In this document: positions 1 through 64,000 of the stretch, in pieces
How the letters are laid out: every line of letters begins with the position of its first letter
How positions within the stretch are numbered: position 1 is the stretch's first letter
Origin: Eledone cirrhosa
Lineage: Eukaryota
Reading direction: 5' to 3'
Assembly (NCBI GenBank): GCA_964016885.1
Contig: OZ024743.1
Location: 76,446,001 to 76,510,000, forward strand
Length of the DNA: 64,000 bases
Notes under the pieces: generated by a model
The model's database searches: none
The model's input: the letters and a program-made list of their open reading frames with translations, nothing else
Told to the model about the DNA's origin: nothing
Program-made: the position numbers and the translations under genes

Positions 1-3000
1 TAATACATATTGAGAGCCCAACACAATCTATATATATTATTCCATATTGAGACCTCAACCTACCCTATATATTTTATTACATATTGAGACCCCTACCTAC
101 CCTATATATTTTATTACATGTTGAGACCTCAACCTACCCTATATATTATATTACATATTGAGACCCCTACCTACCCTATATATTTTATTACATGTTGAGA
201 CCCCTGCCTACCCTATATATTTTATAACATATTGAGACCCCAACCTACACTATATATTTTATTACATATTGAGACCTCAACCTACCCTATATATTTTATT
301 ACATATTGAGACTACTACCCTACCTACCCTATATATTTTATAACATATAGAGACTCCCTACCTAACCTATATATTTTATTACATATTGAGACCCCAACCT
401 ACCCTATATATTTTATTACATATTGAGACCCCAACCTACCCTATATATTTTATTACATATTGAGACCCCAACCTACCCTATATATTTTATTACATATTCA
501 GTCCCCAACATACACTATATATTTTATTACATATTGAGACCCAACCTACCCTATATATTTTATTACAAATTGAGACCTCAAACTACCCCATATATTTTAT
601 AACATATTGAGACTCCTGCCTACCCCGTATATTTTATTACATATTGAGACGCCTACATAACCTATATATTTTATAACATATTGAGACCCCCCTACCTACA
701 CTATATATTTTATTACATATTCAGACCTCAAACTACCCTATATATTTTATTACATATTGAGACCTCAGCCTACCCCATATATTTTATTACATATTGAGAC
801 CTCAACCTACCCTATATATTTTATTACAAATTGAGACCTCAAACTACCCTATATATTTTATAACATATTGAGACTCCTGCCTAGCCTATATATTTTATTA
901 CATATTGAGACCTCAGCCTACCCCATATATTTTATTACATATTGAGACCTCAACCTACAATATATATTTTATTACATATTGAGACCTCAGCCTACCCTAT
1001 ATATTTTATTACATATTGAGACCTCAACCTACCCTATATATTTTATTACATATTGAGACCTCAACCTGCCCTATATATTTTATTATATATTGAGACATCA
1101 ACCTACCCTATATATTTTATTACATATTGAGACCTCAGCCTACCCTATATATTTTATTACATATTGAGACCTCAACCTACCCTATATATTTTATTACATA
1201 TTGATACCTCAACCTATCCTATAAAATTTATTACTTATTGAGAACAACTACCTACCATATATATTCTATAACATATTGAAACCCCCTATCTACTCTATAC
1301 ATTTTATTACATATTGAGACATGCACCTACCCTATATATTTTATTACATATTTTGACCCCAACCTACCCTATATATTTTATAACATATCGAGTCCCCCTA
1401 CCTACCCTATATATTTTATTACATATTGAGACCTCAACCTACCATATATATTTTATTACATATTGAGACGTCAACCCACACCATATATTTTATTACATAT
1501 TGAGTCCCCAAGATACCCTATATATTTTATTACATATTGAGACACCAACCGACCCTATATATTTTATTACATATTGAGTCCTCAACATACACTATATATT
1601 TTATTACATATTGAGACCCCAACCTACCCTATATATTTTATTACATATTGAGACCCCAACCTACCCTATATATTTAATTACATATTGAGACGTCAACCTA
1701 CCCTATATATTTTATTACATATTGAGACACCATCCCATTCTATATATTTTATTACATATTTAGACCTCAACCTACCCTATATATTTTATTACATATTGAG
1801 AGCCCAACCCATTCTATATATTGTATTACATATTGAGACCCAACCCATTCTACTTATTTTATTACATATTGAGACCCCTACCTACTCTATATATTGTATT
1901 ACATATTGAGACTTCAACCTCCCCTATATATTTTATTACATATTGAGACCTCAACGTAACCTATGTATTTTATTACATATTGAGACCCAAGTCAACCCTA
2001 TATATTTTATTACATGTTGAGAACCCAAGCTAACCTATATATTTTATAACATATTGAGACCCCCACCTACACTCTATATTTTATTACATATTGAGACCCC
2101 TGCCTACACTAGATATTTCATTACATATTGAGACGTCACCCTTCCTTATATAATTTATTACATATTGAGACGTTTAACCTACCCTATATATTTTATTACA
2201 TGTTGAGAACCCAACCTATCCTATATATTTTATAACATATTGAGACCCCCACCTACACTCTATATTTTATTACATATTGAGACCCCTGCCTACACTGTAT
2301 ATTATATTACATATTGAGACTTCAACATCCCCTATATATTTTATTACATATTGAGACCTCAACATCACCTATATATTTTATTACATATTGAGACCCCTAC
2401 CCTATATATTTTATTACATATTGAGTCCCCAACATACCCTATATATTTTATTACATATTGAGTCCCAACATACACTATATATTTTATTACATATTGGGTC
2501 CCCAACATACACTATATATTTTATTACATATTGAGACCCCAACCTACCCTATATATTTTGTTACATATTGAGTCCCCAACATACACTATATATTTTATTA
2601 CATATTGAGTCCCCAACATACACTCTATATTTTATTACATATTGAGACCCCAACCTACCCTATATATTTTATTACATATTGAGTCCCCAACATACACTAT
2701 ATATTTTATTACATATTGGGTCCACAACCTACCCTATATATTTTATTACATATTGAGTCCCCAACCTACCCTATATATTTTATTACATATTGAGTCCCCA
2801 ACATACACTATATATTTTATTACATATTGGGACCCCAACATACACTATATATTTTATTACATATTGAGACCCCAACCTACCCTATATATTTAATTACATA
2901 TTGAGTCCCCAACATACACTATATATTTTATTACATATTGAGTCCCCAACATACACTCTATATTTTATTACATATTGAGACCCCAACCTACCCTATATAT

Positions 3001-6000
3001 TTTATTACATATTGAGTCCCCAACATACACTATATATTTTATTACATATTGGGTCCACAACATACACTATATATTTTATTACATATTGAGTCCCCAACAT
3101 ACACTATATATTTTATTACATATTGAGTCCCCAACATACACTATATATTTTATTACATATTGAGTCCTCAACCTACCCTATATATTTTATTACATATTGA
3201 GTCCCCAACATACACTATATATTTTATTACATATTGAGACACCAACCTACCCTATATATTTTATTACATATTGAGTCCCCAACATACACTATATATTTTA
3301 TTACATATTGAGACCCCAACCTACCCTATATATTTTATTACATATTGAGTCCCCAACATACACTATATATTTTATTACATATTGGGTCCACAACATACAC
3401 TATATATTTTATTACATATTGAGTCCCCAACATACACTATATATTTTATTACATATTGGGTCCACAACATACACTATATATTTTATTACATATTGAGACC
3501 CCAACCTACCCTATATATTTTATTACATATTGAGACCTCAACCTACCCTATATATTTTATTACATATTGAGACCCCAACCTACCCTATATATTTTATTAC
3601 ATATTGAGACCTCAACCCACCCTATATAGTTTATTACATATTAAGACCTCAACCCACCCTATATATTTTATTACATATTGAGACCTCAGCATACACTCTA
3701 TATTTTATTACATATTGAGACCCCAACCTACCCTATATATTTTATTACATATTGAGTCCCCAACATACACTATATATTTTATTACATATTGGGTCCACCA
3801 CATACACTATATATTTTATTACATATTGAGTCCCCAACATACACTATATATTTTATTACATATTGGGTCCACAACATACACTCTATATTTTATTACATAT
3901 TGAGACCCCAACCTACCCTATATATTTTATTACATATTGAGTCCCCAACATACACTATATATTTTATTACATATTGAGACACCAACCTACACTATATATT
4001 TTATTACATATTGAGACCTCAACCTACCCTATATATTTTATAACATATTGAGACCCCCCCTACCTACACTATATATTTTATTACATATTCAGACCTCAAC
4101 CTACGCTATATATTTTATTACATATTGAGACCTCAACCTACCCTATATATTTTATTACATATTGCGACCTCAACCTACCCTATATATTTTATCACATATT
4201 GAAACCGCCCTACCTACGCTATATATTTTATTACATATTGAGACATGTACCTACCCTATATATTTTATTACATATTGAGACCTCAACCTACAATATATAT
4301 TTTATTACATATTGAGAACTCAGCCTACCCTATATATTTTATTACATATTTAGATTCCTACCTACCCTATATATTTTATCACATATTGAAACCGCCCTAC
4401 CTACCCTATATATTATATTACATTTTGAGACCTCAACCTACCCTATATATTTTATTACATATTGAGACCTCAACCTACAATATATATTTTATTACATATT
4501 GAGAACTCAGCCTACCCTATATATTTTATTACATATTGAGACCTCAACCTACCCTATATATTTTATTACATATTGATACCTCAACCTAACCTATATATTT
4601 TATTACATATTGAGACCCCTACATACCATATATTTTATTACATATTCATACCTCAACCTATCCTATAAAATTTATTACATATTGAGAACAACTACCTACC
4701 CTATATATTCTATAAGATATTGAAACCCCCCTATCTACTCTATATATTTCATTACATATTGAGACATGCACCTACCCTATATATTTTATTACATATTTAG
4801 ACCCCAACCCATTCTATATATTTTATTACATATTGAAATCCGAACATATTCTATATATTTTAATACATATTGAGAGCCCAACACAATCTATATATATTAT
4901 TCCATATTGAGAACTCAACCTACCCTATATATTTTATTACATATTGAGACCTCAACCTACCCTATATATTATATTACATATTGAGACCTCAGCCTACCCC
5001 ATATATTTTATTACATATTGAGACCTCAACCTACAATATATATTTTATTACATATTGAGACCTCAGCCTACCCTATATATTTTATTACATATTGAGACCT
5101 CAACCTACCCTATATATTTTATTACATATTGAGACCTCAACCTGCCCTATATATTTTATTATATATTGAGACCTCAACCTACCCTATATATTTTATTACA
5201 TATTGAGACCTCAGCCTACCCTATATATTTTATTACATATTGAGACCTCAACCTACCCTATATATTTTATTACATATTGATACCTCAACCTATCCTATAA
5301 AATTTATTACTTATTGAGAACAACTACCTACCATATATATTCTATAACATATTGAAACCCCCTATCTACTCTATACATTTTATTACATATTGAGACATGC
5401 ACCTACCCTATATATTTTATTACATATTTTGACCCCAACCTACCCTATATATTTTATAACATATCGAGTCCCCCTACCTACCCTATATATTTTATTACAT
5501 ATTGAGACCTCAACCTACCATATATATTTTATTACATATTGAGACGTCAACCCACACCATATATTTTATTACATATTGAGTCCCCAAGATACCCTATATA
5601 TTTTATTACATATTGAGACACCAACCGACCCTATATATTTTATTACATATTGAGTCCTCAACATACACTATATATTTTATTACATATTGAGACCCCAACC
5701 TACCCTATATATTTTATTACATATTGAGACCCCAACCTACCCTATATATTTAATTACATATTGAGACGTCAACCTACCCTATATATTTTATTACATATTG
5801 AGACACCATCCCATTCTATATATTTTATTACATATTTAGACCTCAACCTACCCTATATATTTTATTACATATTGAGAGCCCAACCCATTCTATATATTGT
5901 ATTACATATTGAGACCCAACCCATTCTACTTATTTTATTACATATTGAGACCCCTACCTACTCTATATATTGTATTACATATTGAGACTTCAACCTCCCC

Positions 6001-9000
6001 TATATATTTTATTACATATTGAGACCTCAACGTACCCTATGTATTTTATTACATATTGAGACCCAAGTCAACCCTATATATTTTATTACATGTTGAGAAC
6101 CCAAGCTAACCTATATATTTTATAACATATTGAGACCCCCACCTACACTCTATATTTTATTACATATTGAGACCCCTGCCTACACTAGATATTTCATTAC
6201 ATATTGAGACGTCACCCTTCCTTATATAATTTATTACATATTGAGACGTTTAACCTACCCTATATATTTTATTACATGTTGAGAACCCAACCTATCCTAT
6301 ATATTTTATAACATATTGAGACCCCCACCTACACTCTATATTTTATTACATATTGAGACCCCTGCCTACACTGTATATTATATTACATATTGAGACTTCA
6401 ACATCCCCTATATATTTTATTACATATTGAGACCTCAACATCACCTATATATTTTATTACATATTGAGACCCCTACCCTATATATTTTATTACATATTGA
6501 GTCCCCAACATACCCTATATATTTTATTACATATTGAGTCCCAACATACACTATATATTTTATTACATATTGGGTCCCCAACATACACTATATATTTTAT
6601 TACATATTGAGACCCCAACCTACCCTATATATTTTGTTACATATTGAGTCCCCAACATACACTATATATTTTATTACATATTGAGTCCCCAACATACACT
6701 CTATATTTTATTACATATTGAGACCCCAACCTACCCTATATATTTTATTACATATTGAGTCCCCAACATACACTATATATTTTATTACATATTGGGTCCA
6801 CAACCTACCCTATATATTTTATTACATATTGAGTCCCCAACCTACCCTATATATTTTATTACATATTGAGTCCCCAACATACACTATATATTTTATTACA
6901 TATTGGGACCCCAACATACACTATATATTTTATTACATATTGAGACCCCAACCTACCCTATATATTTAATTACATATTGAGTCCCCAACATACACTATAT
7001 ATTTTATTACATATTGAGTCCCCAACATACACTCTATATTTTATTACATATTGAGACCCCAACCTACCCTATATATTTTATTACATATTGAGTCCCCAAC
7101 ATACACTATATATTTTATTACATATTGGGTCCACAACATACACTATATATTTTATTACATATTGAGTCCCCAACATACACTATATATTTTATTACATATT
7201 GAGTCCCCAACATACACTATATATTTTATTACATATTGAGACCTCAACCTACCCTATATATTTTATTACATATTGAGTCCCCAACATACACTATATATTT
7301 TATTACATATTGAGACACCAACCTACCCTATATATTTTATTACATATTGAGTCCCCAACATACACTATATATTTTATTACATATTGAGACCACAACCTAC
7401 CCTATATATTTTATTACATATTGAGTCCCCAACATACACTATATATTTTATTACATATTGAGACCCCAACCTACCCTATATATTTTATTACATATTGAGT
7501 CCCCAACATACACTATATATTTTATTACATATTGGGTCCACAACATACACTATATATTTTATTACATATTGAGTCCCCAACATACACTATATATTTTATT
7601 ACATATTGGGTCCACAACATACACTATATATTTTATTACATATTGAGACCCCAACCTACCCTATATATTTTATTACATATTGAGACCTCAACCTACCCTA
7701 TATATTTTATTACATATTGAGACCCCAACCTACCCTATATATTTTATTACATATTGAGACCTCAACCCACCCTATATATTTTATTACATATTAAGACCTC
7801 AACCCACCCTATATATTTTATTACATATTGAGACCTCAGCATACACTCTATATTTTATTACATATTGAGACCCCAACCTACCCTATATATTTTATTACAT
7901 ATTGAGTCCCCAACATACACTATATATTTTATTACATATTGGGTCCACCACATACACTATATATTTTATTACATATTGAGTCCCCAACATACACTATATA
8001 TTTTATTACATATTGGGTCCACAACATACACTCTATATTTTATTACATATTGAGACCCCAACCTACCCTATATATTTTATTACATATTGAGTCCCCAACA
8101 TACACTATATATTTTATTACATATTGAGACACCAACCTACACTATATATTTTATTACATATTGAGACCTCAACCTACCCTATATATTTTATAACATATTG
8201 AGACCCCCCCCCTACCTACACTATATATTTTATTACATATTCAGACCTCAACCTACGCTATATATTTTATTACATATTGAGACCTCAACCTACCCTATAT
8301 ATTTTATTACATATTGAGACCTCAACCTACCCTATATATTTTATCACATATTGAAACCGCCCTACCTACGCTATATATTTTATTACATATTGAGACATGT
8401 ACCTACCCTATATATTTTATTACATATTGAGACCTCAACCTACAATATATATTTTATTACATATTGAGAACTCAGCCTACCCTATATATTTTATTACATA
8501 TTTAGATTCCTACCTACCCTATATATTTTATCACATATTGAAACCGCCCTACCTACCCTATATATTATATTACATTTTGAGACCTCAACCTACCCTATAT
8601 ATTTTATTACATATTGAGACCTCAACCTACAATATATATTTTATTACATATTGAGAACTCAGCCTACCCTATATATTTTATTACATATTGAGACCTCAAC
8701 CTACCCTATATATTTTATTACATATTGATACCTCAACCTAACCTATATATTTTATTACATATTGAGACCCCTACATACCATATATTTTATTACATATTCA
8801 TACCTCAACCTATCCTATAAAATTTATTACATATTGAGAACAACTACCTACCCTATATATTCTATAAGATATTGAAACCCCCCTATCTACTCTATATATT
8901 TCATTACATATTGAGACATGCACCTACCCTATATATTTTATTACATATTTAGACCCCAACCCATTCTATATATTTTATTACATATTGAAATCCGAACATA

Positions 9001-12000
9001 TTCTATATATTTTAATACATATTGAGAGCCCAACACAATCTATATATATTATTCCATATTGAGAACTCAACCTACCCTATATATTTTATTACATATTGAG
9101 ACCTCAACCTACCCTATATATTATATTACATATTGAGACCTCAGCCTACCCCATATATTTTATTACATATTGAGACCTCAACCTACAATATATATTTTAT
9201 TACATATTGAGACCTCAGCCTACCCTATATATTTTATTACATATTGAGACCTCAACCTACCCTATATATTTTATTACATATTGAGACCTCAACCTGCCCT
9301 ATATATTTTATTATATATTGAGACCTCAACCTACCCTATATATTTTATTACATATTGAGACCTCAGCCTACCCTATATATTTTATTACATATTGAGACCT
9401 CAACCTACCCTATATATTTTATTACATATTGATACCTCAACCTATCCTATAAAATTTATTACTTATTGAGAACAACTACCTACCATATATATTCTATAAC
9501 ATATTGAAACCCCCTATCTACTCTATACATTTTATTACATATTGAGACATGCACCTACCCTATATATTTTATTACATATTTTGACCCCAACCTACCCTAT
9601 ATATTTTATAACATATCGAGTCCCCCTACCTACCCTATATATTTTATTACATATTGAGACCTCAACCTACCATATATATTTTATTACATATTGAGACGTC
9701 AACCCACACCATATATTTTATTACATATTGAGTCCCCAAGATACCCTATATATTTTATTACATATTGAGACACCAACCGACCCTATATATTTTATTACAT
9801 ATTGAGTCCTCAACATACACTATATATTTTATTACATATTGAGACCCCAACCTACCCTATATATTTTATTACATATTGAGACCCCAACCTACCCTATATA
9901 TTTAATTACATATTGAGACGTCAACCTACCCTATATATTTTATTACATATTGAGACACCATCCCATTCTATATATTTTATTACATATTTAGACCTCAACC
10001 TACCCTATATATTTTATTACATATTGAGAGCCCAACCCATTCTATATATTGTATTACATATTGAGACCCAACCCATTCTACTTATTTTATTACATATTGA
10101 GACCCCTACCTACTCTATATATTGTATTACATATTGAGACTTCAACCTCCCCTATATATTTTATTACATATTGAGACCTCAACGTACCCTATGTATTTTA
10201 TTACATATTGAGACCCAAGTCAACCCTATATATTTTATTACATGTTGAGAACCCAAGCTAACCTATATATTTTATAACATATTGAGACCCCCACCTACAC
10301 TCTATATTTTATTACATATTGAGACCCCTGCCTACACTAGATATTTCATTACATATTGAGACGTCACCCTTCCTTATATAATTTATTACATATTGAGACG
10401 TTTAACCTACCCTATATATTTTATTACATGTTGAGAACCCAACCTATCCTATATATTTTATAACATATTGAGACCCCCACCTACACTCTATATTTTATTA
10501 CATATTGAGACCCCTGCCTACACTGTATATTATATTACATATTGAGACTTCAACATCCCCTATATATTTTATTACATATTGAGACCTCAACATCACCTAT
10601 ATATTTTATTACATATTGAGACCCCTACCCTATATATTTTATTACATATTGAGTCCCCAACATACCCTATATATTTTATTACATATTGAGTCCCAACATA
10701 CACTATATATTTTATTACATATTGGGTCCCCAACATACACTATATATTTTATTACATATTGAGACCCCAACCTACCCTATATATTTTGTTACATATTGAG
10801 TCCCCAACATACACTATATATTTTATTACATATTGAGTCCCCAACATACACTCTATATTTTATTACATATTGAGACCCCAACCTACCCTATATATTTTAT
10901 TACATATTGAGTCCCCAACATACACTATATATTTTATTACATATTGGGTCCACAACCTACCCTATATATTTTATTACATATTGAGTCCCCAACCTACCCT
11001 ATATATTTTATTACATATTGAGTCCCCAACATACACTATATATTTTATTACATATTGGGACCCCAACATACACTATATATTTTATTACATATTGAGACCC
11101 CAACCTACCCTATATATTTAATTACATATTGAGTCCCCAACATACACTATATATTTTATTACATATTGAGTCCCCAACATACACTCTATATTTTATTACA
11201 TATTGAGACCCCAACCTACCCTATATATTTTATTACATATTGAGTCCCCAACATACACTATATATTTTATTACATATTGGGTCCACAACATACACTATAT
11301 ATTTTATTACATATTGAGTCCCCAACATACACTATATATTTTATTACATATTGAGTCCCCAACATACACTATATATTTTATTACATATTGAGACCTCAAC
11401 CTACCCTATATATTTTATTACATATTGAGTCCCCAACATACACTATATATTTTATTACATATTGAGACACCAACCTACCCTATATATTTTATTACATATT
11501 GAGTCCCCAACATACACTATATATTTTATTACATATTGAGACCACAACCTACCCTATATATTTTATTACATATTGAGTCCCCAACATACACTATATATTT
11601 TATTACATATTGAGACCCCAACCTACCCTATATATTTTATTACATATTGAGTCCCCAACATACACTATATATTTTATTACATATTGGGTCCACAACATAC
11701 ACTATATATTTTATTACATATTGAGTCCCCAACATACACTATATATTTTATTACATATTGGGTCCACAACATACACTATATATTTTATTACATATTGAGA
11801 CCCCAACCTACCCTATATATTTTATTACATATTGAGACCTCAACCTACCCTATATATTTTATTACATATTGAGACCCCAACCTACCCTATATATTTTATT
11901 ACATATTGAGACCTCAACCCACCCTATATATTTTATTACATATTAAGACCTCAACCCACCCTATATATTTTATTACATATTGAGACCTCAGCATACACTC

Positions 12001-15000
12001 TATATTTTATTACATATTGAGACCCCAACCTACCCTATATATTTTATTACATATTGAGTCCCCAACATACACTATATATTTTATTACATATTGGGTCCAC
12101 CACATACACTATATATTTTATTACATATTGAGTCCCCAACATACACTATATATTTTATTACATATTGGGTCCACAACATACACTCTATATTTTATTACAT
12201 ATTGAGACCCCAACCTACCCTATATATTTTATTACATATTGAGTCCCCAACATACACTATATATTTTATTACATATTGAGACACCAACCTACACTATATA
12301 TTTTATTACATATTGAGACCTCAACCTACCCTATATATTTTATAACATATTGAGACCCCCCCCTACCTACACTATATATTTTATTACATATTCAGACCTC
12401 AACCTACGCTATATATTTTATTACATATTGAGACCTCAACCTACCCTATATATTTTATTACATATTGAGACCTCAACCTACCCTATATATTTTATCACAT
12501 ATTGAAACCGCCCTACCTACGCTATATATTTTATTACATATTGAGACATGTACCTACCCTATATATTTTATTACATATTGAGACCTCAACCTACAATATA
12601 TATTTTATTACATATTGAGAACTCAGCCTACCCTATATATTTTATTACATATTTAGATTCCTACCTACCCTATATATTTTATCACATATTGAAACCGCCC
12701 TACCTACCCTATATATTATATTACATTTTGAGACCTCAACCTACCCTATATATTTTATTACATATTGAGACCTCAACCTACAATATATATTTTATTACAT
12801 ATTGAGAACTCAGCCTACCCTATATATTTTATTACATATTGAGACCTCAACCTACCCTATATATTTTATTACATATTGATACCTCAACCTAACCTATATA
12901 TTTTATTACATATTGAGACCCCTACATACCATATATTTTATTACATATTCATACCTCAACCTATCCTATAAAATTTATTACATATTGAGAACAACTACCT
13001 ACCCTATATATTCTATAAGATATTGAAACCCCCCTATCTACTCTATATATTTCATTACATATTGAGACATGCACCTACCCTATATATTTTATTACATATT
13101 TAGACCCCAACCCATTCTATATATTTTATTACATATTGAAATCCGAACATATTCTATATATTTTAATACATATTGAGAGCCCAACACAATCTATATATAT
13201 TATTCCATATTGAGAACTCAACCTACCCTATATATTTTATTACATATTGAGACCTCAACCTACCCTATATATTATATTACATATTGAGACCTCTACCTAC
13301 CCTATATATTTTATTACATATTGAGACCCCTACCTACCCTATATATTTTATTACATATTGAGACCTCAACCTACCCTATATATTTTATTACATATTGAGA
13401 CCCCTACCTACCCTATATATTTTATTACATATTGAGACCTCAACCTACCCTATATATTTTATTACATATTGAGACGTCAACCTACCCCATATATTTTATT
13501 ACATATTGAGTCCCCAACATACCCTTTATATTTTATTACATATTGAGTTCCCAACCTACCCTATATATTTTATTACATATTGAGTTCCCAACCTACCCTA
13601 TATATTTTATTACATATTCAGACACCAACCTACCCTATATATTTTATTACATATTCAGACACCAACCTACCCTATATATTTTATTACATATTGAGACCCC
13701 AACCTACCCTATATATTTTATTACATATTGAGACACCATCCCATTCTATATATTTTATTACATATTGAGACCTCAACCTACCCTATATATTGTATAACAT
13801 ATTGAGACCCCAATCTACCCTATATATTTCATAAAATATTTAGACACCAACCCATTCTATATATTGTATTACATATTGAGACCCAACCCATTCTACTTAT
13901 TTTATTACATATTGAGACCCCTACCTACTCTATATATTGTATTACATATTGAGACTTCAACCTCCACTATATATTTTATTACATATTGAGACCTCAACGT
14001 ACCCTATGTATTTTATTACATATTGAGACCCCAACCTACCCTATATATTTTATTACATATTGAAACCCCCAACCTACCCTATATATTTTATTACATATTG
14101 AGACCCCAACCTACCCTATATATTTTATTACATATTGATACCCTATATATTTTATTACATATTGAAACCCCCAACCTACCCTATATATTTTATTACATAT
14201 TGAGACGTCAACCTACCCCATATATTTTATTACATATTGAGTCCCCAACATACCCTTTATATTTTATTACATATTGAGTTCCCAACCTACCCTATATATT
14301 TTATTACATATTGAGTTCCCAACCTACCCTATATATTTTATTACATATTCAGACACCAACCTACCCTATATATTTTATTACATATTGAGTTCCCAACCTA
14401 CCCTATATATTTTATTACATATTCAGACACCAACCTACCCTATATATTTTATTACATATTGAGACCCCAACCTACCCTATATATTTTATTACATATTGAG
14501 ACACCATCCCATTCTATATATTTTATTACATATTGAGACCTCAACCTACCCTATATATTGTATAACATATTGAGACCCCAACCTACCCTATATATTTCAT
14601 AAAATATTTAGACACCAACCCATTCTATATATTGTATTACATATTGAGACCCAACCCATTCTACTTATTTTATTACATATTGAGGCCCCTACCTACTCTA
14701 TATATTGTATTACATATTGAGACTTCAACCTCCACTATATATTTTATTACATATTGAGACCTCAACGTACCCTATGTATTTTATTACATATTGAGACCCC
14801 AACCTACCCTATATATTTTATTACATATTGAGACCCCAACCTACCCTATATATTTTATTACATATTGAAACCCCCAACCTACCCTATATATTTTATTACA
14901 TATTGAGACCCCAACCTACACTATATATTTTATTACATATTGAGACCCCAACCTACCCTATATATTTTATTACATATTGAGACCCCAACCTACCCTATAT

Positions 15001-17638
15001 ATTTTATTACATATTGAAACCCCCAACCTACCCTATATATTTTATTACATATTGAGACCCCAACCTACCCTATATATTTTATTACATATTGAGACCCCTG
15101 CCTACCCTATATATTTTATTACATATTGAGACCTCAACCTACCCTATATATTTTATTACATATTGAGACCTCAGCATACACTATATATTTTATTACATAT
15201 TGAGACGCCAACCTACCCTATATATTTTATTACATATTGAGACCCCAACCTACCCTATATATTTTATTACATATTGAGACGTCAACCTACCCCATATATT
15301 TTATTACATATTGAGACGCCAACCTACCCTATATATTTTATTACATATTGAGACCCCAACCTACCCTATATATTTTATTACATATTGAGACGTCAACCTA
15401 CCCCATATATTTTATTACATATTGAGACCTCAACCTACCCTATATATTTTATTACATATTGAGACCCCAACCTACCCTATATATTTTATTACATATTGCG
15501 AGCACAACCTACTCTATATATTTTATTACATATTGAGACGCCAACCTACCCTATATATGTTATTACATATTGTGTCCCCAACCTACACTATATATTTAAT
15601 TACATATTGAGACGTCAACCTACACTATATATTTCATAAAATATTTAGACCCCAACCCATTCTATATATTGTATTACATATTGAGACCCAACCCATTCTA
15701 CTTATTTTATTACATATTGAGACCCCTACCTACTCTATATATTGTATTACATTTTGAGACTTCAACCTCCCCTATATATTTTATTACATATTGAGACCTC
15801 AACGTACCCTATGTATTTTATTACATATTGAAACCCATGCCAACCCTATATATTTTATTACATGTTGAGAACCCAACCTAACCTATATATTTTATAACAT
15901 GTTGAGACCCCCACCTACACTCTATATTTTATTACATATTGAGACCCCTGCCTACACTATATATTTCATTACATATTGAGACCTCACCCTTCCTTATATA
16001 ATTTATTACATATTGAGACGTTTAACCTACCCTATATATTTTATTACATATTGAGACACTTTCCCATTCTATATATTTTATTACATATTGTCACTCCAAC
16101 CTACCCTATATATTTTATTACATATTGGGTCCCCAACCTACCCTATATATTTTATTACATATTGAGACCCCAACCTACCCTATATATTTTATTACATATT
16201 GAGACCTCAACCTACCCTATATATTTTATTACATTTTGAGACCTCAACCTACTCTATATATTTTATTACGTATTGAGACCTCAACCTACCCTATATATTT
16301 TATTACATATTGAGACCTCAACCTACCCTGTATATTTTATTACATATTGAGACCCCAACCCATTCTATATATTTTATTACATATTGAGACCTCAACCTAC
16401 CCTATATATTTTATTACATATTGAGACCTCAACCTACCCTATATATTTTATTACATATTGAGACCCCAACCTACCCTATATATTTTATTACATATTGAGA
16501 CCACGACCTACCCTATATATTTTATTACATATTGAGACCACGACCTACCCTATATATTTTATTACATATTGAGACCCCAACCTACCCTATATATTTGATT
16601 ACATATTAAGACCTCAACCTACCCTATATATTTTATTACATATTGAGACCTCAACCTACCCTATATATTTTATTACATATTAAGACCTCAACCTACCCTA
16701 TATATTTGATTACATATTGAGACATCAACCCACCCTATATATTTTATTACATATTGAGACCCCAACCTACCCTATATATTTTATTACATATTAAGACCTT
16801 GCCTACGCTATATATTTTATTACATATTAAGACCTCAACCTACCCTATCTATTTTATTACATATTAAGACCTTAACCTACCCTATATATTTTATTACATA
16901 TTGAGACCTCAACCTACCCTATATATTTTATTACATATTAAGACCTCAACCTACCCTATATATTTGATTACATATTGAGACCTCAACCCACCCTATATAT
17001 TTTATTACATATTGAGACCCCAAACTACCCTATATATTTTCTTACATATTGAGACCCCAACCTACCCTATATATTTTATTACATATTGAGACCTCAACCT
17101 ACCCTATATATTTTATTACATATTGAGACCTCAACCTACCCTATATATTTTATTACATATTGAGACCCCAACCTACCCTATATATTTTATTACATATTGA
17201 GACCACGACCTACCCTATATATTTTATTACATATTGAGACCACGACCTACCCTATATATTTTATTACATATTGAGACCCCAACCTACCCTATATATTTTA
17301 TTACATATTGAGACCTCAACCTACCCTATATATTTTATTACATATTGAGACCTCAACCTACCCTATATATTTTATTACATATTGAGACCCCAAACTACCC
17401 TATATTTTTTATTACATATTGAGACCTCAACCTACACTATATATTTTATTACATATTGAGACCCAAAACTACCCTATATATTTTATTACATATTGAGACC
17501 CTACCTACCCTATATATTTTATTACATATTGAGACCCTACCTACCCTATATATTTTATTACATATTGAGACCTCAACCAACACTATATATTTTATTACAT
17601 ATTGAGACACCAAACTACCCTATATATTTTATTATATA
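1..17638. repeat. 37-bp satellite DNA array (consensus ACATATTGAGACCTCAACCTACCCTATATATTTTATT), left part, with ~4.15-kb higher-order repeats
   Basis: Continuous tandem 37-bp monomers with a conserved AT-rich part and a variable C-rich core. Identical ORF-track strings recur at 1685/5761/9913 and 4245/8397/12548. The array runs off the window start. Confidence 0.98.
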
Positions 17639-18748
17639 CTAGCAGTAAAGCCCGGCGTTGCACGGGGTCGCTCAGTAGCTGTGTTAAAGTTACAATGTTA
17701 AGTTTCTTTTTTGGCTTAAAAACTGTAGTGTCTACTGTGCAGACTTGCATGTGGTGTTTTTGATTAATATTCCCTCAACCAACAATATGCCTTATGAAGT
17801 TAAGAAAACATAACGATAACCCGAATGTTATAACAAAAGAGGATGCTGGGGATAAAAACTGCACTGGTTATTTATTAACAAAGATCGAAAATGTAAACAC
17901 TGCAACGCAGAGAAAAACATTAGCGTAACCAAATTATCAGTTATGTCTGTCTGCACGCCTATATCACCTCTCTGCACGACTATCTGTCTGCACTCGTATA
18001 TCACCTCTCTGCACGACTATCTGTCTGCACGCGTATATCACCTCTCTGCACGACTGTCTGTCTGCACGCGTATATCACCTCTCTGCACGCCTAACGAAAT
18101 TTACAGATACATATATTTTAAATAAACTTATATAATTTTTGCTTTTTTTTTACGAAATATTTGCTTGTTTTACGTAGTCTTTAAATAGACTTGTTTTCAA
18201 GTAAAAATATTGTTTTAAAAGGCTTTTAAATGGAAATGAAGCAAAACGGAAGCTTAGTGTTCGAACTGATGAATTTTGCAGGTCAAAATTTTGCTAGCTC
18301 GACAACTGTTCGTGTATTGTGTTAATGTCATTTTAAACGCTGAGAAAGCCAGCGTAATTTTTTTAATTTTTGCCAGCGTAATTTTTTTAATTTTTGCACG
18401 CAGAAAATGTAAACAGAACGTAAGACGCTACGCTGAATGTAAACAGAACAAAGGGAAATCATTTTTTTTTATTTTTGCACGCAGAAAATGTAAAGAGAAC
18501 GTAAGACGCTACGCTGAATGTAAACAGAACAAAGGGAAATAACTGATCACTTACGCTCAAAAATCGATACATTACATTCGATTTCGTCAGATAGGGCGGG
18601 TCAATTTGAAATTTTTTTTTCCGATGTCTTCGCTAGGGCTCAATGTACAAGTATAGCAATTTCGGTGCAATTCCGTGAGAGATTCTAAGAGGAGATGTGT
18701 GCCAAAAATCGATAGACAGACAGACAACCACAGTTTTATATATATAGA
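17639..18748 (-). mobile_element. Non-autonomous Helitron (Lep1-like), 1110 bp
   Basis: Minus strand begins TC(TATATATATAAAAC...) and ends with hairpin CCCG-TGCAACGC-CGGG followed by CTTTACTG-CTAG. It is inserted between A and T with no TSD; removal restores a satellite monomer (ATTATATA|TTCAGACCC). It has (GACA)n near the 5' end and internal tandem repeats at 17945-18090 and ~18380-18540. Confidence 0.9.
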
Positions 18749-21700
18749 TTCAGACCCTACCTACCCTATATATTTTATTACATATTGAGACCTCAACCTA
18801 CGCTATATATTTTATTACATATTAAGACCTCAACCTACCCTATATATTTTATAACATATTGAGACATCTACCTACCCTATATATTTTATTACATATTAAG
18901 ATCTCAACCCACCCTATATATTTGATTACATATTGAGATCTCAACCTACCCTTTATATTTTATTACATATTGAGACCTCAACCTACCCTATATATTTTAT
19001 TACATATTGAGACCTCAACCTACCCTATATATTTTATAAAATATTGAGACCCCAACCTACCCTATATATTTTATTACATATTGAGACCCTGCCTACCCTA
19101 TATATTTTAATATATATTAAGATCTCAACCTACCCTACATATTTTATTACATATTTAGACCCTACCTACCCTATATATTTTATTACATATTAAGACCTCA
19201 ACGTAACCTATATATTTTATTACATATTGAGACGCTGCCTACCCTATATATTTTATTACATATTAAGACCTTAACCTACCCTATATATTTTATTACATAT
19301 TTAGACACCTGCCAACCCTATATATTTTATTACATATTGAAAACTCACCCTATTCTATATATTTTATTACATATTGAGACCCCGACCTGCCCTATATATT
19401 TTATTTCATATTGAAACCCCAACCTACCCTATATATTTTATTACATATTGAGACCCCAACCTACACCATATATTTTATTACATATTGAGACCTCAACCTA
19501 CCCTATATATTTTATTACATATTGAGACACCTGCCTACCCTATATATTTTATTACATATTGAGACACCTGCCTACCCTATATATTTTATTACATATTGAG
19601 ACCCCAACCCATTCTATATGTTTTATTACATATTGAGACGTCAACCGACTCTATATATTTTATTACATATTGATACCCCAACCCATTCTATATGTTTTAT
19701 TACATATTGAGACCTCAACCTACCCTATATATTTTATTACATTTTGAGACCCCAACCCATTCTATATATTTTATTACATATTGAGAACCCTATCTACACT
19801 ATATATGTTATTACATATTGAGACCTCAATCTACCCTATATATTTTATTACATATTGAGACCCCTGCCTACTCTATATGTTTTATTACATATTGAGACCC
19901 CAACCCATTCTATATATCTTATGACATATTGATACCCCTGCTTACCCTATATATTTTATTACATATTGAGACCCTACCTACCCTATATATTTCATTTCAT
20001 ATTAAGACGCTGCCTACGCTATATATTTTATTACATATTAAGACCTCAACCTACCCTATATATTTGATTACATACTGAGACCTCAACCTACCCTATATAT
20101 TTTATAAAATATTGAGACCGACACCTACACTATATATTTTATTACATATTGAGACCCTGCCTACCCTATATATTTTATTACATGTGAAGACCTCAACCTA
20201 CCCTATATATTTTATTACATATTGAGACCTCAACCTACCCTATATGTTTTATTACATATTGAGACCTCAACCTACCCTATATATTTTATTACATATTGAG
20301 ACCTCAACCTACCCTATATATTTTATTACATATTGAGACCTCAACCTACACTATATATTTTATTACATATTGAGAGCTCAACCTACCCTATATATTTTAT
20401 TACATATTGAGACCTCAACCTACCCTATATATTTTATTACATATTGAGACCTCAACCTACCCTATATATTTTATTACATATTGAGACCTCAACCTACACT
20501 ATATATTTTATTACATATTGAGACCTCAACCTACACTATATATTTTATTACATATTGAGACCTCAACCTACACTATATATTTTATTACATATTGAGACCC
20601 AAAACTACCCTATATATTTTATTACATATTGAGACCCTACCTACCCAATATATTTTATTACATATTGAGACCTCAACCTACGCTATATATTTTATTACAT
20701 ATTAAGATCTCAACCCACCCTATATATTTTATTACATATTGAGACCCCAAACTACCCTATATATTTTCTTATATATTGAGACCCCAACCTACCCTATATA
20801 TTTTATTACATATTGAGACCTCAACCTACCCTATATGTTTTATTACATATTGAGACCCCAACCTACCCAATATATCTTATTACATATTGAGACCTCAACT
20901 ACTCTATATATTTGATTACATATTGAGATCTCAACCTACCTTTTATATTTTATTACATATTGAGACCTCAACCTACCATTTATATTTTATTACATATTGA
21001 GACCTCAACCTACCCTATATATTTTATTACATATTAAGACCTCAACCCACCCTATATATTTTATTACATATTGAGACCCCAAACTACCCTATATATTTTA
21101 TTACATATTGAGACCCCTACCTACCCTATATATTTTATGAAATATTGAGACCCCAAACTACCCTATATATTTTATTACATATTGAGACCCCAACCTACAC
21201 CATATATTTTATTACATATTGAGACCTCAACCTACCCTATATATTTTATTACATATTTAGACACCTGCCTACCCTATATATTTTATTACATATTGAGAAG
21301 CCTGCCTACCCTATATATTTTATTACATATTAAGACACCTACCCTATATAATTTATTACATATTGAGACCCCAACCCATTCTATATGTTTTATTACATAT
21401 TGAGACCCCAACCCATTCTATATGTTTTATTACATATTGAGACCTCAACCGACCCTATATATTTTATTACATATTGATACCCCAACCCATTCTATATGTT
21501 TTATTACATATTGAGACCTCAACCGACCCTATATATTTTATTACATATTGAGACCTCGACCTACCCTATATATTTTATTACATATTGAGACCTCTACCTA
21601 CCCTGTATATTTTATTACATATTGAGACCCCAACCCATTCTATATATTTATTACATATTGAGACCCCTGCCTACTCTATATGTTTTATTACATATTGAGA

Positions 21701-24700
21701 CCCCAACCCATTCTATATATCTTATGACATATTGATACCCCTGCTTACCCTATATATTTTATTACATATTGAGACCCTACCTACCCTATATATTTCTTTT
21801 CATATTAAGACCCTGCCTACGCTATATATTTTATTACATATTAAGACCTCAACCTACCATATATATTTGATTACATATTGAGACCTCAACCTACCCTATA
21901 TATTTTATAAAATATTGAGACCGACACCTACACTATATATTTTATTACATATTGAGACCCTGCCTACCCTATATATTTTATTACATGTGAAGACCTCAAC
22001 CTACCCTATATATTTTATTACATATTGAGACCTTACCTTACACTATATATTTTATTACATATGAGGCCTCAACCTACACTATATATTTTATTACATATTG
22101 AGACCCCAAACTACCCTATATATATTATTACATATTGAGACCCTACCTACACTATATATTGTATTACATATTAAGACCTCAACCTACCCTATATATTTTA
22201 TTACATGTTGAGACCTTACCTACCCTATATATTTTATTACATATTAAGACCTGAACCTACCCTATATATTTTATTACATATTGAGACCTCAACCTACCCT
22301 ATATATTTTATAAAATATTGAGACCCCAACCTACCCTATATATTTTATTACATATTGAGACCCTGCCTACCCTATATATTTTAATATATATTAAGATCTC
22401 AACCTACCCTACATATTTTATTACATATTTAGACCCTACCTACCCTATATATTTTATTACATATTAAGACCTCAACCTACCCTATATATTTTATTACATA
22501 TTTAGACACCTGCCTACCCTATATATTTTATTACATATTGAGACCCCAACCTACCCTATCTATTTTATTACATATTTAGACACCTGCCTACCCTATATAT
22601 TTTATTACATATTGAGAAACCTGCCTACCCTATATATTTTATTACATATTAAGACACCTGCCTACCCTATATATTTTATTACATATTGAGACCCCAACCC
22701 ATTCTATATGTTTTATTACATATTGAGACCCCAACCCATTCTATATGTTTTATTACATATTGAGACCTCAACCGACCCTATATATTTTATTACATATTGA
22801 TACCCCAACCCATTCTATATATTTTATTACATATTGAGACCTCGACCTACCCTATATATTTTATTACATATTGAGACCTCTATCTACCCTGTATATTTTA
22901 TTACATATTGAGACCCCAACCCATTCTATATATTTATTACATATTGAGACCCCTGCCTACTCTATATGTTTTATTACATATTGAGACCCCAACCCATTCT
23001 ATATATCTTATGACATATTGATACCCCTGCTTACCCTATATATTTTATTACATATTGAGACCCTACCTACCCTATATATTTCATTTCATATTAAGACCCT
23101 GCCTACGCTATATATTTTATTACATATTAAGACCTCAACCTACCCTATATATTTTATTACATATTAAGACCTTAAACTACCCTATATATTTTATTACATA
23201 TTGAGATCTCAGCCTACCCTTTATATTTTATTACATATTGAGGCCCCTACCTACCATATATATTTTATAAAATATTGAGACCCCAACCTACCCTATATAT
23301 TTTATTACATATTGAGACCCTGCCTACCCTATATATTTTATAACATATTGAGACCTCAACCCACCCTATATATTTTATTACATATTGAGACCTCAACCCA
23401 CCCTATATATTTTATTACATATTGAGACCCCTACCTACCCTATATATTTTCTTACATATTGAGGCCCCTACCTACACTATATATTTTATTACATATTAAG
23501 ACCTTAACCTACCCTATATATTTTATTACATATTAAGACCTTAACCTACCCTATATATTTTATTACATATTGAGACCTCAACCCACCCTATATATTTTAT
23601 TACATATTGAGACCTCAACCTACCCTATATATTTTCTTACATATTGAGGCCCCTACCTACACTATATATTTTATTACATATTGAGACCTAAACCTACCCT
23701 ATATATTTTATTACATATTGAGACCTCAACCCACCCTATATATTTTATTACATATTGAGACCCCTACCTACCCTATATATTTTCTTACATATTGAGGCCC
23801 GTACCTACACTATATATTTTATTACATATTGAGACCTAAACCTACCCTATATATTTTATTACATATTGAGACCTAAACCTATCCTATATATTTTATTACA
23901 TATTGAGACCTCAACCCACCCTATATATTTTATTACATATTGAGACCCCTACCTACCCTATATATTTTCTTACATATTAAGGCCCCTACCTACACTATAT
24001 ATTTTATTACATATTGAGACCTAAACCTACCCTATATATTTTATTACATATTGAGACCTCAACCCACCCTATATATTTTCTTACATATTGAGGCCCCTAC
24101 CTACACTATATATTTTATTACATATTGAGACCTAAACCTACCCTATATATTTTATTACATATTGAGACCTCAACCTACCCTATATATTTTATTACATATT
24201 TAGACCTCAACCTACCCTATTTATTTTCTTACATATTGAGGCCCCTACCTACACTATATATTTTATTACATATTGAGACCTTAACCTACCCTATATATTT
24301 TATTACATATTAAGACCTTAACCTACCCTATATATTTTATTACATATTGAGACCTCAACCCACCCTATATATTTTATTACATATTGAGACCCCTACCTAC
24401 CCTATATATTTTCTTACATATTGAGGCCCCTACCTAAACTCTATATTTTATTACATATTTTATTACATATATTTCTTACATATTGAGGCCCCTACCTACA
24501 CTATATATTTTATTACATATTTTATTACATATATTTTATTACATATTGAGACCTCAACCTACCCTATATATTTTATTACATATTTAGACCTCAACCTACC
24601 CTATATATTTTATTACATATTTACACCTCAACCTACCCTATATATTTTATTACATATTGAGACCCCAACCTACCCTATATATTTTGTTACATATTGAGAC

Positions 24701-26189
24701 CCCTACCTACCCTATATATTTTATTGCATTGTGAGACCCCTGCCTACCCTATATATTTTATTACATATTGAGACCTCAACCTACCCTATATATTTTATTG
24801 CATTGTGAGACCCCTGCCTACCCTATATATTTTATTACATATTGAGACCTAAACCTACCCTATATATTTTATTGCATTGTGAGACCCCTGCCTACCCTAT
24901 ATATTTTATTGCATTGTGAGACCCCTGCCTACCCTATATATTTTATTACATATTAAGACCTCAACCTACCCTATATATTTTATTGCATTGTGAGACCCCT
25001 GCCTACCCTATATATTTTATTACATATTAAGACCTAAACCTACCCTATATATTTTATTGCATTGTGAGACCCCTGCCTACCCTATATATTTTATTGCATT
25101 GTGAGACCCCTGCCTACCCTATATATTTGATTACATATTAAGACCTCAACCTACCCTATATATTTTATTACATATTGAGACCTCAACCTACCCTATATAT
25201 TTTATTACATATTAAGACCTCAACCTACCCTATATATTTGATTACATATTGAGACATCAACCCACCCTATATATTTTATTACATATTGAGACCCCAACCT
25301 ACCCTATATATTTTATTACATATTAAGACCTTGCCTACGCTATATATTTTATTACATATTAAGACCTCAACCTACCCTATCTATTTTATTACATATTAAG
25401 ACCTTAACCTACCCTATATATTTTATTACATATTGAGACCTCAACCTACCCTATATATTTTATTACATATTAAGACCTCAACCTACCCTATATATTTGAT
25501 TACATATTGAGACCTCAACCCACCCTATATATTTTATTACATATTGAGACCCCAAACTACCCTATATATTTTCTTACATATTGAGACCCCAACCTACCCT
25601 ATATATTTTATTACATATTGAGACCTCAACCTTCCCTATATATTTTATTACATATTGAGACCTCAACCTACCCTATATATTTTATTACATATTGAGACCT
25701 CAACCTTCCCTATATATTTTATTACATATTGAGACCCCAACCTACCCTATATATTTTATTACATATTGAGACCTCAACCTACCCTATATATTTTATTGCA
25801 TTGTGAGACCCCTACCTACCCTTTATATTTTATTACATATTGAGACCTAAACCTACCCTATATATTTTATTACATATTGAGACCCCAACCTACCCTATAT
25901 ATTTTATTACATATTGAGACCCCAACCCATTCTATTTAGTTTACATATTGAGACCCCAACCCATCCTTTTTAGTTTACATATTGAGACCCCAACCCATCC
26001 TATTTCGTTTACATATTGAGACCCCAACCCATCCTATTTAGTTTACATATTGAGACCCCATCCCATCCTATTTAGTTTACATATTGAAACCCCAATCCAT
26101 CTTATTTAGTTTACATATTGAAACCCCATCCCATCCTATTTAGTTTACATATTGAGACCCCATCCCATCCTATATATTTTATTACATAT
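18749..26189. repeat. 37-bp satellite array, right part; ends in ~33-bp variant monomers (25920-26170)
   Basis: Same monomer with local variant blocks such as GAGGCCCCTACC and TTGCATTGTGAG. Terminal units read TTACATATTGAGACCCCAACCCATCCTATTTAGT. Confidence 0.97.
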
Positions 26190-26204
26190 GGGGTTCTAAT
26201 AATG

Positions 26205-26500
26205 TACGGGGTACACTGAAGAGGTTTTGAGACTTTTATAAGAGAGAAATTTATTTAACTCAGATCAACACAAAACTCTAGTTTTCCTCAATGTAGGAGC
26301 CTCCAACTTCAATAGTTGTTGCACACCCACCACTTTTGGAAGACCTCCAAAGTAAAGGTGTCCAGGCTGCTTGTCACGGCTTCCTTCATCTCCTTCATAT
26401 TCTCAAAGCGGATACTCCTGAGCTTCTCCTGCAGTCTCGGGAACATTCTGAAGTCACATGGGCCTAAGCCTGGACTGTGGGTGGGATGAGGGACTGTTTT
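26205..26500 (-). pseudogene. Tc1/mariner (mariner-type) transposase C-terminal remnant with probable TIR end
   Basis: Minus-strand translation KTVPHPTHSPGLGPCDFRMFPRLQEKLRSIRFENMKEMKEAV...EVGGSYIEEN* matches the mariner HPPYSPDLAPCDF..FP.LK..L.G.RF motif. TA+CGGGG at 26205 resembles a mariner end with a TA target. Confidence 0.8.
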
Positions 26501-26896
26501 GTATAATACTTTGGTCTTTTTAATGTATAAAGAAAATTAATTGTCGCAGGAATGCTACCACTTAAAATAAAATTTCGTCGGAGATAGATTAGCAAAATTT
26601 AATAAGGGAGGGAATTGATTATTCGAGACCAGAGAGTATATGGTTAGCATCTGTTTTGTTTTGTTATTATTGTTGGTGCTGATACCAAGTACGGTTTTTG
26701 TCCAGGAAGAAGCTGCCTTTACAACGTCTACAGAAGAGGTTCTCAAACTTTTGGGGCAACCAACCTCCACATGGCCACATAATACCCTCAGTGCTCCCTA
26801 CCTCGCTATTTCCAGAGAGACCTGCCTATAGACAAATTGTAAATAATATATAATAAATAAAATCGTTAATTTATATATAACATAATATATCTGATA

Positions 26897-27075
26897 TGGC
26901 AGTATCGGTAGAGGGTTGGACGCTATGCTTTGCAGTATAGAGTTACGGTCCTTTACAGTCTGAGTTCAAATCCCACCGAGGTTAACTTTGCCTTTCATCC
27001 TTACGGGGTCGATAAAATAAAGTACCTGTAATGCACTGGGATAATTGCTGTCCTTGTGCCAAAAAGTAGAAGCAA
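26897..27075 (+). mobile_element. tRNA-derived SINE
   Basis: A-box-like TGGCAGTATCGG, B-box GAGTTCAAATCC and core GCCTTTCATCCTTACGGGGTCGATAAAATAAAGTACC. Homologous copies lie at 61270 and 63598. Confidence 0.85.
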
Positions 27076-27713
27076 TATATATATTTTTTATTTTGCTATA
27101 TTTATATATAATATGTATCATTTGATATTTGATATACTATTATATCATCTCTACCCGGGGGGGGGGGGGTAGAGCCCACGTTGAGAACCTCTAGTCTACA
27201 GCATTGCAACTGACTGTTCAGATACTGTACCATTGAAATATCATACTCACATACACTGGCTAAAACATTACAATGTTTTGTTGTTCCATTCCTCATCATT
27301 TGCCCTTCTACCATATTATACCGGCTTTTAAAAATATATCCGTCTTTTATGGAGTATTTTGAATTTAGTTAGAGTATATCAGGTAGTTATTGCTATGTGT
27401 ATAAATGTTATATTCCGTGATATACGATAGATAACAACCATAAGACACTTCATATAGAGTTTCCAAGTTCAAAATTCCCCGTGTAAATTAGTACTGGTTG
27501 TCTACTGCGGTAGAATTACTCTTCCACTCTCACTGATACGTTCTCTCTCTCACCCTCTCTCTCTTTCTCTCTCTCTATCTGTAATAGGTAGGTGTGTATA
27601 TATATATATAGTTGTAGTGTATATATATATAGTTGTAGTACACCTGAGCACCGTACACAATAATTTCATTATTATTATTATATATATATACATATACACG
27701 CAGACATACACAG

Positions 27714-27752
<39 letters not shown>

Positions 27753-27938
27753 AACTATATAAAGGTATACATATAATATATCTTTATATATATATATATA
27801 AACATATTAAACATATCTATGTATACATAAGTTTTTGTGTGTATATATATATATATATCACGATAAATTAACGGAGCCATAGACTATCGCTATTCCCTGT
27901 CAGTCATGTGCTCAAAGGAGAAGAAATCCCGGACTCTT

Positions 27939-28085
27939 TATAATACAATATGTTGAAAAGGTACACACTAGTGAGAGAGATAGTGCGCCATCACTCGAAC
28001 AGGGAAAAACCACCAGTGTACACTGGTGGTTTTTCCTTGTGGTCTCTCTCTCTAGTGTGTTACCTTTTCAACATATTGTATTATA
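27939..28085. repeat. Fold-back element: outer inverted repeat plus central 34-bp perfect palindrome
   Basis: TATAATACAATATGTTGAAAAGGTA... pairs with ...TACCTTTTCAACATATTGTATTATA; GGAAAAACCACCAGTGTACACTGGTGGTTTTTCC at 28003-28036; abuts (TA)n. Confidence 0.85.
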
Positions 28086-28593
28086 TATATATATGTGTGT
28101 GTGTGTCTATGAGCTTACCATTTACCTAGCTCATCATTTTCTGTCTTCCTCTGTCTACATATCTACCTGTCTACCTGTCTCCTTGTATACATGTCTACCT
28201 GTCTAGCTGTCTCCCTATCTCCCTGTCTACCTCTCTACCTTAATTTTCACCATCTTATTCTCTCAATCTACAACCTGATCTACCTAACGTTTCTTCGTCA
28301 TCGCTTTCTTTTAGCTTTCTCTCCTGCCTATATGTATAGTATACACGTTGTATGTGTATATATATATATATATGATTGCATATAAAAGTGAGATAAACAC
28401 ATATATATACATACATGTGATTAAATCGTAAGGGACCAGATTCGCTAGGGTGAAAAATACTAACTAGGAACAATAGGGTTTGCCAGACTCAATTTAAAAG
28501 AATAAATGATATTCCACGGCTCGGAAAAATTTCTTTCCTTGAGCTATTTAATTGTAAGAGACTATTTTGAGTTTCTAAGTCAATATATACCTT

Positions 28594-28643
<50 letters not shown>

Positions 28644-28772
28644 AGAAGTTCTATTTAAATTGTTGGGATACAACAAGCAAATATTTTATAACTGATATAA
28701 AGCACTCAACAAATTATTGGAGTAAAAATACGATATATTAACAAATGGAAACTATATTTATAAAACCATATT

Positions 28773-28837
28773 TATTTCATTATACATATTTCAAGGACAC
28801 CAAGTTAAATTATGGTGTGCTTTCATCAGATAAAATA
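28773..28837 (-). ncRNA. Type I (minimal) hammerhead ribozyme in PLE 3' pseudo-LTR
   Basis: UAUUUUAU-CUGAUGA-AAGCACACCA(loop)UGGUGUCCUU-GAAA-UAUGUA-UA^AUGAAAUA. Stem I is 8 bp, stem II is 9 bp with one C.C mismatch, stem III is very short, and the cleavage triplet is AUA. Confidence 0.82.
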
Positions 28838-29010
28838 TAATATAGAGCAGTTTTATAAATAAATATTGACATACCCTTAAAGAATGCGACCATTACTGTT
28901 GGAAGCTCCCGGATAGTGGGGTTATAAATTTATTTATACTATTATGTAAATTAGTATTGGATATTTTTAAATTTAAATCAGAGTAGATTTAAATAAGCCG
29001 TTGGGTTACG

Positions 29011-29055
<45 letters not shown>

Positions 29056-29875
29056 ACAAGAGAGAGAAAAAAGAGAGAGATATAAAAAGAGAAAAAATAG
29101 CAAACCTCTAAGAAGAAAATAAGAAAAAAGAGAGAGAGAAAAGAAGAAGAAAAGAGAAAGCGAAAGCTCTAAGTGATAGGTTGTTGAGTTATCTTAACAT
29201 TTGAGATGAAGTGAAAGAATAAATATTTAATGGATGAATAGAGAAATGTAAATAAGCGTGAATGGAAAATACATACATAATAGGAAAATTTTAACCATTG
29301 TTTAAATATGATTAAATGTTTAGTTTATCATTTAAATTATTGAGATCTATACATTAAAAATTCAGATCTATATATTATTAAGAAATCTATATATTATTAA
29401 GACTATATATTATTAAAAAATCTATATATTATTAAAAGAATATATTCATATATATACATACGCACACACAGATATATATACATATAAATATATATGCATA
29501 CAAATATATATACATATACCTACATACATATACATATACATACAAAGTATAAAGGATTTTTTAATTTAAGATATAGGAATTTTCATAAACTTATAGATTT
29601 TTCTGAGAAAATCTTAGAAAAACCGAGAAAATTATTTCTAACTAATATCAAAACAGCGTGAAGGAAATTACGTTATTTAGTTATATAAATGTTACAAATG
29701 TTAAGATACTAAAGGAAATTTTAGGTTATACACACTTTATGTTATTATACAAATTTTTTTTAATATAAGTTTTATATCTAATAAATCCACCTGTTATGTA
29801 GTTGTGACTGTTATTATATAGGTTTGTTTATCACGAACCTTAAGAAAATCCTTATAAACGAGTGCAACCGAATTG

Positions 29876-29957
<82 letters not shown>

Positions 29958-30144
29958 ATCCCCACATAGATACACATAGACGTACCTACACATATAGGTA
30001 GATATGCATCACACATATACATATACATATACATACACACACATAAATATATATACATACATACATATATATATATACACATACATATAGAGAGAGAGAT
30101 ATATAAATACAGTACATAGTATAATTGAAGTACATAATATATAT

Positions 30145-30270
30145 AAAATAAAATAAAATAAAATAAAATTAAATTAAATTAAATTAAATTAAATTAAATT
30201 AAATTAAATTAAATTAAATTAAATTAAATTAAATTAAATTAAATTAAATTAAATTAAATTAAATTAAAAT
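30145..30270. repeat. (AAAAT)n/(AAATT)n pentanucleotide microsatellite inside the PLE 3' region
   Basis: Direct reading. Confidence 0.95.
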
Positions 30271-30671
30271 AAAAAAGAATTTTACGATTTGGAAATATAA
30301 TTATAAGTAATATAACTTTAAACCAATATAATTTTTAAAATATTATAGAATATTTCAAGTTATAATTTTAAAATAATAATATGTTTAATTGATTCAGTAT
30401 AAAAATTTTCTTCGTATGTTTAACTTAATTTTAGAGCCATAAGAGAAAGAAAGAGAAACTTTCAAAAGAGAAACTTTCAAAAATAGGAGAAACTTTCAAA
30501 TAATACTTTTCCCTTTTAAGAGCTTTCAGTATGTTTCTCTAGAAGAGTTTTTTATATTTATTTATATTTAGGAAGAAAAATTTTTTAACTTGAGAGTTTA
30601 AGCAGTCAAATGAAGGAATCTAATGATTTTTCGATAGGTTCAATATATTAATAGAATTAATTAATTATATA

Positions 30672-32873
30672 TTACATTTTAAATTTATATTTAAACGTTG
30701 AGTTCAATCTATGTCTGCAGTAACTGAATAAATTGTTCCTTAGGTTCAGGGAATTTTTGGTCTTTAATATAAAGAATATTTCCTCTATACAGAGATCACA
30801 ATTTTCTGAAGAGGAGTTAAAAGGAGTAGCTTTTGAAATAATATTCCAAAGCAACGAATATTTAACGTTCTTTCATTTGAGGTCCCATAATAAGCTAGAT
30901 AGAGAAGTTGAAGAATTTTTGTTTGGATGTGTAAAAGAATTTTTATGATTATTGAAACGGGATTTAAAATCTGAGGAAGTAGATCCCACATAATTAAATG
31001 AATTTAAATTAGGTTTTACATTACAATTATATACTATATTTTTAGCTAAGCAATTGTTATTTAACGGACAGTTAGATTTATTTCTACAGTTACATTTATC
31101 AAATTGGATATTGCTTGGGTTATTAGTGGTATTTTGGTTAGGCTTTAAATTTCTATTATTAATTCTATTAATATTTTGCGCTAAATCTTTGGTGAATGAA
31201 TAAGTTAATTTTATAGTATGTCTATTAAAAATTGAGTAATATCTATGTGTTCTAGGGAAGCATTTGTCAAGAGCTTTAAAGAATAGTTTAGCAATAGGGG
31301 TTTTAATATTTAATGAGAAAGGAGGAGCTAACCATAATATATTCCTAGTTCTATTTCTTTTTTTTTTTTCCGAATTATTGTAAGGTTTTCTATTATAGTT
31401 GTTAAAATTGTTAAAATATTTAAAATTGTTAAGATTATGGTTAGTTGCTATATTATTATTATCAATGTATTTAATTTTATTTCTATACCCAGCTTTACCT
31501 AACGCTTCGTTGTAATAATGTGCTTTATCATCAAATATATTCTTATTAGCTGAAATTCTAGAAATGCGTTGCTGTACAGAATTCACTATAGTATTTTTAA
31601 CGGATCTGGGGTGATTAGAGTTAAAATTAACGTAGTTTAAGTTCTCACTTAGTTTGTGAAATGGATAAAGAAGTCATGTGTTAAGGTTTAATGTTACATC
31701 TAGAAAGTTAACTATGTTATGGTTACTCTCTATTTCTACTTTTAGATTAAGGTAATTAAAAAATTGTATAATTTCTTTTCTTTTCCTATTTAATTCACAG
31801 TTATTATTTTCGATAAGTAAAAGCATGTCGTCACGATATAAACCTCCGGTCATCTCAGGTATTTTCCTATGTAGAGAATTATTTATAAAGAGGCCCACAA
31901 TATCCGTTACCTGAGCGGAATCGGATGATCCCATAGTTATATCAAAGTTATTATTTATATCTGCTCTAGTCCAGAGTTGGTTATTAAATTCTATTAATGT
32001 TTTCCGTGCCGATAATATAATGTGTATTTCATTACTAGTTAAGTCTGTATGTTTAAATGCGTAAGTTAGTGCTTTATTAAGTAGATTAGGAGTGATGGAT
32101 GAGTAATAATTAGCAATATCCAATTGAATAAACTTATTATTATAGTTATATTTAATTTCCTTAAACCAATCGATAACTTCACTAGTTCCTTTCCATAATT
32201 TTAAATTTCTTAATTTGTGGTATTATTCTGTCTAAAATATTCTTGCTAAGTCTGCCAAGGTCCGATTTAGATGGTGCAATTAATCTGACTGGTAAATCAG
32301 TTTCAAAGTTCCTTTTGTGATCCTTCATATTAATTTTAGGTTTCCTTGGCATGAAGGGTTGTGTCTTATTTTCAATGACTAGTTCATGCATTATATAAGA
32401 GGCATCTGTATTCAATTTTTCAAGGTCGTCATTATTTGTTACTTTGTATTTCTTCCTTAATTCCTTTAATATAAGATCGTTATAAATGTTCTTTTGTATT
32501 CCATAAAGATTATTGGTTTTGTCAGACTTGACTAGAATTTTCTCCGTTTTCTCCAAGTTTTCAATATTATTTTTGATACATCTTAAGTAATCCTGGCCTT
32601 TGAAGTTGTTTTTGAATTTGATGCTTTGGATGATAGATATGATTTCATTTTCAAAATCCATTAGTAGTTTGTTGGGGGGTCGATTTTTTTTAGATTTGAA
32701 GATTTTATCAAGATTGGAGACATTCTCATTTACATTAGATTTATCGAAGTGGAAAGCACGCCATCTGATTCTTCTTATAAAAGAGTCTGATTTTTTATTA
32801 ATTGTTTAATAAAGTCTTTATTCCTAGGTAAAGGTATGTCCTTTAGAGAAGAAGAGATCTTAAAGAATTCCAT
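30672..32873 (-). pseudogene. PLE reverse transcriptase + GIY-YIG endonuclease ORF, disrupted (2 frameshifts, 2 in-frame TGA)
   Basis: Reconstruction: MEFFKISSSLKDIPLP...IRRIRWRAFHF...KSDKTNNLY...KDHKRNF...PVRLIAPSKSDLGRLSK...FIQLDIANYYSSI...FDITMGSSDSAQVTDIVGL...GLYRDD...VNFLDVTLNL...SNHP...CNCRNKSNCPLNNNCL..NIVY...YVGST...FKSRFNNH...CDLCIEE...CRH. Frameshifts lie at ~32795 (T6 run) and ~32205; TGA codons at 31674-31676 and 30873-30875. Confidence 0.93.
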
Positions 32874-33665
32874 TTTTCAGTTATAATATAAAGCGCTCAA
32901 CAATAAAGGATGAGAATATATGTAGAAGTTCTATTTAAATTGTTGGGAAACAACAAGCAAATATTTTTATAATTGATATAAAGCACTCAACAAATTATTG
33001 GAGTATGTAGGTGTATGTATATATATTTGTATGTATATATATTTATATGTATATATATCTGTGTGTGCGTATGTATATATATGAATATATTCTTTTAATA
33101 ATTTATAGATTTTTTTTAATAATTTATAGTCTTAATAATATATAGATCTCAATTTTTAATGTATAGATCTCAATAATTTAAATGATAAACTAAACATTTA
33201 ATCATATTTAAACAATGGTTAAAATTTTCCTATTATGTATGTATTTTCCATTCACGCTTATTTACATTTCTCTATTCATCCATTAAATATTTATTCTTTC
33301 ACTTCATCTCAAATGTTAAGATAACTCAACAACCTATCACTTAGAGCTTTCGCTTTCTCTTTTGTTCTTCTTTTCTCTCTCTCTCTTTTTTCTTATTTTC
33401 TTCTTAGAGGTTTTTCTCTTTTTTTCTTTTTTCTCTTTTTTCTCTTTTTTCTCTTTTTTCTCTTTTTTCTCTTTTTTCTCTCTCACTCTCTCTTTCTCCG
33501 TAACCCAACGGCTTATTTAAATCTACTCTGATTTAAAAATATCCAATACTAATTTACATAATAGTATAAATAAATTTATAACCCCACTATCCGGGAGCTT
33601 CCAACAGTAATGGTCGCATTCTTTAAGGGTATGTCAATATTTATTTATAAAACTGCTCTATATTA

Positions 33666-33730
33666 TATTTTATCTGATGAAAGCACACCGTAATTTAACT
33701 TGGTGTCCTTGAAATATGTATAATGAAATA
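33666..33730 (+). ncRNA. Type I hammerhead ribozyme, second copy in inverted pseudo-LTR
   Basis: TATTTTAT CTGATGA AAGCACACCG...TGGTGTCCTT GAAA TATGTA TA ATGAAATA; one A>G change in stem II still pairs as G-U. Confidence 0.82.
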
Positions 33731-33771
33731 AATATGGTTTTATAAATATAGTTTCCATTTGTTAATATATC

Positions 33772-33873
<102 letters not shown>

Positions 33874-33966
33874 AGAAAAAATATATATATATAGGTAGAA
33901 CACTGGAAGGTAATATCCGTAGTGGTAGAGCACTCAGTCCAAGGGACGAGTTAGATAGAAGTGGTT

Positions 33967-34030
33967 ACACAACAGTTAGTTCACCATACCGAGAACAATT
34001 GTTCTGTGTATGGTGAACTAACTGTTGTGT
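33967..34030. repeat. 64-bp near-perfect palindrome
   Basis: ACACAACAGTTAGTTCACCATAC-CG-AGAACAATTGTTCT-GT-GTATGGTGAACTAACTGTTGTGT. Confidence 0.9.
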
Positions 34031-34269
34031 TACTACATACTAAATAGCCAGACCACTGGAAGATGGCGACAGAGATTCACTGAACCAGCCAGACCACTTC
34101 GCAGAGCTCTGTCTTGTGGATGGCCATTCCGTTACCAATTGACGTAAGTATGGAAGCAGCTCTGGAATCCATGATGCCAGATATTTCCACTGCTATGAGT
34201 CCGAAACTAGTATTTATTGATTAATATCGAAAACTTTGATAACTGTCAGATATACTTGCATGTGTATGG

Positions 34270-34331
<62 letters not shown>

Positions 34332-34792
34332 TACGTGAGTGTTTCTTTGTGTGTGTGTGTCTGAATGTGTGAGAATAAAGATAAAAGCAAGTGAGAAATG
34401 TAGTGAGTGGCGGTTTGAGGAAACATGAGTGAAATAGACTTAGAGAGAAGGGGAGAAAACGAAGCAAACAATAAAAGAGAAAGATAGTGGGGATGGAGTT
34501 CATTGAGTGACTTTTTTTTTGTCTGAATTCCTGAAGTATTGGGACCAACTGTTTAAACAAGCTTTCAGTTTCGTTTGCATGCAGTAGTGTTGATGGCGTA
34601 GTTATGAGGTTGTGTGTGGATTATATGGCGCGGCTTCTCTTACCGTGACGTGTGCCTGCCTAATCAGAATAGTCTCTGACGCCGAATGAATGAATCTAGA
34701 AAATGTTAAAGTGTAACAATCTGTTATTTTATTCATGTGTCATTGCAAACCACCGATGATGCCTGTCTCACTCTCTCTCTCTATCTATCTAT

Positions 34793-34832
<40 letters not shown>

Positions 34833-34873
34833 CTCTCTCTATATATATATATCACTCTCTCTATATATATATA

Positions 34874-34932
<59 letters not shown>

Positions 34933-35017
34933 TATCAGCATAACGATACAAGACACACACACACAAAATTGAAAACAAAAGCATACAATTATACATACAT
35001 ACTTAACGATACATATT

Positions 35018-35064
<47 letters not shown>

Positions 35065-35088
35065 GTGTATATATTAATATATATATAT

Positions 35089-35170
<82 letters not shown>

Positions 35171-35224
35171 CGTTTCTGAATTTGTTTAGCAAGATTCTTT
35201 ATCTGAAATCGTGTGTTGAAACCG

Positions 35225-35438
<214 letters not shown>

Positions 35439-35456
35439 TATATATATATATATACA

Positions 35457-35533
<77 letters not shown>

Positions 35534-35872
35534 ACTTGTTCTGCTTATCTTAATATATATATATATGTATATGTATATATTTATGGCAAAGATAAGTAAA
35601 TATGTTTGTAAATATATAAAGAACGATAGGTAGATACAGAGGTGTGCGTGTGTGTTACGTCTATGTGTGTGTGGGTGTATGTGAGTGTGTGTGTGTGTGG
35701 GTGTATGTGAGTGTGTGGGGGGGGGTGAGTGTGTGTGTGTGTGGATGTATGTGTGTGTGTATGTGACTCTGTGTGTGTGTGTATGTGTGTGTATGTGAGT
35801 GAGTGTGTGTGTGCGTGTGTGTGTATGTGTGTGTATGTGAGTGAGTGTGTATGTGTGTGTATGTGAGTGAGT

Positions 35873-35940
<68 letters not shown>

Positions 35941-36234
35941 TACGAGAGATTCGTGAAATATGTTTGATAATAATCGTTTGCAACAGATAACAATCTCGTT
36001 CTTTCGTGCGCCCCCAATAAGGGCACCTTAACGTAGTCACTTAATTTGCTAGAAACAGCAACTAAATCACTCCAAATCAAGTGCTATTGTCCTTAGACAG
36101 GGGACAAATGATCTAAAATTGTCTTTTAAGGAGCAGAATACATTGTATAATGAAGTCTTAGTTATTTTGTGTTTGATCAGAGACGACTTGAGTTTAAACT
36201 AAAACAAACATTATCGATGTATCTTCTTCTCTAC

Positions 36235-36311
<77 letters not shown>

Positions 36312-36522
36312 GAAAAAACTATATTTAGAGAAAAAGGTTTTTTCAAAGAATCCTTTTTCTTAAAACCCCTCGGCCAACGACCTCAACCTATCCCAATCAC
36401 CACCTTCCCCTACCACCAGAAAACATAAATACCACCATATCACGATGACAGTTGGCTTTCCTGATGATTTCCTTCAAATGAAATAGTTCTAGTCCTCTAG
36501 AAGCCGTTTCTATATTAAACAT

Positions 36523-36589
<67 letters not shown>

Positions 36590-36592
<3 letters not shown>

Positions 36593-36804
36593 ATTAAATA
36601 AATGGAAACTATATTTATAAAACCATATTTATTTCATTATATATATTTCAGGGATATCATATTAACAATATGCTATGCCTTCCTCAGACAAAATACAGAC
36701 ATTTATTTAATATTGTAAATATACTCCAAATACTTGTCGAGTGCTTTTATATCAGTTATAAATATTTACTAGTTGTAACCCAACAATTTAAATATAACTT
36801 TCCA
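36590..36804 (+). mobile_element. Mini PLE pseudo-LTR insertion of a related subfamily (inverted segment + 3' terminal segment) in (TA)n
   Basis: 36590-36720 resembles 28735-28870 in the same orientation, and 36722-36804 resembles the reverse complement of 28641-28724. (TA)n lies on both sides. Confidence 0.82.
36630..36695 (-). ncRNA. Type I hammerhead ribozyme, diverged homolog with compensatory stem II
   Basis: UAUUUUGU-CUGAGGA-AGGCAUAGCAUA(loop)UAUGAUAUCCCU-GAAA-UAUAUA-UA^AUGAAAUA. Confidence 0.72.
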
Positions 36805-36820
36805 TATATATATATATATA

Positions 36821-37146
<326 letters not shown>

Positions 37147-37301
37147 GGGGGCGTATATGTATGCATATATGTATGTATGAACGTATGTATTTATGCATGT
37201 ATGTATGCACATATGCATGTATGTATGTATTTGTGTGTACGCGTGTGCGTATATGGATATAATAATCCGTGTGCTTTCAATTATATAAGTACACGTGCAC
37301 A

Positions 37302-38368
37302 TCTATATATATATCTACTATATAAATTTGAAGTGGCCGGACGTTGTATGTGTAGTCGGATAAACGTCGAAACTGCTTGGTGGAATGCAGCGAAAATTTA
37401 CACAATTATGCAGAATTACCCGAGGAGGCGTTGGGTTGACTTTCAAGCTACAAGCTTCCATGGTTACGGAGAAAATCGATGAAACAGGAATTTCCCATTC
37501 AAATTGAACTGAGAGTAATCTGTGAACGCAGAATTAAATATTTCGAGAAACGTTGCAACCGAAGGAAAACAGGAAGACGATATTTTAGTTCGTGAAGACG
37601 TTCCCTGGTAATGAACGGAAAAAAAGCGAGGATAATACGTTGATGTGTGGAGCAAGAAGTACAATTTCACGCAAAGACAAGTTTATGGTATAAATGGAGT
37701 CGTTAGACTAATATTCTATTTAAAATAACAGAATGATTTCCAGCCCCGGTGTTTAAGAATGATGTAAATAAAATTGAAAACGAAAATGACAGAGGTTATT
37801 AAAATAGTAAAAGTAAATAGTGAAGGTCTAGGCCAGTACATACGTATATCCCGACGGACATACACATACATACGCACACACAAATACATACACACCCACA
37901 AAGACACACACACACGCACGCACGCGCGCGTATGTATAAACCTTATGCATTTCTACAGTATTTTCACCAAACTTAAGACATAGGTTACTTATGTACTCCG
38001 GATGGTCATGGACACTTTCATTTTTCCTGATATTGATTATAAGGCCTCCCGGCAGATAACCCCCTTTAACCACTTCTTTGGAGTCGACTGAAGCACTGCA
38101 GTGCAATGCAACAAAACGTCATAACTTCTGGAGTTCGCCACCAATTTTCACAAAACTTGACACATGGGCTACGTTTGTCCTACAGATGAATGTGAACTCT
38201 CAGAATTGGCACATATTGAGTAGGAGACACCTGGGGGGCAGGAATCCCCTTTTGGAAAAAGTCGATGATTTTGTAAAAGTATAGTTTTCGAAGTAGCACT
38301 GAAGTATTGACATAAATGATATATAAAACTGCTATTTAATACCCGAGCAACGCCGGGTACCTCTGCTA

Positions 38369-38369
<1 letters not shown>
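37302..38369 (+). mobile_element. Non-autonomous Helitron (~1.07 kb)
   Basis: A|TCTATATATATATCTACTATATAAA start (the start may instead be the TC at 37314); 3' hairpin ACCCG-AGCAACGC-CGGGT followed by ACCTCTG-CTAG|T. The 3' end closely resembles that of the 17639 element. Confidence 0.85.
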
Positions 38370-38426
<57 letters not shown>

Positions 38427-38431
38427 AAAGA

Positions 38432-38560
38432 GTCAGGACCCCGACGGCTGAGCTCCGGCCGTTTCGACAGCTATTTCTGTAGAGAAATAGCTGCCGAAAC
38501 GGCCGGAGCTCAGCCGTCGGGGTCCTGACAAGGACTAGTGTCCGAAACGTTAAGACCCTC
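38432..38560. repeat. 98-bp GC-rich palindrome followed by degenerate hammerhead-like motif (probable PLE pLTR fold-back)
   Basis: GTCAGGACCCCGACGGCTGAGCTCCGGCCGTTTCG...CGAAACGGCCGGAGCTCAGCCGTCGGGGTCCTGAC; the end of the right arm overlaps CTGACAA-GGAC-TAGT-GTCC-GAAACG. Confidence 0.8.
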
Positions 38561-38639
38561 TTCCTGCTATATCACGCGTTAACCAAATATATCCCTTCCA
38601 TATACTGTACCGATTGTGTTGTTATTTCTGTTTACCTTT

Positions 38640-41135
38640 TACATATATATATATGTACATATTTTTACTGTTCCATTAATGGATTGTACTTATAATTTCC
38701 TAACTAGTTGTGTGCTTTCTGTTCCTGTGAAGCCTAGCTTCTCAAAATTTGTATTGAGGCAGTTACTAACATATCCCAGTGCCCCAATAATCACAGGCAT
38801 AAATCTGAAGGTGTAATCAGGATGGAGTATCTCCAGATTCCTCATTAGTTCTGCATAGATATTCTCCTTTTCGCTAATCTTTGATGTTATATTGGCATCT
38901 GCTGGGCAGCTAACTTTCACTACTGTGTATGCCTTCTTTTCCCTGTCCCATATCATAATATCTGGTCTGTTATGCCTGCATTTTATTGGGGTTTTTACTG
39001 GAACATTCATTCCACCAGTACTCTTTCATATTAGGTATGTGTGTGTCTTCCACATTGCTGTAACTTTTAATATGTTTATTATCGGGGCTATCTTTTCTAC
39101 GGATTGCATTGTACAGTGTTTTGGCCACTACAACATGCCTCATAGGCAGATAGTACCGCGATGACATATTTTCTATGTTAACTCTACAAAGTCTGCATTT
39201 GCTATCACACCTAGGTGTTTTGCCTGCATTCCTATCTCTTTTGTGAATCAGACATTTTGTGCTGATTTCCTGTCCTTGGATTGCAAAAGCGTATCCTTCA
39301 AAGTGGGAGCCAATATAGCGGTTGTTGGTCCAAGATAGAGTCTATTTGCTTACTTATATTACTCTCATGTTGAAGCTTTATTATTTCCTGATATAGCTTT
39401 TCATCCATGGATTAGTTGCTGTATTGCTGTACAATTTCTCTGGGTGTGAACTTTTGGTTATCATGCAGGAAGTATTTCTCAAGAAGCCCCTTCCCAACTC
39501 TCATGATGTCATCTGCTTCATATAGATAGACTTGTTCTATTGATGGGTTCCTACGCTTGGTGGTTTGTATATGTTGTCGGAGGGTTATGATGCGACACTC
39601 AAATGCTACATTTAAGTAGAGGCGGTCTATATCACTTGATGTGAAAATTTCTGGAGCCGGTTAGAACTTATCGGATTTTAACATCAATAGTTCGGATCTC
39701 ATCAAACGTCCAGTCAATCAATTCAAATGTTGGTGTCAGCACTGATACAGCCAACACATTGTGAACCCCTGTTTTATTGTTCCAAAGACCATATTTTTCT
39801 TATTCAGGTGTTATATTCCCTGGTTATTTGTTCCTTGTTACAAATTCCATCACTGGATATATCTTCATTGAATCCCAATCATCTGTAGCAGTCCTCGTCA
39901 GATACCGGAGAAACAGTTAGGCTATTGATAAAAATGTTGCTAGTAGGCTTGTAGGTTTTCCTCTCTTTACAATCATATAGGAACATTTTATACTGGCCAA
40001 ACTCCGTTCCTTTATCTTCCAAGAACGTCATAACCAGATCAAGGTTTTTTTCTAACTATTTATGTTCTTGGCATATCTTTTCAGACTGTCCACAGAGAAG
40101 CTATGTTTTAGGTTAATATTTCTGGCCTCATGTGAACCAATTACGTATCATTCATATTTCCTCAAAATAAAGGACAAGGGATTTACTAACAGTATAAATC
40201 GCATCACAGGGAGGGAGACTGTCCCCTTGAAATATACCCCTGCCATATTTTATTTTATCGGTGAAAATACAGTCCTCCTTCTCTGTATTTAACTTCCGGG
40301 TAGTGACTCAGGAAGAAGATAGGTCTATGGCGTTGATTAATGTATCTGGGACTTTAACGAGTCGAGGGGCCTCTAACACCCAAGAGTGGGAAAGAAAATC
40401 GAATGCTTTCCTGCAATCTAGCCAGACTGTAACCAGGTCCCTCCTATATTGCTTCACCTCAGACATCGCGATTTTGTTAATTAGGAGTTGCTTTCTTCCA
40501 GCTACTTGCTCACCTGAAGGTATAGCTGTATACATTCTATACATTGGTTTGGAGCATGGAGTATGTCGTTACTTTTTTGCCAAGTGGGTTTCTTTCTTTT
40601 GCTAGATCAATGTTGTTTCTGCTAATGGCAACAAGCTTGATATGTGTATCTCTCTTGAGGTCTTGTTGGTAGAGATTGATAAGATGTCCAATAACAAGAG
40701 GTCTTGTTGGTAGAGATTGATAAGCTACGTCCACTAAGTCTTGAGGGCTTGTTGGTAGAGATTGATAAGCTACGTCCAATAACAAGTCAGGCTTTGTACC
40801 AGTAGCCCACACTAAGTCTCTTCCTGTTGCTTTCATATCTTGAAGTTTTCCTCTGACAGTCTCATGGGTATCATCATTGATGGTGTATGTTTTGGGAGGT
40901 GTAATGCAGGGGCAAAAGTTCGTATGGATCTTTTTCAACCATACAGCATCTTGTTTAAACTTCTTCTCTTCACCCTATATTTTTCTCCAGAAGGAATCTA
41001 TGTCTTTCTGTGATGGGGCCTCAGTGACATTTATTACTTTGCCCTTCATATCTCTATAGACTGATGTTTGGTTTCTGCTGAATCTTTTATTTATTATTTT
41101 TCTTTCAACCACCCTCTTCTTTAGACAGATAATTT
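38640..41135 (-). pseudogene. Decayed non-LTR retrotransposon, RT + restriction-like endonuclease (R4/Dong-like)
   Basis: RT fragments QLLINK...WLDCRKAFDFLSHSWV, GIFQGDSLPP (~40210-40240) and HSFSVDSLKRYA; EGYAFAIQGQEIST; CRLC...RH zinc-knuckle remnant; RLE HNRPDIMIWDRE...VKVSCP...KENIY...PVIIGALG. Many frameshifts. Confidence 0.88.
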
Positions 41136-41561
41136 ATTGGTGGCAACAGCTAAAATACAAATGTAGCAATAATAATGTAATAGAAGACATGATATATCTT
41201 TAAAGGAAATTACAATGAACTGTTAAATAAATACTAACTCAATGCTCTAGAATAAAAGTATATAATGGTCGGTGGTACCATGCCAAGCAAGTTGAGACCA
41301 TCATCAACTCAACAATGAGAGAGTGAGTATCTAACTGATAAAATGACAAGTCAAGTCAATCATATCGGTGGCCTCTCCACAGTCCCGGCGGACAGAATAG
41401 AGAAGGCGTTTCCCCGGGGGACGGCAAGGGAGATCGGAGTTTCTCACTGACAACTCTCAATTCTTGTTTGAGTCTGATCAACGTGTATTGAGTTCTGCTA
41501 ATACAGTCTCCAGATATCATTTCTATTTTATTTTTCACTCTTTGCTGGTGAGGAGTGTAGG

Positions 41562-41597
<36 letters not shown>

Positions 41598-42149
41598 CTG
41601 TTTGCATGTGATAAGCACTGCCACATGGCCGATAGTTTTCGTAGGTCAGCGATCTTTTATTTCTATTTTTGAAATAAACGTGTTTTTTTTTTGTGTGTTG
41701 TTTTGTTTCTATTAACATCGTTATTATCGCCAAGATAATGATTTAAGGTCATCGCTACGGCATATAGACAGACGTCAATTTGCCAAAATGTAGGGCCTTT
41801 AATTAGTCGTAAATATTCACCTCCAATTTCTTCAATAGCATGCAGAATATCTTTGTTCGGTTTCTTGTTTAATATTGTCGTTTTATGTCTTTTTTGAGAG
41901 AAAATGTTTTATTCATAAATTAATCTCTTTTTCGTAAATTTCACTTAGGATATATTTTATTATTTGTATTCTTCACTTTCACAGCTAAAGGTATTTGACG
42001 GTATTTTGACGTTGGTGGTTAACGTGACAGCAACATATAGCAGTTGAGACAAAGTTTTGTATATGCTGTATGTATGTATAAGTATGTAAGTATGTTTGTA
42101 TGTGTGTATGTTTGTATGTGTGTGTGTGTGGTTTTAGTATTTATATTTT

Positions 42150-42433
42150 GTGGAGCGAGTCACTCTGATATAAAACCTGCGCCATCATTTGCATCCAATG
42201 ATGAAGACCAGTTCTACGTTTTGGGTAAATGCATTCAGAGAGAGGGATTGGCCCCGGGCAAAATCTTTCTTCACTTAAAAAATCTTCAATCGATTGATAT
42301 ATGACATTCTTTGAACTGCATGGTATTGCTGGCCATAGACAAGTCCCTAGCAGGACTAAAACGTTACATCCGTAGTTCTCATTCTTAAGTATCAAGAGAT
42401 GGCATTACTCGAAATCGAGTTGCAGCCATCATG
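42150..42433 (+). mobile_element. RTE-like non-autonomous element, copy 1 (5'-truncated; one proto-48-mer)
   Basis: ACTCTGATATAAAACCTGC...CCAATGATG...TTCAGAGAGAGGGATTGGCCCCGGGCAAAATCTTTCTTCAC...; ends ATGGCATTACTCGAAATCGAGTTGCAGCCATCATG followed by (TATG)n. Confidence 0.7.
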
Positions 42434-42721
42434 TCTGTATGTATGTAAGTATGTCGGGTCACTCTTGAATGCTACTGGTAACATGTAACCCAGTACAACC
42501 TGTTGTATGGTCGGCGACTAAACCGGCAACCCCACCAAGTTTACTTGGTGAGGAGGGTGATTTTGGTCACTTGCAGGACAAAAAACAAAACCTGACAAAG
42601 GGCAAAAGAACTCATAAGAGTCAACGGCCATCCAAAAATGTGTAAATATATATATATACATGTATGCATGTATATATATATATGTGTACATATGTATATG
42701 CATGTATGCATGTGTATGTAT

Positions 42722-43080
42722 ATGCGTGGGGACATAGAAATAATTGGGCTGGATACCTGATCGCGCAGTTAAACCACTGGGAGTGAAGGACCAGGACCCC
42801 TACCTAGCCTTTGTCAGAGTATTCTTCTAGGAGAAGGTAACTCAGGAAACTGGGATAACTCCGACATAAAACATGCGGCTCAGTAGTTACCGATGATGTT
42901 GATCTTTTTCTTCTTTTCGGGTTATAGCTACTGTCGCTCAGAGAGTGGGATTGGCTCAGTGCACAGTCTTTCCTCACTTTAAAAATAATCTTCACGCACA
43001 GGCATTGCACGATAGAATTAATTAATAATTATTAATAATGTTATATCCTGCAATGACTATACGAGGGGCCAGCCATCATG
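42722..43080 (+). mobile_element. RTE-like non-autonomous element, copy 2 (one proto-48-mer at ~42930-42974)
   Basis: Starts ATGCGTGGGGACAT, contains CTAGGAGAAGG.AACTC and CTCAGAGAGTGGGATTGGCTCAGTGCACAGTCTTTC, and ends CGAGGGGCCAGCCATCATG followed by (TATG)n. Confidence 0.72.
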
Positions 43081-43112
43081 TATGTATGTATGTAGTATGT
43101 ATGTATGTACAT

Positions 43113-46100
43113 ATGCGTAGAGACATGGAACTTCACCGTTTGGTGTCCAAATGCGCGATTAGCCCACCGGGAGTGTGAAACCGCTAGTTCTTGTTAGGAC
43201 ATCTTAGAAGGAAAACTCTGATGTAAAACCTGCAACTCAATGGCAGCCAATGATGTTGACATGTTCTTCTTTTTGGATACCTGTCACCATTGTTCAGAGA
43301 GTGGGGTTGGCCCAGTGTAAGGTCTTTCTTGTCACCATTGTTCAGAGAGTGGGGTTGGTCCAGTGCAAGGTATTTCTTGTCACCATTGTTCAGAGAGTGG
43401 GGTTGGTCCAGTGCAAGGTCTTTCTTGTCACCATTGTTCAGAGAGTGGGGTTGGCCCAGTGCAAGGTATTTCTTGTCACCATTGTTCAGAGAGTGGGGTT
43501 GGCCCAGTGCAAAGTTTTTCTTGTCACCATTGTTCAGAGAGTGGGGTTGGCCCAGTGCAAGGTCTTTCTTGTCACCATTGTTCAGAGAGTGGGGTTGGTC
43601 CAGTGTAAGGTCTTTCTTGTCACCATTGTTCAGAGAGTGGGGTTGGCCCAGTGCAAGGTCTTTCTGGTCACAATTGTTCAGAGAGTGGGGTTGGTCCAGT
43701 GCAAGGTCTTTCTTGTCACCATTGTTCAGAGAGTGGGGTTGGTCCAGTGCAAGGTCTTTCTTGTCACCATTGTTCAGAGAGTGGGGTTGGCCCAGTGCAA
43801 GGTCTTTCTTGTCACCATTGTTCAGAGAGTGGGGTTGGCCCAGTGCAAGGTCTTTCTTGTCACCATTGTTCAGAGAGTGGGGTTGGCCCAGTGCAAGGTC
43901 TTTCTTGTCACCATTGTTCAGAGAATGGGGTTGGTCCAGTGCAAGGTCTTTCTTGTCACCATTGTTCAGAGAGTGGGGTTGGCCCAGTGCAAGGTCTTTC
44001 TTGTCACCATTGTTCAGAGAGTGGGGATGGCCCAGTGCAAGGTCTTTCTTGTCACCATTGTTCAGAGAGTGGGGTTGGTCCAGTGCAAGGTCTTTCTTGT
44101 CACCATTGTTCAGAGAGTGGGGTTGGCCCAGTGCAAGGTCTTTCTTGTCACCATTGTTCAGAGAGTGGGGTTGGCCCAGTGCAAGGTCTTTCTTGTCACC
44201 ATTGTTCAGAGAGTGGGGTTGGTCCAGTGCAAGGTCTTTCTTGTCACCATTGTTCAGAGAGTGGGGTTGGTCCAGTGTAAGGTCTTTCTTGTCACCATTG
44301 TTCAGAGAGTGGGGTTGGCCCAGTGCAAGGTCTTTCTTGTCACCATTGTTCAGAGAGTGGGGTTGGTCCAGTGTAAGGTCTTTCTTGTCACCATTGTTCA
44401 GAGAGTGGGGTTGGCCCAGTGCAAGGTCTTTCTTGTCACCATTGTTCAGAGAGTGGGGTTGGCCCAGTGCAAGGTCTTTCTTGTCACCATTGTTCAGAGA
44501 GTGGGGTTGGTCCAGTGTAAGGTCTTTCTTGTCACCATTGTTCCAGAGAGTGGGGTTGGCTCAGTGTAAGGTCTTTCTTGTCACCATTGTTCAGAGAGTG
44601 GGGTTGGCCCAGTGCAAGGTCTTTCTTGTCACCATTGTTCAGAGAGTGGGGTTGGCCCAGTGCAAGGTCTTTCTTGTCACCATTGTTCAGAGAGTGGGGT
44701 TGGTCCAGTGCAAGGTCTTTCTTGTCACCATTGTTCAGAGAGTGGGGTTGGTCCAGTGTAAGGTCTTTCTTGTCACCATTGTTCAGAGAGTGGGGTTGGC
44801 CCAGTGCAAGGTCTTTCTTGTCACCATTGTTCAGAGAGTGGGGTTGGTCCAGTGTAAGGTCTTTCTTGTCACCATTGTTCAGAGAGTGGGGTTGGCCCAG
44901 TGCAAGGTCTTTCTTGTCACCATTGTTCAGAGAGTGGGGTTGGTCCAGTGTAAGGTCTTTCTTGTCACCATTGTTCAGGGAGTGGGGTTGGCCCAGTGCA
45001 AGGTCTTTCTTGTCACCATTGTTCAGAGAGTGGGGTTGGTCCAGTGTAAGGTCTTTCTTGTCACCATTGTTCAGAGAGTGGGGTTGGTCCAGTGCAAGCT
45101 CTTTCTTGTCACCATTGTTCAGAGAGTGGGGTTGGCCCAGTGCAAGGTCTTTCTTGTCACCATTGTTCAGAGAGTGGGGTTGGTCCAGTGTAAGGTCTTT
45201 CTTGTCACCATTGTTCAGAGAGTGGGGTTGGCCCAGTGCAAGGTCTTTCTTGTCACTATTGTTCAGAGAGTGGGGTTGGTCCAGTGTAAGGTCTTTCTTG
45301 TCACCATTGTTCAGAGAGTGGGGTTGGCCCAGTGCAAGGTCTTTCTTGTCACCATTGTTCAGAGAGTGGGGTTGGTCCAGTGTAAGGTCTTTCTTGTCAC
45401 CAATGTTCAGAGAGTGGGGTTGGCCCAGTGCAAGGTCTTTCTTGTCACCATTGTTCAGAGAGTGGGGTTCGCCCAGTGCAAGGTCTTTCTTGTCACCATT
45501 GTTCAGAGAGTGGGGTTGGTCCAGTGTAAGGTCTTTCTTGTCACCATTGTTCAGAGAGTGGGGTTGGCCCAGTGTAAGGTCTTTCTTGTCACCATTGTTC
45601 AGAGAGTGGGGTTGGTCCAGTGCAAGGTCTTTCTTGCCACCATTGTTCAGAGAGTGGGGTTGGCCCAGTGTAAGGTCTTTCTTGTCACCATTGTTCAGAG
45701 AGTGGGGTTGGTCCAGTGCAAGGTCTTTCTTGTCACCATTGTTCAGAGAGTGGGGTTGGTCCAGTGTAAGGTCTTTCTTGTCACCATTGTTCAGAGAGTG
45801 GGGTTGGTCCAGTGCAAGGTCTTTCTTGTCACCATTGTTCAGAGAGTGGGGTTAGTCCAGTGCAAGGTCTTTCTTGTCACCATTGTTCAGAGTGGGGTTG
45901 GTCCAGTGTAAGGTCTTTCTTGTCACCATTGTTCAGAGAGTGGGGTTGGCCCAGTGTAAGGTCTTTCTTGTCACCATTGTTCAGAGAGTGGGGTTGGTCC
46001 AGTGCAAGGTCTTTCTTGTCACCATTGTTCAGAGAGTGGGGTTGGTCCAGTGTAAGGTCTTTCTTGTCACCATTGTTCAGAGAGTGGGGTTGGTCCAGTG

Positions 46101-49100
46101 TAAGGTCTTTCTTGTCACCATTGTTCAGAGAGTGGGGTTGGTCCAGTGCAAGTTCTTTCTTGTCACCATTGTTCAGAGAGTGGGGTTGGTCCAGTGCAAG
46201 GTCTTTCTTGTCACCATTGTTCAGAGAGTGGGGTTGGTCCAGTGCAAGGTCTTTCTTGTCACCATTGTTCAGAGAGTGGGGTTGGTCCAGTGCAAGGTCT
46301 TTCTTGTCACCATTGTTCAGAGAGTGGGGTTGGTCCAGTGCAAGGTCTTTCTTGTCACCATTGTTCAGAGAGTGGGGTTGGTCCAGTGCAAGGTCTTTCT
46401 TGTCACCATTGTTCAGAGAGTGGGGTTGGTCCAGTGCAAGGTCTTTCTTGTCACCATTGTTCAGAGAGTGGGGTTGGTCCAGTGTAAGGTCTTTCTTGTC
46501 AGCATTGTTCAGAGAGCGGGGTTGGCCCAGTGTAAGGTATTTCTTGTCACCATTGTTCAGAGAGTGGGGTTGGTCCAGTGCAAGGTCTTTCTTGTCACCA
46601 TTGTTCAGAGAGTGGGGTTGGTCCAGTGTAAGGTCATTCTTGTCACCATTGTTCAGAGAGTGGGTTGGTCCAGTGCAAGGTCTTTCTTGTCACCATTGTT
46701 CAGAGAGTGGGGTTGGTCCAGTGCAAGGTCTTTCTTGTCACCATTGTTCAGAGAGTGGGGTTGGTCCAGTGTAAGGTCTTTCTTGTCACCATTGTTCAGA
46801 GAGTGGGGTTGGCCCAGTGTAAGGTCTTTCTTGTCACCATTGTTCAGAGAGTGGGGTTGGTCCAGTGCAAGGTCTTTCTTGTCACCATTGTTCAGAGAGT
46901 GGGGTTGGTCCAGTGTAAGGTCTTTCTTGTCACCATTGTTCAGAGAGTGGGGTTGGTTCAGTGTAAGGTCTTTCTTGTCACCATTGTTCAGAGAGTGGGG
47001 TTGGTCCAGTGTAAGGTCTTTCTTGTCACCATTGTTCAGAGAGTGGGGTTGGCCCAGTGTAAGGTCTTTCTTGTCACCATTGTTCAGAGAGTGGGGTTGG
47101 TCCAGTGCAAGGTCTTTCTTGTCACCATTGTTCAGAGAGTGGGGTTGGTCCAGTGTAAGGTCTTTCTTGTCACCATTGTTCAGAGAGTGGGGTTGGCCCA
47201 GTGTAAGGTCTTTCTTGTCACCATTGTTCAGAGAGTGGGGTTGGTCCAGTGTAAGGTCTTTCTTGTCACCATTGTTCAGAGAGTGGGGTTGGCCCAGTGC
47301 AAGGTCTTTCTTGTCACCATTGTTCAGAGAGTGGGGTTGGCCCAGTGCAAGGTCTTTCTTGTCACCATTGTTCAGAGAGTGGGGTTGGTCCAGTGTAAGG
47401 TCTTTCTTGTCACCATTGTTCAGAGAGTGGGGTTGGCCCAGTGCAAGGTCTTTCTTGTCACCATTGTTCAGAGAGTGGGGTTGGCCCAGTGCAAGGTCTT
47501 TCTTGTCACCATTGTTCAGAGAGTGGGGTTGGTCCAGTGCAAGGTCTTTCTTGTCACCATTGTTCAGAGAGTGGGGTTGGTCCAGTGTAAGGTCTTTCTT
47601 GTCACCATTGTTCAGAGAGTGGGGTTGGTCCAGTGCAAGGTCTTTCTTGTCACCATTGTTCAGAGAGTGGGGTTAGTCCAGTGCAAGGTCTTTCTTGTCA
47701 CCATTGTTCAGAGTGGGGTTGGTCCAGTGTAAGGTCTTTCTTGTCACCATTGTTCAGAGAGTGGGGTTGGCCCAGTGTAAGGTCTTTCTTGTCACCATTG
47801 TTCAGAGAGTGGGGTTGGTCCAGTGCAAGGTCTTTCTTGTCACCATTGTTCAGAGAGTGGGGTTGGTCCAGTGTAAGGTCTTTCTTGTCACCATTGTTCA
47901 GAGAGTGGGGTTGGTCCAGTGCAAGGTCTTTCTTGTCACCATTGTTCAGAGAGTGGGGTTGGTCCAGTGCAAGGTCTTTCTTGTCACCATTGTTCAGAGA
48001 GTGGGGTTGGTCCAGTGTAAGGTCTTTCTTGTCACCATTGTTCAGAGAGTGGGGTTGGTCCAGTGCAAGGTCTTTCTTGTCACCATTGTTCAGAGAGTGG
48101 GGTTGGTCCAGTGCAAGGTCTTTCTTGTCACCATTGTTCAGAGAGTGGGGTTGGTCCAGTGCAAGGTCTTTCTTGTCACCATTGTTCAGAGAGTGGGGTT
48201 GGTCCAGTGTAAGGTCTTTCTTGTCACCATTGTTCAGAGAGCGGGGTTGGCCCAGTGTAAGGTATTTCTTGTCACCATTGTTCAGAGAGTGGGGTTGGTT
48301 CAGTGCAAGGTCTTTCTTGTCACCATTGTTCAGAGAGTGGGGTTGGTCCAGTGTAAGGTCATTCTTGTCACCATTGTTCAGAGAGTGGGGTTGGTCCAGT
48401 GCAAGGTCTTTCTTGTCACCATTGTTCAGAGAGTGGGGTTGGTCCAGTGCAAGGTCTTTCTTGTCACCATTGTTCAGAGAGTGGGGTTGGTCCAGTGTAA
48501 GGTCTTTCTTGTCACCATTGTTCAGAGAGTGGGGTTAGCTCAGTGTAAGGTCTTTCTTGTCACCATTGTTCAGAGAGTGGGGTTGGCCCAGTGCAAGGTC
48601 TTTCTTGTCACCATTGTTCAGAGAGTGGGGTTGGCCCAGTGCAAGGTCTTTCTTGTCACCATTGTTCAGAGAGTGGGGTTGGTCCAGTGTAAGGTCTTTC
48701 TTGTCACCATTGTTCAGAGAGTGGGGTTGGCCCAGTGCAAGGTCTTTCTTGTCACCATTGTTCAGAGAGTGGGGTTGGCCCAGTGCAAGGTCTTTCTTGT
48801 CACCATTGTTCAGAGAGTGGGGTTGGCCCAGTGCAAGGTCTTTCTTGTCACCATTGTTCAGAGAGTGGGGTTGGTCCAGTGCAAGGTCTTTCTTGTCACC
48901 ATTGTTCAGAGAGTGGGGTTGGTCCAGTGTAAGGTCTTTCTTGTCACCATTGTTCAGAGAGTGGGGTTGGTCCAGTGCAAGGTCTTTCTTGTCACCATTG
49001 TTCAGAGAGTGGGGTTAGTCCAGTGCAAGGTCTTTCTTGTCACCATTGTTCAGAGTGGGGTTGGTCCAGTGTAAGGTCTTTCTTGTCACCATTGTTCAGA

Positions 49101-52100
49101 GAGTGGGGTTGGCCCAGTGTAAGGTCTTTCTTGTCACCATTGTTCAGAGAGTGGGGTTGGTCCAGTGCAAGGTCTTTCTTGTCACCATTGTTCAGAGAGT
49201 GGGGTTGGTCCAGTGTAAGGTCTTTCTTGTCACCATTGTTCAGAGAGTGGGGTTGGTCCAGTGCAAGGTCTTTCTTGTCACCATTGTTCAGAGAGTGGGG
49301 TTGGTCCAGTGCAAGGTCTTTCTTGTCACCATTGTTCAGAGAGTGGGGTTGGTCCAGTGTAAGGTCTTTCTTGTCACCATTGTTCAGAGAGTGGGGTTGG
49401 TCCAGTGCAAGGTCTTTCTTGTCACCATTGTTCAGAGAGTGGGGTTGGTCCAGTGCAAGGTCTTTCTTGTCACCATTGTTCAGAGAGTGGGGTTGGTCCA
49501 GTGCAAGGTCTTTCTTGTCACCATTGTTCAGAGAGTGGGGTTGGTCCAGTGTAAGGTCTTTCTTGTCACCATTGTTTAGAGAGCGGGGTTGGCCCAGTGT
49601 AAGGTATTTCTTGTCACCATTGTTCAGAGAGTGGGGTTGGTCCAGTGCAAGGTCTTTCTTGTCACCATTGTTCAGAGAGTGGGGTTGGTCCAGTGTAAGG
49701 TCATTCTTGTCACCATTGTTCAGAGAGTGGGGTTGGTCCAGTGCAAGGTCTTTCTTGTCACCATTGTTCAGAGAGTGGGGTTGGTCCAGTGCAAGGTCTT
49801 TCTTGTCACCATTGTTCAGAGAGTGGGGTTGGTCCAGTGTAAGGTCTTTCTTGTCACCATTGTTCAGAGAGTGGGGTTGGCCCAGTGTAAGGTCTTTCTT
49901 GTCACCATTGTTCAGAGAGTGGGGTTGGTCCAGTGCAAGGTCTTTCTTGTCACCATTGTTCAGAGAGTGGGGTTGGTCCAGTGTAAGGTCTTTCTTGTCA
50001 CCATTGTTCAGAGAGTGGGGTTGGTTCAGTGTAAGGTCTTTCTTGTCACCATTGTTCAGAGAGTGGGGTTGGTCCAGTGTAAGGTCTTTCTTGTCACCAT
50101 TGTTCAGAGAGTGGGGTTGGCCCAGTGTAAGGTCTTTCTTGTCACCATTGTTCAGAGAGTGGGGTTGGTCCAGTGCAAGGTCTTTCTTGTCACCATTGTT
50201 CAGAGAGTGGGGTTGGTCCAGTGTAAGGTCTTTCTTGTCACCATTGTTCAGAGAGTGGGGTTGGCCCAGTGTAAGGTCTTTCTTGTCACCATTGTTCAGA
50301 GAGTGGGGTTGGTCCAGTGTAAGGTCTTTCTTGTCACCATTGTTCAGAGAGTGGGGTTGGCCCAGTGCAAGGTCTTTCTTGTCACCATTGTTCAGAGAGT
50401 GGGGTTGGCCCAGTGCAAGGTCTTTCTTGTCACCATTGTTCAGAGAGTGGGGTTGGTCCAGTGTAAGGTCTTTCTTGTCACCATTATTCAGAGAGTGGGG
50501 TTGGCTCAGTGTAAGGTCTTTCTTGTCACCATTGTTCAGAGAGTGGGGTTGGCCCAGTGCAAGGTCTTTCTTGTCACCATTGTTCAGAGAGTGGGGTTGG
50601 CCCAGTGCAAGGTCTTTCTTGTCACCATTGTTCAGAGAGTGGGGTTGGCCCAGTGCAAGGTCTTTCTTGTCACCATTGTTCAGAGAGTGGGGTTGGTCCA
50701 GTGCAAGGTCTTTCTTGTCACCATTGTTCAGAGAGTGGGGTTGGTCCAGTGTAAGGTCTTTCTTGTCACCATTGTTCAGAGAGTGGGGTTGGTCCAGTGC
50801 AAGGTCTTTCTTGTCACCATTGTTCAGAGAGTGGGGTTAGTCCAGTGCAAGGTCTTTCTTGTCACCATTGTTCAGAGTGGGGTTGGTCCAGTGTAAGGTC
50901 TTTCTTGTCACCATTGTTCAGAGAGTGGGGTTGGCCCAGTGTAAGGTCTTTCTTGTCACCATTGTTCAGAGAGTGGGGTTGGTCCAGTGCAAGGTCTTTC
51001 TTGTCACCATTGTTCAGAGAGTGGGGTTGGTCCAGTGTAAGGTCTTTCTTGTCACCATTGTTCAGAGAGTGGGGTTGGTCCAGTGCAAGGTCTTTCTTGT
51101 CACCATTGTTCAGAGAGTGGGGTTGGTCCAGTGCAAGGTCTTTCTTGTCACCATTGTTCAGAGAGTGGGGTTGGTCCAGTGTAAGGTCTTTCTTGTCACC
51201 ATTGTTCAGAGAGTGGGGTTGGTCCAGTGCAAGGTCTTTCTTGTCACCATTGTTCAGAGAGTGGGGTTGGTCCAGTGCAAGGTCTTTCTTGTCACCATTG
51301 TTCAGAGAGTGGGGTTGGTCCAGTGCAAGGTCTTTCTTGTCACCATTGTTCAGAGAGTGGGGTTGGTCCAGTGTAAGGTCTTTCTTGTCACCATTGTTTA
51401 GAGAGCGGGGTTGGCCCAGTGTAAGGTATTTCTTGTCACCATTGTTCAGAGAGTGGGGTTGGTCCAGTGCAAGGTCTTTCTTGTCACCATTGTTCAGAGA
51501 GTGGGGTTGGTCCAGTGTAAGGTCATTCTTGTCACCATTGTTCAGAGAGTGGGGTTGGTCCAGTGCAAGGTCTTTCTTGTCACCATTGTTCAGAGAGTGG
51601 GGTTGGTCCAGTGCAAGGTCTTTCTTGTCACCATTGTTCAGAGAGTGGGGTTGGTCCAGTGTAAGGTCTTTCTTGTCACCATTGTTCAGAGAGTGGGGTT
51701 GGCCCAGTGTAAGGTCTTTCTTGTCACCATTGTTCAGAGAGTGGGGTTGGTCCAGTGCAAGGTCTTTCTTGTCACCATTGTTCAGAGAGTGGGGTTGGTC
51801 CAGTGTAAGGTCTTTCTTGTCACCATTGTTCAGAGAGTGGGGTTGGTTCAGTGTAAGGTCTTTCTTGTCACCATTGTTCAGAGAGTGGGGTTGGTCCAGT
51901 GTAAGGTCTTTCTTGTCACCATTGTTCAGAGAGTGGGGTTGGCCCAGTGTAAGGTCTTTCTTGTCACCATTGTTCAGAGAGTGGGGTTGGTCCAGTGCAA
52001 GGTCTTTCTTGTCACCATTGTTCAGAGAGTGGGGTTGGTCCAGTGTAAGGTCTTTCTTGTCACCATTGTTCAGAGAGTGGGGTTGGCCCAGTGTAAGGTC

Positions 52101-55100
52101 TTTCTTGTCACCATTGTTCAGAGAGTGGGGTTGGTCCAGTGTAAGGTCTTTCTTGTCACCATTGTTCAGAGAGTGGGGTTGGCCCAGTGCAAGGTCTTTC
52201 TTGTCACCATTATTCAGAGAGTGGGGTTGGCCCAGTGCAAGGTCTTTCTTGTCACCATTGTTCAGAGAGTGGGGTTGGTCCAGTGCAAGGTCTTTCTTGT
52301 CACCATTGTTCAGAGAGTGGGGTTGGTCCAGTGCAAGGTCTTTCTTGTCACCATTGTTCAGAGAGTGGGGTTAGTCCAGTGCAAGGTCTTTCTTGTCACC
52401 ATTGTTCAGAGAGTGGGGTTGGCCCAGTGCAAGGTCTTTCTTGTCACCATTGTTCAGAGAGTGGGGTTGGTCCAGTGTAAGGTCTTTCTTGTCACCATTG
52501 TTCAGAGAGTGGGGTTGGCCCAGTGCAAGGTCTTTCTTGTCACCATTGTTCAGAGAGTGGGGTTGGCCCAGTGCAAGTTCTTTCTTGTCACCATTGTTCA
52601 GAGAGTGGGGTTGGCCCAGTGCAAGGTCTTTCTTGTCACCATTGTTCAGAGAGTGGGGTTGGTCCAGTGCAAGGTCTTTCTTGTCACCATTGTTCAGAGA
52701 GTGGGGTTGGTCCAGTGTAAGGTCTTTCTTGTCACCATTGTTCAGAGAGTGGGGTTGGCTCAGTGTAAGGTCTTTCTTGTCACCATTGTTCAGAGAGTGG
52801 GGTTGGCCCAGTGCAAGGTCTTTCTTGTCACCATTGTTCAGAGAGTGGGGTTGGCCCAGTGCAAGGTCTTTCTTGTCACCATTGTTCAGAGAGTGGGGTT
52901 GGTCCAGTGCAAGGTCTTTCTTGTCACCATTGTTCAGAGAGTGGGGTTGGCCCAGTGCAAGGTCTTTCTTGTCACCATTGTTCAGAGAGTGGGGTTGGTC
53001 CAGTGCAAGGTCTTTCTTGTCACCATTGTTCAGAGAGTGGGGTTGGCCCAGTGCAAGGTCTTTCTTGTCACCATTGTTCAGAGAGTGGGGTTGGTCCAGT
53101 GTAAGGTCTTTCTTGTCACCATTGTTCAGAGAGTGGGGTTACCCCGGTGCAAGGTCTTTCTTGTCACCATTGTTCAGAGAGTGGGGTTGGTCCAGTGTAA
53201 GGTCTTTCTTGTCACCATTGTTCAGAGAGTGGGGTTGGCCCAGTGCAAGGTCTTTCTTGTCACCATTGTTCAGAGAGTGGGGTTGGCCCAGTGCAAGGTC
53301 TTTCTTGTCACCATTGTTCAGAGAGTGGGGTTGGCCCAGTGCAAGGTCTTTCTTGTCACCATTGTTCAGAGAGTGGGGTTGGTCCAGTGCAAGGTCTTTC
53401 TTGTCACCATTGTTCAGAGAGTGGGGTTGGTCCAGTGTAAGGTCTTTCTTGTCACCATTGTTCAGAGAGTGGGGTTGGTCCAGTGCAAGGTCTTTCTTGT
53501 CACCATTGTTCAGAGAGTGGGGTTGGTCCAGTGTAAGGTCTTTCTTGTCACCATTGTTCAGAGAGTGGGGTTGGCCCAGTGTAAGGTCTTTCTTGTCACC
53601 ATTGTTCAGAGAGTGGGGTTGGTCCAGTGCAAGGTCTTTCTTGTCACCATTGTTCAGAGAGTGGGGTTGGTCCAGTGTAAGGTCTTTCTTGTCACCATTG
53701 TTCAGAGAGTGGGGTTGGTTCAGTGTAAGGTCTTTCTTGTCACCATTGTTCAGAGAGTGGGGTTGGTCCAGTGTAAGGTCTTTCTTGTCACCATTGTTCA
53801 GAGAGTGGGGTTGGCCCAGTGTAAGGTCTTTCTTGTCACCATTGTTCAGAGAGTGGGGTTGGTCCAGTGCAAGGTCTTTCTTGTCACCATTGTTCAGAGT
53901 GGGATTGGTCCAGTGTAAGGTCTTTCTTGTCACCATTGTTCAGAGAGTGGGGTTGGCCCAGTGTAAGGTCTTTCTTGTCACCATTGTTCAGAGAGTGGGG
54001 TTGGTCCAGTGCAAGGTCTTTCTTGTCACCATTGTTCAGAGAGTGGGGTTGGTCCAGTGTAAGGTCTTTCTTGTCACCATTGTTCAGAGAGTGGGGTTGG
54101 TCCAGTGCAAGGTCTTTCTTGTCACCATTGTTCAGAGAGTGGGGTTGGCTCAGTGTAAGGTCTTTCTTGTGACCATTGTTCAGAGAGTGGGGCTGGTCCA
54201 GTGTAAGGTCTTTCTTGTCACCATTGTTCAGAGAGTGGGGTTGGCCCAGTGCAAGGTCTTTCTTGTCACCATTGTTCAGAGAGTGGGGTTGGCCCAGTGC
54301 AAGGTCTTTCTTGTCACCATTGTTCAGAGAGTGGGGTTGGTCCAGTGCAAGGTCTTTCTTGTCACCATTGTTCAGAGAGTGGGGTTGGTCCAGTGTAAGG
54401 TCTTTCTTGTCACCATTGTTCAGAGAGTGGGGTTGGTCCAGTGCAAGGTCTTTCTTGTCACCATTGTTCAGAGAGTGGGGTTGGTCCAGTGTAAGGTCTT
54501 TCTTGTCACCATTATTCAGAGAGTGGGGTTGGCTCAGTGTAAGGTCTTTCTTGTCACCATTGTTCAGAGAGTGGGGTTGGCCCAGTGCAAGGTCTTTCTT
54601 GTCACCATTGTTCAGAGAGTGGGGTTGGTCCAGTGCAAGGTCTTTCTTGTCACCATTGTTCAGAGAGTGGGGTTGGCCCAGTGCAAGGTCTTTCTTGTCA
54701 CCATTGTTCAGAGAGTGGGGTTGGCCCAGTGTAAGGTCTTTCTTGTCACCATTGTTCAGAGAGTGGGGTTGGTCCAGTGCAAGGTCTTTCTTGTCACCAT
54801 TGTTCAGAGAGTGGGGTTGGTCCAGTGTAAGGTCTTTCTTGTCACCATTGTTCAGAGAGTGGGGTTGGTTCAGTGCAAGGTCTTTCTTGTCACCATTGTT
54901 CAGAGTGGGGTTGGTCCAGTGTAAGGTCTTTCTTGTCACCATTGTTCAGAGAGTGGGGTTGGCCCAGTGTAAGGTCTTTCTTGTCACCATTGTTCAGAGA
55001 GTGGGGTTGGTCCAGTGCAAGGTCTTTCTTGTCACCATTGTTCAGAGAGTGGGGTTGGTCCAGTTTAAGGTCTTTCTTGTCACCATTGTTCAGAGAGTGG

Positions 55101-58100
55101 GGTTGGCCCAGTGTAAGGTCTTTCTTGTCACCATTGTTCAGAGAGTGGGGTTGGTCCAGTGCAAGGTCTTTCTTGTCACCATTGTTCAGAGAGTGGGGTT
55201 GGTCCAGTGTAAGGTCTTTCTTGTCACCATTGTTCAGAGAGTGGAGTTGGCCCAGTGCAAGGTCTTTCTTGTCACCATTGTTCAGAGATTGGGGTTGGCC
55301 CAGTGCAAGGTCTTTCTTGTCACCATTGTTCAGAGAGTGGGGTTGGTTCAGTGCAAGGTCTTTCTTGTCACCATTGTTCAGAGAGTGGGGTTGGTTCAGT
55401 GTAAGGTCTTTCTTGTCACCATTGTTCAGAGAGTGGGGTTGGTCCAGTGTAAGGTCTTTCTTGTCACCATTGTTCAGAGAGTGGGGTTGGCCCAGTGTAA
55501 GGTCTTTCTTGTCACCATTGTTCAGAGAGTGGGGTTGGTCCAGTGTAAGGTCTTTCTTGTCACCATTGTTCAGAGAGTGGGGTTGGTCCAGTGCAAGGTC
55601 TTTCTTGTCACCATTGTTCAGAGAGTGGGGTTGGTCCAGTGCAAGGTCTTTCTTGTCACCATTGTTCAGAGAGTGGGGTTGGTCCAGTGTAAAGTCTTTC
55701 TTGTCACCATTGTTCAGAGAGTGGGATTGGCCCAGTGCAAGGTCTTTCTTGTCACCATTGTTCAGAGAGTGGGGTTGGCCCAGTGCAAGGTCTTTCTTGT
55801 CACCATTGTTCAGAGAGTGGGGTTGGTTCAGTGCAAGGTCTTTCTTGTCACCATTGTTCAGAGAGTGGGGTTGGTCCAGTGTAAGGTCTTTCTTGTCACC
55901 ATTGTTCAGAGAGTGGGGTTGGTTCAGTGTAAGGTCTTTCTTGTCACTATTGTTCAGAGAGTGGGGTTGGTCCAGTGTAAGGTCTTTCTTGTCACCATTG
56001 TTCAGAGAGTGGGGTTGGCCCAGTGTAAGGTCTTTCTTGTCACCATTGTTCAGAGAGTGGGGTTGGTCCAGTGCAAGGTCTTTCTTGTCACCATTGTTCA
56101 GAGAGTGGGGTTGGTCCAGTGTAAGGTCTTTCTTGTCACCATTGTTCAGAGAGTGGGGTTGGCCCAGTGTAAGGTCTTTCTTGTCACCATTGTTCAGAGA
56201 GTGGGGTTGGTCCAGTGCAAGGTCTTTCTTGTCACCATTGTTCAGAGAGTGGGGTTGGTCCAGTGTAAGGTCTTTCTTGTCACCATTGTTCAGAGAGTGG
56301 AGTTGGCCCAGTGCAAGGTCTTTCTTGTCACCATTGTTCAGAGAGTGGGGTTGGTCCAGTGTAAAGTCTTTCTTGTCACCATTGTTCAGAGAGTGGGGTT
56401 GGCCCAGTGCAAGGTCTTTCTTGTCACCATTGTTCAGAGAGTGGGGTTGGCCCAGTGCAAGGTCTTTCTTGTCACCATTGTTCAGAGAGTGGGGTTGGTT
56501 CAGTGCAAGGTCTTTCTTGTCACCATTGTTCAGAGAGTGGGGTTGGTTCAGTGTAAGGTCTTTCTTGTCACCATTGTTCAGAGAGTGGGGTTGGCCCAGT
56601 GTAAGGTCTTTCTTGTCACCATTGTTCAGAGAGTGGGGTTGGTCCAGTGTAAGGTCTTTCTTGTCACCATTGTTCAGAGAGTGGGGTTGGCCCAGTGTAA
56701 GGTCTTTCTTGTCACCATTGTTCAGAGAGTGGGGTTGGTCCAGTGCAAGGTCTTTCTTGTCACAATTGTTCTGAGAGTGGGGTTGGTCCAGTGTAAGGTC
56801 TTTCTTGTCACAATTGTTCTGAGAGTGGGGTTGGTCCAGTGTAAGGTCTTTCTTGTCACCATTGTTCAGAGAGTGGGGTTGGCCCAGTGTAAGGTCTTTC
56901 TTGTCACCATTGTTCAGAGAGTGGGGTTGGCCCAGTGTATGGTCTTTCTTGTCACCATTGTTCAGAGAGTGGGGTTGGCCCAGTGAAGGTCTTTCTTGCC
57001 ACCATTGTTCAGAGAGTGGGGTTGGTCCAGTGCAAGGTCTTTCTTGTCACAATTGTTCTGAGAGTGGGGTTGGTCCAGTGTAAGGTCTTTCTTGTCACAA
57101 TTGTTCTGAGAGTGGGGTTGGTCCAGTGTAAGGTCTTTCTTGTCACCATTGTTCAGAGAGTGGGGTTGGCCCAGTGTAAGGTCTTTCTTGTCACCATTGT
57201 TCAGAGAGTGGGGTTGGCCCAGTGTATGGTCTTTCTTGTCACCATTGTTCAGAGAGTGGGGTTGGCCCAGTGAAGGTCTTTCTTGCCACCATTGTTCAGA
57301 GAGTGGGGTTGGTCCAGTGCAAGGTCTTTCTTGTCACCATTGTTCAGAGAGTGGGGTTGGTCTAGTGTAAGGTCTTTCTTGTCACCATTGTTCAGAGAGT
57401 GGGGTTGGCCCAGTGTAAGGTCTTTCTTGTCACCATTGTTCAGAGATTGGTGTTGGCCCAGTGCAAGTTCTTTCTTGTCACCATTGTTCAGAGAGTGGGT
57501 TGGCCCAGTGTAAGGTCTTTCTTGTCACCATTGTTCAGAGAGTGGGGTTGGCTCAGTGCAAGGTCTTTCTTGTCACCATTGTTCAGAGAGTGGGGTTGGT
57601 CCAGTGTAAGGTCTTTCTTGTCACCATTGTTCAGAGAGTGGGGTTGGTCCAGTGCAAGGTCTTTCTTGTCACCATTGTTCAGAGAGTGGGGTTGGTCCAG
57701 TGTAAGGTCTTTCTTGTCACCATTGTTCAGAGAGTGGGGTTGGCCCAGTGTAAGGTCTTTCTTGTCACCATTGTTCAGAGAGTGGGGTTGGCTCAGTGCA
57801 AGGTCTTTCTTGTCACCATTGTTCAGAGAGTGGGGTTGGTCCAGTGCAAGTTCTTTCTTGTCACCATTGTTCAGAGAGTGGGGTTGGTCCAGTGTAAGGT
57901 CTTTCTTGTCACCATTGTTCAGAGAGTGGGGTTGGTCCAGTGCAAGGTTTTTCTTGTCACCATTGTTCAGAGAGTGGGGTTGGCTCAGTGCAAGGTCTTT
58001 CTTGTCACCATTGTTCAGAGAGTGGGGTTGGTCCAGTGCAAGGTATTTCTTGTCACCATTGTTCAGAGAGTGGGGTTGGCTCAGTGTAAGGTCTTTCTTG

Positions 58101-58530
58101 TCACCATTGTTCAGAGAGTGGGGTTGGCCCAGTGCAAGGTCTTTCTTGTCACCATTGTTCAGAGAGTGGGGTCTGTCCAGTGTAAGGTCTTTCTTGTCAC
58201 CATTGTTCAGAGAGTGGGGTTGGCCCAGTGTAAGGTCTTTCTTGTCACGATTGTTCAGAGAGTGGGGTTGGTCCAGTGCAAGGTCTTTCTTGTCACCATT
58301 GTTCAGAGAGTGGGGTTGGCCCAGTGCAAGGTCTTTCTTGTCACCATTGTTCAGAGAGTGGGGTTGGCCCAGTGCAAGGTCTTTCTTGTCACCATTGTTC
58401 AGAGAGTGGGGTTGCCAGTGTATGTTTTGGTTGCCAACTCTGCGCAAGACATTTTAGATCATTGGGTGGGCTGAAAAACCAAATTCGATCGCTGAACTGT
58501 TAATTGTTATTGTGTGTGTGTATGTGTATA

Positions 58531-58619
<89 letters not shown>

Positions 58620-58734
58620 ATTATTATTATTACTATTGTTATTAATATATTATTATTATTATTATTATTGTCGTTATTATGTGTTTTTTCGTGCAATGGC
58701 CATACTCGATAACGAGGGGGCAGCCATCATCATG
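43113..58734 (+). mobile_element. RTE-like non-autonomous element, copy 3, carrying the 15-kb 48-bp array internally
   Basis: Starts ATGCGTAGAGACAT and has AGAAGGAAAACTCTGATGTAAAACCTGC, a motif I recall from RTE-clade 5' UTRs. After the array and a microsatellite it ends ATGGCCATACTCGATAACGAGGGGGCAGCCATCATCATG. Confidence 0.7.
43282..58414. repeat. 48-bp tandem array, ~315 copies (TGTCACCATTGTTCAGAGAGTGGGGTTGGYCCAGTGYAAGGTCTTTCT)
   Basis: Highly homogeneous, with two dominant biallelic C/T sites and occasional 46/47/49-bp units. Confidence 0.99.
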
Positions 58735-58741
58735 TATGTGT

Positions 58742-58788
<47 letters not shown>

Positions 58789-59485
58789 TGTGGCTTTATA
58801 CTTTTTTAATTTCTTACCAACAGAGAGCCGATTTCTAACACAGAAACAAGACTCGTTGGAATTTTGACATCAGTTAGATAATAGTAGTGTGTGTGGGGGG
58901 GGGGGTCTGTATGTGTTGGGCTATACGTGCACATATTCATGTTTCTATATCTATACATGTGTATACGTACTTATGTATGTATGTATGTATGTATGTATGT
59001 ATGTATGTATGTATGTATGCATGCATGCATGTGTGTATGTGTGTATGTATGTATGTATGACGTATGTATGTACACGTATATATGTATGTACGTATTTATA
59101 TGTATATATGTATATATATGTATGTATGTATGTACATATTTATGAATGTATATATGTATATATGTATATATGTATATATGTATGTATGTATGTATTTATA
59201 TGTATATATGTATGTATGTACATATGTCTGCATATATGTATGTACGTACATATGTGTGTATTATGTATGTACGTATATATATATGTGTGTATTTACGTAC
59301 ATATGTATATATGTATGTACGTACATATGTGTGTATATATGTATGTATATATGTATGTATATATATATATATATGTGTATATATGTATGTACGTACATAT
59401 GTGTGTGTATATGTATGTAAATATGTATGTACGTACATATGTGTGTATTATATATGTATGTGTATTTGTATGTATCTGTATATGA
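58511..59485. repeat. Compound (TG)n/(TA)n/(TTA)n/(TATG)n microsatellites
   Basis: Direct reading. Confidence 0.95.
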
Positions 59486-59969
59486 CTATGGTGTATATAG
59501 TATATGTGACTATAATCTACAATAGTCTGTCTACACACTTAGTAACACTTCGAATGTCACGGTTGAAGTAGTTTAAGGATTTTCTTATCGTCCTAACTAT
59601 TACTTCAAATCTCGTCTGCAACTGTCGCTGCCTGCTTAGCTTCCTATACGGAGGTGGCTGCCATCTTTGTTGATGTTGTTATTGGTATTGTTGTTGTTGT
59701 TCTTCTTGGTGGTGGTGGTGGTGGTGGAGGTGGTGGTGGTGGTGGTGGTGGTGATGGTGGTGTTGTAGCTGTTGTTGTTGCTGTTGCTTTTGCTGTTGCT
59801 ATTTCTGTTGTTGTTGCTGTTGTTGTTTCTGAAACAAGTTGCAGTCAGACGACATCTAATTGTATAAGTCAGCAGTTTGTCTGGTAAACAAGAAGACTCT
59901 TGATAGATGGTTCCCGAGAAACCTCCTCCTCCTCCCCCTCCTCCTCCTTCCCCACCCCAATCCATCCCC

Positions 59970-60207
59970 TCCTACAGCCTGGTTATATGTAGTGTGGTTG
60001 TTTGGTGGTGGTGGTGTTGGGGATTGAGATAGAAGTAGAGAGGGATAAGTTCTGTGTGGTGAAGAATAGAGAGAAAAATCTCCTCCCCCCCCCCCTCCTT
60101 CCTGCAACCTGGTTATATGTAGTATGGTTGTTCGGTGGTGGTGTTGGTGGTGGGGATTGAGGTAGAAGTAAAGAGGGGTAAGTTCTGTGTGGTGAGGAAG
60201 AGAGAGA
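59970..60207. repeat. ~130-bp tandem duplication
   Basis: CCTRCARCCTGGTTATATGTAGT.TGGTTG...GGGATTGAG.TAGAAGTA.AGAGGG.TAAGTTCTGTGTGGTGA occurs twice. Confidence 0.85.
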
Positions 60208-60479
60208 AGGCGGGGGTTGTTAGGCTATTGTTGAAAGCAAGAGCTACATTTTACATGAAATAACAGAGTGTGGTGGTATAAATCACAGCCCTACCACTCA
60301 GACAGAATGTCGAGCTACCTCACGACAGACATTCATCAGAGGGACATACCCTTTTCACGTCTAATCAATCTGCCTCATCTCCTTGTCTTCTCGCTTCTTT
60401 GCTCCTTACTTCCCAAGAAATCATCGACAATGATGATAAATACACTCAAACATACGTCTACTCTACATACATGTATGTA

Positions 60480-60545
<66 letters not shown>

Positions 60546-60652
60546 ACATATATATATAATATATATATGTATCTATGTGTATATATATACATATATACAT
60601 ATCTATATATATATACATATATATACACATATATATGTATTATATATATATG

Positions 60653-60722
<70 letters not shown>

Positions 60723-60804
60723 CAAAGAGGGTGTGGTAAGAAACCAGGTGGACCATGACGCACCTGAGTACTCAATGCTTAGGGTAGTAGAGTGGGTAAT
60801 AGGA

Positions 60805-60865
<61 letters not shown>

Positions 60866-61009
60866 GAGAGGTGGGATGCAGTGCTGAGACCGGGGAGACC
60901 ACTAATCAAGGGAGTACTCAAAACATGGGGAGATGCAGAGTGGGTCTAGAGACATGAAAAATTCCCGACCGCGACGCCAAGCTGTTTCCGCGCCACTGTC
61001 GGGATTTTA

Positions 61010-61457
<448 letters not shown>

Positions 61458-61603
61458 GTATTATATATATATATTTACTCGTGTCTCCACCTAAACACAC
61501 CGAACGTATCTATTAACTAAATGTGTGCACTCTGAACAGTTTATTGCCACTGTATAACTGCAATTCGACAGATTCACTGAATTTATACCAGCGATCTTCG
61601 TTA

Positions 61604-61641
<38 letters not shown>

Positions 61642-61644
<3 letters not shown>

Positions 61645-62153
61645 CATGGCTATAAAATTGAGGGTTGTTTGTATAATTGCAAACAAATAGAATGTTATTA
61701 ATATTCGAAAAACTCAGATTACATTTATTGTATTCAGCAATGTAGAGCGAAATTTTCTTTTTTATTTGAATTTGGCAAAGTCAGCCATTTGTCGCTCGTA
61801 TACAGGAAACTGACTGGTCAGTCTGCTGATATGCAAAATGGCTGATCAGTGGATCCGCTAATATGCAGATCTTACTGATCAGCCAGTCTGCTAATATGCA
61901 AATCAAGCTGATCAGTCACTGTATATTTTTGAAAATAGCATATATTTTCACTAGCTCTGACAGTTGGCAGGTGAACAGAGAGCTGTACTGATGAAGGGTG
62001 ATACCCAGAAACATTAGTGTCTGCAGTTCTGTTCGCATGCCAACATAAGAGCAAGAATGAAGTGTTCATTCTACTGACATGGCTATAAAATTGAGGCTTG
62101 TTTGCATAATTGCAAACGAATCGAATGTTATTATTAATATTCGAAAAATTCAG

Positions 62154-62157
<4 letters not shown>
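61642..62157 (+). mobile_element. Retrozyme-like non-coding element (433-bp unit + ~80-bp terminal direct repeat) in (TA)n
   Basis: Direct repeats at 61642-61721 and 62075-62157, an internal hammerhead, no credible ORF and (TA)n flanks. Confidence 0.72.
61971..62036 (+). ncRNA. Type I hammerhead ribozyme with GUC cleavage site
   Basis: GUGAACAGA-GAGCUGUA-CUGAUGA-A-GGGU-GAU-ACCC-A-GAAA-CA-UUAG-UG-UC^UGCAGUUC-UGUUCGC; all three stems pair. Confidence 0.85.
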
Positions 62158-62233
<76 letters not shown>

Positions 62234-62373
62234 ATGTGAAGACTAAAATCCAAAGAGGGTTCGATAAGATTAAATATATATCAGATATATAAGAACCGTA
62301 GAGCAAATATTTATTAAAATAACAGATTAAGGGTGAAAGCACCGATTCTTGGCTTAAACTTTAATCTGTTATT

Positions 62374-62457
<84 letters not shown>

Positions 62458-62458
62458 G

Positions 62459-62508
62459 ATGCGAAGTAGTTTCAGATATTATATATAACATCTGAAACTA
62501 CTTCGCAT
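62459..62508. repeat. 50-bp palindrome centred on TATATA
   Basis: ATGCGAAGTAGTTTCAGAT-ATTATATATAAC-ATCTGAAACTACTTCGCAT. Confidence 0.9.
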
Positions 62509-63123
62509 TTTCTCATTCTATATATATATATATTCTATATATATTTATTTAGGTTTGTTGGTTCACCACTGGATAGAACTGGTCATTCCGTATGGTCAAC
62601 CTCGATGTAATATTATGGAGAGTACTCAACGTAATGCAACTCACCCGTCTTCGTTTGTGTGGTTGGTGGTGCGAGTACGGAGTTAATTATTAGAAAATAA
62701 CAGGAGACTGGACTGGTGTAAATCCTTGAAAGGTTTATTATACTATGATCATCTCAATGACCGGGTTCAGTATGATTCCGGTGACATCATCAGGTATTCA
62801 AAATATAACAAAGGAATATAACAGATAAAATCTATGAGGCCGAAAATCAGAGACAAGAAGACGACCGACTATTTAGCAGTTTCTACCTTAGTAGATATAT
62901 ATATATACATATATATATACTAATAATATTCTTCATTGTACTGTGTCGTTTGCTTTGTTGTTTCTGTTTGCCTTTTGCTTACATACATACATATATATGT
63001 ATGTATGGTTGCATGTATATATATATATATATATATATATACATGTGTGTGTGTACCTATGTATGCGTAGATACATATTTAAATGTGTGTGTATAGTGTA
63101 TATAGAGCACTATGTTTTTCTTT

Positions 63124-63512
63124 TTTCAAGCTGTTATATTTCAAGCTATGTTATATTTCAAGCTCTGTTATATTTCAAGCTATGTTATATTTCAAGCTAT
63201 GTTATATTTCAAGCTATGTTATATTTCAAGCTATGTTATATTTCAAGCTATGTTATATTTCAAGCTATGTTATATTTCAAGCTCTGTTATATTTCAAGCT
63301 ATGTTATATTTCAAGCTATGTTATATTTCAAGCTATGTTATATTTCAAGCTATGTTATATTTCAAGCTATGTTATATTTCAAGCTATGTTATATTTCAAG
63401 CTATGTTATATTTCAAGCTATGTTATATTTCAAGCTATGTTATATTTCAAGCTATATTATATTTCAAGCTATGTTATATTTCAAGCTATGTTATATTTCA
63501 AGCTATGTTATA
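63124..63512. repeat. 17-bp minisatellite (CAAGCTATGTTATATTT), ~23 copies
   Basis: Direct reading; all three forward frames show 17-aa periodicity. Confidence 0.97.
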
Positions 63513-63597
63513 TTAAAGACAACACTGTATTCATATTTCATATATTTTTCATTAACATTTTTTTCATATTACTATTACGTTTGGTTTGGAATAATAA

Positions 63598-63776
63598 TTG
63601 TTTCTACATTTGGCACAAGGACAGCAATTATCCAGTACTTTACTGGTACTTTATTTTATCGACCCCGTAAGGATGAAAAGCAAAGTTAACCTCGGCGGGA
63701 TCTGAACTCAGATCGTAAAGGGACGTAACTATGCTGGGAAGCATGGCGTCCGACTCTCTACCTATACTGCCAATCC
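63598..63776 (-). mobile_element. tRNA-derived SINE (same family), minus strand
   Basis: Reverse complement of TGGCAGTATAGG...GAGTTCAGATCCCGCCGAGG...TTTTCATCCTTACGGGGTCGATAAAATAAAGTACC...CCTTGTGCCAAATGTAGAAACAA. Confidence 0.87.
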
Positions 63777-64000
63777 CTGTCGTTTCGAGTCTTTCACATA
63801 AAGTTGTAATGGTGTGTTGTTAGCAAAGGACCATGGAAGTATATATAAGTTCACTACCATACCAGTATGTATAACACACACTGACTTACATACTTAACAC
63901 AATATACCTTTAAAAACACATACATTTAAACATACACATACACTCACACATAATATCGACACTAATACACACAAACACACCTCTTTTGCATTCCAAATCG

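Follow-up and report, generated by a model that had tools for sequence, protein, structure and literature searches.

The window that we analyzed, 64,000 nt from the 3.0-Gb genome of Eledone cirrhosa, contains two related insertions, a 215-bp mini insertion at 36589..36803 and, 3 kb away, a 5.1-kb element at 28641-33772 (Table 1). The mini insertion is short and consists of two truncated arms, placed head to head, from a Hydra-clade Penelope-like element (PLE). As originally predicted, it runs from a (TA)n tract through an inverted, hammerhead-containing arm and a direct terminal arm into a second (TA)n tract, the whole spanning 36523-36828. Both arm starts needed revision. The inverted arm, previously placed at the equivalent of position 28735 of the large element, starts at 36589, which aligns to 28731, the exact base that ends the large element's own inverted arm (33772). 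The direct arm, thought to start at the word TACTCCA (28724-equivalent; 36722 in the mini insertion), begins 22 nt before it, at 36700 (28747-equivalent). Of the breakpoint that the two elements were said to share, the end of both inverted arms on the same base stands, as does the distance of 50 nt from this outer end to the predicted ribozyme cut (28781/28780). The TACTCCA breakpoint was misplaced and is not general (10/65 junctions, see below); in the large element, however, TACTCC (33005) is indeed where the direct arm begins.

Table 1. Positions of the features discussed, in window coordinates
Feature	Position	Strand	Remark
(TA)n target tract, left side of mini insertion	36523..36588	none	
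Tail-less (inverted) arm, mini insertion	36589..36698	-	Site S2 forms the outer end (36589), the base equivalent to 28731/33772
Minimal type I hammerhead motif, mini insertion	36630..36695	-	Descriptor match; predicted ribozyme
Single extra base (A), inner junction of mini insertion	36699		From comparison with intact subfamily copy L037
Tail-bearing (direct) arm, mini insertion	36700..36803	+	Outer end is site S1; first 16 bases repeat the end of the other arm
S2 bulged hairpin motif, mini insertion	36723..36745	+	7 nt after the S2 position
(TA)n target tract, right side of mini insertion	36804..36828	none	
Direct arm, large PLE	28641..33005	-	One 4.27-kb unit plus 84 nt of upstream pseudo-LTR
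Tail (~90 nt) between S2 and S1	28641..28730	-	
S2 hairpin motif, large element	28701..28723	-	Second copy at 32982-33004
Hammerhead motif, 3' pseudo-LTR of large element	28773..28837	-	Fold z -2.7; predicted cut 28781/28780
Initiator-like word	28911..28919	-	5' ends of arms pile up here, 262-280 nt from S1; putative RNA 5' end
RT and C-terminal GIY-YIG-type endonuclease ORF	30873..32873	-	Three broken frames in the window copy
S1 hairpin motif, 5' UTR	32892..32911	-	Just after the read-through S1 position, 32921
Inverted tail-less arm, large element	33006..33772	+	Outer end 33772 is S2, adjoining (TA)n 33773-33893
Hammerhead motif, inverted arm of large element	33666-33730		

The two arms of the mini insertion have 16 bases in common at the inner junction. 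The hammerhead is found only in one arm and the tail only in the other, so that each arm holds sequence absent from its partner and neither can be a plain copy of the other. The mini hammerhead was recognized by a descriptor (core CUGAnGA...GAAA, 8-bp stem I, palindromic stem III), and its monomer fold has a z score of +1.3. A minimal hammerhead, defined as core plus stem I, was matched by the descriptor in all three window arms, and in the distant family F the letters of stem I differ yet still pair. A scan of the window against Rfam gave low-complexity microRNA matches only, and matched neither a hammerhead nor a hairpin family.

The arms of the mini insertion agree with the large element at 90/103 and 86/100 bases, whereas relatives 100% identical to them are present on other chromosomes, and the flanks of the mini insertion, the large element, and the closest mini copy (L032) have no similarity to one another. 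The mini insertion is thus an independent, diverged insertion, as had been proposed, and by sequence its subfamily is placed as sister to that of the large element. The closest copy, at L032:1501-1704 on another chromosome, is nearly identical and has the same direct-arm start, with a junction that is 11 bp shorter, the shortening lying between two CAGA repeats; its flanks are unrelated. We considered, and rejected, the idea that the mini insertion is a self-copying unit, as this likeness may be due to chance in a copy chosen as the best match among thousands. The mini insertion is instead an ordinary by-product of truncation in a known clade, and the fixed end it shows corresponds to the tail boundary already known.

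The direct arm of the large element ends at S1 (28641) beside a (TA)n tract at 28596-28637, and its ORF starts at 32873 on the minus strand. The two arms of this element agree at 268/269 bases. A sister copy, L222, has a single 732-aa ORF with an RT core and C-terminal YVG/RFNNH motifs, and the window's own translation contains SDKT, IRWR (R for K), and CNCRNKSNC. These motifs agree, on comparison by eye, with those of published Hydra proteins, and the large element is assigned to the Hydra clade of PLEs. The RT protein has 286 homologues, the best 120 of which are 32-48% identical; the closest named ones are Argonauta hians proteins (36-38%). Searches of Pfam with the three ORF pieces and the intact ORF, and of PDB sequences, returned no significant match, and a metagenome scan found no relatives. 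Asparagine-rich stretches lie between RT and endonuclease (window 30873-31673; L222:3266-5521). The family is abundant: the genome contains 29,914 exact matches to a 27-mer taken from the terminal region and 6,015 to a 21-mer of family F, with none for either reversed control. Elsewhere in the window are two large satellites, one of a 37-bp unit in 708 copies (4-26189) and one of a 48-bp unit in 316 copies (43282-58414), and a minus-strand fragment at 26330-26490 that, by eye, we take to resemble the C-terminal part of a mariner-type transposase.

Two fixed outer ends and variable inner junctions

Arms were mapped in loci collected with five kinds of query (terminal region, mini insertion, upstream stretch, tail alone, and RT protein). 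Among 306 distinct arm ends, 132 lay at S1, 108 at S2, which is ~87-95 nt upstream of S1, and 4 at other TA-flanked positions; 62 were unreadable (broken, masked, or at a locus edge) and were excluded. Thus, 240 of the 244 readable ends fall at one of two sites, and the last letters of S2 ends are nearly constant. In 30 consecutive genomic matches chosen by position only, 17 arms end at S2, 12 at S1, and 1 is interrupted, with (TA)n bordering the ends of 29. Together with the mapped arm ends, these 29 of 30 matches establish that the outer end is fixed. S1 ends that adjoin (CA)n rather than (TA)n were also seen (L014, L016, L093, L148, L166, L182, and L207). The histogram of breakpoints proposed in the original prediction does give sharp peaks, and there are two of them, neither special to the inverted arm: of 23 long pairs, 14 have S2 and 9 have S1 at the end of the arm that bears the ORF. 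Arms of both kinds also occur without a visible partner. S2 is therefore a second terminus and not an inversion breakpoint in the L1 sense.

The two kinds of end are combined in a strict manner. We found 120 head-to-head pairs, and of the 95 readable at both ends, 92 have one S1 and one S2 (binomial P = 3.6e-24 against 50%). The rule was equally clear in the subsets not selected for either end, comprising 21/21 pairs from loci found with the upstream query and 21/22 from those found with the RT protein. Pairs taken by position from the matches listed were one-of-each in 17/17 cases for this family group and 17/18 for family F, one of the latter, scored as mixed, having a tail arm with a non-TA flank, and four further pairs not being assignable. 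These samples lean short, as from rows 31-100 of the matches 10 of the 19 listed pairs for the 27-mer and 10 of 17 for family F, those under ~1.1 kb, were used; two 3.4-kb pairs (L309/310 and L311/312) were paired from position with their middles unseen. Subfamilies D and E follow the same rule in the few pairs visible. Four exceptions were observed among 130 resolved pairs, two at L157, one at L224, and one at L291 (family F). From their sequences, the arms at L157 look chimeric between subfamilies, and the pair at L224 resembles a DNA fold-back in which its own flank was copied. The fixed end itself was already known.

Inner ends behave differently, and the proposal that the inversion point is programmed rather than random holds for the outer ends and fails for the inner junctions, which vary. 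S1 arms stop anywhere from 57 nt to several kilobases from the terminus; among 65 tight junctions (gaps of -37 to +39 nt), only 10 are 77-107 nt away from it, near S2. One preferred position was apparent, 262-280 nt from S1, where 24/72 arms end; the proportion was 14/33 among unselected partner arms, with 2 arms above 280 nt. The word at this position is initiator-like, and it also marks where the subfamilies start to resemble each other. A similar pile-up near 316-323 nt was seen in family F by a rougher method. The pile-up probably reflects run-off at a putative transcript 5' end ~275 nt upstream of S1. Many junctions are near-perfect palindromes, as would result if both cDNAs ran to the same RNA 5' end. 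The ribozyme cut site was considered as a hotspot for 5' ends and rejected, as only 3/72 arms end within 130-148 nt, and uncut RNA is indeed the substrate in vitro in the experiments described in PMC11167929. In three copies (L177, L184, and L142), the direct arm exceeds one unit by 355-1216 nt, which is longer than a transcript from 275 nt supplies and points to tandem or circular templates. A classic L1-type inversion geometry was seen at L192:6358-6609, where the end of the inverted piece coincides with the stop of the direct arm within the ORF and the flank is non-TA.

A bulged hairpin motif follows both sites

The AT-rich internal priming site for the (TA)n target that was first put forward to explain the shared end finds no support, given that better (TA)n runs go unused and the site match is 0-5 nt. 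In read-through copies, runs of 5-9 nt occur at several places in the same 300 nt and are not used, while counted over both sites the match to (TA)n is 0-6 nt (3 nt at S2 in family A), and at L245 an S2 end is found without a match at the first base. AT-richness does not choose the termini.

Both sites are instead followed by the same motif, a bulged hairpin of the form RCUC, further pair(s), a loop of 3-26 nt, a two-base bulge starting with U, GAGY, and RCU. The S2 copy lies within the tail. The S1 copy lies in the 5' UTR, outside the inserted sequence, and hence can act only on a read-through template. Each terminus is ~6-9 nt 5' of its hairpin copy: the commonest spacing between the start of the TA tract and the motif was 7 nt (36 ends), 9 nt (33), 6 nt (21), and 7 nt (28) in four clusters, the exact start being blurred by a few bases owing to short TA matches. 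For the window element and four related copies, the alignment score of the motif duplication exceeded that of all 500 shuffles. In subfamilies D, E, and F, the duplication was not detected by plain alignment (89-356 of 500 shuffles scored as high); the loops differ there, and the anchored motif still follows both sites.

Of 75 motif clusters seen in at least three loci, 25 were retained by a filter on the bulge U and the following RCT, and in these Watson-Crick pairs were present in 19, 17, 15, and 13 of 25 at the four free positions, against shuffled expectations of 9.7, 8.6, 9.4, and 5.9; slid controls were at or below chance. Without the filter, pair 1 holds (35/75 versus 19), and the upper pairs are marginal (P = 0.035-0.06). 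These P values overstate independence, since the clusters are related. In 16 hand-picked motif instances, pair 1 was paired in 16/16 and pair 5 in 15/16. A count based on a MAFFT alignment, in which the motif was out of register, gave 48% paired and no signal, and anchored script counts were used in its place. The hairpin is weak (~ -4 kcal/mol) and is not the minimum-energy fold in 4 of 8 S2 contexts. In addition, the S1 hairpin of family A has a U-U at pair 6, and in the window element the 5' strand of the S1 hairpin is degenerate. Three of the stem pairs are near-invariant, and for this reason the motif could also be a DNA signal read by sequence rather than RNA. On balance, we infer that the hairpins act as RNA and set the register of the RT start.

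In families A-F, pair 1 is A-U in the S2 hairpin and G-C in the S1 hairpin; in other families, the tail hairpin has G-C. Inspection by eye of published consensus sequences found the motif twice at the 5' end of Hydra-1_Ajap from a sea cucumber, once, in the tail, in Hydra-2_Ajap and coral Hydra-2_Amil, loosely twice in Hydra-1_Crog from a sea louse, and partly in Hydra-1_Obim, and did not find it in the incomplete consensus of Hydra-1_Amil. About a dozen further repeat families with the same bulged hairpin (L068, L101, L127, L134, L098, L114, L189, L171, L304, and others) account for many of the background matches to the hairpin pattern. In most of them, a microsatellite follows after a further 60-105 nt, and a pattern search matched a hammerhead upstream in 4 of 16 such hairpin instances.

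The window holds several further short inserts. A second PLE-like end at 36459-36522, a hammerhead-like core plus ~50 nt, abuts the left (TA)n tract of the mini insertion and matches, by eye, the family with a hairpin at L101:1833, stopping just before the hairpin position. To the right of the mini insertion, a further fold-back insert lies between TA tracts at 36826-37014, part of which resembles the tail (79% over 43 bp). Short fold-back inserts also lie between microsatellites at 33894-34060, 35169-35312, and 27858-28085, the last matching by eye a family with the hairpin motif at L170:6792.

Proposed twin priming on a single RNA and its alternatives

Judged by the in vitro behavior of PAc, an Anolis element, the two termini would be RT start sites. 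We assign a probability of roughly 60% to a model in which one RNA carrying two hairpins is used to prime both strands of the (TA)n target. The element's RT would bind both hairpins, ~90 nt apart, on one RNA, which would serve both primers, probably via a protein dimer. Both strands of the (TA)n target would be cut, and each 3' end would prime a few bases upstream of one hairpin. The cDNAs would then stop early or run off the transcript 5' end, and microhomology or end joining would connect them head to head. Ordinary transcripts would start ~275 nt upstream of S1, which would account for most copies being short minis, and long copies would need tandem or circular RNA. As a single RNA has exactly one S1 and one S2, the pairing rule follows without further assumptions. 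The arms usually span the same stretch of RNA, and a single template therefore needs strand displacement, which is assumed here. Experiments with PAc in vitro show both strands cut and extended, with two internal starts and no homology needed, and the protein is an AlphaFold-predicted dimer (PMC11167929). The same source reports a start site that is alike for both strands, which counts against the model. The broader proposition, namely that a duplicated bulged RNA hairpin conserved across animal phyla docks two RT units on one transcript, each starting a fixed few bases upstream, so that twin priming is hard-wired, seems to us an even bet.

A different route to one tail per pair would be a single priming event, after which the cDNA folds back into a palindromic intermediate in which each arm has a tail; the endonuclease, reading the motif as DNA, then trims one arm to S2. 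Self-priming from junction palindromes has been proposed (PMC3846280), the tail has been ascribed to EN-mediated resolution (PMC8557442), the endonuclease of D. virilis needs the tail for recognition (cited by PMC11167929), and the many near-perfect palindromic junctions fit this route. We nonetheless regard it as unlikely. The palindromes are simply explained if both cDNAs reach one and the same RNA 5' end, the covariation, with its loops of 3-26 nt, is what a folded single strand would show, and the S1 motif, located in the 5' UTR, is usable only on a read-through template; moreover, in many pairs, including the mini insertion, the S2 arm is the longer one, so that the first-made arm would need trimming. 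It is also conceivable, with slightly less weight again, that each strand is primed by a separate RNA or enzyme unit and that an asymmetric complex distinguishes the S1 from the S2 hairpin. No strand displacement on a shared template would be needed, and the difference at pair 1 is consistent in families A-F. The G-C pair in the tail hairpin of other families shows that this difference is not universal, and the near identity of the arms of one insertion (268/269 in the large element), where subfamilies differing by 5-15% coexist, speaks against separate RNAs.

The original prediction amounts to twin priming of the classic L1 type: the (TA)n overhang would pair with whichever AT-rich internal site matches best, and the direct arm would stop at that site. 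The short TA-like matches (0-6 nt) that follow both sites are in keeping with it, as are the 10/65 S1 arms ending within 77-107 nt, a set that roughly includes both window elements. We consider it improbable: the longer (TA)n runs nearby and the unmatched first base at L245 speak against homology as the selector, 55/65 direct arms do not stop at the second priming site, and S2 also ends ORF-bearing and partnerless arms. Finally, closeness and a similar layout might suggest that the mini insertion arose by decay of the large element or by its segmental duplication, the latter raised in the original prediction as a possible objection. With ~86% identity to that element versus 100% to copies on other chromosomes, and unrelated flanks, we reject it, as its probability is close to nil.

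Relation to known elements and significance

L1 twin priming is the familiar case in which the RNA is copied from primers on both target strands and the two cDNAs are united in head-to-head orientation, the second site being set by chance homology next to the stop of the first cDNA. In the elements described here, the site is fixed, better matches are unused, and the arms overlap by tens to thousands of bases. A direct arm that stops beside the internal priming site, as in L1, was found in 10/65 cases, with L192 as the one classic-looking case, and a variable, homology-chosen internal site was not found. Any target-site duplication of the L1 kind would be masked by the (TA)n tract.

Contrary to the statement that the arrangement had not been described, the tail and the inverted truncated copy are documented in PMC3846280 and PMC8557442, where the tail on inverted pseudo-LTRs is optional and one-sided, and two RT start sites bounding the tail were obtained in vitro for Anolis PAc (PMC11167929). 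The elements share with the Hydra clade (Craig et al. 2021, PMC8557442) the DKT, RW(K/R), and CxCx5C motifs, the C-terminal GIY-YIG-type domain, a hammerhead near the 3' end, (TA)n targeting, a 5' inverted truncated copy, and a one-end tail. They differ in unit length, which is 4.27 kb owing to a long low-complexity 3' region and is generally <3 kb in the clade (a tendency and not a diagnostic trait in PMC8557442), in a tail of ~90-100 nt versus 30-40 nt in the same source, and in hammerhead flanks unlike those of Hydra-1_Obim. With the Poseidon element PAc of Anolis carolinensis (Frangieh et al. 2024, PMC11167929), they have in common two adjacent fixed starts bounding the tail, an AT-rich target, and little or no primer-template homology. 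In PAc, a single AC-rich stem-loop within the ORF contains both sites, which are used alike by both strands in vitro (PMC11167929), whereas here the sites are located before the start codon, every site is accompanied by a hairpin copy, and one of each is present in genomic pairs. Penelope of Adineta vaga (Arkhipova et al. 2013, PMC3846280) likewise has a head-to-head inverted pseudo-LTR with junction palindromes, an optional tail on one arm (31 bp there), TATA/initiator-like words in the pseudo-LTR, and an Asn-rich stretch in the ORF; its structure was attributed to self-priming, and its copies are too few for end statistics. Non-LTR retrozymes (bioRxiv 10.64898/2026.07.22.740005) are also short noncoding hammerhead sequences tied to PLE pseudo-LTRs. 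As described there, they are tandem monomers with one hammerhead each; the mini insertion is one inverted pair with a single hammerhead and, unlike them, a direct truncation product of an autonomous family.

No description of the twin hairpin or of the one-of-each rule was found in the literature searched, which consisted of openly accessible texts. The words hairpin, stem-loop, and dimer do not occur in the main text of PMC8557442, nor do pairing counts in its parts covered here. Both PMC8557442 and PMC11167929 list how PLEs come to have inverted repeats and a one-sided tail among the questions still to be answered.

The ~30,000 exact matches to a single 27-mer provide enough copies to read the mechanism from its products, and for annotators the two sites give a rule for locating both true ends of Hydra elements. 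A 25-nt RNA motif turns the question of mechanism into small experiments in which it is mutated, swapped, or moved, with a predicted shift of the start, and in which one RNA is compared with two. If true, hard-wired twin priming would explain together why the tail is one-sided, why the pseudo-LTR is inverted, why junctions are palindromic, and why short copies are so abundant; it would also offer a defined RNA handle on the mobile elements most closely related to telomerase.

Follow-up and report, generated by a model that had tools for sequence, protein, structure and literature searches.

A dispersed 438-nt hammerhead element family of Eledone cirrhosa with Penelope-like insertion anatomy and 5' ends clustered at the predicted ribozyme cut

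Introduction

Metazoan non-LTR retrozymes have been proposed to be moved by Penelope-like elements (PLEs), both by Cervera and de la Pena (2020; PMC7229834) and by Li, Clavereau and Pollet (2026; preprint 10.64898/2026.07.22.740005). Since the 2026 preprint already treats animal retrozymes as non-autonomous PLE derivatives (building on vertebrates, co-occurrence and pseudo-LTR (pLTR) homology), the class to which we assign the elements described here is already known. In the papers cited here, movement of retrozymes by PLEs is argued from coexistence and homology. Two further papers describe the role of hammerheads in the Penelope cycle as unclear (Craig et al., 2021; PMC8557442) and as dispensable in vitro (Frangieh et al., 2024; PMC11167929).

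The features of PLE insertions named in PMC8557442 are fixed ends, a tail, a pseudo-LTR, an inverted arm and microsatellite targets. The tail has been shown to be the stretch separating two internal reverse-transcription start sites (PMC11167929). We compared these systems with an element located near the end of a 64,000-nt stretch of Eledone cirrhosa DNA, which was analyzed as a whole and is further referred to as the window.

Organization of the insertion in the window

The element is inserted at 61642..62157 on the plus strand. It spans ~1.19 units, starts at unit position u1, ends at the shorter of two 3' end classes, lacks an inverted arm and is ~96% identical to the family consensus. This consensus was built from the 30 best copies, and 'u' coordinates are positions in its 438-nt unit. 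The initial annotation had described a ~80-bp terminal direct repeat, (TA)n on either side and no credible ORF, and all three observations hold. The 5' partial copy or pseudo-LTR (61642..61721, plus strand) is repeated at 62075..62157 (plus strand), with a spacing of 433 nt and an identity of 90-92%, and this 3' repeat copy stops at the short 3' end, where it abuts (TA)n. The target tracts, to which no strand applies, are found at 61608..61642 (5' side) and 62156..62223 (3' side). The longest ATG frames in the circularised consensus are only 56 aa (plus strand) and 83 aa (minus strand). The 433-nt unit given initially stands as the repeat spacing in the window, whereas the unit of the family is 438 nt; the window copy has small deletions relative to it. 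Two further parts can be distinguished on the plus strand, namely a 'tail' of ~35 nt (61728..61762) that separates the two fixed 3' ends of the family and is internal in the window copy, and three diverged ~33-nt repeats (61798..61922) that form a long rod when folded.

The remainder of the window is rich in satellites, with a 37-bp unit at 4-26189 (708 copies), a 48-bp unit at 43282-58414 (316 copies) and a 17-bp unit at 63124-63514 (23 copies). Broken frames on the minus strand at 38690-41000 presumably resemble a LINE-type reverse transcriptase.

Hammerhead motif and predicted folds

A type I hammerhead with an extended, bulged stem I is located at 61963..62044 on the plus strand, with a predicted cut after 62021. 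On the same strand it comprises the core CUGAUGA (61988-61994), stem II (61996-62006), GAAA (62008-62011), a stem III of 3 bp with a UUAG loop (62011-62020) and the GUC triplet, of which C17 is position 62021. The motif had been annotated as fully pairable, and indeed all 29 of its 29 pairs are standard. The core is near-invariant across 48 aligned family rows, and two additional A's bordering stem II (61995 and 62007) are invariant in 48/48 of them. Stem III is self-complementary, making dimer pairing possible. An unpaired base ahead of stem II and a palindromic loop III have both been described for hammerheads (PMC4209133). The Rfam hammerhead models gave no match in the window or in the element. 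As the window copy carries a single hammerhead, release of a cut-to-cut monomer from that copy itself is impossible.

Folding of the hammerhead domain (z = -5.95) and of the whole unit (z = -7.72) stands out against shuffled sequences. The minimum-energy fold is an off state in which the core pairs with stem III, and it lies 7.9 kcal/mol below the hammerhead fold. Between two subfamilies (the second is older and ~84% identical), stem I shows two double-compensatory changes and several wobble-compatible ones. The stem I cells are able to pair in 95% of cases, compared with 29-46% when the partners are slid. This covariation indicates that the predicted fold has been under selection, with few independent events (two, between two subfamilies).

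A family of thousands of copies

The family consists of thousands of dispersed non-coding copies. A first look yielded 4268 candidates in the 3.0-Gb genome, with 850 exact matches to the 41-nt hammerhead core and 1622 to a 35-nt stretch close to the 3' end. With 438 nt and 39% GC, the consensus unit (C17 at u385) falls within the size range of non-LTR retrozymes (~150-450 nt). The family is also present in contigs from four public runs of one study, with TA joined at 61728 in 41-45 contigs per run. A metagenome scan using the hammerhead core returned 0 matches. No report of a 438-nt element family was found in the literature searched, most subscription papers and Repbase/Dfam being outside this search. 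We classify the elements as a new family within the known class of non-LTR retrozymes or non-autonomous PLEs.

A ~190-nt SINE-like repeat sits at u56 in ~35 segments (201 loci; e.g., L012, L053, L060 and L155). Its 3' junction is fixed and its short duplications are variable, marking this site as a strong target hot spot. Free copies of the repeat are found in the window near 26897-27075, 61268-61460 and 63600-63790.

Insertion anatomy

To describe the 3' ends, 85 loci anchored near the 3' end were used, yielding 159 segments, or 150 after removal of nine SINE-split pieces. Short ends at u80-96 (66 segments) and long ends at u112-129 (47 segments) account for 113 of these 150, while the other 37 end elsewhere. 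The two fixed ends are thus ~35 nt apart. (TA)n adjoins 58/66 short and 44/47 long ends, i.e., 102 of the 113 canonical ends. Permuted start points, as expected from the initial annotation, are not seen: only the 5' ends vary, by 5' truncation. The fixed 3' ends led us to reject random circular permutation of the copies. From the same combination of fixed 3' ends and variable 5' truncation it follows that the ~80-bp terminal repeat is a partial-tandem pseudo-LTR.

An inverted arm is present at 14 of 27 ribozyme-anchored places, and paired inverted arms frequently combine one short and one long end. The family hence displays a partial-tandem pseudo-LTR, 5' truncation, an inverted arm, a 30-40-bp tail and a microsatellite bias, all of them features by which a non-autonomous PLE is recognized. 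The tail at 61728..61762 likely corresponds, by analogy with described PLEs, to the stretch between two reverse-transcription start sites. In L159, L199, L211 and L221, inverted arms of the long 3' end that are only a few bases long lie beside copies starting at the cut; such arms fit a single event in which both sites were primed.

A candidate helper in the window

The window also contains a frameshifted PLE of the Hydra clade (28641..33773, minus strand), with a reverse transcriptase, a C-terminal GIY-YIG-type domain, a minimal hammerhead and an inverted 5' arm. Open frames of its family contain the motifs RW(R/K), DKT, CxCX5C, CxxC and CxH as well as a C-terminal endonuclease, by which it can be placed in the Hydra clade as characterized in PMC8557442. 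An identity as Naiad or Neptune was dropped, since the motifs fit Hydra. A Pfam search gave no relevant match for this element. Its family is represented by 70,966 first-look candidates, with open frames of ~740 aa in some copies. The members carry a minimal, palindromic hammerhead, are inserted in (TA)n and have two end classes of their own, a ~85-nt tail and inverted 5' arms (window 28641-33773, L068-L106).

The initial annotation pointed to a likeness between the small element and this PLE, and to integration by a (TA)n-targeting PLE. The two-end, TA-flanked layout is indeed common to both, and the PLE anatomy at (TA)n agrees with such an integration; however, there is no DNA similarity between the 438-nt unit and the Hydra family of the window. 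Neither does the unit share 3' sequence with 84 minimal-hammerhead termini taken from the flanks. The more general proposal of a retrozyme-like, non-coding and PLE-mobilised family is supported.

One locus links both families. Within a single TA-bounded unit, L213 contains a family arm running from the long end to exactly u386 and a second arm spanning u399-u54, and continues into a Hydra 3' fragment that stops at the Hydra short end. This single case is most simply accounted for by a template switch within one insertion event, but it could also be a later insertion followed by a deletion. Judged from these sequence features, the helper of the 438-nt family is likely to be a PLE of the Hydra clade similar to that at 28641, but no more than likely, as other PLE families are present. 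The flanks of L001-L106 contain at least eight further minimal hammerhead families with palindromic loops III of differing sequence, which indicates that PLE families are many. Hydra-like 3' fragments from the flanks, a small and mixed sample, begin within 20 nt after their own cut in 0/24 cases.

5' ends at the predicted cut

Of the 106 segments whose 3' end is canonical, 23 have their 5' end in u386-405, compared with 5.4 expected (p = 2e-8), and only two in u376-385. Genome-wide junction patterns, for which two non-consensus bases were required ahead of the start, gave 64 matches at u386, 14 at u381, 15 at u376, 50 at u391 and 17 at u416. Upon inspection, true 5' ends were recognized at u386 in 25/30 cases by script and 24/30 by eye, at u381 in 10/14 by script and 5-6/14 by eye, at u391 in 9/15 and at u416 in 3/15. 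We estimate that ~50 copies start at the cut itself (u386), ~6-10 five bases upstream and ~3 thirty bases downstream. About eight of the 30 inspected u386 junctions are ambiguous due to palindromes or complementarity to stem I.

The pile-up at u386 is likely a genomic record of hammerhead cleavage in vivo, from which we infer that the ribozyme may partially cleave its RNA in the germ line. In the literature searched (most subscription papers being outside the search), we found no report of 5' ends mapping to a hammerhead cut. At L216:1195-1240, the 5' end of a two-unit copy is joined to the hammerhead of a different element, either at its predicted cut or directly beside it. This is a single case, which may reflect either chance microhomology or a join at the RNA level.

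Proposed cycle and alternative explanations

We consider it quite probable that the ORF-less 438-nt hammerhead family is copied into (TA)n by the reverse transcriptase and endonuclease of a PLE, from RNA that is partly cut by the ribozyme. The cycle would start with the transcription of copies that have two hammerheads or more than one unit. The helper protein would then nick (TA)n and prime cDNA inside the RNA at ~u90 or ~u124, and priming at both sites would give the paired inverted arms. Finally, the enzyme would either run off at the cut RNA (u386) or cross an uncut or re-joined site into the next unit, leading to copies of 1-2 units such as the one in the window. Such read-through could take place on a multimer that has escaped cutting, on a ligated circle or on a monomer that is cut but still clamped by stem I. 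Points that weigh against this reading include the off state as minimum-energy fold, the two additional A's of the core, and the fact that just one of nine Xenopus retrozymes cleaved in vitro (preprint 10.64898/2026.07.22.740005).

The classical retrozyme cycle, the version put forward in the initial annotation, is a sub-case of this explanation, in which two-hammerhead copies would release a 438-nt monomer and the ligated circle would be the main template. We regard this as possible, though on balance doubtful. Hammerheads on the same strand and 437-444 nt apart form four pairs among the first 100 of the 850 core matches, and two-hammerhead copies occur at four of the 27 ribozyme-anchored places. 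In a pooled and partly selected sample of 384 unique segments from 201 loci, 70 segments span at least one full unit and only one spans two, without visible masters; the longest segment in a later search is 911 nt. Internal priming requires RNA that continues past the genomic 3' end (PMC11167929), which a circle provides, and circular RNAs have been shown for coral, mussel and axolotl retrozymes (PMC7229834). In addition, a second cluster of stops at u96-135, about one lap further, contains 10 stops where 2.2 are expected. A U-rich tract or a start of transcription would fit this cluster too, however. Moreover, u386 is not an end in a closed circle, whereas 13/20 second-pass copies (most of them from the 30 best-scoring loci) stop in u383-405. 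Long master arrays may also exist: no array beyond ~2.2 units was found in a search that used 1.3 units plus flank and scored 40 of 7025 candidates.

A more complete reading would regard the DNA as a record of the full cycle. In it, the ribozyme would cut in germ-line cells, a 438-nt circle, closed or nicked, would serve as template, and a Hydra-clade enzyme, identified as the helper by a template switch, would prime at two sites and halt either where the RNA is cut or once it has gone round the template. We put this forward tentatively, as a somewhat improbable whole. If true, it would be direct evidence, at the genomic level, for an influence of hammerhead cleavage on the shape of Penelope-type insertions and for retrotransposition of retrozyme circles by PLEs.

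It is unlikely, by our estimate, that the 5'-end cluster is due only to stalling of the reverse transcriptase in stem I and palindrome-guided joining, with an inactive or irrelevant ribozyme. The cluster does cover u386-405 within stem I, the off fold is energetically favored, and cleavage was dispensable for insertion of a lizard PLE in vitro, with no reads ending at the cut (PMC11167929). The plateau at u387-405 falls in the 3' strand of the long stem and contains short palindromes, so stalling or microhomology joining accounts for part of it. On the other hand, the peak is located at the stem base that is unwound last and not at the stem entry (four events in u406-415), and the number of 5' ends falls within five bases upstream of it. 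The rod at u158-285 is longer but has no comparable spike, and both arms of L217 and of L223 begin at the predicted cut. The peak at the final stem base, the sharp upstream drop and the spike-free rod favor a physical RNA end. The junction errors expected from nick jumping were not clearly enriched among the inspected u386 junctions.

The alternative named in the initial annotation, an autonomous PLE elsewhere whose pseudo-LTRs, solo or in tandem, make up the copies, is very improbable and largely refuted for the bulk of the copies: their insertion anatomy equals that of PLE ends and 28/201 loci hold Hydra ORF pieces, but these pieces vary in distance and strand, every copy of the 30-best set reaching beyond u124 in the 5' direction goes on there with the tail of the unit itself, 70 free 5' flanks have no common non-element junction except a SINE, and three match pairs 4-7 kb apart, considered as the ends of an ORF element, turned out to be independent insertions. 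As no copy runs upstream into an ORF, the element is not simply a PLE end. A rare or extinct autonomous parent is possible as the origin of the family.

Under the preferred reading of copying from partly cut RNA, the family offers thousands of copies, helper frames that are naturally open, and exact predictions for the start sites and for the RNA end. This allows the role of the hammerhead and mobilization by PLEs to be tested together in a single in vitro system, as well as by a simple genome-wide count that could be repeated in any species. The naturally open Hydra-clade frames of ~740 aa are a candidate for an in vitro system of this clade. Within the literature searched, we found no earlier case in which 5' ends were used to trace cleavage.

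Comparison with known systems

Four described systems come closest. Like the metazoan non-LTR retrozymes (PMC7229834; preprint 10.64898/2026.07.22.740005), the 438-nt family is small, low in GC, non-coding and self-paired with a type I hammerhead, and it coexists with PLEs bearing minimal hammerheads. Retrozymes are defined as tandem dimers to long multimers, whereas the copies of this family are mostly dispersed and span fewer than 1.5 units. Circles have been shown for retrozymes, while the 438-nt family is known from DNA alone and has an explicit PLE insertion anatomy. It also differs by the additional A's on both sides of stem II and in that we detected no homology to the pLTR of a helper. 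Such homology between retrozymes and pLTRs is reported in Xenopus (preprint 10.64898/2026.07.22.740005), but is absent between the 438-nt unit and the Hydra family.

MRC1 of Chlamydomonas (Craig et al., 2021; PMC8557442) is similarly ORF-less, has pseudo-LTRs and head-to-tail insertions and uses PLE machinery. Elements of the MRC1 type, which are members of the largely hammerhead-free Chlamys clade, generally have 3' sequence in common with an autonomous family. In the 438-nt family, no such shared 3' end was detected and the hammerhead is complete.

The PAc Poseidon element of the green anole (Frangieh et al., 2024; PMC11167929) resembles the family in its two fixed ends and a 30-40-nt tail. 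Both have AT-rich targets, and in both the hammerhead lies upstream of where reverse transcription starts. In contrast to the 438-nt family, PAc is autonomous; it could dispense with cleavage in vitro and no RNA reads ended at the cut, whereas genomic 5' ends of the 438-nt family peak there.

The PLE at 28641, finally, shares with the described Hydra-clade PLEs (PMC8557442) the common motifs, the C-terminal endonuclease, insertion in (TA)n and the hammerhead, and differs in being very abundant and in its longer tail (~85 nt).
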